Assembly: GCF_024521635.1 (NCBI RefSeq)
Contig: NW_026250403.1
Coordinates: 1,922,001-1,986,000 of the forward strand
Direction of reading: 5' to 3'
Origin: Tricharina praecox
Lineage: Eukaryota
Length of the DNA stretch: 64,000 bases
Part shown: piece by piece, positions 1-64,000 of the stretch
Layout: every line of letters begins with the position of its first letter
Numbering within the stretch: the stretch's first letter is position 1
Notes under the pieces: generated by a model
Databases searched by the model: none
The model's input: the letters and a program-made list of their open reading frames with translations, nothing else
Told to the model about the DNA's origin: nothing
Program-made: the position numbers and the translations under genes

Positions 1-3000
1 GGTAAGTTAACCCATTACGGCCACATTTAGTGCTTCCGACCGGCTCGCTGGAACTTCCCGCTCCCATTAGTTAGATGCTGTTTCTGCATGGGTGGGAATA
101 CCTAATAGCTATACCTCTACTAGTAGAAAACACTCGGAGTAATAAATAAATGTTCCTCGGGGACTCATACTTGCTTGCAGATGTAGAACAGTTGGCAACG
201 AATGAGCATCCCGAACTCGAAAGGAAAAAATATCTCCATATGTACATACGGGCAGTCCGAATCAACCCCCAATCCCAATCCCAGCACACGCTGTGATTTC
301 ATCCAATAATGATCTGTGGATTGGTTCCCTTTCCCTTTGCCCCTCCCCTCCCCGGGCTTCAGAATGATCGAGAGATAGAAGAAGAGAAGCCCTAATGAAT
401 TTCCTTGACAAATTGAAACTTTTTTAATGTGGGAAGGAAATATCACACCCCTCCGACTCCCAGCATGGAGTAGGCAGAGTACCGTAGACCCCCCCCCCCC
501 CCCCCCCCCCCCGCCTAAACCATCAAAGCGTCGTTCTAGAAGAACCCAAACCACCACACATAACCCCCCCTCACACCCCTTCATCTCCTAACCTAACCCT
601 ACCCAAGTAACCGGGGCTTGTGTGCAGAGTACTCTAGTTATCTATCTAACAACAACATAGGTACAGATACCTGTTATAGCTCTCGCAGCCACCGAAAAGC
701 CACCGAGACACCCCGTCTTCCGGGTAGTAGGGTAGTAGGGTGTCCAGAGATTTTTCTAAATGGGATATCGGATCTAATACTCGATGGAGAAGAGAGCTTC
801 GACTAAAGGTATCTACTGGCGGGAATATCCATTTCATCACCCCATCATATCCTCCATACCCCTTGAGTCCCCCTAGAGGTCATGATGCAGAATACTCATG
901 GGGGAGATGGGGGAGGGCGAGGATCTGCCATCCCAAAGATGTCATTCGTATCTCCCACGATTCCGTGCAGACTTGGCAGGAAAGGTGTCTACCGTAGGAT
1001 GTATGTAGTTATCCGACTCCTTCTTGCCCCCCTTGAACGGGCACTGCAAGTCTGTTACTGAGACTCTTACTGCTGCTCGGGCTGGGCAAAAGCTCCTGCA
1101 GGAGTTAGACGGAATCAATGACCCTGGTATGGTAACTGGGGTTTGCGGAATACATACCTAGGTGCAGCTTACTTGCTTCAACCTGCCTCTCGCCGGTGGT
1201 GGTCATTCCTGTGCAGATTCATCCATAGTAGAGTACCCAGGTAGGACGGGTAGGCCGGGCAGCTACATGGAGTATGCAGGATCTCGCACTGCCCCGGCGT
1301 TCTGTGGCCTATCCACCGGAGCGCAAATCTTGATCGACGGAAGGGATACAGACGGGTTGATTGGATCCTGCGCTGCAAGGCTAGCTTGGGAGTTTGATGT
1401 TGCAGGTGGTGGTGGGGGGGGGGGGGAGCTACGACCTGTGATGTAGTAGGAGCTTCTGGAGAGAAAATCCTGGACAACTCAGATCAACCAGCTTGATACT
1501 AGACAGGGCGGAGAAGCTGGATGCTTTGCGTAGGCCCTACATCACTGCTGGAACACGTCCCCGATGATGGCGAGGGGCTCATACGTACCTACGCAGGAAA
1601 GAACGGCTAGATGGATGAGCGTGTGGTTATGATACCTGCTTTACATGAATAGCAATGTTCATGGCCGATCATGATTTCAACTCAATCCCAGAACTTGTCT
1701 TGTCTCGTCTTGTCTTGTCTGCCTGCCAATTGCCAACTGCCTCTCACACTGGTTCAACTTCAGGCTCCAATTTCTATACGAAACATAGCCACAGCGTGAT
1801 GTAAACCGGAGGCGTCTAAGATGAGCAAAGGCTTGTCAGTGCTGCTCACCCTCATGAAATTCAGACAACGTTGGATCCTGATCAAGGCCAAATCTAAACA
1901 TGACCGATTCACGGCAAAGATAGCACACACCTCCGTGATGCGGTTCCTCCCCTCCCCACGTCCGAGCCGTTTCCTGTTTCTTCCATGGGAAACCCCCGTC
2001 GGAACGAGGAGGGATTCGGTGTCCTAGTCGGCATGACTCGATGCCCCTCGTCAGATATCATCCAGGAGGAGGTAAGCGATATCACATCGACGATTCTGCT
2101 GCTGTCGTTCGAATTCATCTCATCAACCCAGTCAGTTGATTGCCACCCAAAACGCACGGTTCGCTCCCACACGACGAACTTGTTCGCACTTTCCCTTTCT
2201 CTTTCCATTTCACTTTTACCCCATCTCCCCCCCTCCCCATCTCTCTCCCATGCACCAGGAGTACGGAAGTTGTAGATATCAATCCAACAGAGATCGTGAT
2301 CCAAGCCGTAACAGCTGGAACAATTGAAACATCCAGGTATCACACACTCGGCTGATCCCAGTTGGGCTTCCCCCCGTACGGGCCGCTTGGGGGCCCAAAC
2401 ATTTTCTCATCCCCTCCTCCTCCATCTCACCCTCGCCTTCTCCTCGGCGTGGCATGGCATATCAGGGCCATGGGGGGTATGGGTATGGGGTATTGGGGGA
2501 AGCGCCTTGTTGCGTTCTTCGAGCTCCGTAGCTTGTGTGGCGGTGTTGGAGAGTGTGTGCAGACGCGCGGACTTGCGGTGTCTACCTAGGCCGGCCAAGG
2601 TGGGAGACAGTCTCTTGACTGATACCGCCACTCTCGACAGGCCACGCCACATGAAGACTCCAGCCGGCCCGCCTACGCTTGCGTGGAGAGGTCTCCCTCC
2701 CGCGGGAGGGCGGCGGCGGGGGGTGGTGAATAGTAGTATGTAGTAGTGGCGGGCGGCCCATGTGGGGGAACTGGTGGGGGCGCGGGGGGGAGAAGGTTCC
2801 TCGGCGATATCGGGCACCAATAGTACTTGACTCCCATCGAGCATCAGCTGGCCGATGGGGTTAACTTGAACACAGGTTTAAGGTCGGAGCTGTTTAGTGA
2901 GGTGAAGGTACATACCTAATGTATGTAGGAGATTTGGTGATACTACCTAAACGGAGATATACCACCGAGTGTGGGAGATGATGATAAACCTCGACGAGAC

Positions 3001-6000
3001 GCGGCAAGAGAGACAAGGCTATTCCAGCCCACCCGCCCACGCGGCGTTGCTCGATTGCCCTTCCCGCACCGCCAACCCCAGCCCTACGAAGCGTCGAATC
3101 TCTAGACCCCGGAATATCGAGCCTATCGCAGCCGTAGACCAGCAGGTGTATTCTGGTGGAATGACACTCGGCTGCGCTTTCTCAGCTGAAAGGTCGTCTC
3201 CGCATTGGGGGGTCGGGGGATGGAGGGGGGAGGATAAGTGGAAGAATAGTTACTTGGACGGGTACTGCAACCCGCGCAGTTGACTCAACCACCGCGTTGC
3301 ATCGGCAATCACCTCCTACCATTTACCCTTTCCCCGGTTCACCTCAATGGCACATGCCGAAATCGCGTCCCTGGAATCCAACACACATATCCCCCCTCCC
3401 CGATCCCATCTGGTATCGTATCGCATCGTCCGACGAGAAGAAGGGGGAAGTCCCGACGCGAAACGCGTACGATATGTCCCCCATGTATGTACCGAAAGAC
3501 AGAAACCGACTTTCGGCTGACGGTACATCTCCCGCTGACTAGAGAGGTCGCCAGCGAACACCCAGCTCCTTAGTCTTGCGGGGTGTCTCAGTGCTCTAGT
3601 TCCGTCCTTTGAGCTTGTACCACCATCACCGCGAATCCCGTTCCTCCCGGCCGGCAATGCTCACCAACATGGGGGGAGGCAAGCGAAAGACATGAGGGCG
3701 GGCCGAAGGACCTTATGAAGTACTTACACACGTACATTACCGCCATCCCACTAACTATTACCTGATAACGTGTTTTCGTGCTCCATCGTGGGTGCGGGCG
3801 GGGGCCCTGCTGAATCTCTCCCCGTAGGTATCCGCACCCGGCTGAGCTTGACGGCACCGCGCTGCGCCTAACTTAAGTGCTGTTAGATACCTGTTCTTGC
3901 TTTGCTCTACCCGAAAACATATGTCTGTGCCCCTAACAGAGTACCTACATACCATGCCAACCCACACGCCTGGACTTTCCAGTAAACGATGGCCGCCTCT
4001 GCTGAAGGAGGGAGGGCTACTGGCTGGAAGTTGCAGCTCGGTTGGAGATCTCCAGTAGCTGGCCAATACAAGCTTCTACTATGCCCTCCACTTTGCCTGC
4101 CTAGCCATCATGTAGGTCTCGGCCGGGGGGACATCCTCTCCACTGCGGCTGGCCATGACTGGCGGGCTGGCTGGTGATGCACCCCGGAACAGAGTCACCT
4201 TGCACCACTCAGCTCAGCAAGTGAGAATCCTCAAACTTGCAAGCTCGCTCACAAGCAGAGCTGATCATGGAGGTGTGCGTGCGAGTCCAACGTGCAACGC
4301 GCAACGTCTGGTCCCTCGGTCATCAATCGCCTGGGTGGGCTAATTTCCGCTGTCCGCCCCCGTACATGCCCGCTTAGCGGCGCCCTCGAGACCTCCCCCC
4401 TCTCCCCCTCTGCCTTCTTGCCCCCCCTTCTGCCTTCCTACCCCCGCCGTAACGCTAAGACGGAGAGGGAGCGGAGGCTATCATGAGTACTTGCGCCCCG
4501 CCGGGCTTGCGCCTAGTCTTGAGCCTTGCTTTCTTTGCACTCGCGCTCAACCTGGGTAGCTATGAGTGGAAGTTGGCCCCAACCACAGTTTAGCACGGCT
4601 AGATTAGACGAGAGCCCCCTCCTACTATTCTATTCTAACTATGCACCCCCCCTTCTGCCCTCCTGTAGGGCAGCCCTGCCAGCCCAGTTTCTATCTCGCA
4701 TGCAACACAAAAAAAAAGGAAAGGAAAGTCAAGACAGGGCGGGGCTGGCATCGAAAGACACACCTGACAAATGGATGAGTCGTGCGGTTCTTGCTGTGCC
4801 GCATCGCACAGCTATGCATAGATATAGTACTAGCTTTCATCCATTACGGTCCCCTCCCTTCCTTTCTCGCGTGGAACGGGGAACGGACGGACGAACGGGA
4901 TGGATGAACAACCGAAATTGTCATTTGGATGGCTTGGCCCGCCGTATGGACACAAATTTGTTCCTTCCCCGACGCGCGGATGTTTATCTCATTGGGCCCT
5001 CTATCCGCGCCATGGGTCGAGCGAGTGAGGATAGATGATCTGCGCTCACCGGCCCGCGGGAGCGCTCCCAACTTTAACCTCCCCTTGTCGAGTAGCCGAG
5101 GGGAGGAAGAGTAAAGCAAAAGTGGCGAAAGGAGGTGGCAAACAAAAGATGACTCTTTCTGATTTGGTCTCTATCAAAGGTGGCGATAGAAAAAAACCCG
5201 TGCTTAAACATCATGATACATCACTCCACTCGGAGCGCGGGTTCCAGATTCCGGGTTCTCCGGTATCGCCTGGCCTGGTGGCGAGGGGGCCTTGGGAGGG
5301 ATTAATTTGCGAGAGAGATGTAATGATAGGATGGCTGTATGATCGGGCCACGAATACGGCTCCCGTTCGATATGCCCAACCAACGACGACGGACGAATAA
5401 AAGACGCAGCAGTGGCGTGAGCTTACCAGTGGGCCAAATACGATATGCATACCTCGGCATCACGACCTCATCGCCGAATTGACCCATTTGCTTTCGATGG
5501 CGATGAAACTTCAGTGACGTGAGGGAGGGGGAGAGGGAGTGACGCGTCATCAACCACCGATTCTCAGGGAGGGAAACATTCCGGCCCCCATGGGAAAAAT
5601 GTTTACAGTAGGGCAGTAGGATAGACAGACTCAAAACTTTAACCCCTACCTCCTGAGTCTGACACATCCGGTGCTCTAAGGGGTAGGTATCGATCAATCT
5701 CTACAGACGTTCTCCACCGTTAACCCAGCATTTGCTTTAGCACTACGGATTCCAGCGGAAGAAAAATGCTTCCATGGCCATTCAGGTACCTATGATAGGG
5801 GAAGGGCACCGTAGACGTCCGTCTGTCCGTCAGCCTGCTCTGTTTGGAAGACATGGAGTACTATAGCCCTTGGCATCAAATCTTCCAATTCCGGGCCCCG
5901 AAAAAAGCGGGATTCGGTAAATCTTCAGAATATTCTACCAGTCTTCTGCCGAGGCCTTGTCCCTACAACTCTCATTACCTAGAGACTTACATTCCCAGTA

Positions 6001-7838
6001 TTCGTAGTCGCATTCGTTCTTGTCCATAGAGCTGACATCGCCGTCTGGTCTACACTGGCCCTTCCATCCAGTTCCGGCACTCGTTCTCCCTATCTCAACG
6101 ATGCAGGCAGGAGCCCGAACTCAGAGTCTAGAACGGACAATCCTGGAGGAATCCGGAAAACTCGAACCCCGATCATCGGCCCTGGGGTGATACGAATCTC
6201 CGAAAGCCGGACTGGAATGTTCCCGACATCGGGTATTTCACCGAACGGCCCAATCGCTACCGCCAGGTAGAACGGCTGTGTGCCATCCAAAAGCTTTATC
6301 CCGTACAAGCAAGCAAGCAAGCCCCCAGGTATCCAGCCTCTAGGTGGAATCGAACGTATGCGGCTATGGACTTGATAACTACCGGTGCGAGTGAGTGAGT
6401 CGAATCCAATCGCCGGCAGGCGGGTGGATCCCCCCCCCCCCCCCTCCCCGGGTGATTGGCGTGCAGAGAGAGAGAGAGAGAGTTCGAACCCGAGTATGTA
6501 AGTAGAATTGCGCCAATGGAAGCGGACTACTATCTGGGGCTGGGTCTGAGTCTAGCTAGCCGCTTCGTGGGTCGGTCGGAATATAGTAGTCAGCGTCGCA
6601 GCCGGCAAACAATGCCGTGAGCGAGTGAGCGTCTGTGGAAGTCGCGCCTGAGCGTTCGCTATCATACGTATTACGAGCTCTCAATCGTGAATTGAACTCG
6701 CAGCGTCACGCTGTGTCTATCCCATAGCCCCTTCCGAGCGAGCTCCACCAGCCACCCACTCACCGGCTCGATCCCCGAATGGGAAATCCAGAGGGAGTCC
6801 CCGCGTGATTCATGAGGGGTTTCAAGCGGAGGTGAATCGCGAAAGTTCACTATCGCGCCCACCATTGCGCCTACTGGCCAGTGAGAGGGGAGGTTTAGTA
6901 GTAGCTAGAACACTCTCGCCTCCACACGTCGTACCTTCTCCCGGGGTCCCGGATGAGAACCATGACCGTGACTCCCTCACCAGGAAGCACTCGCAGCCCT
7001 GATGGCTGACCGCTGACCGCTGGCCGCTGGCGGTCCTTGAAAATACTTATCTCTTTCGCCCACATCCACATTACTCCGGTCACGATCGTCCGATGATTAG
7101 CGACGGTATTTAGCGATGGATGGATGTAATTCAATCCGGTCATTTCCGGGTGCTACTCGATGTCTCCACCTGACCTGGCTCGTTGGTGCGGCCTCACTCT
7201 CACCTAGGTACATAACCAACGAACTGCCTGGCAGAGTCCTGTGGAATTCACCTTTGTACCTATTCATGCGAGATGTTTGATGCTGTGTATTGTCGTGCCT
7301 GTAACTATGTAGTATCTACTGTTATATCATTTCATCGCCAAAGCGTATTGACGATGATCACACACGTTCCAAGTCCAGTTTCGTTCAATCTACCTATGTC
7401 TTCATGACTGCTGCCTTTTTCTTCTCGGCGAGAACGTAGGCGTTAATGTGGGTTGGATGGCATGGAAGGACCTTGAAGCTGAATCATTGACTTGCACTTT
7501 CTTTCTCACCCGCTCAAGACGTAGACACAGACACAAACACACGATAAACCTTCACTTCATACTGAGATTTGAAGTATACTCGAAAACCCCCACAACCACC
7601 ACCTTGCATTCATTCCCACTCTCATCCTCAGTAATCTGCAAAACAATGACACCCTAAATATCGCATGAACACAAGAAAAAAAAGTAGGCAAAGACTTAGA
7701 AGTACACTCAAACCAAACCAGCTGCAATTGCAAGCCAAAAATCAAGAAAGAAAGAAAGAAAAAAAGAACACCCCCATATTCATTGTACACATCCAATCCA
7801 TGCTATTTGCTCGCCCGTGCAGAATTAATCTACTCAAC

Positions 7839-10800
7839 CTATTGCCCCTGTTGGCCTCCAGCTACCGGCGGCGGCGGCCCACCAACACTGCTTCTCGCCC
7901 TTTTTCCTTCTCCCAGTCCATCGTCACCCCCGTCGACATGATCCCGTGGCCGCTTGCTGCCTGGTGGAACAAACTGTCGAGCGCCCGGGTTCATTCCGCC
8001 GCGAGTGGGACTACCAGCTCCCTGGCCTGGATGCTGCTGGCCAACGGTTGTCTGGACCTGCTGGCCACCTCTACCCCTTCCAAACGAGCCCCTGCCCCCC
8101 CGAGGAATAGCGCCACCCCTTCCGATCTGTGACGGTGCGCCCGCGAATGGATTCTGAGTGGGGATGGTCCCGACAAATGGGTTTTGTATCGCTTGCTGCT
8201 GCTGATGCTGCTGATGCTGCTGCTGCGATTGCATAGGTGGTGATCCTGCACCGCCGGGTTGAGGAATTCCGCCACGTCCACGGCCCGCCACTGCACCACC
8301 ACGGGGGATACCCGAGCTCAGTGCCCCGCGAAGCTGTCGAAGTGCTCCCGGGCCAGTTCCGAGGCTCTCGCTGCGGCGCTGGTTCGTAGGAGGAACAGAG
8401 GATATCGCCTGCTCTGCGGCTGCGATCGCAGCCTGTTGGGCCGCCTGGAGGTTCTGCGCCGACGCGGGGGCAGGTGTTGGAGGAGCTGAGGTTGGCTGAG
8501 GTTGCTGTTTCTGTTGCTGTTGCTGTTGCGGCTGCGGCTGTGGTGTGGCTGGAGCTTCGCTAGTGGCGGCCTTGAGTTTATCCTCCAACAGTTTGTTTTT
8601 CCGCTCCAGCATGTTGATCTGAACCTTGCTCCTCATGACGCCCTCCTGACGGATAGCATCCTTCGCTTTCTCCATATCGGCCTTCATCGAAGCCTCCTTG
8701 GCCTCCATCTCCGCCTTGAGCGCCGCCTCCTTCTCCTTCAGCTCTTCCTCTAGCTTCTCTGTTCTCTCCTTAAGCGCGGTCTGCACCTTCTCCTCGACTA
8801 GAGATGCCTGCTGACTCTCGACGCTGGACAGCCATCTCTCCTTCTCCTTGTTGACCCGGTGCTCAACATTCCGCGCAATAATCGCCTTCAACTTCTCCTT
8901 CTCCTTGTCGCGGGTGGCGGCTGCTTCCGGCGTCACTTCGGCTGCGTCGATGTTTTGCTGGATAGCCATAAGCTCGGCTTGGATCTCCATCCGCAGGGAC
9001 TCTTTTGCCTCCTCGAATCGTTCGCTCTCGGAAGCCTGAAGAGCAACAATGGTAGACTGGTGCTCAGTGTCCTTAGCAGCCAATGCAGCACTGATGTCCT
9101 CTCCTCCATCGCTTGTAGCAGGTCTTGACTCGAGCTCGGCGATCGTGGACTTGAGTTGCTTAAGCTCGATCTTCAGTGCGGAGATTTCCGATTCGAGCTC
9201 TGAAATCCGTTTCTGCGACTCCTCATGCTTGACCTTATATTTCGCCTCGCAGTCCTCCACGGCTTTCTTGACAGCGGCCGCCTTATAGTCCTGAAATTTG
9301 AGCTGTGCAGTCTTAATTCGTTCCTCAATAATTCTTTCCCTCTCGACGAATTTCGCGTTCATACGGGCTTCGATTGCTTCGGCAGACTCAACCGGCACGA
9401 CCTCAGTGACACCATGACCGTTGACCTCGGAGCTCTTGGTAGCTAACTGCTCGACCAACTCCTGCTCCCTCGCCCTCGTGGCCTCGTGCTCGATCTTGAT
9501 AGCCTCAAGCTCGGACTTCAGCGCCTCGATTTCGGCAGTGGCGGCTTGCTTCTCGGCATCCATACGGGCTGGGAGTTCTTCTTCGATACGGAATGGTAGA
9601 ACTTCTTCAACGCGTGCATTGACCCTGGCTTCAATCGACTCGGCAGATTCGACCGATGCGGAAGTAAAGATCCCGGTAGCGTCGTTAGTCTCAGGCTGAG
9701 CGCTCTTTGCAGCGGTCAGCTGTAGAGTCAACTCCTCCTCTCTTGCCAGGACCGCCTCGAGCTCCGTCTTGACACTCTCGAGCTCCGTCCTGAGAGTCTG
9801 GACCTCGTTGATGACCTGTTGCTTCTCTAGTTTGGTTTGGTTCTGTAGATATAATTAGCATGCATTCCCCAAGTGCAATCCGAAAAACCTACCAGCTCTC
9901 TGTAAAATTGCGCCGCCTTGGTCCGATGGTTGTTAGACTGAGCCTCGGCATTCGTCGCCTTCTCCTCCAAAGCCTTCACCTCACCCTCCAACCTCTCCTT
10001 CTCTTGGCGAATCATCTGCAACTCCTCTCCACCCATTGCAGTGGCCTGCTGTCCCGCCTTGTTCGCCTCCTCAAGCTGCTGTCGCAACACCTCAACCTCT
10101 TGCGTGAGCTCCTGCTGTCTGGTGCGCATAGTGGTGATCCTTCCGTTCGCATCGTCCTTAAGCTTCGCCATCTTCCCGCGCCACTGTGTAGCCTGATCCT
10201 GAAGCTGCGACTCCTTCTCGGATTCGGTGGTCTGGAACTTCTGCTGCAGCTCATCGCGTTCCGCCTCAAGCGAAGCGGCCTTCTGTTTAAGCTCCTCGAG
10301 TTCGGCGGGGTCGACACGGTCGTATTTCTGAAGGATTTGTTGGGTTCTCGCCTTCCACCTCTCGTTGTCCTCGTTCAGCAATGCCATCTGCGCATCCTTA
10401 ACCTCCTTCTCGGCCTCTAGTTCACGGACAGCCTGTTCGAGCGGTTGAATCTTTGCCTCGAGCTCTTCGATTTTGTGGGAGAGTTCGACGACCTTCTTGC
10501 CCTTCTTCTCACCCTCAAACCGGAGAGCACTGTTACTCTCCCTGAGTAGGTTGAGCTCCGAAATCTTCTCCATAATCTCCTTGTGTTCGTTCATGCCACG
10601 GAGTTGGTCGGACTGCTTTTGTTGCTCGGAAGAAAGTTGGACTCTTGTATCGTCAAGCTGGCTGCGCGTGTAATCGAGCTGCTGCTTGAGGCGTTTGGTT
10701 TCCTGGAGAGCTAGCTCGTACTGAACGTCGACGATTTCTTTCTCTTGTCTCAGGTACCTGACGACCTCGCGAAGATCTTCCATACTCTTGTCCAGAGGCT

Positions 10801-13800
10801 GACCCTCGGGGGAGACCTCCAAAGCTTCGTCGGTGTATGCGCGTTCTTTCTTCAACTCCAACATTTGCTCGTTGACAGTCTCGAATTGGCCGTGGAGAAT
10901 CCTGTTCTGCTTGACCAGGTCGTCGCATCGGGCCCGGACTTCGCTAAGTTCCTTCTCATAGTTCTCACGCTGTGACGACCATGAGCTCTCATTAACCGTG
11001 AGCGCCGCCTTGGCGGATTCAGCCTCGGTCCTGAAGACATTGACTTCATCCTTGAGCTCGGCGTACTCGGTGCGGAGTTGCTGGACAGTTCGGGCAGCAT
11101 CAGCATGCTTGACAAGCTCGCGCTCGTAGTTCTGCTGAGCCTCTTGAGCGATGCTGGCTTGACGACGGAGGTCATCCTGGTGATATTGAGCAGCTGATGT
11201 AGTCTTCTCGAGATCCTCCTGGAGGTTGTGAAGCTGGGATTGCAGGATTGATTTCTCGTTCTCAAACTGCTGAAGCTTATCATGCTCGGACTTGCGAATC
11301 TCAGAAAGCTCTTGGTTAACGGAAGAAAGTTCGGTGGACATGTCATCAACGCGTTGCTCCAAGTCCTTGATAGTTGCCTCACGATTGTCAATCTCCAGAT
11401 CCATGCTCTCCTTGAACTGGTCGTAAGAATTCTGGAGCTCCTCAAGCTGCTCCTCGTTTGCCAGCGATATGGATTTGAACCGCTCAGCCTGTTCGGTCAT
11501 GTCCTCCAGTTCACGGCCCTTGAGCTCAAGCTGCCTGTGAAGATTTGCAGCCTCAAGTCTCAACTCCTCCACAATAGAATCATCGTCATCTTCGGTGGTT
11601 TCAGGTGCCGAAGGCTTCTCTTGATAGACTGCAAGCTTCTCTTCGGTAATCTTGAGGTCGAGGGTAAGCTCGTTGACACGAGCCTGGAGGTGGTCCCGAC
11701 TGGTCTTCGCGGCGACAAGTTCTTCCTTCGCAGTGGCATAATTGGCGTTAAGTTCGTCATACCGTCTCTGGGCCTCACTCTGCTCCTTCTCCTTGCGGAT
11801 GAGATTCTTCCTGGTCTGCTCGATCTCCTCGCTAAGTCGTCGTTTGGTCGCCGTAAGTTCGGTCTCAAGTCTCTCGGTCTGCGAAACCAATCTCCTTCTC
11901 GCCTCAGAGTCGTTCCTCTCGTGTTCGCTCTGAATTGACTGCAGGTTTGCGATAAGCCCATTGAGCCGGGCACGTTCCTGGGTGAGGGATTCGTTCTCCT
12001 GCTGCAACCGTTGTTCGATGGTCTTCCAAAGACCCTTCTCCGCCTTGAGGTTACTGTTCTCGTTGCGAAGGCCTTCCAGGAAGGAGTTCTTCTCGACGAT
12101 CTCTTCCAGGGTCTGCTGAGTCTTAAGGTCTTGCTTGGCCTGGGCCTCGTGCATTTGAGTCAGGCGCTTCTGAAGCTCCTGGTTTTCGGTCTTCATCATG
12201 CTGAAGTTGCCATTGAGCATCTCATACCGTTCTGTACCAAGTTAGCTCTAAACGATCAAGACATGCAAGGATCGTTAACTTACCAGAGGCCATCTCGAGC
12301 TGAGAGTTGATTCTCGCCGCTTGAATTTCCAATTCACTCTTCTCCGCCGCCAACCGTCTGTTCTGTTCGGATATGGTGTTCTGGTTCTCCATAGACTCGG
12401 TCTTAAACTGATCGTACTGACTCTGTAGATTTCTGAGAGCCTCGGCTAGATTCTGTTGCATTTCGGCGAACATAGGACCGGCATTGGATTGCGAAAACGC
12501 AGGCGCAGGAGACATCGGTTGGCCGTCTTGTGTCAACTCTCCCTTGTTCTGAAGCATCCGCCTGAACATATCGCGCTCGCGAACAAAGGTCTGGGACTTC
12601 AAGATCATGCTCTTCAACTCATCCTGGAGACGCTGGAGATCACCCTGCAGACGGATAATTTCCTGGTTGTCGGAAGTTTGCTTGTCCTGGAGTCGGTCCT
12701 GTTCGTCCCTCTCCATTTTGGCTCCCAATTCGCGGATCGCCTTCATAAGATTGGCGTTCTGTTCCTGCATTTCTTGAACGTTGCGGAACACGACTAGTCG
12801 TTGGGATATGAGAGCATCAGTGTCGTTTTGACCTTCGATTCGGACATTGCCACTAACGACCTCCTCGTAGATTCTGTTCTGCTGGGCCGAAAGTTGATCA
12901 ACACCAGCGTCGCGTCGCTCGATCTCCACTGTAAGGATTTGAATTTGAAGGCTGAGATCGCGGAGTTGCTGTCGTAGAATGTTGGCCTCCCGCTCGTAAT
13001 CGGCAATCCTGCCACCTTGCTTCCGTGCCTCTTTCTTTGCTTGATCCCGCTCCTTGGAGGAAACCTCGAGGAGTTTGCTCATCTCCAAGAGATCCTTCTC
13101 CATCCGTGCATGTTCGTCCCTCAATTCCTGGACCTCGGGGCCTCTCTCCTCCATGTCACGCATGAGCTCCGCCACCCCAGCCTCCAGCCTGGCGTTTCGC
13201 CTCTTCTCGGTCTCATACTTAGCTTTCATGCTATTGTAGTCTGCGTAGAGTTGAGTGACCGACATGCCCTGCTTGGATAGTCGACTGGCTGCCGGAGAGA
13301 ACATCGGGCTTCCAGGCGTTTTGCTACCCATTGCGGATCCAGGCCGACGAAGAGGAGTAGATGCGCCGTTGATGCTTCCCTGAGGAGACATGGCACCACC
13401 GAAAGCGCCCATAGAGGTGGCAGCTTGCAGTTCCGACTCGAGTCGGTCGACTTCAGCCTCCAATTCAGCCACCTTACCTTCGGCAGCTTCCCTGTCGGCA
13501 CGTTCCGTCTCGACGACTGAGTTTGCTTGTCCGATTTCGATGTTGAAGCGCTCCATCTCCTGCTCCATAATCCTCTCGACTTCAGTAACCCTGCCTCTGG
13601 CGGTGTTCATGGCCTTCTCATAAAGCTCAGCCAGTCGCTTTTGGGCGTTGAACTCTTGCTTGAAGGCTTCCTCCTGAGCCGCGGCACTGCTCTGCAAATT
13701 CTTGATCTTGGCCAGTCGGTCCTCAGCCTTCCTGCTGACTTCCTCGTAACGTTCCTTCAGACTATCCAATGACCTCTTGAGCATATCAACATTGCTCAAG

Positions 13801-14604
13801 GCCTCTTCTAGCTCCGAATTGATCCTCGAAATTTGCGCAACCTTTTCTTTCCGGAATTTCTGGTGTTCTCCGGTCTTCGTCTTGAGCTCAGCGTCCAGCC
13901 ATTCGTTGTTCTTCTTGACCATTTCGAGTTCCTGCTCTAGACTCTGCGCGCGGAACTTGGCGTTCGACTGAGCCGACTCAGCCTGCTGCAGTTTCGTCTC
14001 CATCGCACCAAGTTCTCGTCGGATGGCTATACTCTTGTGTTGCGACGCCGTGTACTCCTCCTGCAGTTTGTCGTAGTCGTTACACTTTCGATCGAGGGCC
14101 TCGAGGGTATCGCGTTTATCCGACTCGAGTGTCTGCACGCGAACCTTTAACGTCCGCGTCGCATCGTCCACACTGGTTTGTGAGGTCTTGAATCTCGCCA
14201 ACTCATCCTCCAACTTCGCCCTCGCGGTTTCTATTTCACACCTCGTCAGCCCATCAAATACCCCCACTATCAGTCGATCAGAGAGAAAACTCACCACTAT
14301 CTCCGGCCCGCTTCCTGAGCTCCTGCGTCTCTTTTAGCGCTTCATCGAGCTGCCCCTTCATGCTCTTCACTCTAGAATCCGCAGTCCGCACAGACTGCTC
14401 TAGCTCCACCTCGATACGTAGTTTGTCGGCGCGCAGTTCATCGAAGTCGTTCGCCTTGGCGGCAATCGATCGTAGAATCGATACAACATACTCCTCGGTG
14501 ATTGTGGAGACCAGAGAGGCTATGTCGGAGTCGGGGATCGAGAGAAATGTCGCTATCCGGTGGTGGTCTATGCCGCCGGCGGTTTGAACGTCGGCGGACG
14601 CCAT
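7839..14604 (-). CDS. MLP1: Nuclear basket coiled-coil nucleoporin Mlp1/TPR homolog; 4 exons (14604-14295, 14230-12284, 12231-9893, 9842-7839)
   Basis: Four coiled-coil ORFs join in frame across GT-AG introns 14231-14294, 12232-12283 and 9843-9892. Mlp/TPR motifs include AQEAQQNYERELVKHA, LREVVRYLRQEKEIV, LNLLRESNSALR and WKARTQQILQKYDRVDP. The tail is disordered and RGG/Q-rich. Confidence 0.92.
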
Positions 14605-15410
14605 CTTGGGGGTACGAACTGGTGGTGTGTTGGAGTTCAATCACTCAATGGTGTTCTGGATATCGCGTACGTGTAGGAGTGAGACGAGTAAAGTAATGGG
14701 GGGTTGTGGTGGTGGTGGAGAGTAGAAGGTGATATGCGACGAAGAGCGTGCGTGTTGTTGTTTGTTGTCGGGGGAAGACGCGATGAGGGAGGTTGGTTGC
14801 GTGTTGTGGTGGAAAAGGCAGGGAAAGTTTGAATGAACAAAGATAGAAGGAAAAGAAGGGGGAGTGTGTCTTGTTCGTGAAAGACCTTCGTTGCCGAGTG
14901 AGAAGTGAGTGTTCCTTCTTTCTTCCGTTCGCGTGTTGTCCGGGAGGAAGAAGAAGAGAGGTGGTTATAGCGGTAGTGGAAGGGTGGTGATGATGATGTT
15001 GTAGGCTAGCTTGAGTTTGAAGCCAGCGAACAGGCAGTCAGCGACAAAGCGCGAAGGAAGACGTCTTGGCGTCAGCGGACTTACTGTAAGACCCACCAGA
15101 ATGAGGTTGAATAGGGTTGATAGCGAGAAAGATGTATCGATCATGGCAACCGGTTGACTCTGAACCCTAATGTGAATAGCTTTGAGAGTCTGTTTAGACT
15201 CGGGCCATAACAGTATCAATCGCTCTCGGCTCCGCCTATATATGGAGGCTCTTTTCAACGGTGGTGATGGCATCTCCTTGTCTCTCTCCGCCAAGCTCAC
15301 CTCACCCCATGCTCTAAAGGACAGCTAGACAGCCGAGCCGCACCACTTCGACACCTCATCTCGAAACACGACACCGACCGCCACATCGTGGGCAACCACC
15401 AATCGCCAAA

Positions 15411-16172
15411 ATGCAACAGCCTGGCTTCCACCACACGCCGATAACGCGCACCCTCCTCTTCACTCTCATCTCAACCAGCCTGCTCAGCACCCTCACCTCG
15501 ACGAAACCGTACTTCCACCTCCAAATCCACCCACACATCCTGGGGCAGCACCAATTCAGTCGGATACCGCTCTTCCAGCTTCTCTACGCGAACTCGGGGG
15601 AGCTCCTCTTCGCCTCGCTGCTGCTATACCACCTCCGGCTCCTCGAGCGCCTCTTCGGCTCACGGAAGTACCTCAGCCTTCTCATCTACACCTATGCGGC
15701 CACAAGTCTCGCCGTACCGGCGGTATTATTCCTCGGCTGGGGCGTGACCCGTGGAAGGTGGAACTACGTACCGCCTGGGCCCACGCCACTCCTGTTTGCG
15801 CTGCTGGCGCAGTATCACGCCGCGGTACCGGGGACATACAAGTTTGGTGTGGTACTACCCGGAGGCGCGGGAGAGCTAAATGGGAGCGATAAGGTGTATG
15901 CATACATCCTAGCACTACAGTTGGCTGCGTGTCAATTGCCCGGGAGTGCGGCGGCTGCGGCGGTGGGGTGGGTTGTGGGTTATGCGTGGAGGTTGGATTT
16001 GCTGCCGAAGACAAGGTGGAGGGTCGGACGGTGGGCAGTTAGGATGTTGGGGGGGCAGGACGAGGGCAGGGAGTTTGAGGGATTGAGAAGGCGGTTGCGA
16101 GGGGAATTGCCGGAGGAGGAAGGCGCCGGTCCGATCGTTTGGAGGGTGTTGGGTCAGTTTCGGGGTAGGTGA
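15411..16172 (+). CDS. Dsc2/Ucp14 (UBAC2-like) rhomboid-pseudoprotease membrane protein of the DSC ligase complex
   Basis: Intronless 253-aa multi-TM ORF with GFHHTPITRTLL, LRLLERLFGSRKY, PPGPTPLLFALLAQYH and SDKVYAYILALQLA motifs typical of fungal Dsc2. Confidence 0.75.
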   Translation: MQQPGFHHTPITRTLLFTLISTSLLSTLTSTKPYFHLQIHPHILGQHQFSRIPLFQLLYANSGELLFASLLLYHLRLLERLFGSRKYLSLLIYTYAATSLAVPAVLFLGWGVTRGRWNYVPPGPTPLLFALLAQYHAAVPGTYKFGVVLPGGAGELNGSDKVYAYILALQLAACQLPGSAAAAAVGWVVGYAWRLDLLPKTRWRVGRWAVRMLGGQDEGREFEGLRRRLRGELPEEEGAGPIVWRVLGQFRGR

Positions 16173-16592
16173 TAGGGTTGCGATACCGTGCTGTTTATGT
16201 TCTTGCTTCTGTCGTGATGTATATAATACGCCTTTGTACTCCATGTAGATTTAGTACAGTGATATTGTTTTATTTGAAAATGAGGCCCATAACACTTCTG
16301 ACCTGGCAGCAATGGAAAAGGAAAACGACTTCTGGAGTTCTTCACGTATTCCTCGTGCACAGCATCTCATCCAAGAACTTTAGAAAACCAAATTAATCGA
16401 ATACAAGTACTGAACAGCACAGACAGCACAGCAATGAGCGCCGTAACAAACCCAGGGCGCAGCAGCCATGCATGCAATTAAAAACACGAAACGAAGATAC
16501 ACGAACCCGAATGCATACCCGCTGTAAAAGAAGTCCCATCATACGCCTCCTCCTTCAGCCCAGTCTTTCCTCTCTGCCCATTGTTCACCCAT

Positions 16593-19392
16593 TTAGTATT
16601 GCGGTGTTCCCCTGCCCGACAATCCTTGTTTCGCCTTCATTTGCTGTCCCCATCGTAACCCATTAGCAACCAAGTCCATACAATCACAAAAAAACACCAG
16701 CACAATGCCTACCTCGATCCTCAACTTCAACTGGCTCGTAACCTCAGCGGCCCTCTTCCAGCTCTCATGGTCGCCACTCGCCGAACTGGCCCTTCCGCTC
16801 TCGCTCCTCAGTCCGGGACTCAGCGCACCGGCCCTTCCGTTCTCCTTCTCGTCGCCTTGGTTGGTGGACGCAAAACTCATCCTATTACTATTCCGTGACA
16901 TAGATGACTCGCGGTGATTGAAGCCATTCATGTGCATGATGTGGTCGCTGATGTCGGTGGGTGCAGGGGAACTTGGTCTGACGGCACGCTGAAGTTCTCG
17001 CTTCAATCGCTCGATCTCGCGCTTCTGCTTGGAAACCTCCTCCTGTGCAGAGTCGGCATCGGCGCGGGCACGGACCAATTGTGCCTCTTTGGAGCGGATG
17101 GCGAGGTTGTCACGAGTGTGGTCTTCGATCAACTGAGCATTCTGATGTACGGTTACTTGTTAGCATGGTGTTGATTTTGGAGTAAGTGGTGAGCATACCT
17201 GGAGTTGAAGATCGTTGATCTCTTGCATTAACTTGGCCCTCTCAAGGTGGCCCTCTCTCTTCTCTTTCTCCCATCTCTCACGCTCTGCCCTCAATTCCTC
17301 CAGTTCTGCCTTGTCAATAGCGATCTGCGGGTCAACCCTCACCGGAGCGGCAGCAACAGAAGGCTCCTTTGACAACGGACGACCGGCCAAGCCTTTTCCA
17401 ACGCCCAACCTGTTCGGCGGAGCAGCTGGTGCGGGCTCTTCCTCCTCGTACTCGCGTGGCAGAGCTCGCTTCGGTGAAGGGGGTCCTTTCTTTAACCTGG
17501 ATCCACCAAGCCCTCCCTTAGGTGCCATTTTGCTTCCAGGAGCAGCAAGCCCTCGCCCTGCTGGCTTGGGCGGGGCGTACTCTTCAGCTGGCGGAGCAGC
17601 AGCAGGTGCCTTCTTTTTCAAACCGGGCTTGGAACCTAGCTTTCTCGGAGGTGCCTTTGGCGCTGGCGGAGGTGCAACGGGCTTCGGCTTCTCCTTTGCC
17701 TTGACTTGGGCAGTCTCGAAGAACTCCTTGATTTTAGTCTTTCTGATCTCATCCAGGCCTTCCATATGTGGGTTCATCGCCCGCTCGCCGATAATCTTCA
17801 TCAGTGTTCCCATTGCTTCGGCGGCACAGTCACGCATAGGAGCGGATGTATCAGTGAGTAGACGTGCAGAATTGTCGGCAATCAGCTTCTGTTCCGGCTT
17901 CGAAGGAACGTCCCTTGTCGTTCGCAGACAGCGAATGAGGAAGCGCATGGTCTCGAGCTTGACGTTAGGGTTCTTGTGTTTGGTGTTTTCAATGATATCT
18001 TCGAGACAGTCGGTGAGAGATGTCTAAACACCAACAATCAGTAAATTCAATCCCCGAATTGGGTCGGAAGGCATACCGAGTTGAAAATGGCGTCCAAGGC
18101 CTTCCCTAGTGCATCGATAACACCCTGCTTCTTCTCCTTTAGTCTGTCCAGCGCGGGACCAAGCACAGTTGACTTGTGCTTCATAAAGCCCTTACGCAGA
18201 CCGTTCGCCATAGCCTCAATACAGTTCGCAGCAACGGTAGCCACAGCGACGTTTGCATCTTTCATGCACTTCCCCAGCGCTCTGATTATATCATCGTAGT
18301 GTCCTTCCTTGATCCTTGGAACGTTCGCTTCCGCATAGAGGCCATCCAGGGCATCTTTCCGATCCTTCCACTTGGTCGAGGCAACCTGCTCCAAGAAGTT
18401 TTCGGGAAGCTTCGCATTGATATCCACCGGCTCAGCCAGGTCGAACGCATCAACCTCTTCGGGTTCTTCCTCAACCTCGGGTTCAATTGTCTCCCCGGCC
18501 GCCTCTGCCGCAGCCACCACAGCCTGTTGTGACCGCAGGAGGCGCTCTGCCTTTGGCGATTCGCCCTTCACTTTCTCGAAAGCTTCTTCCAACTCTTTCT
18601 GTTGCGCGGGCTTCAGGTCATTAAAGAACATGGGCTTCATGGCATCCTTGAGCCATTTGTAAAGTTCGATAGTAAGCTTAGTGGATTCCGCTCTAACGTT
18701 CTTGTCGGAATGGCCGAACAATTTGGGAAGCTGTTTCAACACCGGCTTGGGGTCTACTGTCCGTGCACCGAAAGCCGAGTAGATTGACGTGAGAGCGACT
18801 AGCGTGGCGGCGATGAGCTTTGGCAGTTTGTGGGCTAGAAACGGAAGCAACTGCTCTATCACAGGCGCGGGGGTATCCAGCTCAACGAGAAGTAACAGCG
18901 CCTCGGTCGCACTTGCTTTTGTGGCAGCACGAGTCGAGGGAAGACCTTTCTCCACCAGTCCACTGATGACATGACTCCGCGTCCTGCTGGATGTCAGCAC
19001 CTTCTTTTCTGTTGCCGTCGACGGGAAATAGATGAGTAACATACCGTGAACAAGCACTTGCTCCTCCATATTTCAGGAAAGCACACAAAGCTGCGATACC
19101 CTCCTGCTGCGCGGCAACGTTTGAATCGGTAGCCGCCTTTGTCCATAGACCCGGGTCCATCATCCATGGTGTGAAGCACGCCGCCGACTCATCTGGCGAG
19201 CTCTCGAACTCTCTACCAGTGCATCACCGTCAGTACTGTTTCCTATCGCTGACAGCACGCTGCCGAAGCAAGGGGGTTGACGTGAACGTACTTTACAGCC
19301 GCCTCATACGCTTCCTTGCGGACCTTCCATTGCTTGTGCACTGCTCTGTCGACGAGTGGGAGGGAAGAGAAGTCTGGCTCTTCGTCGGCCAT
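16593..19392 (-). CDS. STU2: XMAP215/Dis1-family TOG-domain microtubule polymerase (Stu2/Alp14), multi-exon
   Basis: ATG at 19392 (MADEEPDFSSLPLVDRAVHKQWKVRKEAYE). TOG motifs include DSNVAAQQEG, LPKLFGHSDKNVR, STKWKDRKDAL and DANVAVATVAANC. A basic linker, coiled coil and WKRAAEVTSQLKLRIE tail follow, with several short introns. Confidence 0.92.
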
Positions 19393-19938
19393 GCTGTGTT
19401 AGGTACTTTGTCTGGGGTGGTTTCTTTTGTGGTAAGGGTTCGTTGGTAGTTCGGAGTAGGCGTTGTGTTGTAAGTAGAGAAGGTGGGGAGCGTGATCTTT
19501 TGGCGATGCTTTTGGTCGCAACCCGCGAGCGAACGAAGCGACAAAAACAACAAAACAACATGGGTGCTTGCCAAGACTGAACTGGCTGGTGGCAACAAGA
19601 GAGAAATATAAAAAGATAATTTGAGGTGTCCCTTCTTTGTCTGCGTACTTAGGATTTGCATATTTCTGTTCTCGTGACGGGGCGATAGGAGAAGAAAGGA
19701 ATTCCTTTGTTTCTTCTCTTCGTCTTCAGGGCTCTTCTCTGATTTTGAGAGTTCCTGTCCCTCTTCGAGCAGCCGGGTAATCCATCACCAGCCACATTTA
19801 TCGAGGCGCACTGGCCTCTGTTAGCCACAAGTTACACGTCTTCTCCTCCTGCTTCTCGCCTCTTCTTCTGGCTGAGCTCAGGACTTTCCTCAGCAACCGC
19901 ACGCCACCACCCCAATCATCCCTACCACAATTAACACC

Positions 19939-21387
19939 ATGTCGTCCTCGAGATCTAGCAAGCTCCCCGAAAAGCAATCGCGCAACGAATACATCCCTCA
20001 CTTCATCGCCAAAAAACCCTTCTACATTGACGATGACCAAGAAGGCGATTACCTCGAGCATCAACGTCTTCAGAAAGCCCAAGAAGCGGACCTCTCCACC
20101 GCAAAATGGTACGACCGCGGACGGAAAACCGGCCCAGCAGCGACGAAATACCGCAAGGGTGCGTGCGAGAACTGCGGAGCCATGACCCACAAGCGCGCGG
20201 AGTGTCTTTCGCGCCCAAGGAAACTCGGCGCGAAGTGGACGGGGCAGGATATCGAGGCAGATGAGGTCGTTGAGGATGTGGATTTGTCGTGGGACGGGAA
20301 GCGAGATCGGTGGAATGGGTATGATCCGAAGGAGCACCGGCGCGTGGTCGAGGAGCATGCGAGGCTGGAGATTTTGAGGAAGGAGGCCGCCGGTGAACCG
20401 GAAGAGGTCGATGAAGCAGATATGGACAAGTACGCGGAAGAATCGGAGATGCCAGGACAAGCGTACGATGCTGCGAGCAGGATCTCGACACGAAACCTGC
20501 GAATCCGAGAAGATACGGCGAAATACTTGCTCAATCTCGACCTCGACTCAGCACGATACGACCCTAAGACTAGGACTATGGTTGATAAAGGTGCCACTTC
20601 AGATCGTGCCGCTGCCATGGTGGCCGAGGAAGACTTTATCAGATCTTCGGGCGACGCGGCAGAGTTTGAGCGGTTGCAACGTACGGCATGGGAGACGCAG
20701 GAGCGCGGCGACAAGAACAAGCTGCATTTACAGGCCAATCCCACGGAAGCAGAGGCGCTGCGGAAGAAGCTGGAGAGGGAGAAGGCTGAGGCGGCGGAAA
20801 AGAAGAGGAAGGAGTTGCTGGCCAAGTACGGTGGAGCCGAGCACCTGAAAAAGAAGCCGGAGATGGAGGAGGAGGAACGGTACGTCGAGTATACTGAATC
20901 CGGCGACGTCAAGGGCGTGAAGAAGGTTAAGGCCAAGTCAAAATACGTCGAAGACAAGTACAACGGGAATCATACGAGTGTCTGGGGAAGTTGGTGGGAC
21001 AACTTCAAGTGGGGATACGCGTGCTGTCACTCGACCATCAAGAAGAGTTATTGTTCTGGACAGGATGGAATCGTTGCTGCGGATATGGCCAACAAGATGC
21101 GATTAGGCTTGATACCGGCAGCGACAAGGGCGCCTGTGGAGGAGGAGGAGCCGAAGATGATCAAGCAAATTGAAGACCGGAAACCACGCGAGGACGATGC
21201 TGAGCCGAGTGGAAGTGGGCTGGCAGCACGAGGCGGCGGAGGGAAGACGGTCGAAGGCGAGGAGAAAGAAGGCAAGCGAAAGCTGGAGCATATGTTAGGT
21301 GGTGTTACCGAGGACGATATGGAGGCGTACCGCAAACAAAAGCGGTTACACGATGACCCCATGGCGAGTTTTGTAGATACTGTTTGA
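19939..21387 (+). CDS. SLU7: Pre-mRNA splicing factor Slu7
   Basis: NEYIPHFI, zinc knuckle [68 protein letters not shown]. Confidence 0.96.
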
Positions 21388-22362
21388 GCGAGGATGTTCT
21401 TGTGTAGTATTATATCTTTTAATTTCTGTGCCTGCCGATGTTGAATCGTACTCATCCATTGCTGCAGTGACAGACACTCAAGATCGGCCCCGTGAGTCGT
21501 CAAATTTGACCAGATGACTATCCGGACATCAATTCGCCAACAATGAAGTCCGTATTCTTTGTAAGGTGAAACATCTGTACGACCGACGTTGGCTTGTCTT
21601 AGGCTATGCTCCATGCCGGTTTTTTTTTGACACTAAACGGTGCGGGCATCTGCGGATTGCGTCCCTAGGCTCGGGAAAGAGTTGCACAATTCAGCCTGGA
21701 TAATTCTGTGCTGAACGGTCAGAATAGACAGCAGAACAAGGTTCTTACCGGGGTGGATGAAGTTGGCTGACTTCGCAGTGCCGGGTGATATCCTATGAAG
21801 CGCCGCAGGAACCAGAAGCATCGCACACAAAGGTGAAACCTTTACCTCTCACTTCACGCTTTTGTGTCACCATGTATCTAGAACTTGAAATTAGTCCCTC
21901 CAACTTGGGAAGTCAATGGAAGGGTACTGGCTCATGCTGACCCACGTTGTCTAACAACCGTGTCCGACACAGCCCATTCGTTCCGAACACAAACCGGGTT
22001 AAAGGTATCATGATGGACAGCGTGTAAAAACAACTTTCAGCCCTCAAATCCAGCCAATCGAAAAACCGACAGTCATCAGTCTGCGGTGTTACTATCACCT
22101 AAATTCTCTGATCTTGATAGCGAGCTTGGTTTCTCATTCCTGGTTTCTATGGGTGTGGCTCGTTCCTGATTGATTGTGCAGCACCGTCAGTTCTACGTCA
22201 TCGCACATAGAAATTCGGCTGAGCTTAACCCAACCTCGCAGCGAGACAACTCACCCAGGCAGCAACACCCCGAATAATCATCCACGAAGAATAACACTCA
22301 CGAAGAGCCCTGAGTGACGAGCACACGAGATACCCATTACTTTCACCTTTCTTCCTGAGGCC

Positions 22363-24433
22363 ATGGACCTCCAATCGACTGCCCTTCACACTATCTGCTC
22401 TCTGAGCTCCACCGTGCTGCGGGTAGCTGCCTACATATTTCTGCGTTGGGTAGGTTTGAGGTTCCGACGGAAACTTTCACGTATCAAATCTGACATTGTG
22501 GTGTTCTACAGATACCGGGCCATGTAAGTTCTCGGGAAGGGCTTGAACAATAGACGAAAGCAAACTTACACTGCATTGATAGGGCTTTCCTCCTGCAATC
22601 TTCACAGCCTTCGGTATCTACGTGTCTGTGTTCGCTATTCTCTACCTATCCAAGTCCGCGTACAAGGTCACTGCCACTGCGAAGACGGTAACCGTCACGC
22701 AACCAGATGATGTTGAAGTGACCGACGACGGTGAAACCACCGCCCTCCTCATCAAGCCACCGCCTTCTATTGAAGCTACCGAGACGATAATCTACAAACG
22801 CAAAGATCCCCACCCCGTACGCACGCTCCTCTTCGGGCTTCCCTCCCCGTCCAACGGAAAGCTATCGCTGGTAACTTTCGGCATCAACGCGCTCCTCGCA
22901 CTCGCGTCGTGGGATTTGACGTTCCGCTCGCACCTCTTTCACCCTCAACAGGATCTTTCGTTCTCGCGCATCGGCTACGTTGGCCCCAACTCGGCCAAGT
23001 TGCTCGTCCGCGAGCCTCGCTTTGAGAATTGGCCGTTGACGGTTTGGTATGCGCCAGAAGAGCCGGCAGTTAAGCGCACGCATCTGGTTGATGTGATCCC
23101 GTCGTTTTCCAACGAGACGGACTTCACCAAGGCTGTTGCTATCCGCAAGCTGCAGCCTGAGACGAAATATCGCTATTTCACGTCTTCGAACCAAACTGGC
23201 ACTTTCACCACTGCGCCGAAGCTCGGAGAGCCTCCTAAGAATGGAAAGTTCACTTTCTTGAGCTCATCTTGCATCAAGCCGCGCTTTCCCTATTCGCCAT
23301 TCCATCATCCACTGTCCATCAATGGCTTCAAAGTCCTCGGCAAATTGGTGGACGAGCTGCAAGCTAGCTTTATGCTTTTCCTTGGTGACTTTATCTACAT
23401 TGATGTAGGTTCCCCACTACGCTGTTCTGCCACCATCTAACCTTCTACAGGTCCCTAGAAGACCGGGAACTGATGTTGAGTCCTACCGTCAACACTACCG
23501 CCAAGTTTACGGCTCCCCAGATTGGGGTACCGTAGGCGACCATCTCCCATGGATCCACGTGATCGATGACCACGAGATTGCAAACGACTGGGACCAGGGA
23601 ACAGCTGGGGTCTTCAACGCCGCCATGGACCCCTTCCTCCACTACCAACACGCCGTTAACCCTCCGGCTGTTCGCCAAGGTGGCGAGACTTACTACTCGT
23701 TCACTTGGGGTTCTTCAGCCAGCTTCTTCATGATTGACACTCGTACCTATAGAGATCCAAACCATCTTCCTGATGGCCCCGAGAAGTCCATGCTGGGCGC
23801 CACACAACGGCAGGACCTCATAAACTGGCTTACAAAAGACGACGGCGGCGCTGATCACGGCCACGGCGAGGAAGTTCAGTGGAAATTCATCATCTCCTCA
23901 GTCCCCTTCACCAAGAATTGGCACTTTGGCGAAAATGATACTTGGGCTGGATACCTCTGGGAGCGCCAGCAGATCCTTGAGGCAGCCTGGAGTATCGGTG
24001 GCCGTAGCGGTGTGGTTATCTTGAGCGGTGATAGACATGAGTTTGCGGCTACTAAATTCCCGCCGCCGGAGGGAAGCCGCTGGGCCAGGGAGAAGGGACG
24101 CGAGGTTGCTGTGCACGAGTTCTCGTGCAGTCCGTTGAGCCAATTCTACCTGCCCCTCAGGACCTACAAGCAAACCGACGAGGAGGACATCGCCATTAAG
24201 TGAGTGACATCACCGCTTTTTCCGCTGTCTCACCAGAGCTAACGTTTGCTAGGTACATTCCGGATGGAAACTCAAAGTTCGGCGCTATCACCATTGACAC
24301 CACGAATCAGGAACAAGCAGTACTCAAGTACCGACTTTTTGTGGACGGAGAGGAAGTGTGGAGCTGGGTTCTTACCGCACCTGCTAGGGGCAAGAAGGCG
24401 GCTGTCAAGCAGAGAGATAGACTGTGGGCGTAG
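22363..24433 (+). CDS. PhoD-like (alkaline phosphatase D family) metallophosphatase with N-terminal membrane segments; multi-exon including a 12-nt microexon
   Basis: Exons 22363-22449, 22512-22523 and 22583-~23404, then further exons. PhoD motifs FMLFLGDFIYID, DDHEIANDW, FMIDTRTYR, SSVPF, DTWAGY and LSGDRHE. Confidence 0.88.
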
Positions 24434-24855
24434 ATCTGACCACAGAATTTTCTTTCGGGGGGTTTTCTTTCTATGCGTCGATTTCGGATTGCTTCTGGTG
24501 CTTTGCTCAAGGGGTCGGATTTGTTGTTATTTTGGGGATAGGGAATTGAAATAACCCGGTTTTAATGAGGACTTGGCGGTGTGATTGGGCCAGGTCGCAG
24601 TCAATGGTGTCTTTAAACCTGCTTGGACTGTGGCAAGAAGAGAGGGTGCGAGCAGAAGGCACGCGGTGGATGTAGGGCGTTGTCGGGTGCAGACTCGGGC
24701 CGGACTGGACAGACGGTTTCAGCTCGTCCACGGTCCGGTCCTTCAACATTTTTGGGACCATCAAAAAAATATTAATTGCTAGTGGCGATTTGTATCTCAG
24801 CTCGGATTCACTCACATAGCTGAGTTAGCTTGCAAGCAAAAGGCATGAGAGATGA

Positions 24856-24941
24856 TTCCGTTACGGGGAATTGAACCCCGGTCTGGCCGGTTTAATGCTC
24901 TGCTTGAGAGCGGCCGATGCTAGCCACTACACCATAACGGA
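24856..24941 (-). tRNA. tRNA-Glu(CTC) with a 14-nt intron
   Basis: Reverse complement folds as TCCGTTA..TAACGGA acceptor stem, D arm GTGT-AGTGGCTA-GCAT, anticodon stem GGCCG/CGGCC with CTC, intron AGCAGAGCATTAAA after position 37, and T arm CGGGG-TTCAATT-CCCCG. Confidence 0.95.
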
Positions 24942-25237
24942 TTCTACATTAGTCATACTCATCAAGCGCACATATTGTCCTTTACTTTGGACGTCTAAAC
25001 GATGTGCCATATCTATCGGGGGGTATATTCTGGGCACATACGTGAGAGTTGAAGATCAGTCTTCTTATGCTGTTGTCTCTGGATGCGACTCGAAGGGCCT
25101 CATGAGTAACTGTCGATTATTTTTGTATGTGAGTGATCTTCATGTCCCGGCAACTTCCGAGCACCCACAGCGTCATCCCACTTTGCATGTGTAGAGTACC
25201 CCACTAGGTATCCCCCACCCCACTCCCGATAACAACA

Positions 25238-27404
25238 ATGGACATCCAGCTGTTTGCTACCACACAGCTCAACCTCCTCCAGGCGGAGCACGCAGCCGAA
25301 GTCCTCGAGCAAACCACATTAATAACCTCGCTTCCACCGGCCTCGCTACAGCGGCATGGTCTCGCACTTCTCAACTTGTCGATATCGACGCAGAGCACAG
25401 GATTAGGCGGCAGGACGGTGTTAGAGCTCGAGCCCGATGCGGCGTTGACGAGCGACGGGAAATTCCCCACGCATGGCCTTCGAAGCGGGGATCTGGTGCG
25501 TGTCGAGGAGCAGCCGGGCGGCACGGCGAAGAAGAGGGAGAAGGCGGAGCTACGCGCAAAAGGCGTGGAGGGTGTTGTCCACCGAGTTTCGGAGACGCGA
25601 TTTGTGGTTGCTGTTGGTGGGAAAAAGGAACAGGATGATGATGCGGGGGTGGAGGCGCTGGTGACGGGTGGAAAGAGGCTCTGGGCGGTCAAGTTGGCCA
25701 ATGAGATGACGCATCGCAGGATGGTAAAGACTATGGACATGCTGCGGGAGCGGGGGGAGCGAGGGACTGCCGAGGGACTGGTTAGAGTGCTTTTTGGGCT
25801 TTCGGATCCAGCTCCCTTGGAGGATGTGCCAGAGGTGAAGTGGTTGGGCGAGGGGTTGAATCAGAGCCAGAAGGAGGCGGTGAAGTTTGCGCTGGGAAGT
25901 AGGGATATTGGTGGGTGGTGATGCGTGGGATTGTGTGGGCGGATGATTATTGACAGTGATACAGCGTTGATACACGGCCCACCGGGGACGGGAAAGACGC
26001 AGACGCTTCTAGAGATCATTCGACAGCTGGTTTTGCAGACACCTCCGAAGCGGGTGCTCGTGTGTGGGCCGTCAAATATCTCCGTTGACAACATCGCCCT
26101 CCGACTACCACCGGACCTATCAATAGTCCGACTCGGACACCCAGCGCGTTTGCTACCCCGTGTGTTGGCAAGATCACTAGATGTTCTCACACAGACCAGC
26201 GGAGCCGGCGAAATCGTCAAAGACGTTCGCCAAGAACTCGATTCAATGATAGCGAAGCTCGCAATAGGCGGGAAGAACCGGATCCGAGGGAAGGAGCGCA
26301 AGGAAGGGTGGGATCAAGTGCGGCATCTACGTGGGGAATTTCGGTTCCGAGAAGGAAAGGCTACTCGCGACCTGGTCGCTTCCAGCAAGGTTTACTGTCC
26401 CTGGCAGCCATCGTGGATATTGCTAATGATGCGGTCATTAGGTGGTGTTGTCGACGCTCCATGGTGCGGGCGGGTACCAGCTCCGTGGGGAGAAGTTTGA
26501 TGTCGTTATCATCGATGAAGGATCGCAAGCTCTGGAAGCACAATGCTGGATCCCGCTGTTCCTTTCAACCGGAGTCTCCAAGTTAATCCTGGCTGGAGAT
26601 CACCTGCAGCTTCCCCCCACTGTAAAATCCACCGCGAAGGAGCCACCGAAGATATCCCAGCCGAAAGAGAAGCGGTTCCGCATCCCCACTTCATTGGAAG
26701 ACACACTCTTTTTTCGACTTCTGAATCTTCACGGTAATGAAATCAAGCGGCTGCTGAATGTACAGTACCGGATGCACGAGGACATCATGCACTTTCCATC
26801 CAAATATCTGTACGACTCAAAGCTAGTTGCCGATACCTCAGTCGCAAAGCGACTTCTCAAAGACCTTCCCGACGTCGAAGAAAACGAAGACACCAGTCTT
26901 CCCGTCCTATTTATCGACACCCAAGGCGGCGACTTCCCGGAGTCCGTGGCCACAGACGAGTCCAAGAAACCCAGCATATCCTCCTCCCACTCCAACCCTC
27001 TCGAAGCCGCCCTAACGATAAAATATGTCCGCTCGCTCATCGCCGCAGGCGTGAAAGACACCGATATTGCAGTGATCACTCCATACAATGGCCAACTGTC
27101 GCTCCTCTCTTCTGCGCTCCGTCCGGATTTTCCCGGGCTGGAATTGGGGAGTGTTGATGGCTTCCAGGGAAGAGAGAAGGAGGCCATTGTATTCAGTCTT
27201 GTCCGAAGTAATGATAAGCGCGAGGCTGGGTTTCTACGAGAGGGGAGACGATTGAATGTCGCCATGACGCGCGCGAGACGACACTTGTGTGTTATCGGAG
27301 ACGCGGAGACGGTGAAGCATGCGGGCGGCTTCCTTAGGGAGTGGGTTAAGTGGGTTGAGGAAGGGGGCGAGGTGAGATATCCGGATGTGGCGGATGTGTT
27401 GTAG
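25238..27404 (+). CDS. HCS1: Hcs1/IGHMBP2 (SMUBP-2) Upf1-like SF1 helicase; 3 exons
   Basis: LNQSQKEAV, IHGPPGTGKT, CGPSNISVDN, VIIDEGSQ, LAGDHLQLPP, QYRMH, SVDGFQGREKE, RRLNVAMTRARR. Introns at ~25910-25957 and ~26390-26441. Confidence 0.92.
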
Positions 27405-28748
27405 CTTGTAGGTGCAATTCAAATAGGGACTTCAAGTAAGCACTTAACCAGAATGTCCAAGTACATAGAGAGAAAATCGGTCCATTGTCGCACACGGCCT
27501 TTAACAGACTACGGTGTGGCGATCAAGTGTCAAAGTATCTAGAATTGGATGGTTCGAGGCAATGCCAATCGGCCATTGAGTGATATAGTGGGATTTAACG
27601 TAGCTAGAATAAGCAACCACTCTTGGTTGGTTGATCGAGACGCCCTTCGGGAAATAAATGACTTGCTTGCGTGTGTGTACTTTTTTTTGCAACCAAGTCG
27701 CGAGGTTAAAGTGCTCCTGCGTTCCGACGCTGCGACTGGCCGCACGGCTGAAACCTTCATGCGAGGTCCATAATCTTCAGGAGTCCATCCGACAGGAACG
27801 GTAAGGACAGGGCGATTTAGAGGCATCAATTAACGCCGTCGAATGATCTTTTCTGAAGGCGACAGGCTTAACTGAAAGGGAAGACTGGTTCCACGACCGA
27901 AGTTCTCGGGAACCACATGACGGAACATCATTTGCAGCTTTCATTGAGGCCATCTCGGCCGAGATGAATTGGGGACCTATGGGAAATGGTACCACGTGGC
28001 GAATTAAATGAATTGGCCTACGATCCTTTCCTCGGCAGAATAGGTACCTAAATCGATGCTCAAGAGTTTGTCCAACAACATCGTCTTTCCCGACAGTCGG
28101 ACAACCATTGGGGCTTCCGAATGTAGTCGCATCTACGCCATTCTTCTATGTTCCAATAGTCTCGACTTTCGAGTGAATGAAGCTCGCTCCGAGATGAAGT
28201 AAGGTAACATAAAGTACCCAATACCGTGGTTCACCGGATCAAACCTTTTTTGCCCCTCGTCTACTCGTCGTACGAAAGGACTTTGCAATACCGTATACCG
28301 GTAATTTCTTATAGGCCCATGTGGACTTCGCTGTTCAGAGTCTTATTGCGATTGAAGTAGAGTTGCGTATCTACTGAAAGTTTGTCCGTATGCTTTGCAC
28401 GGACTTGAAGTCAAAGCGGCTATGCATCGAGATGGTCGATGTCTCACGGAAGAAGTACGCTGTACAAGTGTCGATCTTGCATGCAAAATGGCCGGCTGTG
28501 AGTGGCTGGCTGTCTGCTTTACCCCGGTTTATGCTATGGAAGCGAAGCTTGGTGGCCGCCTCGTTATTTTGGATCAGGCTACTCTAGAGTAACCGCAGCG
28601 ACTCTCCCAACCGAAAGACATCTCCCCCCGCAAACAACTTGGACACTCTTATGCACCGCCATATCGATCGCCGCCGTGATCTCGCCCCATCATTCCCTAA
28701 CTTCAGCGCTTGTTTCATATCGCCACTTCTTCTGTCCCTCGCCGAACG

Positions 28749-31700
28749 ATGCCGCGACTGAACCTCCTGCGACCTCATCGCCGAGCCCATAGCTCGCAGT
28801 CAAGCGCGACACCATCATCTCCTGCCTCTGCCGTCGCGACGCCAACATCGTCATCACCGCCTCCTCCATCCACCTTTTCCTACAGGAGCATCCTTTCCGC
28901 GCTTCCACCACTTGATATTGGCTCGCCGGGCCTAGGCTCGCCGGGACAATGGTTGGACGGAACCGCTTACGATGGTGTCGCCACTACCGCTACCACTACC
29001 ACTACTGCGGTCGCACCACAGGCACCACAATACCCACCACCGCCCCGCCCACCACTACCACCACCATCACAGCCTCCAACTCCTTCCACCGCGACAGCTA
29101 CCCCTCCCCCCTCCTCCATCGGAGCTTTCTCCCGAACATCTACACCGTATACCGCGTTAACCTCCGACACTCCGGCGCCACGGAACAAGACATCGGCGAT
29201 GACACCCCCGTCGGTCGGCTTGCATTCGCGCGCGAATGAGAACGTCAAACCGGAGAAAGTCAAGGAAGCCGGCGGAAAGGGAATGAAATTGGGACGACTC
29301 AACCCGATGAGTCTACTACGGCGACGGTCGAGTCAGAGGGATCTTGCGCTGGGAAAGGACAAAGGGAGGAGCTCGAGGGACTTGCCAGATAATTTCGATC
29401 CTAAAATCATTTACGCAACCAGACACCCGGATTGGAGCAGTCATCCGAAGCGGGGATCGCAGGATCCGAGGCGGAGTTTGAGTCCTGTTCCAGTTGGGCC
29501 CGGGAGCCCGGGTGTGCCCATTAAAAGTGACGGGAAGAAACCTTCGCGGACGGAGATTGAGGAGGCGCAGGGCATTGATGCGAGGATTAGTCTTTCAGTC
29601 TCTCCGCAGGAGACAAGGCTGCCGACCAGGCCGCCGATGCCGATACCACAGATCGACAAGGACCTACCGCCACCACCCTCACAGATTCCGCCACCGCCTC
29701 CTCCTCCGCTAGCAGAAGAAACAGAATCTCTGCTGCCGGTCGCAATGACCCCCGAGATGCCAATTGTCCCTGAGATGCCGACCTCCCCGTCAACTGCAGT
29801 ATTTAGGCCCACATCGGCGCTTTCCGGGCTCTCCGGCATCTCGGATACACCGACAGAGGAACGACGACGGCGTGGCGTTACCTTGATAGACCATCCGCTC
29901 GCGATGCCACACTACAAAGCTGTCAACTCTTCGCGCTTTAGCTTCGAGGGCAGCAGTAAGTCTCCGAGCGCGGCGCCATCCCAGAAAGGTCTTGACTCGG
30001 AAGAGGATGACGATCGATCCTCGTTTGCGGATGGCAGCTTCCAGTTTAACCTGGACGACGAGGGCTATGAAGACGATGGGTTTGAGCGGGCCAACGAGGG
30101 ACTATTCGGAAACGACCCCATATCCGATGAACTCGCCGACCAGTATAATGCTCTCCAGGCAGCCATGGATGTGATGAAAATCACCATGGCGCAACAGGAG
30201 CAAGGTATTGGAATGGCGTTATCGGAGGATATGCCGAATCAATCCGGCGGTGAGATGGAGTTTGGCGGGTTCCCTACGGACGATAACTTGCCGTTTATGG
30301 ACCCACAACCGTTAGCGGCAGAGCAGTCGGCCAAGGATATCACTCTCAGTTCCAGACAGCGTATGGCAAATCCTCGGAATCTGGAATTAACAAGCGATGA
30401 CTTGGACTTTATGGACGACGAGCAAGAGTTGGCAGGTTATGAGGATGATGACGATGACATGTACTTTGACGACGGGCTCATAACCGACTATGCAGCCGAT
30501 TCAGAGACGCAGGATGAGCAACCGCAGCCCTCTCTCTTACCGCAGCCTCAAAAATTGACCATACAACCGCCATCCGACGACACAACACCTGCTTCGCCTC
30601 CCGTGGAAGGGTACTTTGGCCAGGTTAATCCTGAATTCGATGCCGCCAACCGGTTTTCTATGGTCACTCAGGACACTGGCATCTCCTCCGGTTTAATACC
30701 GCAAGACGGCTCGATGGCCACTGAACCGGAGGATCCGATGCCCAAATTCCCACCATTCATCAATCCGATTGGAGGTGGCCTGGGGTTCACACCCCAACAG
30801 CATCAGTTCTATGCCCCGGAGGTCAACGGTACCCTTCTTAACGGCTACGCCTTAAGTTCACTCACATCTACGCTCCAACAGTATCAGATGCAGCAACAAC
30901 AGCTCGGTCTCGCTGGTGCACCACAGAGCCCTTCGGAGGGCTACGACTCCGACATCAATGAGCGTCCAAATTTCGGCAACGACTCGGATTTCGACTTTAG
31001 TTATGATTATGACTACAATGATGATGATGACCCTATGGTTGCGGCTGCTAATGCGGAAGCGTTGGCCAACGACAGCGAAGGCTTTTACGGCTCGGAATTC
31101 GGATTTTACTCTAGCAACACCAACGGCGGGCTTTCTTACGCAGGAGGCTTCTTCGGCAATGCCGGCGTGAATGGGGAATTGTTGCGACCGCCGATTCGCA
31201 GGCCGTCTCTCACCCCTATCTCGGAAAGATCGGAGAGCAGCTACCGGAATAGCTTGGTGTTCCCAGTGCCGGGATCACAGGGCGGGGGATGGGGATCGCC
31301 AGGACCACTGTCGCCGGGAAGCTGGGGCACTGATCAAGGTGAGGAATTGACGCTGGGGCAGTTATTGCAGCTGAGGAGAAACGCATGGGGAGGTAGCAAC
31401 GGGAGCATGAGAAGCGCCGGTAGTGGGGGCAATGGAGGCGGCGCCGGCAGTGGTAGTCCCGTCACTAGTCCTGTCGGGAGTCCGTTAGGTTGGGGCGCAG
31501 GGAGCAACGCATTGGCCGCTGTCAGCATGGGAATGCCGTCGGTTTCGCAGATGAACATGGGGGACCAAGCTGCCGCTGAGTATCTGCTGCAGCAGCAACA
31601 GCAGGCAGGAATCTTTTCGCCACCTCTGTACCCACACTCAATTCCAGTTGCTACGGCATTGGCAGAACCTTCATCGGCAGAGCAGCAATTGATCCACCAA

Positions 31701-31886
31701 TACTTGGGCATGATGTCGCCTCCTCTACGATCATCGCCGCCGCCACCACCGGGTCTCTCTCCACCGCCGGGATTGGGATTCGGAACTACTCCTCCCCCTC
31801 CAGGTCTGCACCACGCTGGTGCGAAGGCGATGCTCCCGACGAAGGGGAGTTTTGAGGACCCTGCCAGTATAGAGGCTCCCTGGTAG
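28749..31886 (+). CDS. Large Pro/Ser/Asp-rich, largely disordered protein of unknown function
   Basis: Uninterrupted ~1045-codon ORF from ATG 28749. Islands that look conserved: RLNPMSLLRRRSSQ, DDDPMVAAANAEALANDSEGFYGSEFGFY, PSLTPISERSESSYRNS, LGQLLQLRRNAWGGSNGS. Confidence 0.8.
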   Translation: MPRLNLLRPHRRAHSSQSSATPSSPASAVATPTSSSPPPPSTFSYRSILSALPPLDIGSPGLGSPGQWLDGTAYDGVATTATTTTTAVAPQAPQYPPPPRPPLPPPSQPPTPSTATATPPPSSIGAFSRTSTPYTALTSDTPAPRNKTSAMTPPSVGLHSRANENVKPEKVKEAGGKGMKLGRLNPMSLLRRRSSQRDLALGKDKGRSSRDLPDNFDPKIIYATRHPDWSSHPKRGSQDPRRSLSPVPVGPGSPGVPIKSDGKKPSRTEIEEAQGIDARISLSVSPQETRLPTRPPMPIPQIDKDLPPPPSQIPPPPPPPLAEETESLLPVAMTPEMPIVPEMPTSPSTAVFRPTSALSGLSGISDTPTEERRRRGVTLIDHPLAMPHYKAVNSSRFSFEGSSKSPSAAPSQKGLDSEEDDDRSSFADGSFQFNLDDEGYEDDGFERANEGLFGNDPISDELADQYNALQAAMDVMKITMAQQEQGIGMALSEDMPNQSGGEMEFGGFPTDDNLPFMDPQPLAAEQSAKDITLSSRQRMANPRNLELTSDDLDFMDDEQELAGYEDDDDDMYFDDGLITDYAADSETQDEQPQPSLLPQPQKLTIQPPSDDTTPASPPVEGYFGQVNPEFDAANRFSMVTQDTGISSGLIPQDGSMATEPEDPMPKFPPFINPIGGGLGFTPQQHQFYAPEVNGTLLNGYALSSLTSTLQQYQMQQQQLGLAGAPQSPSEGYDSDINERPNFGNDSDFDFSYDYDYNDDDDPMVAAANAEALANDSEGFYGSEFGFYSSNTNGGLSYAGGFFGNAGVNGELLRPPIRRPSLTPISERSESSYRNSLVFPVPGSQGGGWGSPGPLSPGSWGTDQGEELTLGQLLQLRRNAWGGSNGSMRSAGSGGNGGGAGSGSPVTSPVGSPLGWGAGSNALAAVSMGMPSVSQMNMGDQAAAEYLLQQQQQAGIFSPPLYPHSIPVATALAEPSSAEQQLIHQYLGMMSPPLRSSPPPPPGLSPPPGLGFGTTPPPPGLHHAGAKAMLPTKGSFEDPASIEAPW

Positions 31887-32241
31887 TTCTTTTAATTTGC
31901 GCGTTTTTGGTTAGGTTAATCCTTTATTGGAGGAGGAAACATGTAACTATATTGTGTAGACTGTCGCTCTCTATAGACCTGTCGTTTATATACCTAGGGG
32001 GGGTAGGATATGTTGTGCTTTATGATACTGTTTGTGCATGGTGCGGGTTCAGGGCGTTCGGTCGTTTTAGGGGGGTTAATGTCGGCGGGGGGATCCGGAG
32101 GGTATGATGAATTTATAGCTCGCCGAATATTAGGTGCGATGGCTACAGCTGCATTCTAGTGCATGACACAAATTGTTTAGTTGAAGATCCTTCTTTGTTT
32201 TGCTCCGGGTTCGGGACGGTCTGCGGGCGATGGTCTGCGAG

Positions 32242-32803
32242 CAGTGTTCTCCATAGTCCAGTCCGTCCGTCCTGGGCCTCGGACGGGACTGGACTAGGTA
32301 AATACTTTTGGGAGTCCGTCCGGAGGCTTGGACTAGACTGGGTCAGTATGGGAAGTGTTGAGACTGGACGGACTGCAGGAGATTGGACGGACTGCTAAGT
32401 GTGGCGCAGCTACAGAATACTTAGCTCTCTCACATCCCCCCTCACCCCCAAAACTCTCCATGGCCAGAACCTAGAGGAGGCAGCAGTGAAGGAAGACCAG
32501 CGTACAGTACGCATCCCGGCCAGAAAAACCTGCCTGCGTGCATCATCCCCCCACCCAGCAAGCCGCGACTTCCCAACACGAACGTGCCAACCATGGCTGT
32601 GGTGGCTGTGGTGGCTGTGGCTAGAGAATGTAGCGGCTTGGCGCTGGGTGGCAGTCAACACCTAGTAATTTGGAGGCTCTTTATGAATATTATTTTTATC
32701 CAGTCGACTGCAGTCTTTGAAAATCTCAGACTGGATGGACTATTTTCATGCAGTCTGCCAAAACCACTGGACTGCAGTCCGGACCGGATTATGTAGAATA
32801 CTG
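32242..32803. mobile_element. Non-autonomous hAT-type DNA transposon (MITE), 562 bp
   Basis: Left TIR CAGTGTTCTCCATAGTCCAGTCCG vs reverse-complemented right end CAGTATTCTACATAATCCGGTCCG (20/24). Flanked by TCTGCGAG / TCTGTGAG (8-bp TSD, 7/8). Subterminal GGACT/AGTCC repeats; no transposase ORF. Confidence 0.85.
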
Positions 32804-33525
32804 TCTGTGAGAGATCAGGCTGTAGTTGTCTGTCGGCTGTCTTCCGACCAGGCCTACAGCTGGTTCAGGCGGCAGCTATCTGTCCTTTCGCCTTGAATTG
32901 TGCCAGAGGACGGACTGTTAGAATTGGTCTTTTGGGAACTGGAACTATGATTATATGGTTTCCACAACCCGAAACCTTATTCCCACAAACAGCTGGAGCC
33001 GGTTGACTTCTTACTCTGCCAAACCCAAGCTAGCCCGGTGGATGTTGCCAATAAACTGTTTAGGATGATTTATGGACTGCGCTTCGGCGACGGGACAGCC
33101 ACCATGAGGGAAAAGAAACATGCCTGGATGCAATCACGACGGCTGAAAACCTGGAGGGCAGTGGCATGTGGGGGAGATCCAATAATTCTATCAATAGCAA
33201 AATGAATACGTATATTTTCCGCTCCGCTTCCCGTCTGCCACTTGGCCCACTGAGAAGCACAGCCGAGCAGCGAGTAGAGTATGGTCACCCTTCTCGCAGC
33301 CTCTTGCTCTGGAAAGCCAAAATTGGCCGGACCGTGTATGTAGAAGAATCATGATTCATTTCGCGCTTAATCATTAAGTAAGATGTAGATAAGTACCATA
33401 TCCAGACTTCCGCTATCTACTAGTTATGCGCCAATTCAGAAGCCAACCGAAAATAAACGAGAGTGGCGCACCCCTGTTCCCGCCAGACTTCACGCCATCA
33501 ACTCCGGAACACACAACATACAACA

Positions 33526-34273
33526 TCATGCATCGCACACTTCACTCTCGAGGACCTTCACCATGTCCTCGACTCTGCACATCTCTACCAGGGCGCCATG
33601 CAGGAAAGGCATTCCCGCTTGACGACCCTTCGACTTTTGGCCACCACACGTATTATTGTGGCGCTTCAGGGTGAACTGCCGCGAAAAATAACCGTGGCAG
33701 CGGTCACATTGGAACGGATACGTGTGCGTAGAGATGTGTTCCCTACAGGCGGCGATGGCACATGGAAGTTAACTCCTAGCGCAGGAGGCGATGGCAAAAG
33801 AAGATGATGAAGAAGAAGTGGAAGACAGACCTGACTCTGCTGAGGAAGGCAAACCTCTTGTTGGCGCAGTTGAGGTGCAGTTGGGGTGCGTGGAGATAGA
33901 AGGGACAGGCAAGCCGCCGAGCAGCTGGAGCGCACTGGAGATTCTGGGTATTGACGATTCTCTCTGCGTCGTCGAAGGCCGGCGGACTGGACGATTTCTC
34001 AGCCGGGAAATTCCGTGATTTGTGGTGATTAAGGTTCCACCCATCCGCGACGGATCTAGCGCCGTTGACAATTGGGCCGACCAGGTTGTGGTCAGCGTAT
34101 GCATGGCCGGTGCCGTGTGACGGACGCTGTTGGTCAAGTATGTGGATTGGCCGTGGTCGTAGGGGGTGGTGCTCAGTGTGGGAAATGTGTGCAGTGTGCG
34201 TAGGCCACTCCTGGTGCTCTTTGTCGTCATCACTACTGGGTGTTGTCGGGATAAAATTGGAGTTAAAGGCCAT
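33526..34273 (-). CDS. Small two-exon zinc-finger protein (LACPF-type finger plus C2HC finger)
   Basis: Exon 34273-33831, intron 33830-33743 (GTCTGT..GTTAAC..TAG), exon 33742-33526. The splice yields LACPFYLHAPQLHLNCANKRFAFLSRVREHISTH-TYPFQCDRCHGYFSRQFTLKRHNNTC. Confidence 0.7.
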
Positions 34274-36869
34274 CTCGGATGCTCTACTTTTTCTTCAGAT
34301 ACGATGAAGAGGTGGTTTCGGGCTGATTTATATGTTGGCCAGCAGTGTGCGCACTCTTGGAATCCAACCGAAGAGGGGTATTGGAACCAAGTACAGTTCA
34401 TGGGTTCACCATCACGAATACAACCAACGACCGAGGAATCAGAATCGAAGACTTCGACAACACAAACGATCGGTTGTTTGTCTCCATACCAGTAAGCACA
34501 ACATTCCTCCTAGGACAGACTTCGCACTTGTCGTCAGCAGAAGGAGCTCTGGCATAAGCGACGATCAGACTCGTACATACTAGCTGTCGGGCAGTATTAT
34601 GTCAATCTTTGCACCTTTCGCTATTTTCTAATGTTCATCCCTACGTCTTGCTGCCAGCCAAGTAGATCTTGAACGATACTTGCATGGAACCGAGCTCTAC
34701 CTGCAGGGGGATACTATTCCACGTGACTTCCACCGAACCGTCACTCTCTCCCCGGAGCCACCTGTTGCCTCGTTACAGCGGACTTAATGATTGCAGAGTT
34801 CGATTAAGCCTAAAACACGAAGACCAGCTTTAGGGTTTCCCGGAGATACTGTCTCTGGAGACAGCGTGTCGATTTGCGCACAGGACAATATTCAGATACG
34901 CTTTCACTGCGAGGACATTATAAACCAATACCAGCTCCTAGATTGAAGCCGGAGACACGTGGGACGAGGCGTGTCAATATTTGAGCGTGAACATGAAGAT
35001 GAAGTAAACCTGCTACTACGAGAGGGGCATGTTGAGCGGGCTGGTTGGATCCGGTAATGTTCCTGGAGAAGCGTTTTTCTTCGGAAGTGGAAGTGGGAGA
35101 AGTCGGGGCGAATTTCTGCAGCTCTGCTGTTTGTCGACTGAATAACGTAGCCTGTAGGTGTATAACGGCCGTTCTGATTGGGTTGCTGCTTGACTGATGT
35201 GCCACTTGGTCCAGAACATAAACGTATGTCAAAAAATAAGCCGCCAGCAACCTGAAAAGAACGGGCCAGCGAGCGCACGGAGTGAGAATGAGTGCACACC
35301 ACGAGCCCTGTACAATGTGAGCCTTGGTAATTCCTCTCTCTTTCACTCAGCCCTCGGCATCTAGTCAGTCAACTGCTTTCTCTGCTCGGTGCGTTTCCCC
35401 ACGTCGCATAAAAACGGACTCGTGGGCTAATAAACATCTCGCCAACTCACTTAGGAGGAGGGGATTGGGCTGCACTCCACTCCATGAATCATTGGTAGAG
35501 TACCTCGGCGTTTAGATTGCAGCCAGAACTCCGCTGCAGCCAGTCGGGAGTGCTGCAGTGCATATACGTTTTGCCTGGTGGAGCATTTTGTGTGAATTAG
35601 AATTTAGTCGTCACTAAAAATCAGTTGTCATAACACGTTGGAGCACGATGGCGCACCCGTTGCGCTGCGCTGGATCTCACAGTGACGCTAAGCTCTGGGT
35701 ATGCAGTGATTGCTGCATGGACCTTTTCAGTCGAATCATTTTGGACGACAGCTTGAGGGTGATGAAGAAGAAGATGAAGACGAAAAAGAAAAAGAAGAAG
35801 AAGATGATGATGATGATTATGACGCTGGTGCTGATGACCCTGATGATGCCGATGTTCTATATAGGGTTGTGTACTCCCAGACCCGGGAAATATGCGAAAC
35901 GATAGTTCGATGCAGGCAGAAGCAGACAGACCAAATGCAGTGAATAAACTATCACCTGAAGAGAAATGGCCCACCAGAAAGGAAGGCGATCGCTTGGCCT
36001 CAGAATGATGGAACGTACATAGAAAGATCAAGTAGAAGGCAGCAAAGTACTAGCCTATAATCTAGCAATTCTGCAGACATCACCAACATCTCCAGCCACA
36101 ATATCACACTAAAATCCTCAGCCGACAATTTTCCTCACGCAACGAAGGCTCACCCTAAGCATGAATTAATCAAAGAACTCAATAGATTCGCTAGAACCCG
36201 CTGATGTGCTTCTCGATTTGCCGTGAATAATTCCTACCATTTTTTGCTATCGGCACTAGTGTTTTTCTTTTCTCTTACCATGCACAAGGCTGCAGTCGAG
36301 TGATAGGTCATTGCCATCGACAGTCACCCTAAAGGCAACGCTTACATGTGGTATAATTATAATAGGCATTGCAACTTTTATCGACAAGGGCATCAGTACC
36401 TCGGAAAGTGCTTACCTGCGAAGGGTAAACCGACCATACTACGTTCATGAATTTACAGTCCAGTGTCACGCCGAATAGAGGCCCAGAAAACATCGTTCCT
36501 AAGTTTCCGGACCGCTGTTGTCCTAAGATCCAATCCTCTCGAGTTGATTCGGCAATTGGGGGGTCTATTCCTGGTCAAGCGGTAGACAAGCGGGTCTCTG
36601 GTGATCGCGCGGTAGCCTACGTGGCTTATTCCGTTTTGTGCGGTGGGACCCCAATATCCATGGACTCGGAGTCTAGGAATGACCCATCCCATCGCAGCTA
36701 GTTAGTTCCGTTTCCGTGTGTGTGTTTGTGTGTGTGCCCTGTGGGCAGGTGGGCAGATAAGCGACCAAACATGTGGTCGACCTTCCCGCGTGTTGGCGGA
36801 GTGTCTCACGTGTGGCAGGAGGCTACACGAGCGTGCAGGTAAATAAGTAAGCATATACCTACTGAGTTG

Positions 36870-37245
36870 GTCAGTGGAGGAGAGGAAGTCTAGAATGGCC
36901 AGGCTGCACCGCCCGTCTGCGAAGAGGTCCCGAATCTTGAATCGATCTTCGGCTGGTGAAACCTCGAGACCAGGCGCTTGGGGGCCTTGGCCGGGGTCGG
37001 GTCTGGTCTCTGGCCAGATTTTCTGCTGAAACGGTACTTCTTGTTGGTGACTCGTGCGTCGGTCCATTCTTTGGCTTCTTCCCACTTGCTTTCCGTGATG
37101 CCACGTCTCGGATATGCGAGTGACGGAGGGGGTATATAGTTGTCTGGTGCCGTACCTGTACGTGTAGCGGGTGATCTCCACTCCGCGAGCGGTCAGGTTG
37201 TCAGCTGCCAGTTTTACCCATTCGTCGGCCTTTTCGTTCTTCGAG
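36870..37245 (-). mobile_element. Degenerate non-LTR retrotransposon (LINE, Tad1-like) ORF2 3' remnant: RNase H end and C-terminus
   Basis: NEKADEWVKLAA..ARGVE resembles the RNase H C-terminal GNExAD motif. A frameshifted segment reads SLAYPRRGITESKWEEAKEW..RPDPTPAKAPKRLVSRFHQ, followed by DRFKIRDLFADGRCSLAILDFLSSTD. Confidence 0.75.
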
Positions 37246-37385
37246 TTAATAAGAGATAGCAAGCGTTAAAACGGTCAGCATCCAATCGCACGCGCGAGTG
37301 ATAGCAAGTGAAAGATTCGATATTGTATGTACGCATAGTATGATGGGGTATAAAAGCAACGAAAACAACTTTCTGATGTAATAAT

Positions 37386-37432
37386 AAAAGCAAAAGCAGA
37401 AGTTAAAAGCAAAAGCAAAAGCAAAAGCAAAA
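37386..37432. repeat. (CAAAAG)n hexamer microsatellite in the 3' region of the 37566-40142 gene
   Basis: aaaagcaaaagcagaagttaaaagcaaaagcaaaagcaaaagcaaaa. Confidence 0.8.
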
Positions 37433-37565
37433 CTCGGAGCCCAATTCCAATCCAATCCCACATTTACTCCCAGACAGACCAGACGAGACCAGACACTAAC
37501 ACGCAAGGAAAAGCAATAAAAGATAGTATAGACGTCCCCTCCATGCGCGGCTAAGCGGGTCGGTA

Positions 37566-40142
37566 CTACATGACACTTGCCCGCCAACGCTCAACCATCT
37601 CGCGCTGTTTGTTATTCATGGCGATTTCCTGCGGGGTCATCGGGATCGCTCCGCCCGCAGCTCCTCCGCCCATCATGCCCATGCCTCCCATACCGGTTAT
37701 TCCCATGGCGCCGCCGTTGGCGGCTCCATACCCGCCCATGCCGCTCATGCCACCCATCCCCTGCATTCCCATCCCCTGCATTCCTATCCCGCCCATCCCG
37801 CCCCCAGCTATGTTCCCCATGCTCATTTGTGGCCTCAAAATACCGCCTGCGCCCGCCTGGTGGATCAGCCCGCCAGCACCACCACCACCACCACCCGTAC
37901 CCAACCCGCCCATGCTTCCGGGTCGCTGCATCAGCATTGGCATGCTCCGTCCCATCATTCCGGCACCGAGGTGTTGCTGACTGAGCATAGTGGACATACT
38001 ATTCCTCTTCCGTACCTCAGCCTGGACGACCTTCGCATCCTCCGCCAGCCGTCGACGCTCCTCCTCATCCTGCAGCCGTTTCCGCCGTTGCCCCAATGTC
38101 TCCTCCTCCGGCAGTGGCGGGGGTGGCGCAGACGTATCAAAGCTTAACTCCAAGCTTCCGTCGCCAAAGGCGCTAGCGCGCTTCTCCTTCTTTTCACGTA
38201 GGCGCTTAAGACGCTGGGCGAGCGTCTCCTCTTCCTCTTCCGTCTCCTCCAAAGGCGGAATCTTGGGCGCAGGCACGGACGACGATGGTGGTCCGCCGTT
38301 CTGCTGCCGTAGCCGATCGCGACGCCGCGAAAGCGGCTCGGAATCTTCCATCGCCTTCTGCATTAGTAGACCCAGCGGGACATCTTCATCTCTGCCGCCA
38401 CCCCTTTGCGCCTTCTGCGCTGCCTGTCCTTGGTACAGTAGCCCCAGGGGCACGTCCTCATCCTCGTTTCCATCTCCATCCTCCGGGTCCTCCCATGCGA
38501 GCGTTGTCCGTTTCGCCCGGCGAGACTGCGCTTGCACTTGTGCCACCGCGTCGAGTTCTAACAGTGTACTCCGGATACCGGTGGGAAACGCTGAGGCGGC
38601 GGTTCGATTCCGTGATTTTAGCTGCATCTTTCTCGACTCGAGCTCTGCAAGAAGTGTAGTCGGCAGGGCGTTAAGTGCTGGATCCGCATTGTTCGATGCG
38701 GCTTCAAAGGAACGCGAGGTGCGCAGCGGCGTGCTATCGCCCCGCTCTCCACCGTCCATTGACGATCGTGGCGACTCCCCCGGATGCAGCATCACCGTCA
38801 TGGCGACAGAATTGCGGTAATCATTACGGTGTGGCGCCGAAAGGTGTGTGCTGGATTCCGTGCCCGTCATTGGGTGATCCGTAAACGCAGCAGGGGGCGC
38901 ATTTGCGGACGCGTCTAGAATCGAGTCGAGGGTTGCAACCGCCGATGCCTCCTTAAGCTCCGGCGCGATTGTGGGTGCGGAATTCATGCTGTCGAAGAAG
39001 GCGGAAGCTCTCAGAGCAGGAGGAAGATGAGAGTGTCGCCGAGTGTCGTCGAGTGCGGTCGACTTTCTATTCTCGGCCAGCGGTGTAGTAGAGGCGTCAG
39101 CGTTAGGAGCGGCCAATGCGTCGAACGTCAACGATCGCCGGTTATTGCCGCTTGGATCTCCGGTCGAAATTGCGTCCGAGAGTACTTGCTGACTGGCTCG
39201 CTTCTGGACTTTGGAGAAGCGGTTCCGTGCTTTGGTGTCCTTTGCCATTAAAGGGGGCAGGTTAAGGACCGCCGGTACAGGCGCGGGATAGAACACGAAG
39301 CCCGAGTCCCGCGAGGATTCGGAATGGGTATCGTGGTTTAGAGTCGCACGCGATTGAGGCCGTGGCTGTGAGACGGAGGCACGCTGCTGCGGGTGGGCGT
39401 AACGGTGGTCGGTATGCGGAGGAGCGGGGGGCGCGGAAGCAGGTGGAAGCGGAGCTTCGGAAGCTGAGTAATGCACGCCGTCAAAATCCTTGAAGAAATC
39501 GCCGGCGGAATAAGGACGTTCTTGCGCTTCGTTCGGTGTCGGTGCTCGCAGGGCGGGGTGGATATATTGCGATTCGTTGTCCCAACGTTGATGGTGATTC
39601 CCACGCGCAGCAGCTCCCTCTGCACCGTCCTGGCGCTCCCGTGCCGTGTCTGAACCAACTGAGACACACTGCCATGCCCGATCAGGATTTCCATCCAATT
39701 GCGAGGCGTCATCCCTTCCATGGTTCACGACTACCAAAGGCGAGGCTGGCGTGGAGCCTCCTCCGACGCCGACAGACCTGTCCACCAGCACCCCCGAACT
39801 CTTCCGCGTATCAGGCCCGCTCCCAAAGTGCCCCTCGCCATCCGCATCGTGCCGCGATACCAGTTCATACGATCTTCCGCTGTCGCTTTCGTCGCGCCCG
39901 TCGTGGGAATCCAGTCGCTGCACTACTGCCGATATGCTCGACAGATCGTATATGCCTCTGCTGCCACCGCCGTCGCTGTCGCGGTGATGATCGAGCGATA
40001 GCCGAGCTGGGATCGCTGAGATGTGAAGTGGCGGTGGGGGTGGCGGGAGACCTAGTGAGGAGCTTCGCGAGCCGGATGCATCGAAGTCTTCGCCGGGCGT
40101 GGCGGTCGAGTAGTTGTTGCGCGGTATAGGAACGTACGCCAT
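37566..40142 (-). CDS. Hypothetical 858-aa fungal protein, mostly disordered, Gly/Met-rich C-terminus
   Basis: Long ORF with blocks that look conserved: FYPAPVPAVLNLPPL, PPALRASAFFD, LDSILDASA, PTTLLAELESRK, TLLELDAVAQ, repeated EEETL(A/G)QR, DEDVPLGLL x2, and a terminal MVERWRASVM. Confidence 0.82.
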   Translation of the reverse strand: MAYVPIPRNNYSTATPGEDFDASGSRSSSLGLPPPPPPLHISAIPARLSLDHHRDSDGGGSRGIYDLSSISAVVQRLDSHDGRDESDSGRSYELVSRHDADGEGHFGSGPDTRKSSGVLVDRSVGVGGGSTPASPLVVVNHGRDDASQLDGNPDRAWQCVSVGSDTARERQDGAEGAAARGNHHQRWDNESQYIHPALRAPTPNEAQERPYSAGDFFKDFDGVHYSASEAPLPPASAPPAPPHTDHRYAHPQQRASVSQPRPQSRATLNHDTHSESSRDSGFVFYPAPVPAVLNLPPLMAKDTKARNRFSKVQKRASQQVLSDAISTGDPSGNNRRSLTFDALAAPNADASTTPLAENRKSTALDDTRRHSHLPPALRASAFFDSMNSAPTIAPELKEASAVATLDSILDASANAPPAAFTDHPMTGTESSTHLSAPHRNDYRNSVAMTVMLHPGESPRSSMDGGERGDSTPLRTSRSFEAASNNADPALNALPTTLLAELESRKMQLKSRNRTAASAFPTGIRSTLLELDAVAQVQAQSRRAKRTTLAWEDPEDGDGNEDEDVPLGLLYQGQAAQKAQRGGGRDEDVPLGLLMQKAMEDSEPLSRRRDRLRQQNGGPPSSSVPAPKIPPLEETEEEEETLAQRLKRLREKKEKRASAFGDGSLELSFDTSAPPPPLPEEETLGQRRKRLQDEEERRRLAEDAKVVQAEVRKRNSMSTMLSQQHLGAGMMGRSMPMLMQRPGSMGGLGTGGGGGGAGGLIHQAGAGGILRPQMSMGNIAGGGMGGIGMQGMGMQGMGGMSGMGGYGAANGGAMGITGMGGMGMMGGGAAGGAIPMTPQEIAMNNKQREMVERWRASVM

Positions 40143-40822
40143 GGTTGTCCTCGTCGGTGGGAATGGGCGATGCTATCTATCTAGCGACGACGGACCGGTG
40201 GCGTGGTGCGCACTGCTCGGAATTCAGGTTTGCCGGGGAGAGGTGTACGTAGGACAGTCAAGGTGAAGCAATGGAGACAGCAAAAGAGCAGTCGTTCGCA
40301 CAGATAAACAAGTCAGAAATGGGTTGTGTGAATTCAGGATGGAGACAGACAACCCCTTTCGAGAAGTTTGGATATGGTGTAGTTACGTGCTACTGCTACA
40401 TGCTAGGGAGAACCGCGACTCTCGGCTGTCGCGAGCGAAGTCGTCAAAGTCCCCGATCACCGCCACTAGCTAAACCGCCACGCCAGCATCGTCAATCTCC
40501 TGCCCCCCTGTTCAAACTAACTAAGATTTATAAAGAAAATAAAACAAAGGCAAAGCGTTCTGCTTAGTTATCGTCGAAACAAATAACATGTGACCCTCGC
40601 ACTTATGTCCGTTGCCGGTCATCATGGACCATGTCACCATCATGCTAGAAAGAAATACAAATAAAAAGAAATCAAATGCCAAACAGATCAGGTATGGAAT
40701 TCAAAGTACAGGAACGTATCCCAAGGAAAGAAACACGTCAAACTTAGAAAGAAGTACCATCACAGCTATCTCGCCCCTTTCCATATCGTGAGATATGTCC
40801 GCTTCTAAAATCACTCGGATGG

Positions 40823-43800
40823 TTACAAGACAATCTGTCCAGTATAGATCTGATTGTGCAGATCCTCGACAGCCTTCTCGGCTTCCGTGAGATCCCAGTT
40901 GTGCTTGTTGACGATATCTAGAACATGGGCCGGACTGACCATTTTGTATTTCGCACGGAGATACTTGAGGACGCCCTTTCTGGCCGGATCGACAAGACTG
41001 GCAGCCAGGGCTCGGCGCTCCTCGTTTGTCCAGTTGGGACGGCCGAGGCGGCGGACAGCGACCGTGGAATTCGTTGCTGAAGGCAAGGGCGAATGGCGAA
41101 TGGCTTCAACACCCAGAGTGGAAGGGTTCTTTTCGATCTGGGGGTTTTCCTTCTTGGTCTCGGGCTGCTCGGTTTGAGGCTTCTTGGTGTCTGGGAATCT
41201 AGAACGTGCTTCGAAGTCGGGATCGACAAGCTTTGATCTCTTCAGCGGAGGCGAGTGACTGATGCCAGGTCTGGTTCCTTGAAAAGAGACGTAATCCGGT
41301 GCAGTACGCTTCAAAGCTGCCCGCCGCATCGTGGTCGACTTATGACCAACGGGGACGACCGCATTAACATCGGGGTCAGTCTCTTGAACATCCGAGGAAG
41401 GAGCCTTGCTGCGATCAGCTTCGTTGGATTTATCGCAGATCGGCTCCCGCTCCTCCGCCTTATGTACCTCCTGCTGGTCGGTATCCTCCTCCTGCTGGTC
41501 GGTATCCTCCTCCTGCTGGTCGGTATCCTCCTCCTGCTGGTCGGTATCCTCCTCCTGCTGGTCGGTATTTTCCTCCTCCTCCACGATATCGTCATCTAGC
41601 GTCTCCTCTTGGAGAATGAACCCTTTCGGAGCGGGCGAGTGGTCGAGGCGCTCGAAGGCGGTTTTCAGTGCATCCATCTCGCCAGGCGGCGATTCGATGA
41701 TTGGCACACCCACAGGAGTACCATCATCTTTCGAGACGTCGACATCGACAAGCGTTGAGGGCTGGCAACGCTCGATATCCGCCGACTTATCATGCACCAT
41801 CTCAGCTTTCTTGTCATGGTCGCCAGTGAAAGTGGAACTAACAGTGGCGTCCGGTTCAGCAGCTGGCGAAGAAGTCTTGATGAGGACGGCGTTATTTTCG
41901 GCCTCAAAGTCACTCGAAACTTCGAGGGGAGCGTCCATCGGTCCAATCGCAGACTTCTCCTGTGCTACCTTCGCCGGGGTTTCGACTTTGACTGGCTCCT
42001 CAATGTCGATCTTGAACTCCTCAAATGGGTTTTCCACTGTTCTGCTCAAGACCCCCGATGTAAGGTAGTCAAGCTTCTCAAGCAGAGTTCCTACTGATGT
42101 TCCAGCAGTTTCTGATGCAACTTCAAGGCTGAGCCCTCCCGTGGGGGTATCGGCGGGCTCTGGAACAAGCTCTTTGGTGTATTCCTCGACGACTGGTTCC
42201 TTGGCGATTGGCTCGATGGGCTCTGCAACTGGAACTTCAATAGGCCCCGGAATAGGCTTTCCGGCGGGCTTCTGCTGCACATACGTCAGGGAATATACCT
42301 CGGCAGTGGGATGGACGAGCTCTCCAATTGCTTCCTCGATTACTGGCTGCGCATGCTCTGCGGTCCACTGCTTGCCGTAATCCTCAGCATCCAGAGAATC
42401 AAAATAGCCTTTAATAAGGTCCGCTTCCTGGACAGTAAGATTCACAGTCTGTCCAGTTGGGAAGTCGGCGAGTAGTTCCATGGGCCCTTCGATGTGTCCC
42501 ACGACAACTGGTCTTGAGACCTGTACGTCCGATTGTTCGACTTTCAGCCTCTTTAGCACTCCGGTGAGAGCCTCAAAAGCTCGCTCTATGAGCCCTTCGG
42601 CGTGTTGCTCGACGATAACTGGCTCCTTGGACTCCTCGGTTGATTCTTCGGCAACCGTCCCCACCGGCTCTCCAATTGATCTCTCGACAATTGGCTCCCT
42701 GGGATCCAATGTGAGAACATCGGCGACCAGGTTGCGAAGGTCTTCGACGGATTTCTCGGCAACCGACGTGGGAAGTGCTTCTACCGATTCCTCGATGATT
42801 GATTCCCCGAGCTCTTTGGTGGAATCCTCACGGACTAGCACGGTAGGTTCTCCGACGGATTGAACGCTGATTGGCTCCAAGAACTCCGTAACAGGCTCTT
42901 CGACGATGGGCTCTAAAGTCTCCCTCTTGGTCGTTTCGAAGGGCATTGTAATAGGCGATTCAGCGGTTGGCCTCTCGGGCTCCGCTTCGGTGTGCTCGGG
43001 CTCGGAGTTGTCATTAAGCTTCATCTCGCCCTCGGCGTTCGAATCCGATAGAACATGAGTCTTGACTACTTCTCGCGTCGAGAGAACAGGAAGCGCAGTA
43101 GAGTTCGCCGGCTCAGTCCCTTGATTCGTCTCGCCCGACGCGGCGGCGGATAGAAACACCTGGTATTTCAAGGTCGAATCTGCGACATATTGCTCGATCT
43201 TTCTAACAAGTGACATCTGGAGTTCGGCTGCCATCGCCCGGCAAACCGGATGCTCCTTCAAGCCTAAGACGACATCCTTGAGGAGTCCATCGTTACCGAT
43301 GAGTCTCTGGATGGTAAGGGCCTCAAACGGCTGGTCTTGAAGTGGCATCAAGACGTTGTTGTGCAAGATACGTAGAAAAGATCCACACAGAGCCGATGAA
43401 CACATCTCGGACTCCTCCTTAGTTGCATCGGTGACCAAGCAGAGATCCTCTTGGCTGGAGAGCCAGATGAGTTGTTCGCTGACTGCCTTGCCGATGTACT
43501 GGATGACATCCATACGGGTTTCGTTGAGCTCGTCTGTGTGACGCCACATTAGGAAACGTGATACAAGGGATGAAAAGGGACAGTCCACTAACTGATCAAA
43601 CTTGGCTGAACGACGCGCCTCAGGTCGTCCAGGTTGGCGAACCCCAGATCCTTCCACCAGCGATACGCCTGCTCTTGGATTACCATGGCGGCGACATCTT
43701 CCCTAGCAAAGGCCTTCCCAATCTTCAACCAACCCAGCCACGGCTCGAGTTTATCGCACAACTTCTCACTCGCAGTAACCACCCAAAAATGGGTGTACGG

Positions 43801-44121
43801 GCCCACCGCAGGAACACATTGCCACTTCAAACACAGATCCGCAATCTCCGCCAGCAACTCGGGTGTCATGTTGTCTGCAGAAACAGCAGGATCGAGGAAA
43901 TGAAATACTCGAAGAAGGATGCTAGCCGCGACCGGGCTGTCGTCAGGGGCGATAGCGAGTCGATTCTCGAGGTCAAACTTATTGCCTAGGACGTTGGATG
44001 CAAGGGACACAGCAGTGACGGAAACCTGGATCGAAGGGAGAGGTTTTGGGAGAATGACAAGCCCGTCGCCTTTGGAATCCAGAACAACCAGGTTCGGGAT
44101 TAAAGAGAAGGGAGAATCCAT
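40823..44121 (-). CDS. Two-exon protein: N-terminal fungal BTB/POZ-like domain, long Glu/Pro-rich acidic linker, C-terminal CUE/UBA-like helical domain
   Basis: Exon 44121-43593 joins exon 43533-40823 in frame across intron 43592-43534 (GTTAGT..CTAAT..CAG). BTB-like pattern LDSKGDGLVIL..QVSVTAVSLASNVL..PDDSPVAASILLRVFH..LLAEIADLCLKWQC. The true start could lie further upstream. Confidence 0.7.
41468..41581. repeat. 21-bp coding tandem repeat, ~5 copies, encoding EEDTDQQ
   Basis: Repeated ctcctgctggtcggtatcctc units. Confidence 0.95.
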
Positions 44122-44134
44122 TCCGCGGTATATG

Positions 44135-44256
44135 CTGTTTGGGAGTATATGCTGTTTGGAAGTACGGTGTTTGGGAGTACGGTGTTTGGGAGTACGGTGT
44201 TTGGGAGTACGGTGTTTGAGAGTGATGTATTTGGGAGTATGGTGTTTGGGAGTGTT
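44135..44256. repeat. 15-bp tandem repeat (GTGTTTGGGAGTACG-like), ~8 imperfect copies, just upstream of the BTB-like gene
   Basis: ggtgtttgggagtac repeated; reads KHRTP on the minus strand in frame with the downstream ATG. Confidence 0.9.
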
Positions 44257-46665
44257 TTGTTGGTTGTAGGTTAGGATGTAGGGTGAGGAAGATACAACGA
44301 GGGACGAAGTAGGTAAGTAAGTGCGGGCTAGGTGAGAAGGTGAAGTATAGGAATGAGCCACAGTTGTTTGCTGGTTTGTAGGTACTTGGCTTGCTCTCTG
44401 GAGGTGAAGACGCTAGCTTCGATGGTTGACGTCGATACTGCTTAGGGTTGTCTTCTTCATGTACCTATCCGTATTGGACCCTTAATTTGCCGTAAATACA
44501 AAAGAAGGCTTTTTGATTCCCGGAATCATCGGCCTGTCCCTTCCGTAGGCTTATGTCATGTTCCTTGCTGTGAAAATAACGATCGCACACTTTCGATCAG
44601 ATTTGCTGAAGACACCAAGGCTTTCTTGTTTCGACTCAGGTCCTGTTACGGTGCCCCTTCAGTTTCTTGTTTCTATATAACCATCTTTGCACTCGACCTT
44701 ATTATATAGAACATGGCAGTTATAGATTCTTTTCCTCGCCACTGTCTCCAGCCGCTGCCGCCGCGAGCTCGATGTGGGTCCCCTCTGCTGCTCTCTGCCC
44801 AGCCCTCTCCTTGTTCCCCTCAATACTTGTTTTATTTACTCATTGAATGTATGAGACCTGCCTAGATCATAGCAAAACGCACTCCAAAAGTAGCCTCCTC
44901 AGAGCTTCGCACAATCACGTGACCGCAATGACATCCCGAGTGACATCATATGGATATCAGCCACAACCCAAGTCGCCATACTGACTCTGGGGGTAGTCGA
45001 TAATGTATAGAAAGGTTTCTGGGTTCTTCCTCGTACCTGCAGCCATATGAATACTGAAATACTGTATCCCAAGTACATACATAGTATTGCTTTCATATTC
45101 TTTCTAAAAGTCGAGTGGCGTTGTGGCGCAGAGGGACATGTGTTGATTGCTGTCTCGGAAGTGGCTAATGAACTCTCCTTCTTCGCCGCCGACGCCGGCG
45201 ACCGTCCAAGCTCAAGCGTGAAGCTTCTATGTAAGTATTTACAGACGCAATTCAATCTTTGGACCAGTGCTTTCCGCAGTACTCGGCGAATTGTGCATCA
45301 AACATGCCGCGATGCAAGCGTACGGCTTGCAAGCAACATGAAAAGTTTAGGGACGTCGAACACGAAGAATTATTCATCTTCTCGGAGTCGGCCGTCGGGG
45401 TTGGGTGTCGCGGCGCTGATTGGTGGTAAAACAGCGGCAGGCCGAGGTCACACAGACCGTAGGTAGCACTCGAAGCTCGGAAGCGATAGGAATGTCTCGG
45501 GGAAGAGAGTGCCGCTGCCTATGCTGTAACTGCAACATACTTTTCTCTCCGGATCTTACGCCACCGACACTTTACTATGGATCCGCTGCAGCTCGAGCTC
45601 TGTGATCCCTACATAGCTCTGGACTTGATTCTCCGTTTCCTCGTATGTACATACACCACGGGAAATGCCTTACGACATTCACTCTCGGCCCGATCGTCTG
45701 CACCTCCGCTCCTTGCCCATCACCCCGGTTCGTTTGCGTTATTTATCGCGATTTTCTCCTGTCAAGCTCGAGGATGCATGTTGGACCAATAGGTGTCCAC
45801 GAGGCCCTCTTTGTAAGTGCTACACGTGAGTCGAGCTTCATCTGAGTTTCAGGAACATGTCTCGTGGATGAGATCGGCTCGAGCGCGCGAATCAAAAAGC
45901 GTGGGGAAACAGGGTGTGCCATGCACGGATTACGTACGTCGCGCTATGCTCGTTGGGGTCGAGTCATTTGTCTCGGCCACTTGCGGCCGGCAGGAAGCCG
46001 CGGTCTTCGCTGGAGGGGAACAGAACGCAGAGAGGACCGTGGGAGAGGCAGGAGAAAAAGTGTCTGCAGGCTGGGAGGTATGTAACTATAATATGTATGC
46101 GACTTCACATTCTCACGATCCTCGATTCACGACGGCCGAGAATCAGAGGGGCTGATGTTGGGACGTGTTAATCACTCATCCGTTGCGGGCGGAGCACTCT
46201 GGAGTCTGCAGTATTCTACATACCTGTACCTGGAGTGCAGTGAGAGTATCGAGAAGGTCGTTTCGGACCCGGCAAGAGAGATGCAGCGATTCTCCGCGAA
46301 ATGTGCCGAACCAAGTCTTCTGCCACCGTGGAGTGGAGCTGTCACTGCGAAACTTTGAATGGTGGTCATGGCTTACTCAGCCGGGAGCAAGGCTTGCTCC
46401 AAAATTCTTCCGGCAATGTGTTAGTCGCTAGTGCCCGGCAAAGCATGGGAGGTGTTCCGCCTCACCGCCAATACCCCAACCAACCAATCTGCAACCTCCA
46501 ACATCCACCTCCACTTCCCCATCACCCACACCTCCCCCAAAACTCTCAACCCTCCACCCTCCACCCACCACCCACTGAAACCATTCCCTCAGAGGAGCTG
46601 GTCTTTCACTACTACCCCCATCCATCTCCTTCACATCATCCACTTTTCATCAGCTCGTCGCAATC

Positions 46666-49600
46666 ATGTTGCGGTCGACTCTTCGTTCATCGCGCCGGAT
46701 GGGCGGCTCTCTGAACCCACGGTGCGGCCTCGTTCGGCAACCCGCCACAGCTTACCAGTCATCGCTATCTACACGACCCACCGCCTGCGGCTCATTATCG
46801 ACATACCCAAAACCTGTTGCGGTACAAAAACGACATTACGCTGCCATCCCCGGCGTGGTATGTATCTCCCGTCCTCGGCCAAACGGAACTCTCCGGGGGT
46901 GTACTTTAAACTCTCCTCCCCCGGGTTTTCGAGGGAAGCGAACATGAAAATGAAAGCCTGCTGACAGGTGTGTGTGCTCCGTCTGCTACTAGGATCCGAA
47001 CGATGCTTTCTTACAAGGAAACACCGCGAACTACATCGATGAAATGTACATGGCGTGGAAAAAAGACCCCACCAGCGTCCACATCTCATGGCAGGTCTAC
47101 TTTCGCAACATGGAAGGCAACGGCCCCGCTTCGCAGGCGTTCCAGGCTCCCCCCACTATTGTTCCCACCGCTACCGGCGGCATCCCATCGATCGTCCCCG
47201 GCGCCAACCTCGGCGGTAACACTGACGTCACCAAGCACTTGAAGGTACAGCTCCTCGTCCGCGCCTACCAGGTTCGTGGTCACCACAAAGCAAAGATCGA
47301 TCCTCTTGGCATTCGCTCGGATGCAGATCTGCGACAGGCCAGGCCGCGAGAGTTGGAACTGGACCACTACCAGTTCAACGAGAGGGACCTGGACGACGAG
47401 TACACTCTTGGACCCGGTATCTTGCCCAGATTCGCTACCGGAGGTCGGGAAACGATGACTCTGAGAGAGATCGTGGCCGCGTGCGAGAAGATCTACTGTG
47501 GTTCTATCGGAATAGAGTACGTGCACATTCCCGACAGGGACCAGTGCGACTGGATCCGTGAGCGTGTCGAGATCCCCACTCCGTACAAGTACAACCAGGA
47601 CGAGAAGCGCAGAATCCTGGACCGTCTCATTTGGTCTTCCTCATTCGAGACCTTCCTTTCCACGAAATACCCCAACGACAAGCGATTCGGACTCGAGGGC
47701 TGTGAGGCCTTGGTTCCAGGAATGAAGGCTTTGATCGATCGCTCTGTGGACTATGGTGTAAAGGATGTCGTCATCGGTATGCCCCATCGTGGTCGTCTCA
47801 ACATCTTGTCCAACGTCGTGCGGAAACCCAACGAGTCGATCTTCAGCGAGTTCAGCGGTTCTGCCGAGCCTGGTGACGAGGGTTCCGGTGACGTCAAGTA
47901 CCATTTGGGTATGAACTTCGAGCGGCCCACTCCTTCCGGAAAGCGCGTTCAGCTGTCTTTGGTTGCCAACCCTTCGCACTTGGAAGCTGAGGACCCGGTG
48001 GTCCTTGGAAAGACCCGTGCCATCCAGCACTTCAACAACGATGAGGTCGAGCACAAGACCGCCATGAGCGTTTTGCTGCACGGTGATGCTGCCTTCGCTG
48101 CGCAGGGAGTCGTATACGAGACTCTCGGCTTCCACGCTCTGCCCGCTTTCTCTACCGGCGGTACCATCCACGTCATTGTCAACAACCAGATCGGTTTCAC
48201 CACCGACCCGCGGTTTGCGCGCTCCACCCCGTACTGCTCGGACATTGCAAAATCTATCGACGCTCCCATCTTCCATGTCAACGCCGACGACACCGAAGCC
48301 GTCACCTTCGTTTGTCAACTGGCTGCCGACTGGCGTGCCGAGTATAAGCGCGATGTCGTCATCGATCTCGTCTGCTACCGCAAGCACGGGCACAACGAGA
48401 CCGACCAGCCCAGCTTCACCCAGCCGCTGATGTACAAGAAGATTGCCGAGAAGGACCCTGTTCTCTCCATGTACATCAAACAGCTGATGGATGAGGGAAC
48501 TTTCACCAAGGAGGATATCGAGGAGCACAAGAACTGGTATGTTGTTTTATCTGGTGGCTTCTGATGGAATGTCCGTCTAACATCGATTATAGGGTTTGGG
48601 GAATGCTTGAGGATAGCTTCTCAAAATCGAAGGATTACCAGGCGACCTCTCGGGAATGGCTCACTAGTGCCTGGAACGGCTTCAAGTCACCCAAGGAGCT
48701 GGCTACTGAAGTCCTTCCTCACTTGCCCACCGCTGTCTCCGAGGAAAACATCAAGGAGATTGCCAATGTCATCTCCTCAGTTCCCGAGTCGTTCACGGTT
48801 CACCGCAACCTGAAGCGTATTCTAGCCAACAGGAAGAAGGTTGTCGAGGAGGGTACTGGGATTGACTGGGCTACCGCCGAAGCGCTCGCTTTTGGAAGTT
48901 TGCTCAGAGAGGGAAAACACATCCGTGTGTCCGGACAAGATGTCGAGCGTGGTACTTTCTCCCAGCGTCACGCCGTCCTCCACGACCAGGAAAATGAGGG
49001 AACCTATACTCCCCTTCAGCACGTCTCTGAGGATCAGGCCTCGTTTGCCATCTGCAACTCCTCCCTGAGTGAGTTCGGAGCGTAAGTACAATGTGTTACC
49101 ATCGGCGTTATGTGAGTGCTAATATATGATTGTAGCCTCGGTTTCGAGTACGGATACTCGCTTACTTCTCCTGATGCCCTCGTCATGTGGGAGGCGCAAT
49201 TCGGTGACTTTGCCAACAACGCTCAGTGCATCATTGATCAGTTTATCGCCTCCGGAGAGTCCAAGTGGCTCCAGCGTACCGGTCTGGTAATGTCGCTTCC
49301 TCACGGTTACGACGGACAAGGACCCGAGCACTCTTCAGGCAGGATTGAGCGATACCTTCAGCTCTGTAACGAAGACTCCCGTGTCTTCCCCTCGGCTGAG
49401 AAGCTCGACCGCCAGCACCAGGACTGCAACATGCAGATTGCCTACATGACTACCCCCGCCAATCTGTTCCACATCCTGCGAAGACAGATGAACCGCCAGT
49501 TCCGCAAGCCGCTCATCATCTTCTTTTCCAAGGCGCTCCTTCGCCACCCTATTGCGCGCTCCGACCTTGCGGATCTCACTGGCGAGTCACACTTCCAGTG

Positions 49601-50039
49601 GCTCATCCCCGATCCTGCCCACGCCACTGGCGCCCTCAAGGCACCCGAGGAGTGCAAGCGTCTGCTCGTGTGCACCGGTCAGGTGTACGCGCAGCTCCAC
49701 AAACACCGCGCGGCCAAAGGTGTAGACGATGTAGCAATTGCGCGGGTGGAGCAATTGCACCCATTCCCCTTCGCCCAGCTCCGTGACGAGCTGGAGAAGT
49801 ATCCGAATGTGGAGGAGATTGTTTGGACTCAGGAAGAGCCCCTCAACGCCGGTTCTTGGGCGTACGTGCAACCCCGCATGGAGACCATCCTCCGACAGTC
49901 TTCCAAACATTCGGACAAGCACATCCGATACGCTGGCCGTGCGCCGAGTGCCTCAACTGCCACCGGCATCAAGTCTGGCCACATCCGGGAGGAGGAGGAG
50001 CTTCTTAACCAGGCTCTCGGTCTGGCGCCGTTGGAGTAG
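46666..50039 (+). CDS. KGD1: Mitochondrial 2-oxoglutarate dehydrogenase E1 component; 4 exons
   Basis: Arg/Ser-rich presequence from ATG 46666. Introns 46858-46992, 48537-48592 and 49082-49135. Motifs [57 protein letters not shown] and [14 protein letters not shown]. Confidence 0.98.
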
Positions 50040-52131
50040 GTAAATAACAATTGATGAGCTTTTTTTCCGTGCCGTTAGAGGGTGTAAGGAGGGGTGTTTG
50101 GTTTTTTTGCTTTCTCTTTACACGTGACTTTTCCATCTTTTCCTTGGCTTTTTTCTTATTTGGCTGCGATGTGGGTTCTCTTTTCTTTTCCTTCCCGTTC
50201 TTAGTTGTTTTGGCACCCGATAACTTGCTTGCTTTAACTTCATCCCGCCTTTCTTTGTGGCTATGGTTCTTGCATGAGGGTTGGAAGAGAGTGGGTGGAT
50301 GAGACGATGGAGAGCACGAGTTGTATATCTACTTTGAGACGGAAGCTGTTTGTTTGCGCGCTATGATGTTTCCTTTTTTAAGTTACCCTCATACCATTTA
50401 CCATCAGGACCAATTATCTGCTACTTTCGGCCCGTATGTGGTGTCTTTTCGGCCAGATTGATGGCAACACGACATACGTATGGTTTATTCGTAAGAAACG
50501 AGACTTGGGGCACCTCTTGAGTCTGGCCGACTATCGACTAATGAACTTTCCACTCTACCCTGTCGCATTTGGTACATATGGTGCCAGGCCGCGGCCGGCT
50601 GAGATGAAGCCCGGACGCTCCCCGCTCCGGGATTAATACTGGAACTATATACGAGCCCCGAGTCAGCCCAATCCACAGAGTAGTCCATCTGTCCATCCAT
50701 CCAGGGCATTCCTGCAATCTACATACGACTCGAGCCGCACGATCAGCAGCCAAGCTGTGCTTCACTCCGCGACCACCCCAGCGCAAGCCCGGGTTGAGGT
50801 CTGGCTAGCCGGGGACATCCTCGACCTGTCACTAACGGGGTGGGGGAAGGGGGGATCTTCCCGCGGCAACCTGCAGAGCAGAGTTGCTCGGTGATATTCT
50901 ACATACGGGAAGCCTGTCGATGACTAATTAGGGGAGGTGGGACTCGAGTGGATGGATGTGTTCGGGAACTGGCGGCGACTGTGCGCGGGAATTGCAAAGT
51001 GCTACATAAGTAAGTATGTAGGCCGCGCAAAAGTGCGGGTGGCCGCTTTTGCCTGCGTGGGCCTGGGGGGGCTGTGGAGATGGCCGGCTGGCCGGTGGGA
51101 GATGATTATCTGGGTTTACATGGCACTAGATATCGCTCGGCAATCGCTTAGATCTATCCTACATGGGGTAAATCAATCTCTCCACTTCCGGGAGTGGGGG
51201 CATCACGACTCGCGAGAGGAGGCGGAACTACCTATGTATTCAGGGCTTTTTACAAAGTAATGTCGTGACCAAAGTCGACTGAATATATTGCGATGAAATG
51301 AAAGAAACATAAATGAATCAGATGAAATGCTCATTATATCTAAAGAAATCCGAAACTGGTCGAAAACACTACGATGAAAGCAAAAGAAATAGTCAAAATC
51401 ATCAGACATCGACCCTAGTAAATCTGTATTCTCTGAGACTGCTAGATATAAATCCGAGCGGTAGTACTACTGGAGACCTTCGGCATCAATCGGGCCCCAG
51501 TTTTTGCTACTGAATGTACCGGTAAGGGCTACGTTACTCACCGATGCTGTTAGTTCTTTAGCTTTCGAAATTTGAATGACGGGTACTGACCTGGAGGTGT
51601 GATGTTGCTTATCACATGTGACTGTCGCTGTTCTCGCTCGCCGTTATCCCGAATATCTGATACTTCTCCATCGGGGACTCTATCAGTACAGAGTTTCTCA
51701 AGTAAGGGACGAGTCAATAACTTGCCTATTTTTGATGGGTCTGGAAGGATAATTGGCCCGGGAAAATGGTTCCAGCTGGAGCTCGCGCTGGGATCGCGGG
51801 AGGGGTCCAGCGACCTACTTTGATGCTGATCCGGCTCGAAGATATCATCAATTGCTACGTGTTCATCCAGAGACTGTCAGTAAAGACGTTTCACGAGATG
51901 GGCAAAGTCGGTAGCATGCCTTTTTGGGGTTCGCCTCGAGGAAGACTACGAGGCAGCAAATCACTCCAGAAGCTGCTCCCGCTGGGATCCCCAAGGGGGT
52001 CGGGTGACGCAATCCGATGCTGTTCTTCCTCGTCCCCATCAAGGACTATGCAGATAGGGTGCTCGGGTGCCACCTATTAATCCAGAGATCGTGTCAGCAA
52101 AGCGTTCCCCAAGAAATGGATGAAGGCAGTA

Positions 52132-55100
52132 TCATGCCTTCCTTTGATCCTCGCCTTCATCTCCCTCGTCTGCATCTCCCTCGTCCGTGACATCTATATA
52201 ACTCCGGCCGATACCCCTCTTCTTGAAGCAAGAATCACAATACCACTTCTCGTTGTGGCGCGGTGCCCATGACAACCCAACACAGCTTAAATGAAACCAC
52301 TTGCGTGGACACTTTTCACCATCACACGCCAGCAACATTTCGTCGCTAGTCTCGTTACAGTGACAGCACGTATTTTTTCCTTCCCCCTTATCGGATTGGA
52401 ATAAGGTGGGATTTAGTTGTAGTCGTATTTGAGCTTCCTGTTGGAGCTGTAATAGCCGGAAATACTCATAGAGTTGCCACTGAGAACAACTTTGAACTTG
52501 TAGCTTGAGTTCACCCCATGTCGGATTCCAATCACCCGGCGGCCGGAGGAAATCGAGCTTTTCGATGATGGGTATATGTTCCTTCAGTGGATATCGTTTG
52601 TCAAGCGTAGCGATTTCAGAAGGCTTGTTGCTGAGTGTGAAAACAGCTTCGAGCTCCTGGCGGGTCATCATAGGCAGACCTGATGGTATCCGATCGCCAA
52701 TTCGCACAGCAATTTTTTCTGCGAATATATTAGTACATATTGCACTAAACCTAGCCACTGGTAAAACTTACCGGATTGCGCCACGAGAATGGACATATAA
52801 AGCTCTGGGAGATTCAGCCGATATGCCCGTGACCTTGCTTCTCCCCAAGTCTTGACCTCGAATATCGAACTGTAGTCTTCGCAATCCCTTCCATCGGTCG
52901 CTATGAGGCAGTCGTCGAGCTGGGCGGGATCTTTCGAGGCGAAGGTGAGTAAAAGCGGGGAGTCTCCGCAGATCCGATGATTATTCCTGAGTGTAAGCAA
53001 TTGCAATTGCGCAAAATGATCCAAGTCCTTCATCCGCTGCAGCCTGTGGTATTCCATGAATTTCCATTCCAGCTCTGAATATGGCAGTACTCCTCTTCCG
53101 GTTTGAGGATCGTCAAAGAAAATCTGGATAGGGCTGTTAGATAGGACTTCATTCAAAGCCTGTGTATATGCAACCGTTTCGCGTGGCGACATTCTTTCGA
53201 CTTCCTTCTCGATTTGGTTGGCAAACTGAACGATGAAGCGTATGTAACGAGTGATTTTCAATTTCTCGGCAGATGTGAGAAGCAGTTTACGTAGCTCAGT
53301 ACCCGACGGGATGAGGGGCTTAGAGGAGTACTCCCTGAGAACGTTTTGCTAAATATGGCATTAGATGGATTCCTACAAATGGAACGGATTACGTTACCCT
53401 ATGAAGCAGTGATACGGCACTTGCGGTACGTCCGCCCAAAAGTAAGAAGGATGACACCAGTCTTAGAGCCCTATAATCGGAAAGAAGAAGCCTGATCCCA
53501 GCGAGATGCTGTGCCCATTTAGGAAAACCGATAGCCCCATCGGCGTGTTTGACGTCTGGTATCGGCTTCTCCCACAGACGATACGCTGCTTCTATCTGTT
53601 GCGGCACAATTTGCTTATGTGAGTCATAGTTACGGGGGTTCCTTACTTTCCGAAGCGAATGTATCCTCGAAAGTCCTCCTACTACGGGGCTACCCTCCTC
53701 CACCACAAAAAACCAACACTCGTGCTTTGGATGCCCTAGATTCCTCTCAGTTCCGAATACACTTCCGTCAGGAGGGTCCTCGTATGTTGGTCTGGCCTTT
53801 GTATCAATGTCTGCTGGCCTGGTAAGAGTGAGAGGCGCCGTGCTCCTAGTTGATCGTTTGCGCGATATGCTTATCAAGTCTAGAACCTAGGGCTCTCGTG
53901 TTAGCCGGGAAGGCTTAGAGAACCTATCCATACTACCTCAGTATTTTCAGGCGGATTCTGACGGTGCTTTGCTAAATCGGCGTGATAATCTTTTATGTGC
54001 CTCTGAAGCGCCACTTTCGAAGGTAGGCCAATGTCCTGGTATGTGCAGTTTTCATCGGGGCACTTGAATGGCAAATCATGTCTATCTTCATGTTTCTTGC
54101 GCTGGAGAGCTGTCTCAAACCCTTCGATAGTAGGTAATGGACATGATTGTCGATTGCACTTGTAGAGTTTCTGTCCATACAGTCTTCGTAGAGTTTCCAC
54201 GTCGTCTGGATTAGTTGTGCTTGCCGCATTAGAGTCCCCCTCGAGAATATCCTCCAACATCTTCCGGAGTCGCCTGTTTGCTCTTTCTATGACCAACGGG
54301 TTGTTATGGTTGCACCACGCTTCAAGCGCTGGTCCCACAAATCAGTCATCTTTTTCTATTTCCATAAGATCGATGTAGTACCTTCAGTTCCGCCGCCTAT
54401 CTTTCGCCCTAACTGTCTGCGATATTCAACGATCATTCTAAGGCCTGGATGTCCCGCGTTTTCCGACCGAGGAACCATTGATTGACTGGAAAGCACCTGT
54501 TTAGCCTTCTGAGTGGAGTGCTTCTCGAAAACTCGTCGAAGAGGATCGGAGAGTGTATCGCATTGGGGATAGCGGCGGTAAGCTTCCAATATGTGCTTCA
54601 CCCAGCTTCCTTGCGCATAGTCGTAAAGTCGTAGGTCGCCGTTCAGAATCAAGGCAGTGGCTTCTTCGTCGCCTACATCTTCATCGAAACACCTGAAGGC
54701 AAAATAATTTGTGCAGGTAGTCGCGATTTCGAGCTGTGATATCCCGCGATCCACGAACGGGCCGCTATGAGGGCTCAGAAGGTACCTGAATGCTGTGAGC
54801 GTCACATCTTGGCAATGGTAGCGATAACTAACTCCTTTGCAGAAAAATGCACGAAAACCAAGGTATCTTCGCCGACAATCTCCACAATTGGCCCACATAT
54901 ATTTCGGAGTTGTGAACGGAGAGGCCTTTCGGAATTGTGAACAGTGATGTGGCCGGATATTATCGCACAAGCGTCTTCTAGTTCTCTCATGGTAAGAGCT
55001 CGGGTTGCACAAGTCATCCAACGGAGTACTTTCTTCGCCAAAGCTCGTTGCTCTTGGTCTAACGAGTTGATCCGGTCCAAGATTCTTTCATAGCTATATA

Positions 55101-57124
55101 TGCGGCATCTAAGTAACATTGCGCAATCGCATGAGTAAAGGGCACTCACGCTTGATCGAGCCCTTTTGGGAGGTTGTTTAGAGTTTCGGTAATTTGCTTG
55201 ATCGTCACCTTGGAGAGCAAGCCTTTGATGACCAACCGTACCCATAGAAACATGCCTTCCCTTGGTTTAGCATATGCGCACTGGCGCCCAAGACGAGGAG
55301 TATTACCATCAGCACGACCAGAGAGTGAATTGATGATGTGCTCTCGCATATCTGGTGCCTCTTCTAGTTCCAGCTCCTCGAATAAGTCGTCAGTAGCTGA
55401 TTCGATGTATGTGCGAATATCTTTCTTGTTCTGTCATGCAGTGTACAATCAGTCAGCTTCACGTTTAGATTCTAGCCAAATGAATTATGAGCGTGCGTAC
55501 CTTGTTTCCGACAGCAATTCGTTTAGTCTTCTTCAGGAGAAACTTGCGTATGTCCGGAAGGTCTTGGCTTGCAACAAATAGCCTTACTGTGCCATTGAAC
55601 GGAGATTCGACCAAATATCTCGACAATATTGGTAGAAGGGTTGCGCGTTCCGCTGAGGGAAGCTCATCTAAACCATCAATGATGACGTAGATGTGACTTG
55701 AGGTGGATGGCGAACTCGCGCTAATCAGGCTGCTCAAGATCGTCTTGCACTTTAAGGAGTTGATCGAATGCGGGCTAGCTACGTACTCCGCGTACACATA
55801 AGGTATAAGCTGCTCATCATGAAGTATCATCTGATATATGAAGCTCCGGAGTATTGCTAGACAGGTGTTCTTGTCTGGTTCTTTGTAGCTGCAGAAGAAG
55901 TATAGCACAGGTGGTGGGTTGGGGTGTTGGGATTCGAAGTAATCAAGCACCGATGCAGTGAGAATTGTTTTCCCTGTAGCAAGAACGCAATGTTAGGATT
56001 CGCATGGGGTGGATCTATAAACATCACTCACCTGCGCCTGGTTTTCCGGTAAGCCACAAGTTGCAATCTCCAGCGAGCCATTCCTGTATTTCCACCGATC
56101 GAAGAAGCCACTTGCTTGTTCTCGGTGTTCTTAACTGTAGGGCATTGTCTTTTGATACATCCACGTCTGCTGGAGAGAGCCAATCCGAGCATTGCTTCTT
56201 TCGCTTCGCTCCTCTTTCCCGCGTAGTCTCCTCAAACCGCTCCCGCGCGAATTCTCTGGATATTTGCGCTCTTGCAATATCCTCGGCACAAGCTTCATTG
56301 TCGATCAATTGCTGGTGGCTTTTGATGTTCAACAAGATGTTCCGAAATCTGGACTCAAAGTCGTTCCATGAGAAACTGAACAGTATCTTCCAGGCTAGCT
56401 CAAGTAATAGGTTAACTAGAGTTTAACGGAGATAATTGAGGAGAGTGTCTTTATGTACCTCCTCGTCGGAAGAATTTGAGAGTCCGTCTATAAAAATCTA
56501 GAATGTCCTCATACAGAAGTGAGATGACATACTGTATCCGCTCGCTGTAGCAGAAGATGGTTGCATAAAGGGAGAAACGGGGGAGATTCTCGCCGATTTT
56601 CTGAAAGGCATCCAGTAACTTTTCGAAGCTCTCGATGTATCCGCCAGATAACTAAGTACTTGCTTAGTTGTCTCGTTGGTAAAAGGAAAATACCGTGCAA
56701 TTCAGCTAAGCTGAACGGCGTTGCCATAGTACCTGCAAGAGTAACTTTAAGGGTCCCTGAAGAAGACGTGGGCGTGAGCGGCGAGTCTGATTTGTAATAC
56801 TTCGGGAACCAAGGAATAACAAACCCAGAGAAGAGATCCTATCTCAGGCTTCGCCTGAATGAGGACTTCAATCACCTTCGCGTATTGTGACAGGCAGTTG
56901 ATGAATGGCTCAAGGCGCTTCATGTTCCGTAGCGACTTTCTTGTACTCTGCTCCGCTTCCAGATTCGTAATCAATACCCATACCTCATCCACGGTGTTGA
57001 TTCGATGGAACGATTTCTTTTCTTCAGCATTAAGACTGTCCAGAAAACGGCCGATTGCTCGTTCGAACGCTGATAGTACTGCTGATGGTACTGCTGCTGG
57101 TGGTACTGCTGCCGGTAGTGACAT
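52132..57124 (-). CDS. NLR-like NACHT (STAND) NTPase with helical N-terminal domain, winged helix, tandem C2H2 fingers and C-terminal ING-type PHD finger; 13 exons, ~1430 aa, possibly extended at the 3' end
   Basis: Exons 57124-56825, 56756-56733, 56651-56459, 56394-56032, 55973-55501, 55430-55307, 55255-55150, 55093-54833, 54785-54382, 54328-53937, 53886-53398, 53348-52772 and 52718-52132 total 4293 nt with all phases compatible. Walker A LWLTGKPGAG|KT, YFFC, Walker B YVIIDGLDE, ADGMFLWVRLV, LPKGLDQAYERIL, VHFSAKEYL. Confidence 0.82.
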
Positions 57125-57393
57125 GCTGACTCGAGGCGTGAAGGACGATAAGAAAGATTGTGAGCGTGTGAAGTGGCAATGCGTGCGTGCGAAACCCTGG
57201 GTTTAAGTGCGCATGCGAAACTCCCAATTCAAGTGCGCGTGAGCGGGGTCCTGGGTTACACAGGCTCCGCCCTGGCTCCGCCCTGGCCACGCCCTCAGCC
57301 CCCACACCTAGGCGAGAATTGAACATTCCCGGTATATATGCCTTCCCGGCACACCCCAAGCACAAACTGCACAAACTACACGAGCGTTTCGCC
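57125..57393. promoter_or_regulatory. Putative 269-bp bidirectional promoter between the NACHT and SNF2 genes
   Basis: Divergent ATGs at 57124 (-) and 57394 (+). Contains TATATA at ~57333 and a repeated CACAAACT. Confidence 0.55.
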
Positions 57394-60300
57394 ATGAACA
57401 GATCAACCACTTCGTCCATCACTCGGTCTACCGATTTTCTTTCTGTTCCGAGCACAAAGCGTCAGCGCACCAGCAAGGACGGAAGATGGCGCTCGAGATC
57501 ACCAAGCGAGTCATCGAATGGAGATATGTCCCGATCAACCACCCCGATGTTCGACCAGAGCCCATCGCCTAGTGCTGGTAGCTCAACATCCATGGAGTTT
57601 GAGTGGAGCCAAAGCATCGGCCAGCAAGCACAGATCGCACAAGGGGAAGATTGTCACACTGCAGACGAAGTCGCAGACGACGAAGAATGTTTTGGTACAG
57701 TGAGTCTTTTGGGCCGGGTACTTGCAGGCATTGAACATGGTCTCTGAGATAACAAGATTTGCTGTCATTGCAGCTCTACCAGAGACGTTTTAGAAACCCT
57801 CCAAGCTCGATGTTCCAGTTCATCTGTATTTCACGTATCTTTAACGATCGTCGCACCTGCATCGAAAAGTGTGGAGCTGTCTTTGCAGACTGGAGACGGC
57901 ACAATCCTCGGCCATATTGAGCAGAATATTCGAACTACACTTCATTCTTTGCTCGTTCGAGATCTGGTTAGGATCCAAGGCGTTGCTCTTCTCCCGTTCG
58001 GTTACAACCAAGTTCGCTCCAAATCGAATCAGAAGGTGACAACCGAAGTCTATCTCAACGTTTTCGGCCCTCCAGAGGTTGCAGCTCCAGTAGGGAGGTT
58101 TCTGTCGGACAATTCGGTGTTTCTACAACATCCAATATTCCCGGAACCCGGTTTCGCGTACAAAAACCCTCATTTGATCTCAAAATGTTATTCCGGAATT
58201 ATCACCGAGTGCACAGCCACTGGCGGAGTCCCGGTAATACCAAACAAGCCAGTACTGAATAATTGTACAGCAGTCCTTGAGGCCACCGAGTTGCTGGACT
58301 TCTTCAACAACATCGGCAAAGCAGCGATAATGGATGAAGTACATGGTGACCATAATCTCAAAACCCCACTTATGAGGTGATTAACCCGCTGCTTTTTCAA
58401 GCAATTAAGCTAATCCTTCGAAGTCACCAAAAGCAGGCTTTATATTTTCTCCTACGAAGGGAACGGGGACTTTCTGTCTTCGACACGTCTTCAGCCGCAA
58501 TAGGAAAGATTACATGGTTAGCGAAGACATCGAAATTTTCCATTTCTTATACTGATGCTGCACCATGCGTGATCTAGTGATATCAAGGGAGGGATACTTG
58601 CGGATCATATGGGACTCGGAAAAACATTATCGATTCTATCTTTGATTACCGGCACGTTGGAAGAAGCCCGCCGAGTGAGAGCCCAAGAGCCCATCGGCAG
58701 AATTTGTGCGAGTGGAACTACCCTCATCGTGACTCCCGTTTCAAGTCAGTGGCTCATCGTCTTCGTGAAGATAACTCACCGACTCGTAAGCTAACGTATC
58801 ATTTCAGCGCTGGGAAACTGGGAGCAACAGATATCGACGTATGAACCCTCTTTCTGGAAACATAATCCACTTTTATGTCTGACGATTATTAGGCATGTCC
58901 TACCAGGAAGGTTGAGCGTACTCGTCTACCATGGCAAGAACCGGGCCGGAAACTCGAATGCCGCAACCCTGTCTCGATACGACATTATACTTACAACTCC
59001 ATCCGTCGTCTCCCATGAATGGAGCTCTGCTCATCATCCACTTCACGAGCTGGAATTTTACCGTCTCGTGATCGATGAGGCGCACGATATTCGAACCGAG
59101 AAGACACAGCGCTCGCGAGCTATATGCGCTCTCAATGCCGGACGTCGCTGGGCCGTCACAGGAACACCAATCCAAAACAATCTTATGGACATCGCCACGC
59201 TTTTCAAGTTCTTGCGGTACAAGCCTCTCCATACTGCCGTCGGCTTCAAAAAATACGTCCTTACCTCGCAGCCCGGGACAAAAACCGGCATTGATAATCT
59301 TCGGTCTGCATTGAAAGCAGTTTGCTTACGTAGAGCAAAGAGCATCATCGATTTACCGGAAAGGAAGGAGCAGATAAGGTTCCTGAGTTTCAACACTGAG
59401 GAGAAGGCCTTGTACGAATTCCATAAACGGCTTTTATCCCGAGAATATAACGCTATGTCCTCATCCGGTCCTGCGGAGGCTCTCAAATGTTTATTAAAGC
59501 TGCGCATGATTTGTGACCACGGACATGACCTGATATCTACGGGATCGTCGACGGCATCTTCCGCTCTTGAACCATCGATAACCTGCTGCGTTTGTAATCA
59601 GCAGATTACAAGTCACATGCAGTTTGAAGGGCTGGGCTGTCCCCATCGATCCATGTGTGCTGGATGCATAGAAATAGTGCCACTAACCGACAGCGACATG
59701 AGAGACTGTGATCAGTGCTCCGTCGACGAGGTTACGACACCGGAAGCGACCCCAAGCTTACTACTATCGGACTATCCAGTCTGTCCGCGCCCTTCCACCA
59801 AGGTCAAAGCGTTGCTACAGATGATTCTTAGCGAGAATACAGACGACGGTAACGTGAAATCAAAGCAGTGAGTTTGCAGCATCAACCCGCCTCATCCTCC
59901 GTGACTTACACCCGGGCAGTGTTGTTTTTTCCGAATGGACACGAATGCTCGACCTCGTTGGGTTCGCTTTGCACAATTCGGGGATCAAATTTTGCCGTCT
60001 AGATGGATCGATGCAAAGATCCCGACGCGACGCAGCCCTCTGTGAATATCGCGAGAATCCGCAGTGTACTGTGATATTGATATCCCTCATGGCCGGCGGA
60101 GTAGGGTACGCGCATGCTCTCGCCCATGTTTCGGGGTCCTGGCTGACAACAGATTTTCAGAATTGACCTTACCTGTGCGTCTAGAGTACACCTCATGGAG
60201 CCGCACTGGTATACACATCCATCCCGCTCGAGTATGCCTGCAGAGCTGATGAGTTACATACAGGAATCCGATGGTCGAGCTTCAAGCGCTTGAGCGAGTC

Positions 60301-60664
60301 CACAGGTTCGGTCAACAACGTGACGTATTGATAACTCGATACATCATGCAAGATTCGTTCGAAAACGTAAGCACGCACTCCTTAATGAAATGATCGGTAC
60401 AAAGGGAGGGGGGAAAAGGGCTGACTTCGAGAAGGACATCCTGAGGCGCCAGAAACTGAAGTTGGATATGGCGAAACAGTCACTGGACGCGGGAAAGGCT
60501 CACATCATGAAGTGTGATATCAGGCAGGAGATCATCGCAGTAAGTTCCCTTGATGTTCGCTCTTTGGGCAGTAAGCTGATCATAAATAGAGCCTGGGCTC
60601 GATGTTGTCAACGGGCTCATTATCGTCAGACCCTGGAGGAAATGCCCACGAACAAGCGTTCTAG
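57394..60664 (+). CDS. Rad5/Rad16/SMARCA3-like SNF2 ATPase with an internal RING-like finger, multi-exon
   Basis: SHQKQAL, motif I GGILADHMGLGKT, TTLIVTPVS, motif II RLVIDEAH, motif III RWAVTGTPIQN, RING-like CCVC..CPHRSMCAGC..CDQC, STKVKAL, VVFSEWTRMLDLV, RLDGSM, LISLMAGGVG|IDLT, MEPHW|NPMVELQALERVHRFGQ. Last predicted exon 60590-60664. Confidence 0.88.
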
Positions 60665-61017
60665 TTATCACTCGGTCGTCTGCAACGCTCCAGTCATGCG
60701 CAGAAAACTCGCTGGCTGTATGGCAATATGGAAATGTAATCATTCTCTACGAAGTCAAGGGGAATCATACAAATGGATTGAGAAAAGCAACTGTTTGAGT
60801 GTCGGCAGAGAAAAAAAAGTTGCGGAAAGTCATAACTGCCGGTCTTATTTCGTAGCACACTCCCATACTTCCAACCGCATTTCACGTTTCACATCTGACC
60901 CTACTTTACAAGGCGTTTCCGATGCAAAAAAGCATTTATCCTCGATCCCAGTATTCAAGCCGACCATTCATATTGCCCCAGAGTCAGAGTACCATCAACA
61001 ATCCAACCATTCCCAAA

Positions 61018-61725
61018 CTAGACCAACACAATCCTTCCGGCACCGCGAGCACGGCGTGTTGCACTGAGGCAGTAGCTAGCCACATATCCCGCGGCAAAGA
61101 ACAGCAGCACGCTGACAACCAGCGTGTAAATATTCAGAGTTCTTCCCTCGCCCTGGTACCTGCGTTTCTGGGCTTCCACCAACGCGAACAGCGTTACGAC
61201 GACGAGCGTGTTTGCGACGATGGCAGCGATGACGATGCGGAGAGAAAGGAGCCTGCGGAGCCCAGGGCAGCTCTGCATGTTCCACAGGCAGACGTAGATT
61301 ATGGTGACGGCGAGGACGATCGTGCTGGCGATCTTGCTGTATAGCCCAAGGGTGCGCGCGCGCTCGGGGTACGAGCTGTTGGAGTGGTGCGCGAAAAGAC
61401 ACCATACGAACACGGTGTGCGCCAGGATGGGGATGATGCTGAGCGCGGAAATTATGTGTCTCTGGAATGGCGAGCAATCAGCACTGAAGGGAAGCGACGG
61501 GATGGAACATGTGTGGATTATGCGTACCTTGGTGGCGTCCTCGGGGTACCTGCTCTGGCACCCGTGGTGCGAACTCTCAGACTCCATGATGGCAGCTTGG
61601 ATAACGGAGACGGGAACGGTCTCCTCGTTTTGGAGGTTTCGTGAGGCCATCCAGAGACGGAGTTCCCTCGCGGTCTGAAGGCTCAGGATGACCGGATCCT
61701 GCTCTGCGACTGACGACTCCGACAT
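61018..61725 (-). CDS. Hypothetical small multi-pass membrane protein (~4 TM); probable in-frame intron 61462-61527
   Basis: ATG at 61725, several hydrophobic helices, and a GTACGC..GCTGAT..CAG intron of 66 nt. Confidence 0.6.
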   Translation of the reverse strand: MSESSVAEQDPVILSLQTARELRLWMASRNLQNEETVPVSVIQAAIMESESSHHGCQSRYPEDATKVRIIHTCSIPSLPFSADCSPFQRHIISALSIIPILAHTVFVWCLFAHHSNSSYPERARTLGLYSKIASTIVLAVTIIYVCLWNMQSCPGLRRLLSLRIVIAAIVANTLVVVTLFALVEAQKRRYQGEGRTLNIYTLVVSVLLFFAAGYVASYCLSATRRARGAGRIVLV

Positions 61726-64000
61726 GGTGAATAGGACTAGAGTGCTACTTGGCGATTGTTACGCGATTTGATGATGGTTTTTCGTTCAATGTTGTTATGG
61801 ATGGCGGCTGCATAGGACGGTGGGGGAGGGCTGGAATATATACCTATGCGGGCTCCGAGGCTGTGCATGCACCATCTACTCTATGCACCATGCACCCATG
61901 CGATCTACCTACCCAGTTACTTGTTGCGTGTTTCTCGATAACAACCCCACAGCCACTGAGTCAGGGTCCGTGATACCCGCCATGCATAAGGCGCGTGATT
62001 ATGCACTAACCTGTTCCATAGAACCTTTCCGTGAGGCTTCCACCTCCATTCCGTGCTGTTTCCTTGAACTACATACTTTCCAAGTTCTCATGGAAGGCTC
62101 AACGCTCAAGCGCTCCAGAGTCCAGGCCCTGTTATTGAAATGCCTACCAATTTTCCGGAATCATGCACTACCAAGGTAGAGACTGTAGAGTAGGACTGAG
62201 AGCCCCAGTACTTACTCTACCGGTATCCTGGTGAGAAGTGGAAGTCAGTACGAGTTTCCTTAGTCCCAAGTCCTTAACGATATTAATAAGCTGACACTAT
62301 TCCAAATACAAATCCAGAGAAGCAGATCTTCCATCTTCAAAGGGCAAACCCCTGCGGCCGGTTGCTGGCGGACGGTGGCCTGACCTATTATGTATGTATG
62401 TTGGGCGAAACTGACCCGGCCCCCATGAAAAGAATTCATCCCATGGTAAAGAGTTTCAAGAAAACGATCTATTGTCTCCCTACGTCACTAATAGTACGCA
62501 AGTGCGGCGAAGCAGTCACAGCGGCATTAGTTATGCAGTACTACGGTAGTTAGTACTAGGTACCTATGGTGATTCCCGGAGCGGACGAATATTCCTCCGC
62601 TACCAAGCACTTAGGTACTTCAACACACCGAGCCAACTACCTACATTCTGATATGTGCGATAGTGAACTGGTCACCGTCGTGGGGGAAACCGAAAAGCTT
62701 CTACATTCGTTCCCATTCCCGTATATAGCGGAACTGGGACGGTGGTCACAGACAGAGATCGATAGTAACCAGTTAATTGGGGATATGTACAGGCAACTCC
62801 AAAGAGCTATGAAACAACGAAATACGGTATCTACCAGACACCAGACTACCGTACGAAGACGTCGGACGTCCTTGAGGCTTTAATTGCTGGCAAGGCGGGC
62901 GGGGCGATGTATTGTACAATGCATACCCAAACCGCAACCGCGACAGCACTGCACGCCCACGGGATGGTCGTTCGGCGGTTAGCCGCCTAGAATAGGTGAG
63001 TAGATGGCCGCGTGTAACTGCAAGCCGCGTGTACATGACATGCGTGACACTCCAAAGCTCCAAGCCACGCAGTGCGGGGGATTCTTGCTCTCGGTACGCC
63101 TCGGGGGGGGGGGGGGGGGGGGGGTTTACTTTTGGCGTCACTTCAGGAACGGTAGTTTAGACTTTCAAATCCCTAAGATCATGCCAAAGGCAGTCGACCG
63201 CGTCCGGCGAACCTCGAATGATGATGTGACGGCAAACGTGGAAGCTGGAGATGGAGGCGGGGGTCGAGTCCATCTCGGAGCACTACTAATACATATCACG
63301 GGTTCACAAGCATCGAGTTCGTCTCCCCGTCACGGAAAAAACCCCCGCGTGGCCCAGTGGTCTGGTACATGCAATCGGCGAGGGGAGTGGAATGAAACCT
63401 CTCGGTCCAATCCGGGGTAAGAAACCTTTCATTCCGCTCTTGGGGTTTCCAAGCCACCCCACTGGGGGGGTGATGGTTTTTGCGGGAAGTCGAAACCCGG
63501 GGTGCATGGAGTATCACTCGTCGCAAACCCAAAAGCTGCTAATATCACTTTTTCTTTTTCTTTTCCGTTTAATCATCATGTTCGTTACTTCCCAACGTAA
63601 AGCCACAAACCGGAAACCAGCAGCAACGTTCCGGAGATAGATGAGCCGTGTGGTTGTGTAGACGCACTGGTGACTGACGCCTCGCAATCGGGCATACTAT
63701 GCACTGCAACAAATTTATAACCGCCCCGGATATGTAGGAGATAGGTAGTAGAGGCGCCAGCTACCGGAAGGGCTCGTCCCGACGATGGCCCTCTACCGGT
63801 ATCGGTCAGGAATAAAGACCCCCCCTCCCCCACCCCCGCATCACGCTCCTCGCCTGGTTTGTATTTTTGCGTGAGCGGCTTGCTTTTTTTTGGCTCTGCG
63901 ACAGGTAACCATCGACTCCGTTCGGAGTATATATACTACCTAGGTTCCGCCCAGCCCTGCTCACTGGTTCCGCTCATTCAATATCATTCCATCCCAGCCT

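What the first reader, a model, noticed from the sequence alone, without database searches (positions are those of the whole stretch)
52132..60664. Head-to-head pair: chromatin-reader NLR-like NACHT (C2H2+PHD) and a divergent SNF2-RING ATPase, a candidate nuclear surveillance or defence module
Seen: two intron-rich genes whose ATGs face away from each other only 269 bp apart, next to a housekeeping block (KGD1) and followed by gene-poor DNA. One is a NACHT STAND NTPase whose C-terminus has DNA/chromatin-binding fingers. The other is a Rad5/SMARCA3-type translocase with a RING-like finger. Known: fungal NLRs usually end in TPR/ANK/WD repeats and are often linked to a separately encoded effector, and paired plant NLRs are typically head-to-head. 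Inference: a co-regulated two-component system in which the NACHT senses a chromatin or DNA state, or an effector that targets chromatin, and controls a remodeller/E3 ligase. I do not know of a characterised system with this layout, but cannot confirm novelty without searches.
Basis: partly seen in the sequence, partly recalled or inferred. Interest (0 to 1): 0.9.

Follow-up and report, generated by a model that had tools for sequence, protein, structure and literature searches.

The report
Conserved fungal NLR and Rad5-like pair
Two neighbouring fungal genes, an immune-receptor-like molecular switch that carries DNA and chromatin-binding fingers and a Rad5/HLTF-like DNA motor with a ubiquitin-ligase finger, stay side by side in many distantly related fungi, which suggests they work together as an undescribed unit.

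Summary
The window is from Tricharina praecox, going by a 100% identical named protein.

The minus-strand gene encodes a 1567-aa STAND NTPase: DUF7708, NACHT, winged helix, two C2H2-like fingers, about 480 aa of unknown fold, an ING-type PHD finger and an acidic tail.

The plus-strand gene (57394-60664) encodes a 902-aa protein with a HIRAN fold, an SNF2 ATPase, a RING-like finger and Helicase_C, which is the Rad5/HLTF layout. The ATGs are 269 bp apart. Spliced contigs of two runs cover both genes.

Homologues sit next to each other elsewhere:
- Three more loci in Wilcoxina and Trichophaea, judged by consecutive GenBank accessions on contigs of the same length.
- 14 of 27 metagenome loci fetched with the SNF2 protein alone (10 of 19 distinct groups). 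They are head-to-head or tail-to-tail.

The two proteins' distances co-vary (r=0.945). All partners keep the finger pair, but their tails differ (PHD, KIX, ANK, WW).

No mechanism was tested. I found no description of this pairing in print.

The parts
51467..57124 (-). CDS of the NLR-like STAND NTPase gene. It has 17 exons and 16 introns and encodes 1567 aa.
   Evidence: The model was built and finalised. Twelve of its 16 introns are among the joints shown for contigs of runs X1 and X2. The mini-exon 56733-56756 was inferred from homologues.
55501..56394 (-). Exons that carry the NACHT / NPHP3_N P-loop. Walker A is GKPGAGKT (aa 289-296) and Walker B is the DGLDE motif.
   Evidence: Pfam NPHP3_N, E 9.5e-23, and NACHT on exon 55465-55992. 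Both motifs are conserved in the partners found elsewhere.
54833..55093 (-). Exon encoding the winged-helix domain that follows the NACHT domain.
   Evidence: Pfam GPIID_WHD, E 5.2e-10.
53964..54158 (-). Two tandem C2H2-like zinc fingers (aa 807-871), with spacing C-x4-C-x16-H-x3-H and C-x4-C-x15-H-x4-H.
   Evidence: All eight ligands plus Y, G and G are invariant in 11 partners. No Pfam model reaches threshold. A profile of this region finds 3400 representative proteins at E<=1e-3.
52772..53886 (-). Two exons (355 aa) with no recognisable family, lying between the fingers and the PHD finger.
   Evidence: No Pfam family at E<=0.01. No homologue in the word-indexed search. No usable Atlas hit. 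The 165-codon open frame has no Met, so it cannot start a separate gene.
52228..52368 (-). ING-type PHD finger (C4HC3, aa 1353-1399).
   Evidence: The 20 best matches among solved chains are all ING, Yng, Pho23 or Png2 PHD fingers, best E 3.4e-12. Pfam PHD models fall just under their cut-offs.
51467..52137 (-). 3' extension of the CDS: four short introns, three of them GC-AG, and an acidic low-complexity tail.
   Evidence: Joints 52072>52137, 51854>51920, 51662>51726 and 51528>51591 in contigs of both runs. Translation.
57125..57393 (.). 269-bp divergent intergenic region, with three tandem 11-nt units (GGCTCCGCCCT type) at 57263-57295.
   Evidence: All 3 matches to the pattern in the window lie here, and 0 of 100 shuffles reached 3 matches.
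57394..60664 (+). CDS of the SNF2 gene. It has 11 exons and 10 introns and corresponds to the public 902-aa protein P0008.
   Evidence: Model. P0008 is 100% identical over the 324-aa exon. Contig pieces 57757-58374, 58893-59867 and 60590 onward match exon ends.
57757..58376 (+). Exon encoding a HIRAN-fold domain.
   Evidence: AlphaFold2 model with mean pLDDT 73. Its 12 Foldseek matches at E<=0.001 are chains of the HLTF HIRAN domain as far as listed (ranks 1-10 shown; E 3.9e-5, TM on target 0.67-0.73), and K. lactis Rad5 follows. Pfam HIRAN is not hit in this protein.
59584..59718 (+). RING-like C3HC4 finger (C637 to C681) inserted between the two ATPase lobes.
   Evidence: C637, C640, C655, C661, C664, C678 and C681 are at least 90% conserved in 56 homologues. 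No Pfam RING model reaches E<=1 in this protein; there are weak RING hits in relatives.

Best explanation
This is one copy of a conserved, co-inherited two-gene module of filamentous ascomycetes.

Gene 1 encodes an NLR-type STAND NTPase. It has an N-terminal helical DUF7708 domain, a NACHT P-loop with a winged helix, an invariant pair of C2H2-like fingers and a variable C-terminal tail. Here the tail is an ING-type PHD finger; elsewhere it is ANK repeats, a WW domain or a KIX domain.

Gene 2 encodes a Rad5/HLTF-type protein with a HIRAN domain, an SNF2 ATPase and a RING-like finger.

Shown here:
- The anatomy of both genes.
- Spliced transcripts of both genes.
- Repeated adjacency in distant relatives, in two orientations.
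- Co-divergence of the two proteins.

Inferred, not shown:
- The NACHT protein is the nucleotide-gated sensor or switch.
- Its variable tail reads a ligand, which in this copy would be a histone H3 tail.
- The invariant finger pair ties it to DNA or to its partner.
- The SNF2-RING protein is its dedicated output, acting on DNA 3' ends or chromatin by translocation and ubiquitin ligation.

The multi-copy, fast-diverging, tail-swapping pattern is like that of other fungal NLRs. It therefore points to surveillance of non-self or of genome conflict rather than to a housekeeping task.
For: Adjacency in named genomes:
- Wilcoxina mikolae: NACHT KAF8244003 and SNF2 KAF8244002, both on a contig of 288,320 bp.
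- W. mikolae: NACHT KAF8241747 and SNF2 KAF8241749, both on a contig of 84,673 bp.
- Trichophaea hybrida: NACHT KAF8536492 and SNF2 KAF8536491, both on a contig of 135,969 bp.

Adjacency in metagenome loci fetched with the SNF2 protein alone:
- 14 of 27 loci hold a NACHT homologue that aligns through the finger region directly beside the SNF2 gene.
- After merging copies this is 10 of 19 groups. Five groups are too short to tell.
- Four groups have no NACHT. Three of those four are only weak SNF2 matches (bit scores 104 and 47, and none in my own re-search).
- Head-to-head: L005, L007, L011, L013, L022.
- Tail-to-tail: L004, L015/L016, L017, L020, L021. In these the NACHT frame ends some 370-690 bp beyond the last aligned SNF2 residue, which lies about 60 aa before the SNF2 stop in P0008.
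- Only one other NACHT hit lies anywhere in the 320 kb of loci.

Other evidence:
- Flanking genes differ between loci, and no third gene is shared.
- Pairwise distances of the two proteins over 12 pairs correlate at r=0.945, and none of 2000 Mantel permutations reached that value.
- The finger pair is invariant in its ligands in all 11 partners, while the tails differ.
- Walker A and B of the NACHT and the ATPase motifs of the SNF2 are conserved.
- The N-terminal SNF2 domain has a HIRAN fold.
- Intron-skipping contigs of both genes occur in two runs from two studies.
Against: - No test of binding, co-regulation or phenotype exists.
- Adjacency in the named genomes rests on accession order and contig length, not on DNA. 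Orientation there is unknown, and one gene model lies between the members of one pair.
- At least one SNF2 of the same fungal clade (L003) has no NACHT within about 5 kb on either side.
- No SNF2 partner was seen for Trichophaea P0003, or for the Kalaharituber, Aspergillus, Botrytis and Xylaria finger-bearing NACHT proteins. Only 120 of 214 SNF2 hits were listed, so this is weak.
- The reverse question, what share of finger-bearing NACHT genes has an SNF2 neighbour, was not tested.
- The distance correlation is expected for any two linked genes that share a history. It shows stable linkage, not interaction.
- The metagenome loci may come from few taxa and few studies.
- The two runs show no sequence differences from the window, so nothing is known about polymorphism.
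Confidence: 0.5

Rival explanations
1. The two genes form the same coupled module, but with an endogenous regulatory role. The NACHT-finger protein would be an NTP-gated transcription or chromatin scaffold, in the manner of CIITA/NLRC5 in animals or MalT in bacteria (both recalled). It would recruit its own remodeller or E3 ligase to particular loci or to stalled forks, with no link to non-self or conflict.
For: - The tails are nuclear or transcription modules: an ING-type PHD finger here and KIX_2 in Wilcoxina and Trichophaea (E 2.8e-9 and 1.5e-9).
- The finger pair looks like a nucleic-acid-binding module.
- The NOD module of a family member superposes on MalT among many other STAND and AAA+ proteins (Z 13.1, rmsd 5.2, 354 residues aligned).
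- Both genes are transcribed in two runs with no known challenge.
- HIRAN, SNF2 and RING together are the layout of the fork-remodelling proteins Rad5 and HLTF.
Against: - Several deeply diverged copies exist, at least two pairs in one genome.
- Divergence is fast: 54-57% identity between genera of one family.
- Most tails elsewhere are ANK repeats, as in ordinary fungal NLRs.
- Orientation changes and at least one unlinked member fit a birth-and-death family better than a fixed regulator.
Confidence: 0.25
2. A guard and guardee allorecognition pair, like plp-1/sec-9 of Neurospora and Podospora (recalled). The NLR would monitor the SNF2-RING protein encoded next door, and mismatched alleles would trigger cell death after hyphal fusion.
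For: - Tight linkage is kept in either orientation, which is what co-adapted alleles need.
- The architecture is NLR-like with an N-terminal helical domain.
- PMC9815663 (passages read) argues that placing an NLR next to its partner gene helps the unit to be inherited together.
- In L013, an open frame with ANK repeats and a HET domain lies downstream of the NACHT-finger frame.
Against: - There are no population data. Runs X1 and X2 are identical to the window here.
- The SNF2 is one of many paralogues rather than an essential single-copy gene.
- No cell-death domain was identified in the window's protein.
Confidence: 0.12
3. The linkage has no direct functional coupling. The pair would travel together as a duplicated or mobile block, or be held together only by a shared promoter.
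For: - Several copies per genome lie in unrelated genomic contexts.
- The window's pair shares a compact 269-bp promoter region.
Against: - No terminal inverted or long direct repeats flank the window's pair.
- No transposase-like or otherwise shared third gene was seen in the flanks of seven long loci. This rests on tblastx and a reading of ORFs; Pfam was run only on the tails.
- Tail-to-tail pairs cannot share a promoter.
- Copies are 25-60% identical, which is far older than a recently active element.
Confidence: 0.1
4. The adjacency is a chance meeting of two large gene families.
For: Both families are large. The finger profile finds 3400 representative proteins, and 214 SNF2 relatives passed E<=1e-3.
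Against: - 10 of 19 distinct loci chosen by SNF2 similarity alone have the same NACHT subfamily as the immediate neighbour.
- Only one other NACHT hit occurs in 320 kb of loci.
- Three further pairs occur in named genomes.
Confidence: 0.02

Closest known systems
Fungal NLR and adjacent-partner modules: NWD2/HET-S-type amyloid clusters, and plp-1/sec-9 (the latter recalled)
   Same: An NLR-type STAND NTPase is encoded next to a non-homologous partner gene and inherited with it as a unit. PMC9815663 (passages read) describes effectors encoded by direct genomic neighbours of NLR genes.
   Different: The partner here is a 900-aa HIRAN-SNF2-RING translocase, not a small pore-forming or enzymatic effector or a SNARE. 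I saw no shared amyloid motif, and I ran no motif search. That paper's neighbour screen was limited to proteins of 200-400 aa, and its main text has no 'SNF2', 'helicase' or 'zinc'.
Fungal NLRs with non-canonical C-terminal zinc fingers (Sordariales survey, PMC12258605)
   Same: A NACHT NLR with C-terminal C2H2 fingers and often no canonical repeats. The survey reports 34 NLRs with C2H2 fingers, discussed as possible integrated decoys (passages read).
   Different: That paper's main text does not mention SNF2, helicase or PHD. Here the finger pair is an invariant internal module, usually followed by ANK repeats, and it marks a subfamily linked to an SNF2 gene.
Rad5 (yeast) and HLTF (human)
   Same: The same domain order: HIRAN fold, SNF2 lobe 1, RING-type finger, SNF2 lobe 2. 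The best solved-structure sequence match is K. lactis Rad5 (E 2.4e-50), and the HIRAN model matches the HLTF HIRAN domain.
   Different: It is not the orthologue. It belongs to a multi-copy fungal clade. Pfam's HIRAN and RING models do not reach threshold. It is encoded beside an NLR. Whether it binds DNA 3' ends or ubiquitinates PCNA is untested.
Plant paired NLRs with integrated domains, such as RRS1-WRKY with RPS4 (recalled)
   Same: A head-to-head pair in which one member carries a DNA-binding or nuclear domain that may act as a sensor or decoy.
   Different: The partner is not a second NLR. The orientation is not fixed. The kingdom and the NOD type (NACHT, not NB-ARC) differ.
CIITA/NLRC5 (animal nuclear NLRs) and MalT-type STAND transcription regulators (recalled)
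   Same: A STAND NTPase joined to nuclear, DNA or coactivator-binding modules. MalT is among the structural matches of the NOD module.
   Different: There is no sequence relationship beyond the STAND core, and no dedicated adjacent remodeller gene is known to me for those proteins.

Membership tests
NLR-type STAND NTPase (NACHT clade) | P-loop NTPase of the NACHT / NPHP3_N type with Walker A and Walker B motifs. | tested here: met
   NPHP3_N E 9.5e-23 and NACHT E 7.2e-5 on the exon. GKPGAGKT and DGLDE are conserved in partners. The NOD of family member P0004 superposes on Cdc6/Orc1, Avs3, ZAR1, Dark and MalT at Z 13-14.5.
NLR-type STAND NTPase (NACHT clade) | A winged-helix or helical arm after the NTPase domain. 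| tested here: met
   GPIID_WHD, E 5.2e-10.
NLR-type STAND NTPase (NACHT clade) | A C-terminal array of ANK, TPR, WD40 or LRR repeats acting as the sensor. | tested here: not met
   No repeat family was found in the window's protein. Its tail is the finger pair, about 480 aa of unknown fold, and a PHD finger. Relatives in L004, L005, L011, L017 and L021 do have ANK repeats after the fingers.
NLR-type STAND NTPase (NACHT clade) | An N-terminal effector or adaptor domain. | tested here: inconclusive
   DUF7708 is weak on the window's exon (E 0.0044) and clear in homologues (E 7.6e-20). In the model of P0004 it is all-helical. Its function is unknown, and the whole-model fold search barely tested that part.
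Rad5/HLTF group of SNF2 ATPases | A bipartite SNF2 ATPase core with intact motifs. | tested here: met
   SNF2-rel_dom E 2.8e-61 and Helicase_C E 1.5e-18 on P0008. The GxGKT, DEAH and R..G.Q positions are invariant or nearly so in 56 homologues.
Rad5/HLTF group of SNF2 ATPases | A RING finger inserted between the two lobes. | tested here: inconclusive
   A C3HC4 pattern is present and seven of its Cys are at least 90% conserved. No Pfam RING model reaches E<=1 in P0008, and relatives give only sub-threshold hits.
Rad5/HLTF group of SNF2 ATPases | An N-terminal HIRAN domain. | tested here: met
   Met by fold: Foldseek to the HLTF HIRAN domain, E 3.9e-5, probability 1.00, TM on target 0.67-0.73, from a model with mean pLDDT 73. 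Not met by Pfam sequence model in this protein. The residues of the 3'-end pocket were not examined.
Rad5/HLTF group of SNF2 ATPases | Orthology to the single-copy repair gene Rad5 or Rad16. | tested here: not met
   Two paralogues exist in W. mikolae. The protein sits in a fungal clade of 111 of 137 rows with many copies per genus. Whether T. praecox has a separate canonical Rad5 or Rad16 could not be tested, because no genome is held.
ING-type PHD finger (H3K4me3 reader) | C4HC3 zinc ligands and closest similarity to ING or Yng fingers. | tested here: met
   The ligand pattern is complete. The 20 best solved-chain matches are all from the ING family, E 3.4e-12 to 3.2e-7.
ING-type PHD finger (H3K4me3 reader) | An aromatic cage for trimethyl-lysine. 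| not tested
   In the printed alignment the Trp of the WFH motif is kept, but the Tyr before the first Cys of ING1-like and ING2 is a Cys here. That these two residues form the cage is recalled, not tested.
Classical C2H2 zinc finger | A match to the family model and C-x2-4-C-x12-H-x3-5-H spacing. | tested here: not met
   Only zf-C2H2_aberr at E 0.16. The spacing is C-x4-C-x15/16-H-x3/4-H. The ligands are invariant, so these are zinc fingers of a divergent type. DNA binding is untested.
NLR and adjacent-partner modules | Adjacency of NLR and partner recurring across species. | tested here: met
NLR and adjacent-partner modules | A shared signalling motif, or a demonstrated interaction between the two proteins. 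| tested here: inconclusive
   No shared motif was looked for systematically. The single complex prediction returned no answer.

The most novel reading that the evidence does not exclude
A eukaryotic NLR-controlled DNA-translocase immune system. The finger-bearing NACHT protein would detect foreign or aberrant nucleic acid or chromatin through its variable tail. It would then unleash its co-encoded HIRAN-SNF2-RING partner on the 3' ends of replicating invaders such as transposon, plasmid or virus intermediates. This would be an NLR output that acts on DNA rather than on membranes, and a fungal counterpart of prokaryotic defence systems built on STAND NTPases or helicases.
Probability: 0.2. Interest if true: 0.9.

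Novelty: new variant of a known kind. Interest (0 to 1): 0.78.

Why it matters
Most fungal NLRs have no known function or output. Those that are understood signal to membrane-damaging or enzymatic effectors, which are often encoded next door.

Here a recurrent, co-diverging pairing joins an NLR subfamily, marked by an invariant zinc-finger pair, to a Rad5/HLTF-like translocase and E3 ligase. That would point to a nuclear output for NLR signalling that acts on DNA or chromatin. It would also give a first functional handle on the many unexplained Rad5-like SNF2 paralogues of filamentous fungi.

It is directly testable. The module has two genes, occurs in several copies, and has relatives in genera that include laboratory species (Aspergillus, Botrytis), although linkage was not checked in those genomes.

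I found no paper that mentions the pairing:
- 'fungal NLR' + NACHT + SNF2: 0 papers.
- NACHT + SNF2 + fungi + zinc finger + NLR: 2 papers, both unrelated judging by their listed titles and abstract starts.
- The main texts of PMC12258605 and PMC9815663 do not contain SNF2.

Supplementary tables of those papers, which list NLR neighbours, could not be read and may already contain such pairs.

Tried and rejected
- Whole-genome search: no genome is held for this window. Copy number in T. praecox and the presence of a canonical Rad5 or Rad16 stay open.
- Earlier findings of the scan: nothing by place, sequence or words.
- Homologues of the 226-aa C-terminal exon: none among 874 candidates. The ESM Atlas gave no usable hit for the 192-aa exon.
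- No annotated protein of T. praecox containing the NACHT exon turned up in the 288-2000 aa range, although the SNF2 neighbour is annotated.
- The look-up of sequencing runs: no RNA holder listed. The two holders of unrecorded kind nevertheless carry intron-skipping contigs.
- Complex prediction of SNF2 residues 96-902 with the 130-aa finger exon and four Zn: no answer, score 0.00, controls not run, and my alignments were not used.
- Mobile-element reading: no flanking inverted or direct repeats of note, and no shared third gene or transposase-like ORF in the flanks.
This is uninformative, because only 120 of 214 hits were listed.
- Whole-model fold search of family member P0004: it found only the STAND / AAA+ core, and the N-terminal and finger parts were barely tested.
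- A 'NACHT + HIRAN' paper search hit only the surname Hirano in the one relevant paper.

Full report
OBSERVATION

The region holds two real genes facing away from each other. On the minus strand the ATG is at 57124, and on the plus strand at 57394, which leaves 269 bp between them.

Pfam on single exons of the minus-strand gene found DUF7708 (weak), NPHP3_N (E 9.5e-23), NACHT, the winged helix GPIID_WHD (5.2e-10) and PHD-type models just under their cut-offs. On the plus-strand gene it found SNF2-rel_dom (2.8e-39) and Helicase_C.

I built both gene models by hand from GT-AG introns that keep the frames open. It differs by one residue from a public 902-aa protein, P0008, named 'SNF2 family N-terminal domain-containing protein [Tricharina praecox]'. 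P0008 is 100% identical over the 324-aa exon I searched with. The window is therefore from this pezizomycete or from something indistinguishable from it.

TRANSCRIPTS AND A CORRECTED 3' END

Two public runs of unrecorded kind hold about three quarters of the region's words. When laid on 44001-64000, their contigs skip introns at GT..AG ends in KGD1, the NACHT gene and the SNF2 gene, so they derive from spliced RNA.

- Of the 15 joints shown, eight match my NACHT introns, one of them after a 3-nt shift of the donor. Twenty-one further joints were not shown.
A 64-nt GC-AG intron (52074-52137) removes the stop at 52132. Introns 51855-51919 and 51663-51725 (both GC-AG) and 51529-51590 follow.
- The CDS therefore runs from 57124 to 51467, with 16 introns, and encodes 1567 aa.
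- Contig pieces also match the SNF2 exon ends 57757-58374, 58893-59867 and 60590 onward.
- Depth in contigs cannot rank genes, so I say only that both genes are transcribed and spliced in two runs from two studies.

ANATOMY OF THE NACHT PROTEIN

- An N-terminal helical DUF7708 region.
- Walker A GKPGAGKT (aa 289-296) and Walker B DGLDE.
- A winged helix, then a helical stretch.
- Two tandem fingers at aa 807-871.
- About 480 aa with no family. Pfam found none, the word-indexed search found none, and the Atlas gave no usable hit for the 192-aa exon searched.
- A PHD finger at aa 1353-1399.
- An acidic low-complexity tail.

The 165-codon frame after the finger exon contains no Met. It cannot start a gene of its own, and the contigs join it to the finger exon.

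The PHD finger is of the ING type. The 20 best matches among solved chains are all ING1-5, Yng1/2, Pho23 or Png2, with a best E of 3.4e-12.

The fingers do not reach any Pfam threshold (zf-C2H2_aberr, E 0.16), and their spacing is longer than the classical one.

ANATOMY OF THE SNF2 PROTEIN

- Its best sequence match among solved structures is K. lactis Rad5 (E 2.4e-50). Generic remodellers follow.
- An AlphaFold2 model of the 206-aa N-terminal exon, made with 45 aligned sequences, has mean pLDDT 73. It has 12 Foldseek matches at E<=0.001; the ten shown are all chains of the HLTF HIRAN domain (E 3.9e-5, probability 1.00, TM on target 0.67-0.73), and Rad5 follows. The Atlas search gave the same lead more weakly.
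- Between the two ATPase lobes lies a C3HC4 pattern. Seven of its Cys are at least 90% conserved in 56 homologues, but Pfam's RING models do not reach E<=1 in this protein.
- The ATPase motifs are conserved.

The layout is thus that of Rad5 and HLTF. The protein is not their orthologue, as the next sections show.

LINKAGE IN NAMED GENOMES

The NACHT exon finds only seven proteins. The best three, at 54-57% identity, are from Wilcoxina mikolae (P0001, P0002) and Trichophaea hybrida (P0003).

The SNF2 exon finds, after P0008 itself, two W. mikolae proteins at 56% identity (P0009, P0010). Everything else is at or below 44%.

The contig lengths coincide in pairs, and the GenBank accessions are neighbours:
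- KAF8244002 (SNF2) and KAF8244003 (NACHT).
- KAF8241747 (NACHT) and KAF8241749 (SNF2), with one gene model between them.
- In T. hybrida, KAF8536491 (SNF2) and KAF8536492 (NACHT).

This is a proxy for adjacency, not DNA, and it gives no orientation. It does show two paralogous pairs in one genome.

The homologues align with the window's protein from residue 1 through the finger pair. After that they have unrelated tails, which in P0002 and P0003 include a KIX_2 domain.

LINKAGE IN DNA

A scan of metagenome contigs with P0008 alone returned 27 loci. A tblastn search with my NACHT model, P0002 and P0004 found a homologue that aligns through the finger region directly beside the SNF2 gene in 14 of the 27 loci. 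After merging copies the loci fall into 19 groups.

- Ten groups are positive.
  - Head-to-head: L005, L007(=L008=L009), L011, L013 and L022. Only 394-1960 bp lie between the first aligned residues, and most of that is the unaligned SNF2 N-terminus.
  - Tail-to-tail: L004, L015=L016, L017(=L018=L025), L020 and L019/L021. The NACHT frame ends some 370-690 bp beyond the last aligned SNF2 residue, which lies about 60 aa before the SNF2 stop in P0008.
- Five groups are too short to tell: L001=L012, L006, L010, L014 and L023.
- Four groups have room on both sides and no NACHT: L002=L003, L024, L026 and L027. The last three are only weak SNF2 matches.

Elsewhere in the 320 kb of loci there is a single further NACHT hit. 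Chance adjacency is excluded.

L005 (head-to-head) and L016/L017 (tail-to-tail) are close relatives, with an SNF2 p-distance of 0.33. The arrangement has therefore changed while the adjacency was kept. Flanking genes differ between loci, and no third gene is shared. The window's pair has no flanking inverted or long direct repeats.

CO-DIVERGENCE AND FAMILY SHAPE

Over 12 pairs, the pairwise distances of the SNF2 cores and of the NACHT regions correlate at r=0.945, and none of 2000 Mantel permutations reached that value. Both proteins give the same groups. This shows stable co-inheritance without partner swapping. Linked genes with a common history would do this anyway, so it is not evidence of interaction.

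In a FastTree of 137 SNF2 rows, the linked loci are spread over three branches of a fungal clade of 111 rows (local support 98). That clade is separate from animal TTF2 and from a group that includes plant proteins. The unlinked L003 lies inside the clade. The linkage state of the 97 database proteins in it is unknown. For the tree I dropped duplicate loci and rows with fewer than 200 filled columns.

All 11 finger regions (the window and 10 loci) keep the eight ligands plus a Tyr and two Gly, at 24-32% identity. A profile of the finger region finds 3400 representative proteins at E<=1e-3 and 1360 at E<=1e-10. Ten long ones that I looked up come from Sordariomycetes, Eurotiomycetes, Leotiomycetes, Dothideomycetes and Pezizomycetes.

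After the fingers the partners differ:
- ANK repeats in L004, L005, L011, L017 and L021.
- A WW domain in L022.
- Nothing recognised in L007 and L020.
- KIX in Wilcoxina and Trichophaea.
- PHD in the window.

A model of family member P0004 (pLDDT 75) shows an all-helical N-terminus and a STAND core. The core superposes on Cdc6/Orc1, Avs3, ZAR1, Dark and MalT at Z 13-14.5.

WHAT IT MOST LIKELY IS

The pair is a conserved, co-inherited two-gene module. One gene encodes an NLR-type switch with an invariant finger pair and a swappable sensor tail. The other encodes a Rad5/HLTF-type translocase with a RING-like finger.

That the NACHT protein senses something through its tail and acts through the SNF2 protein on DNA or chromatin is inference from domain logic. 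It was not tested. The one complex prediction gave no answer.

A surveillance or conflict role is favoured by four things:
- several deep paralogues,
- 54-57% identity between genera of one family,
- tail swapping,
- linkage kept in either orientation.

An endogenous regulatory role is favoured by the nuclear-type tails and by expression in two runs with no known challenge. I put the coupled module at about 0.85 in total, split as follows:
- surveillance output, 0.5;
- endogenous regulator, 0.25;
- guard and guardee allorecognition, 0.12.

Uncoupled linkage gets 0.1 and chance 0.02.

COMPARISON AND NOVELTY

Three things are already known. Fungal NLRs with C-terminal C2H2 fingers are in print (34 in Sordariales, PMC12258605, passages read). 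NLR genes with partner genes next door are known (PMC9815663, passages read). The Rad5/HLTF layout is known.

I found nothing on an NLR paired with an SNF2 gene:
- 'fungal NLR' + NACHT + SNF2: 0 papers.
- NACHT + SNF2 + fungi + zinc finger + NLR: 2 papers, both unrelated judging by their listed titles and abstract starts.
- STAND, NACHT, SNF2 and gene neighbourhood: nothing relevant in the 15 listed of 63. The single SNF2 passage in PMC7159879 concerns bacterial restriction-type helicases.
- The two fungal NLR papers do not contain the word SNF2 in their main text.

Supplementary neighbour tables of PMC9815663 could not be read and may list such pairs. I rate the finding as a new variant of a known kind.

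Noticed in passing
window 51663-52137 (minus strand): Three of the last four introns of the NACHT gene are GC-AG (52074-52137, 51855-51919, 51663-51725). The first removes the stop codon that would end the protein at 52132, so retaining it would give a shorter isoform ending just after the PHD finger.
   Followed up: partly
window 57263-57295: Three tandem 11-nt GC-box-like units (GGCTCCGCCCT, GGCTCCGCCCT, GGCCACGCCCT) lie in the shared 269-bp promoter region. These are the only 3 matches in the window, and 0 of 100 shuffles reached 3. They might be a finger-binding site, which would mean autoregulation. This is untested.
   Followed up: partly
window 51467-57124: The public protein collection holds the SNF2 neighbour of T. 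praecox (P0008) but returned no 288-2000 aa protein containing the NACHT exon. The NACHT gene may be unannotated or modelled differently in the public record.
   Followed up: no
window 52550 and 57080: In both runs a contig matches up to 52550 and then runs on into unlike sequence, and another begins to match at 57080 after unlike sequence. In addition, 8 laid contigs per run are under 90% alike. These may be paralogous or alternative transcripts; their nature is unresolved.
   Followed up: no
window 60665-61461: The SNF2 contig of run X1 runs on at least 800 nt past the stop, over a 246-aa minus-strand ORF (61018-61758) that has no Pfam family. This is either a long 3' UTR or overlapping convergent transcripts.
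   Followed up: no
L013:571-3738 (minus strand): Downstream of the NACHT-finger frame lies a 1056-aa open frame with ANK repeats and a HET domain (E 1.4e-6). Whether it belongs to the same gene is unknown.
   Followed up: no
L004:932-3349 (minus strand): A second NACHT gene, with an ANK-like repeat tail and no finger region aligned, lies about 5 kb upstream of the SNF2 gene, in addition to the tail-to-tail finger-bearing partner.
   Followed up: no
P0130 (Clonostachys rosea, 951 aa): The best hit of the finger-pair profile is a protein named 'protein kinase domain-containing', with six matched stretches. The finger module therefore also occurs outside NACHT proteins.
   Followed up: no
window 51467-51920 (minus strand): The C-terminal tail carries a twice-repeated short motif of the form DP..DPS.SS.W in an acidic, low-complexity setting. 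It may be a short linear interaction motif.
   Followed up: no
window 46504-50403 (plus strand): KGD1 (2-oxoglutarate dehydrogenase E1) is confirmed by Pfam (OxoGdeHyase_C, E 2.8e-57) and by spliced contigs with three introns.
   Followed up: yes

Follow-up and report, generated by a model that had tools for sequence, protein, structure and literature searches.

An NLR-like gene of Tricharina praecox with an ING-type PHD finger behind a conserved NACHT and C2H2 core, and a putative integration slot shared with its relatives

The closest described systems are the Goodbye/NAD1-T-NACHT-zf-C2H2 NLRs of the Sordariales (PMC12258605), in which, as in the gene reported here, an N-terminal helical domain and a NACHT are followed by C2H2 fingers in place of repeats. 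As far as its main text and NLR table go, that survey holds 34 NLRs with C2H2, does not use 'PHD' in the main text or 'KIX' in the NLR table, analyses head-to-head arrangement for NLR-NLR pairs only, and gives a CHK-2 kinase as the sole decoy case; integrated decoys in fungi have been argued mainly from one kinase. The combination of NACHT and PHD is already in its published table, where one row (schves-1_g9971) reads Goodbye-T-NACHT-PHD; in the present gene the PHD instead follows two atypical fingers and an orphan segment of 465 aa, and its ING donor can be traced. The main text of PMC4986451 contains none of the words 'PHD', 'C2H2', 'SNF2' or 'finger'. Within the literature searched, most subscription papers lying outside its scope, we found no fungal NACHT-SNF2 pair and no fungal NLR that had captured a Tup1, KIX or ING domain.

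A second parallel is the grass NLR major integration clade MIC1 with its CID motif (bioRxiv 10.1101/100834), for which the available part of the preprint describes host domains captured repeatedly and independently at one fixed C-terminal position behind a conserved motif, with introns retained in the captured DNA, donors left intact and a head-to-head partner gene, all of which recur here. Unlike MIC1, the present gene is fungal and of independent origin, carries a NACHT rather than an NB-ARC, has no LRR, faces an SNF2 helicase instead of a helper NLR, and is only a candidate for effector recognition; its finger-plus-intron motif is an analogue of the CID and not the CID itself. With its SNF2 partner and NACHT body without LRR, the gene would be MIC1-like in its working at most and is not a member of that group.

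We analysed a window of 64,000 nucleotides of T. praecox (contig NW_026250403.1, positions 1,922,001 to 1,986,000), in which 51467..57124 of the reverse strand forms one NLR-like coding gene of 17 exons, 16 introns and 1567 aa, with its stop codon at 51469-51467 (Table 1). Two sequencing runs from two studies, X1 and X2, each gave one contig of this gene (4876 and 4854 nt), extending from about 57158 to about 51291; the two are more than 99% alike, and their RNA status is presumed, the introns being absent from both. Two other runs, X3 and X4, gave no contig at this locus, an outcome that carries no information on expression. The sequence-only reading had joined separate open reading frames by 12 introns into a single NACHT-WHD-C2H2-C2H2-unknown-PHD protein, and that model was recomputed identically (4293 nt, 1430 aa, one stop, GT-AG throughout). 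Its fusion stands, as do its spliced joints at introns 53936-53887, 53397-53349 and 52771-52719, for which RNA support had been sought, but its length of 1430 aa does not: the stop at 52134-52132 sits within a 64-nt GC-AG intron (52137-52074), and the contigs continue to 1567 aa. Four introns and the last 138 residues were also absent from the earlier model, as were the DUF7708 at the N-terminus, the assignment of the PHD to the ING type, the SNF2 gene lying head-to-head and the recognition that the module behind the fingers is exchangeable. In the joint table 15 of the 17 joints are visible, comprising 11 of the 12 introns noted before and the four new ones; intron 1 (56824-56757), outside these 15, is supported by depth arithmetic, the sum predicted for bins 56576-57023 being 671.6 against 671.6 observed, with 303.2 both predicted and observed in bin 57024-57247. 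Rfam gave no match within 50500-58000.

Table 1. Features of the NLR-like gene and its divergent neighbour (positions within the window)
Feature	Position	Strand	Remark
Exon 1	56825..57124	-	aa 1-100, DUF7708 start (E 0.011)
Exon 2	56733..56756	-	24-nt micro-exon, aa 101-108; joint in contigs
Exon 3	56459..56651	-	aa 109-172, DUF7708 (E 4.8e-7, above cut-off)
Exon 4	56032..56394	-	aa 173-293, ends within Walker A (aa 289-296)
Exon 5	55501..55973	-	aa 294-451, NACHT/NPHP3_N core, Walker B (aa 391-397)
Exons 6-7	55150..55430	-	55430-55307 and 55255-55150; aa 452-527, post-NACHT helical region
Exon 8	54833..55093	-	aa 528-614, winged-helix domain (GPIID_WHD E 5.2e-10)
Exon 9	54382..54785	-	aa 615-749, conserved core region
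Exon 10	53937..54328	-	aa 750-880, two atypical fingers at 54158-53982
Intron 10, integration site	53887..53936	-	phase 0; kept in 8/8 related loci
Orphan segment	52384..53886	-	aa 881-1345; exons 11, 12 and first part of 13
ING-type PHD finger	52228..52368	-	aa 1353-1399
Tail, introns 13-16 and exons 14-16	51529..52137	-	spliced in contigs
End of dispersed repeat, about 100 bp	51417..51518	-	supplies last codons, stop and start of 3' UTR
Shared divergent 5' region	57125..57393		270 bp, ATG to ATG
SNF2-family helicase gene, Cys-rich RING-like insert	57394..60300	+	3' end approximate

It appears very improbable that two genes, one with NACHT and fingers and one with orphan segment and PHD, were merged through read-through or in the assembly of the contigs. 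The contigs are paths through a graph and not molecules, a contig over two genes proves no single transcript, and minor isoforms stopping at 53901 would escape detection. However, the two parts meet at a GT-AG splice of 50 nt, flanked by 255 letters on either side in both runs, and 8/8 relatives have this intron followed by similar first codons. Transcripts ending after the C2H2 exon, which the sequence-only reading had named as its own refutation, are contradicted by this joint. Two finer points of that reading were also borne out: the 24-nt exon is spliced in the contigs, with an identical peptide in the relative P0002, and an intron splits the Walker A motif, interrupting the codon of its last Gly (phase 1). 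Its expectation that such a fusion is easily misannotated agrees with P0001 and P0003, which carry another peptide at the position of the micro-exon, the annotated P0001 protein ending at 680 aa. A 24-nt exon and three GC-AG introns in succession explain why genes of this kind are truncated or split in annotation.

The conserved core has the central NACHT with Walker A and Walker B that characterizes the tripartite fungal NLRs of PMC4986451 and PMC12258605 (profile matches in exon 5: NPHP3_N E 9.5e-23, NACHT E 7.2e-5). Its N-terminal domain matches DUF7708 above the Pfam cut-off, a domain that may correspond to Goodbye, one of the N-terminal effector classes of these NLRs. The two C2H2 fingers noted from the sequence are present in exon 10 as C-x4-C-x16-H-x3-H and C-x4-C-x15-H-x4-H; they are too atypical for Pfam to have scored them, and by these patterns the gene has the C-terminal C2H2 after NACHT that defines the NACHT-C2H2 subgroup. 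The same region of P0002 gave a feature match of 0.93 to ascomycete clusters bearing zf-C2H2, and both Cys2His2 patterns are kept in 8/8 related loci and in a distant paralog (G000:C26). No WD40, ankyrin, TPR or HEAT repeats were detected in the C-terminal open reading frames scanned (aa 750-1429), making this a non-canonical NLR-like protein.

Residues 1-868 are about 55% identical to those of the relatives. P0002 (Wilcoxina) and P0003 (Trichophaea) have the same fingers and 55% identity over their first 865-898 residues; beyond this point they end in a KIX_2 domain (E 1.5-2.8e-9) and Q-rich sequence, which do not resemble aa 869-1567 of the present protein. Across the related loci, homology stops a few to about 25 codons beyond intron 10, and in all eight, which come from three assemblies, may be paralogs of one species and therefore count as about four events, the two fingers and the phase-0 intron lie upstream of this breakpoint and the first codons after the intron are similar. 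What follows differs between these homologous receptors. The PHD is found here, KIX also in L062 and L065, a Tup1 WD40 propeller in L061, L063 and L064 (the L063 piece has Tup1 1erj as its best PDB match, E 2.7e-45), the N-terminus of a bZIP-like factor in L067 and L068 (61-67% to L072), and in L066 a piece to which no identity was assigned and which is distinct from the other types. Four of the five module types in the close clade are traceable to transcription regulators, a count biased by the fact that conserved regulators are more readily recognized than other donors. In the core tree each module type forms one clade, and the core of P0001 groups with those of L061, L063 and L064. L062 and L066 share 89% identity as far as about 77 nt beyond the intron, differ across about 3 kb, and then match again in their downstream flank at 92%. 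Judged by these comparisons, all that lies beyond the fingers can be exchanged as a module. No donor gene for KIX turned up in this genome, and the distant paralog at C26 ends in ordinary ankyrin repeats.

The PHD, which the earlier reading had placed correctly after the orphan segment, keeps all eight zinc ligands (Cys4-His-Cys3) and is of the ING type, its best PDB matches being ING1-5, Pho23 and Yng1 (E 6.5e-13 to 5.8e-8). By such structural-database matches it is like the PHD of the ING proteins (ING1-5, Pho23, Yng1, Yng2); unlike them, it is fused to a STAND protein, with no Pfam match to the N-terminal ING coiled-coil domain, and the C-terminal 690 aa match ING loci in the PHD only. Among the PHD matches of the genome the best belongs to an ING gene at a distance of 13 kb (56% at the aa level, 67% at the nt level over 128 nt), which shares with the present PHD a loop longer by two residues; synonymous sites between the two are saturated. 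This intact ING gene is, from sequence similarity, the likely donor. The methyl-lysine cage, which in ING3 consists of Tyr/Ser/Met/Trp and in which Tyr-to-Ala takes the affinity from 0.93 to 46 uM according to the portion of PMC5000080 consulted, is retained at two of four positions: Ser1360 and Trp1376 are kept, with Cys1353 for Tyr and Leu1364 for Met. The Arg2-pocket residues Asp1368 and Trp1394 are kept as well. A degenerate cage would fit a bait better than a working reader of H3K4me3.

The stretch without recognized motif between fingers and PHD is confirmed as 465 of the 687 module residues of this gene, with no homolog and no traceable origin in the searches run; under a uniform-codon model, 465 open codons would arise by chance with a probability of about 2e-10. 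Exon 12 gave no significant match in a word search of 5.8 billion proteins (longer proteins only), 0 matches by phmmer on 1.84 billion representatives, no usable match in the ESM Atlas (recognition 1697), 0 of 113 candidate stretches in metagenome contigs, and only itself in its own genome. Exon 11 had nothing significant in the genome (one match, E 0.157) or in the PDB (one match, E 0.39), exon 13a had no match in the PDB, and Pfam, NCBIfam and PHROGs gave nothing credible for the segment. Of its exons, only exon 12 was searched against the large collections; because the queries were made exon by exon and these collections hold few fungal proteins, the conserved finger exon being likewise matchless there, the blank is weak evidence. 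Single-sequence AlphaFold, proposed earlier for this segment, gave pLDDT values of 36.6 and 35.0 and no fold. A diverged KIX was rejected (shuffle p 0.99 and 0.42), and the case for an internal repeat was too weak to accept (14 comparisons, the best with p 0.022 and 0.033).

Head-to-head with the NLR-like gene stands the SNF2 gene (SNF2-rel_dom E 2.8e-39, Helicase_C E 2.9e-7), the RING-like label of its Cys-rich insert being a reading by eye. Its 5' part is covered by a separate contig from 57386, and the shared 5' region contains a 26-bp direct repeat at 57185-57236. The arrangement is found in 6 of 7 informative loci, L066 having no adjacent SNF2. An SNF2 gene also adjoins the distant paralog, the only one of three other NACHT paralog neighbourhoods where this is so, and the top non-self matches of the genome for NACHT and for SNF2 lie about 3 kb apart.

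We tentatively favour, at close to an even chance, a putative function as an NLR-like sensor of the nucleus whose integration slot takes up baits derived from transcription regulators. The single spliced transcript, intact Walker motifs, fixed breakpoint, module diversity, ING-derived PHD, rapid module evolution in relatives and conserved head-to-head SNF2 gene are directly supported. On this proposal the core (DUF7708, NACHT, winged helix, helical region and two fingers) would be a non-canonical STAND switch working in the nucleus, and the slot after the phase-0 intron would have been refilled repeatedly, at the DNA level, by parts of transcription regulators of the same fungus; in the present gene it holds the orphan segment and a PHD copied from the ING gene. 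The slot would mimic a regulator attacked by a foreign effector (of a mycoparasite, bacterium or virus) or encountered as non-self; binding or modification of the bait might release the ADP-bound switch, with the N-terminal domain, the SNF2-RING partner or both providing the output. It is fairly unlikely that the modules are instead working tools of an ATP-switched transcription or chromatin regulator, whose fingers bind DNA, whose PHD docks on H3 tails and whose SNF2 partner remodels the site, while other copies recruit activators through KIX or repressors through the Tup1 propeller. Every module with an assigned identity is nuclear, the zinc ligands of the PHD are retained together with Ser1360, Trp1376, Asp1368 and Trp1394, and the partner is an SNF2 ATPase under purifying selection; yet the modules found on one core differ in sign between copies, coactivator in some and corepressor in others, two cage residues are altered, and the modules evolve at a dN/dS of 0.7-1.1 against a conserved core.

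Those rates bear on a further explanation, which we consider unlikely, that the functional unit is the core with SNF2 and that duplicated DNA, exon repeats and a transposon end, exonized at a 3' end tolerant of rearrangement, persist there without function. Among relatives dN/dS is 0.11-0.24 for the core and 0.06-0.24 for the SNF2 gene, the Tup1 piece having 0.69-0.93 and the bZIP piece 1.11 (where repeat mis-pairing may affect the value), the module values coming from two to three near-identical copies per module in relatives and not from the module of this gene; values near 1 fit relaxed and diversifying selection equally. Neutral capture would also agree with a single-copy orphan segment with homologs absent in the searches run, a decayed PHD cage and a tail built from duplicated exon-intron units and a repeat end. 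Against it, 687 codons in seven exons are open and spliced in frame, all zinc ligands are retained despite saturated synonymous sites relative to the ING gene, the three Tup1-type copies have no stop in the aligned exons with indels that preserve the frame, and donors are skewed towards transcription regulators.

If the bait reading is extended, the family could constitute a fungal 'major integration clade', an ancient NACHT-finger switch and SNF2-RING unit guarding the transcription machinery against effectors, with its slot reloaded with own co-regulators; this we hold as possible but doubtful. Were it true, the captured modules would list the nuclear targets hit by enemies of fungi, and the orphan of 465 aa would represent a bait or sensor domain of a new kind. 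The locus family bears on what fungal NLRs sense, and the SNF2-NACHT gene pair gains a candidate input. One core with one breakpoint, several captured regulator domains and identifiable donors form a natural series, which makes the decoy question testable by module swaps and site-level selection tests.

The region beyond the PHD is a low-complexity tail in which introns 14 and 15 (51919-51855 and 51725-51663) are GC-AG like intron 13, intron 16 (51590-51529) is GT-AG, introns 13-15 are homologous to one another and exons 14 and 15 duplicate each other. We rejected introners as the source of the GC-AG introns, as there is no further genome copy and the duplication extends to the flanking exons; nor was any RIP signature conspicuous. 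With its duplicated exons and repeat-derived stop, the tail looks like a recent accretion. The dispersed repeat whose end closes the reading frame recurs elsewhere in the genome at 40 or more sites.

The minus-strand NLR-like gene of the window is real. The window (G000:C1:1922001-1986000) belongs to the genome of a fungus (38.4 Mb, 104 contigs), and about 75% of the sampled words were present in two public runs, X1 and X2. For the gene, each run gives one contig within 51200-57900 (4876 nt in X1, 4854 nt in X2, no base differences listed) that skips the introns at their canonical ends; such contigs are not single molecules, and minor isoforms are invisible in them. The sequence-only reading had proposed 12 introns, and recomputation on the minus strand returned 12 GT-AG introns of 47-81 nt and an open frame of 4293 nt (1430 codons and a stop). 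Eleven of these introns are seen as splice joints among the 15 joints listed of 17, as are four further introns towards the 3' end. The listed joints do not include intron 1, but the per-bin depths predicted with it equal those observed. The proposed protein end did not survive: because that stop codon sits within a GC-AG intron, the protein is 1567 aa and not 1430, with its stop at 51469-51467. Splicing of the gene is ordinary. In X2 an additional contig lies at 51200-51504, and its loose end at 51504 measures 126 nt.

Pfam matches in the gene are DUF7708, NPHP3_N/NACHT, winged helix and PHD; both Walker motifs (A and B) are intact, and aa 807-833 and 839-865 form two atypical Cys2His2 fingers. 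The NACHT-exon query retrieved four proteins out of 780 candidates. The gene product shares 55% identity with P0002 (Wilcoxina) over aa 3-898 and with P0003 (Trichophaea) over aa 6-865, and neither is related to it beyond. Both carry KIX_2 after the fingers, at a position where P0004 has ordinary C2H2 fingers; with its Q-rich sequence the KIX_2 is presumably of the Med15/Gal11 type, and no donor gene for it was found in the Tricharina genome. The public annotations of P0001 and P0003 apparently missed the 24-nt exon; the P0001 model stops at 680 aa and is placed with the Tup1-type loci, so it may be truncated. Within the genome, 5 of 14 NACHT matches form an NLR cluster within 80 kb on one contig.

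The metagenome scan yielded eight related loci out of 204 candidate stretches, with NACHT exons 51-56% identical to that of the gene. Both finger regions are retained in all eight, each has a phase-0 intron directly after finger 2, and the first codons beyond it resemble those of the NLR-like gene, whose aa 869-1567 find no match in any of the eight. In a core tree of 13 rows there is one clade per module, and the window's gene falls outside those clades. L066 and L062 are 89% identical to about 77 nt beyond the intron, about 3 kb is then replaced, and identity resumes at 92%: a recent exchange of sequence, either between alleles or between duplicates. Since the loci derive from three assemblies and the end of L064 overlaps the start of L067, the eight probably represent paralogs from a single species or a few close ones, and we therefore count them as about four events. 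The overlaps suggest that cassettes with different modules lie side by side within a single genome; the second overlap, between L063 and L066, may be no more than a 120-bp repeat. L072 is read as a bZIP gene from a basic-region and coiled-coil pattern that spans an intron, and Pfam gave no score on the two separate halves of this pattern. The Q-rich exon behind the KIX of L062 and L065 ends in Cys-x2-Cys-x6-Cys, a pattern resembling the start of a Zn2Cys6 cluster; a second captured piece may be present here.

Features of the gene, its genome (G000) and the related loci
Feature	Location	Strand	Description
Introns 13-15	window 51529-52137	-	consecutive GC-AG introns of 64, 65 and 63 nt
Repeat end	window 51417-51518		supplies final codons and stop
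E1-like gene	window 46993-50039	+	2-oxoglutarate dehydrogenase E1-like, read by eye
Hydrophobic ORF	window 61021-61758	-	246 aa; weak 7tm_3 match, E 0.019
L060	G000:C1:1987145-1989515		immediately beyond the window; intact ING gene carrying the N-terminal ING domain and a PHD
L004	G000:C2:715255-715356		ING-like PHD, intron-split, ending a charged low-complexity protein
NLR cluster	G000:C47:7123-86580		5 of 14 NACHT matches
L061, L063, L064			WD40 propeller after core; best solved match of L063 piece Tup1, E 2.7e-45
L062, L065			KIX after core, interrupted by introns
L067, L068			about 120 residues 61-67% identical to L072 N-terminus, then local repeats
L066			module without assigned family
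Q-rich exon	L062:4341-5090; L065:9996-11075		behind KIX
Overlap 1	L064:16042-16269 / L067:1-225		end of L064, start of L067
Overlap 2	L063:13358-13478 / L066:832-952		possibly a repeat

In the window's gene, the frame of aa 881-1345 is open and spliced; exon-by-exon searches (in large collections exon 12 only, with few fungal proteins) detected no relative, and alignment-free structure prediction gave no fold. Of 25 PDB matches to the PHD, the best 20 all come from the ING family. The closest PHD in the genome belongs to L060, 13 kb off on the same strand (56% aa identity, E 5e-17; 67% nt), with two other ING-like PHDs ranking behind it; the PHD is likely a local copy, L060 being the likely donor. 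All eight zinc ligands are retained and synonymous sites are saturated. Mapped on ING3 as described in PMC5000080, the PHD retains Ser and Trp of the cage as well as Asp and Trp of the Arg2 pocket, with the cage Tyr replaced by Cys1353 and Met by Leu1364; a Tyr-to-Ala change weakens ING3 binding about 50-fold (PMC5000080). The tail appears to be a recent patchwork. Introns 13-15 are mutually homologous (z 5.5-7.2, the top three among 120 intron pairs) and exons 14 and 15 form a duplicate pair (z 7.7), the outcome of tandem exon-intron duplication. The dispersed repeat that closes the frame measures at least 500 bp, and its end recurs in at least 40 further places (41 matches including self, most at 75-91% identity). 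At one of seven repeat loci examined (L027, among L026-L032) an inverted copy of the end lies about 500 bp further on, so the repeat may be MITE-like.

An SNF2 helicase gene starts 270 bp from the NLR-like gene on the opposite strand, its own 5' part lying on a separate contig. SNF2 is head-to-head in six of the eight related loci, absent at L066, and L062 is too short to tell. A distant paralog on contig C26, which is 24-38% identical and ends in ankyrin repeats, likewise has an SNF2 gene alongside, and these two neighbours are the best non-self NACHT and SNF2 matches in the genome. What is shown is a spliced STAND protein whose core is conserved, whose C-terminal breakpoint is fixed and beside which an SNF2 gene is conserved; four of the five module types are drawn from transcription regulators, and the modules evolve fast.

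From established STAND biology and the analogy with grass MIC1 (10.1101/100834), we tentatively favour, at somewhat below even odds, a module that serves as bait: a foreign factor that targets the donor protein would meet the module, its engagement would free the nucleotide switch, and either the N-terminal domain or the partner SNF2 protein would carry the output. A switchable chromatin regulator employing its modules as tools is rather unlikely, and neutral 3' capture slightly more so. In pairwise comparisons dN/dS lies at 0.11-0.24 in the core (6 pairs) and at 0.06-0.24 in SNF2 (4 pairs); the Tup1 piece gives 0.69-0.93 (3 pairs) and the bZIP piece 1.11 (1 repeat-prone pair). These values do not distinguish bait from junk; the maintained frame and the skew among donors speak for function, though from few events. 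That two genes are involved is very improbable: in X1 as in X2, the finger exon, already proposed to continue in one gene, is spliced onward across a joint flanked by 255 nt to either side. In the WD40 exons of L061, L063 and L064, amino-acid differences lie in short runs at repeat starts, a clustering that would be expected of a binding face.

The gene is not a canonical tripartite NLR, C-terminal repeats being absent, and its product is not an ING protein; the pattern is like that of grass MIC1 (10.1101/100834), but the gene is not a member. PMC12258605 describes 34 NACHT-C2H2 NLRs in Sordariales, and one row of its table is Goodbye-NACHT-PHD, so NACHT with PHD alone is not new. Our literature search, which covered PMC12258605 in part, found no paper that reports a NACHT-SNF2 pairing or a slot in fungi where co-regulator domains are integrated. 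It is the exchangeable, regulator-derived slot that merits follow-up. Among the other neighbours, the E1-like gene, not found next to the eight related loci, has a GC3 of 0.72 against about 0.5 in the NLR-like gene.
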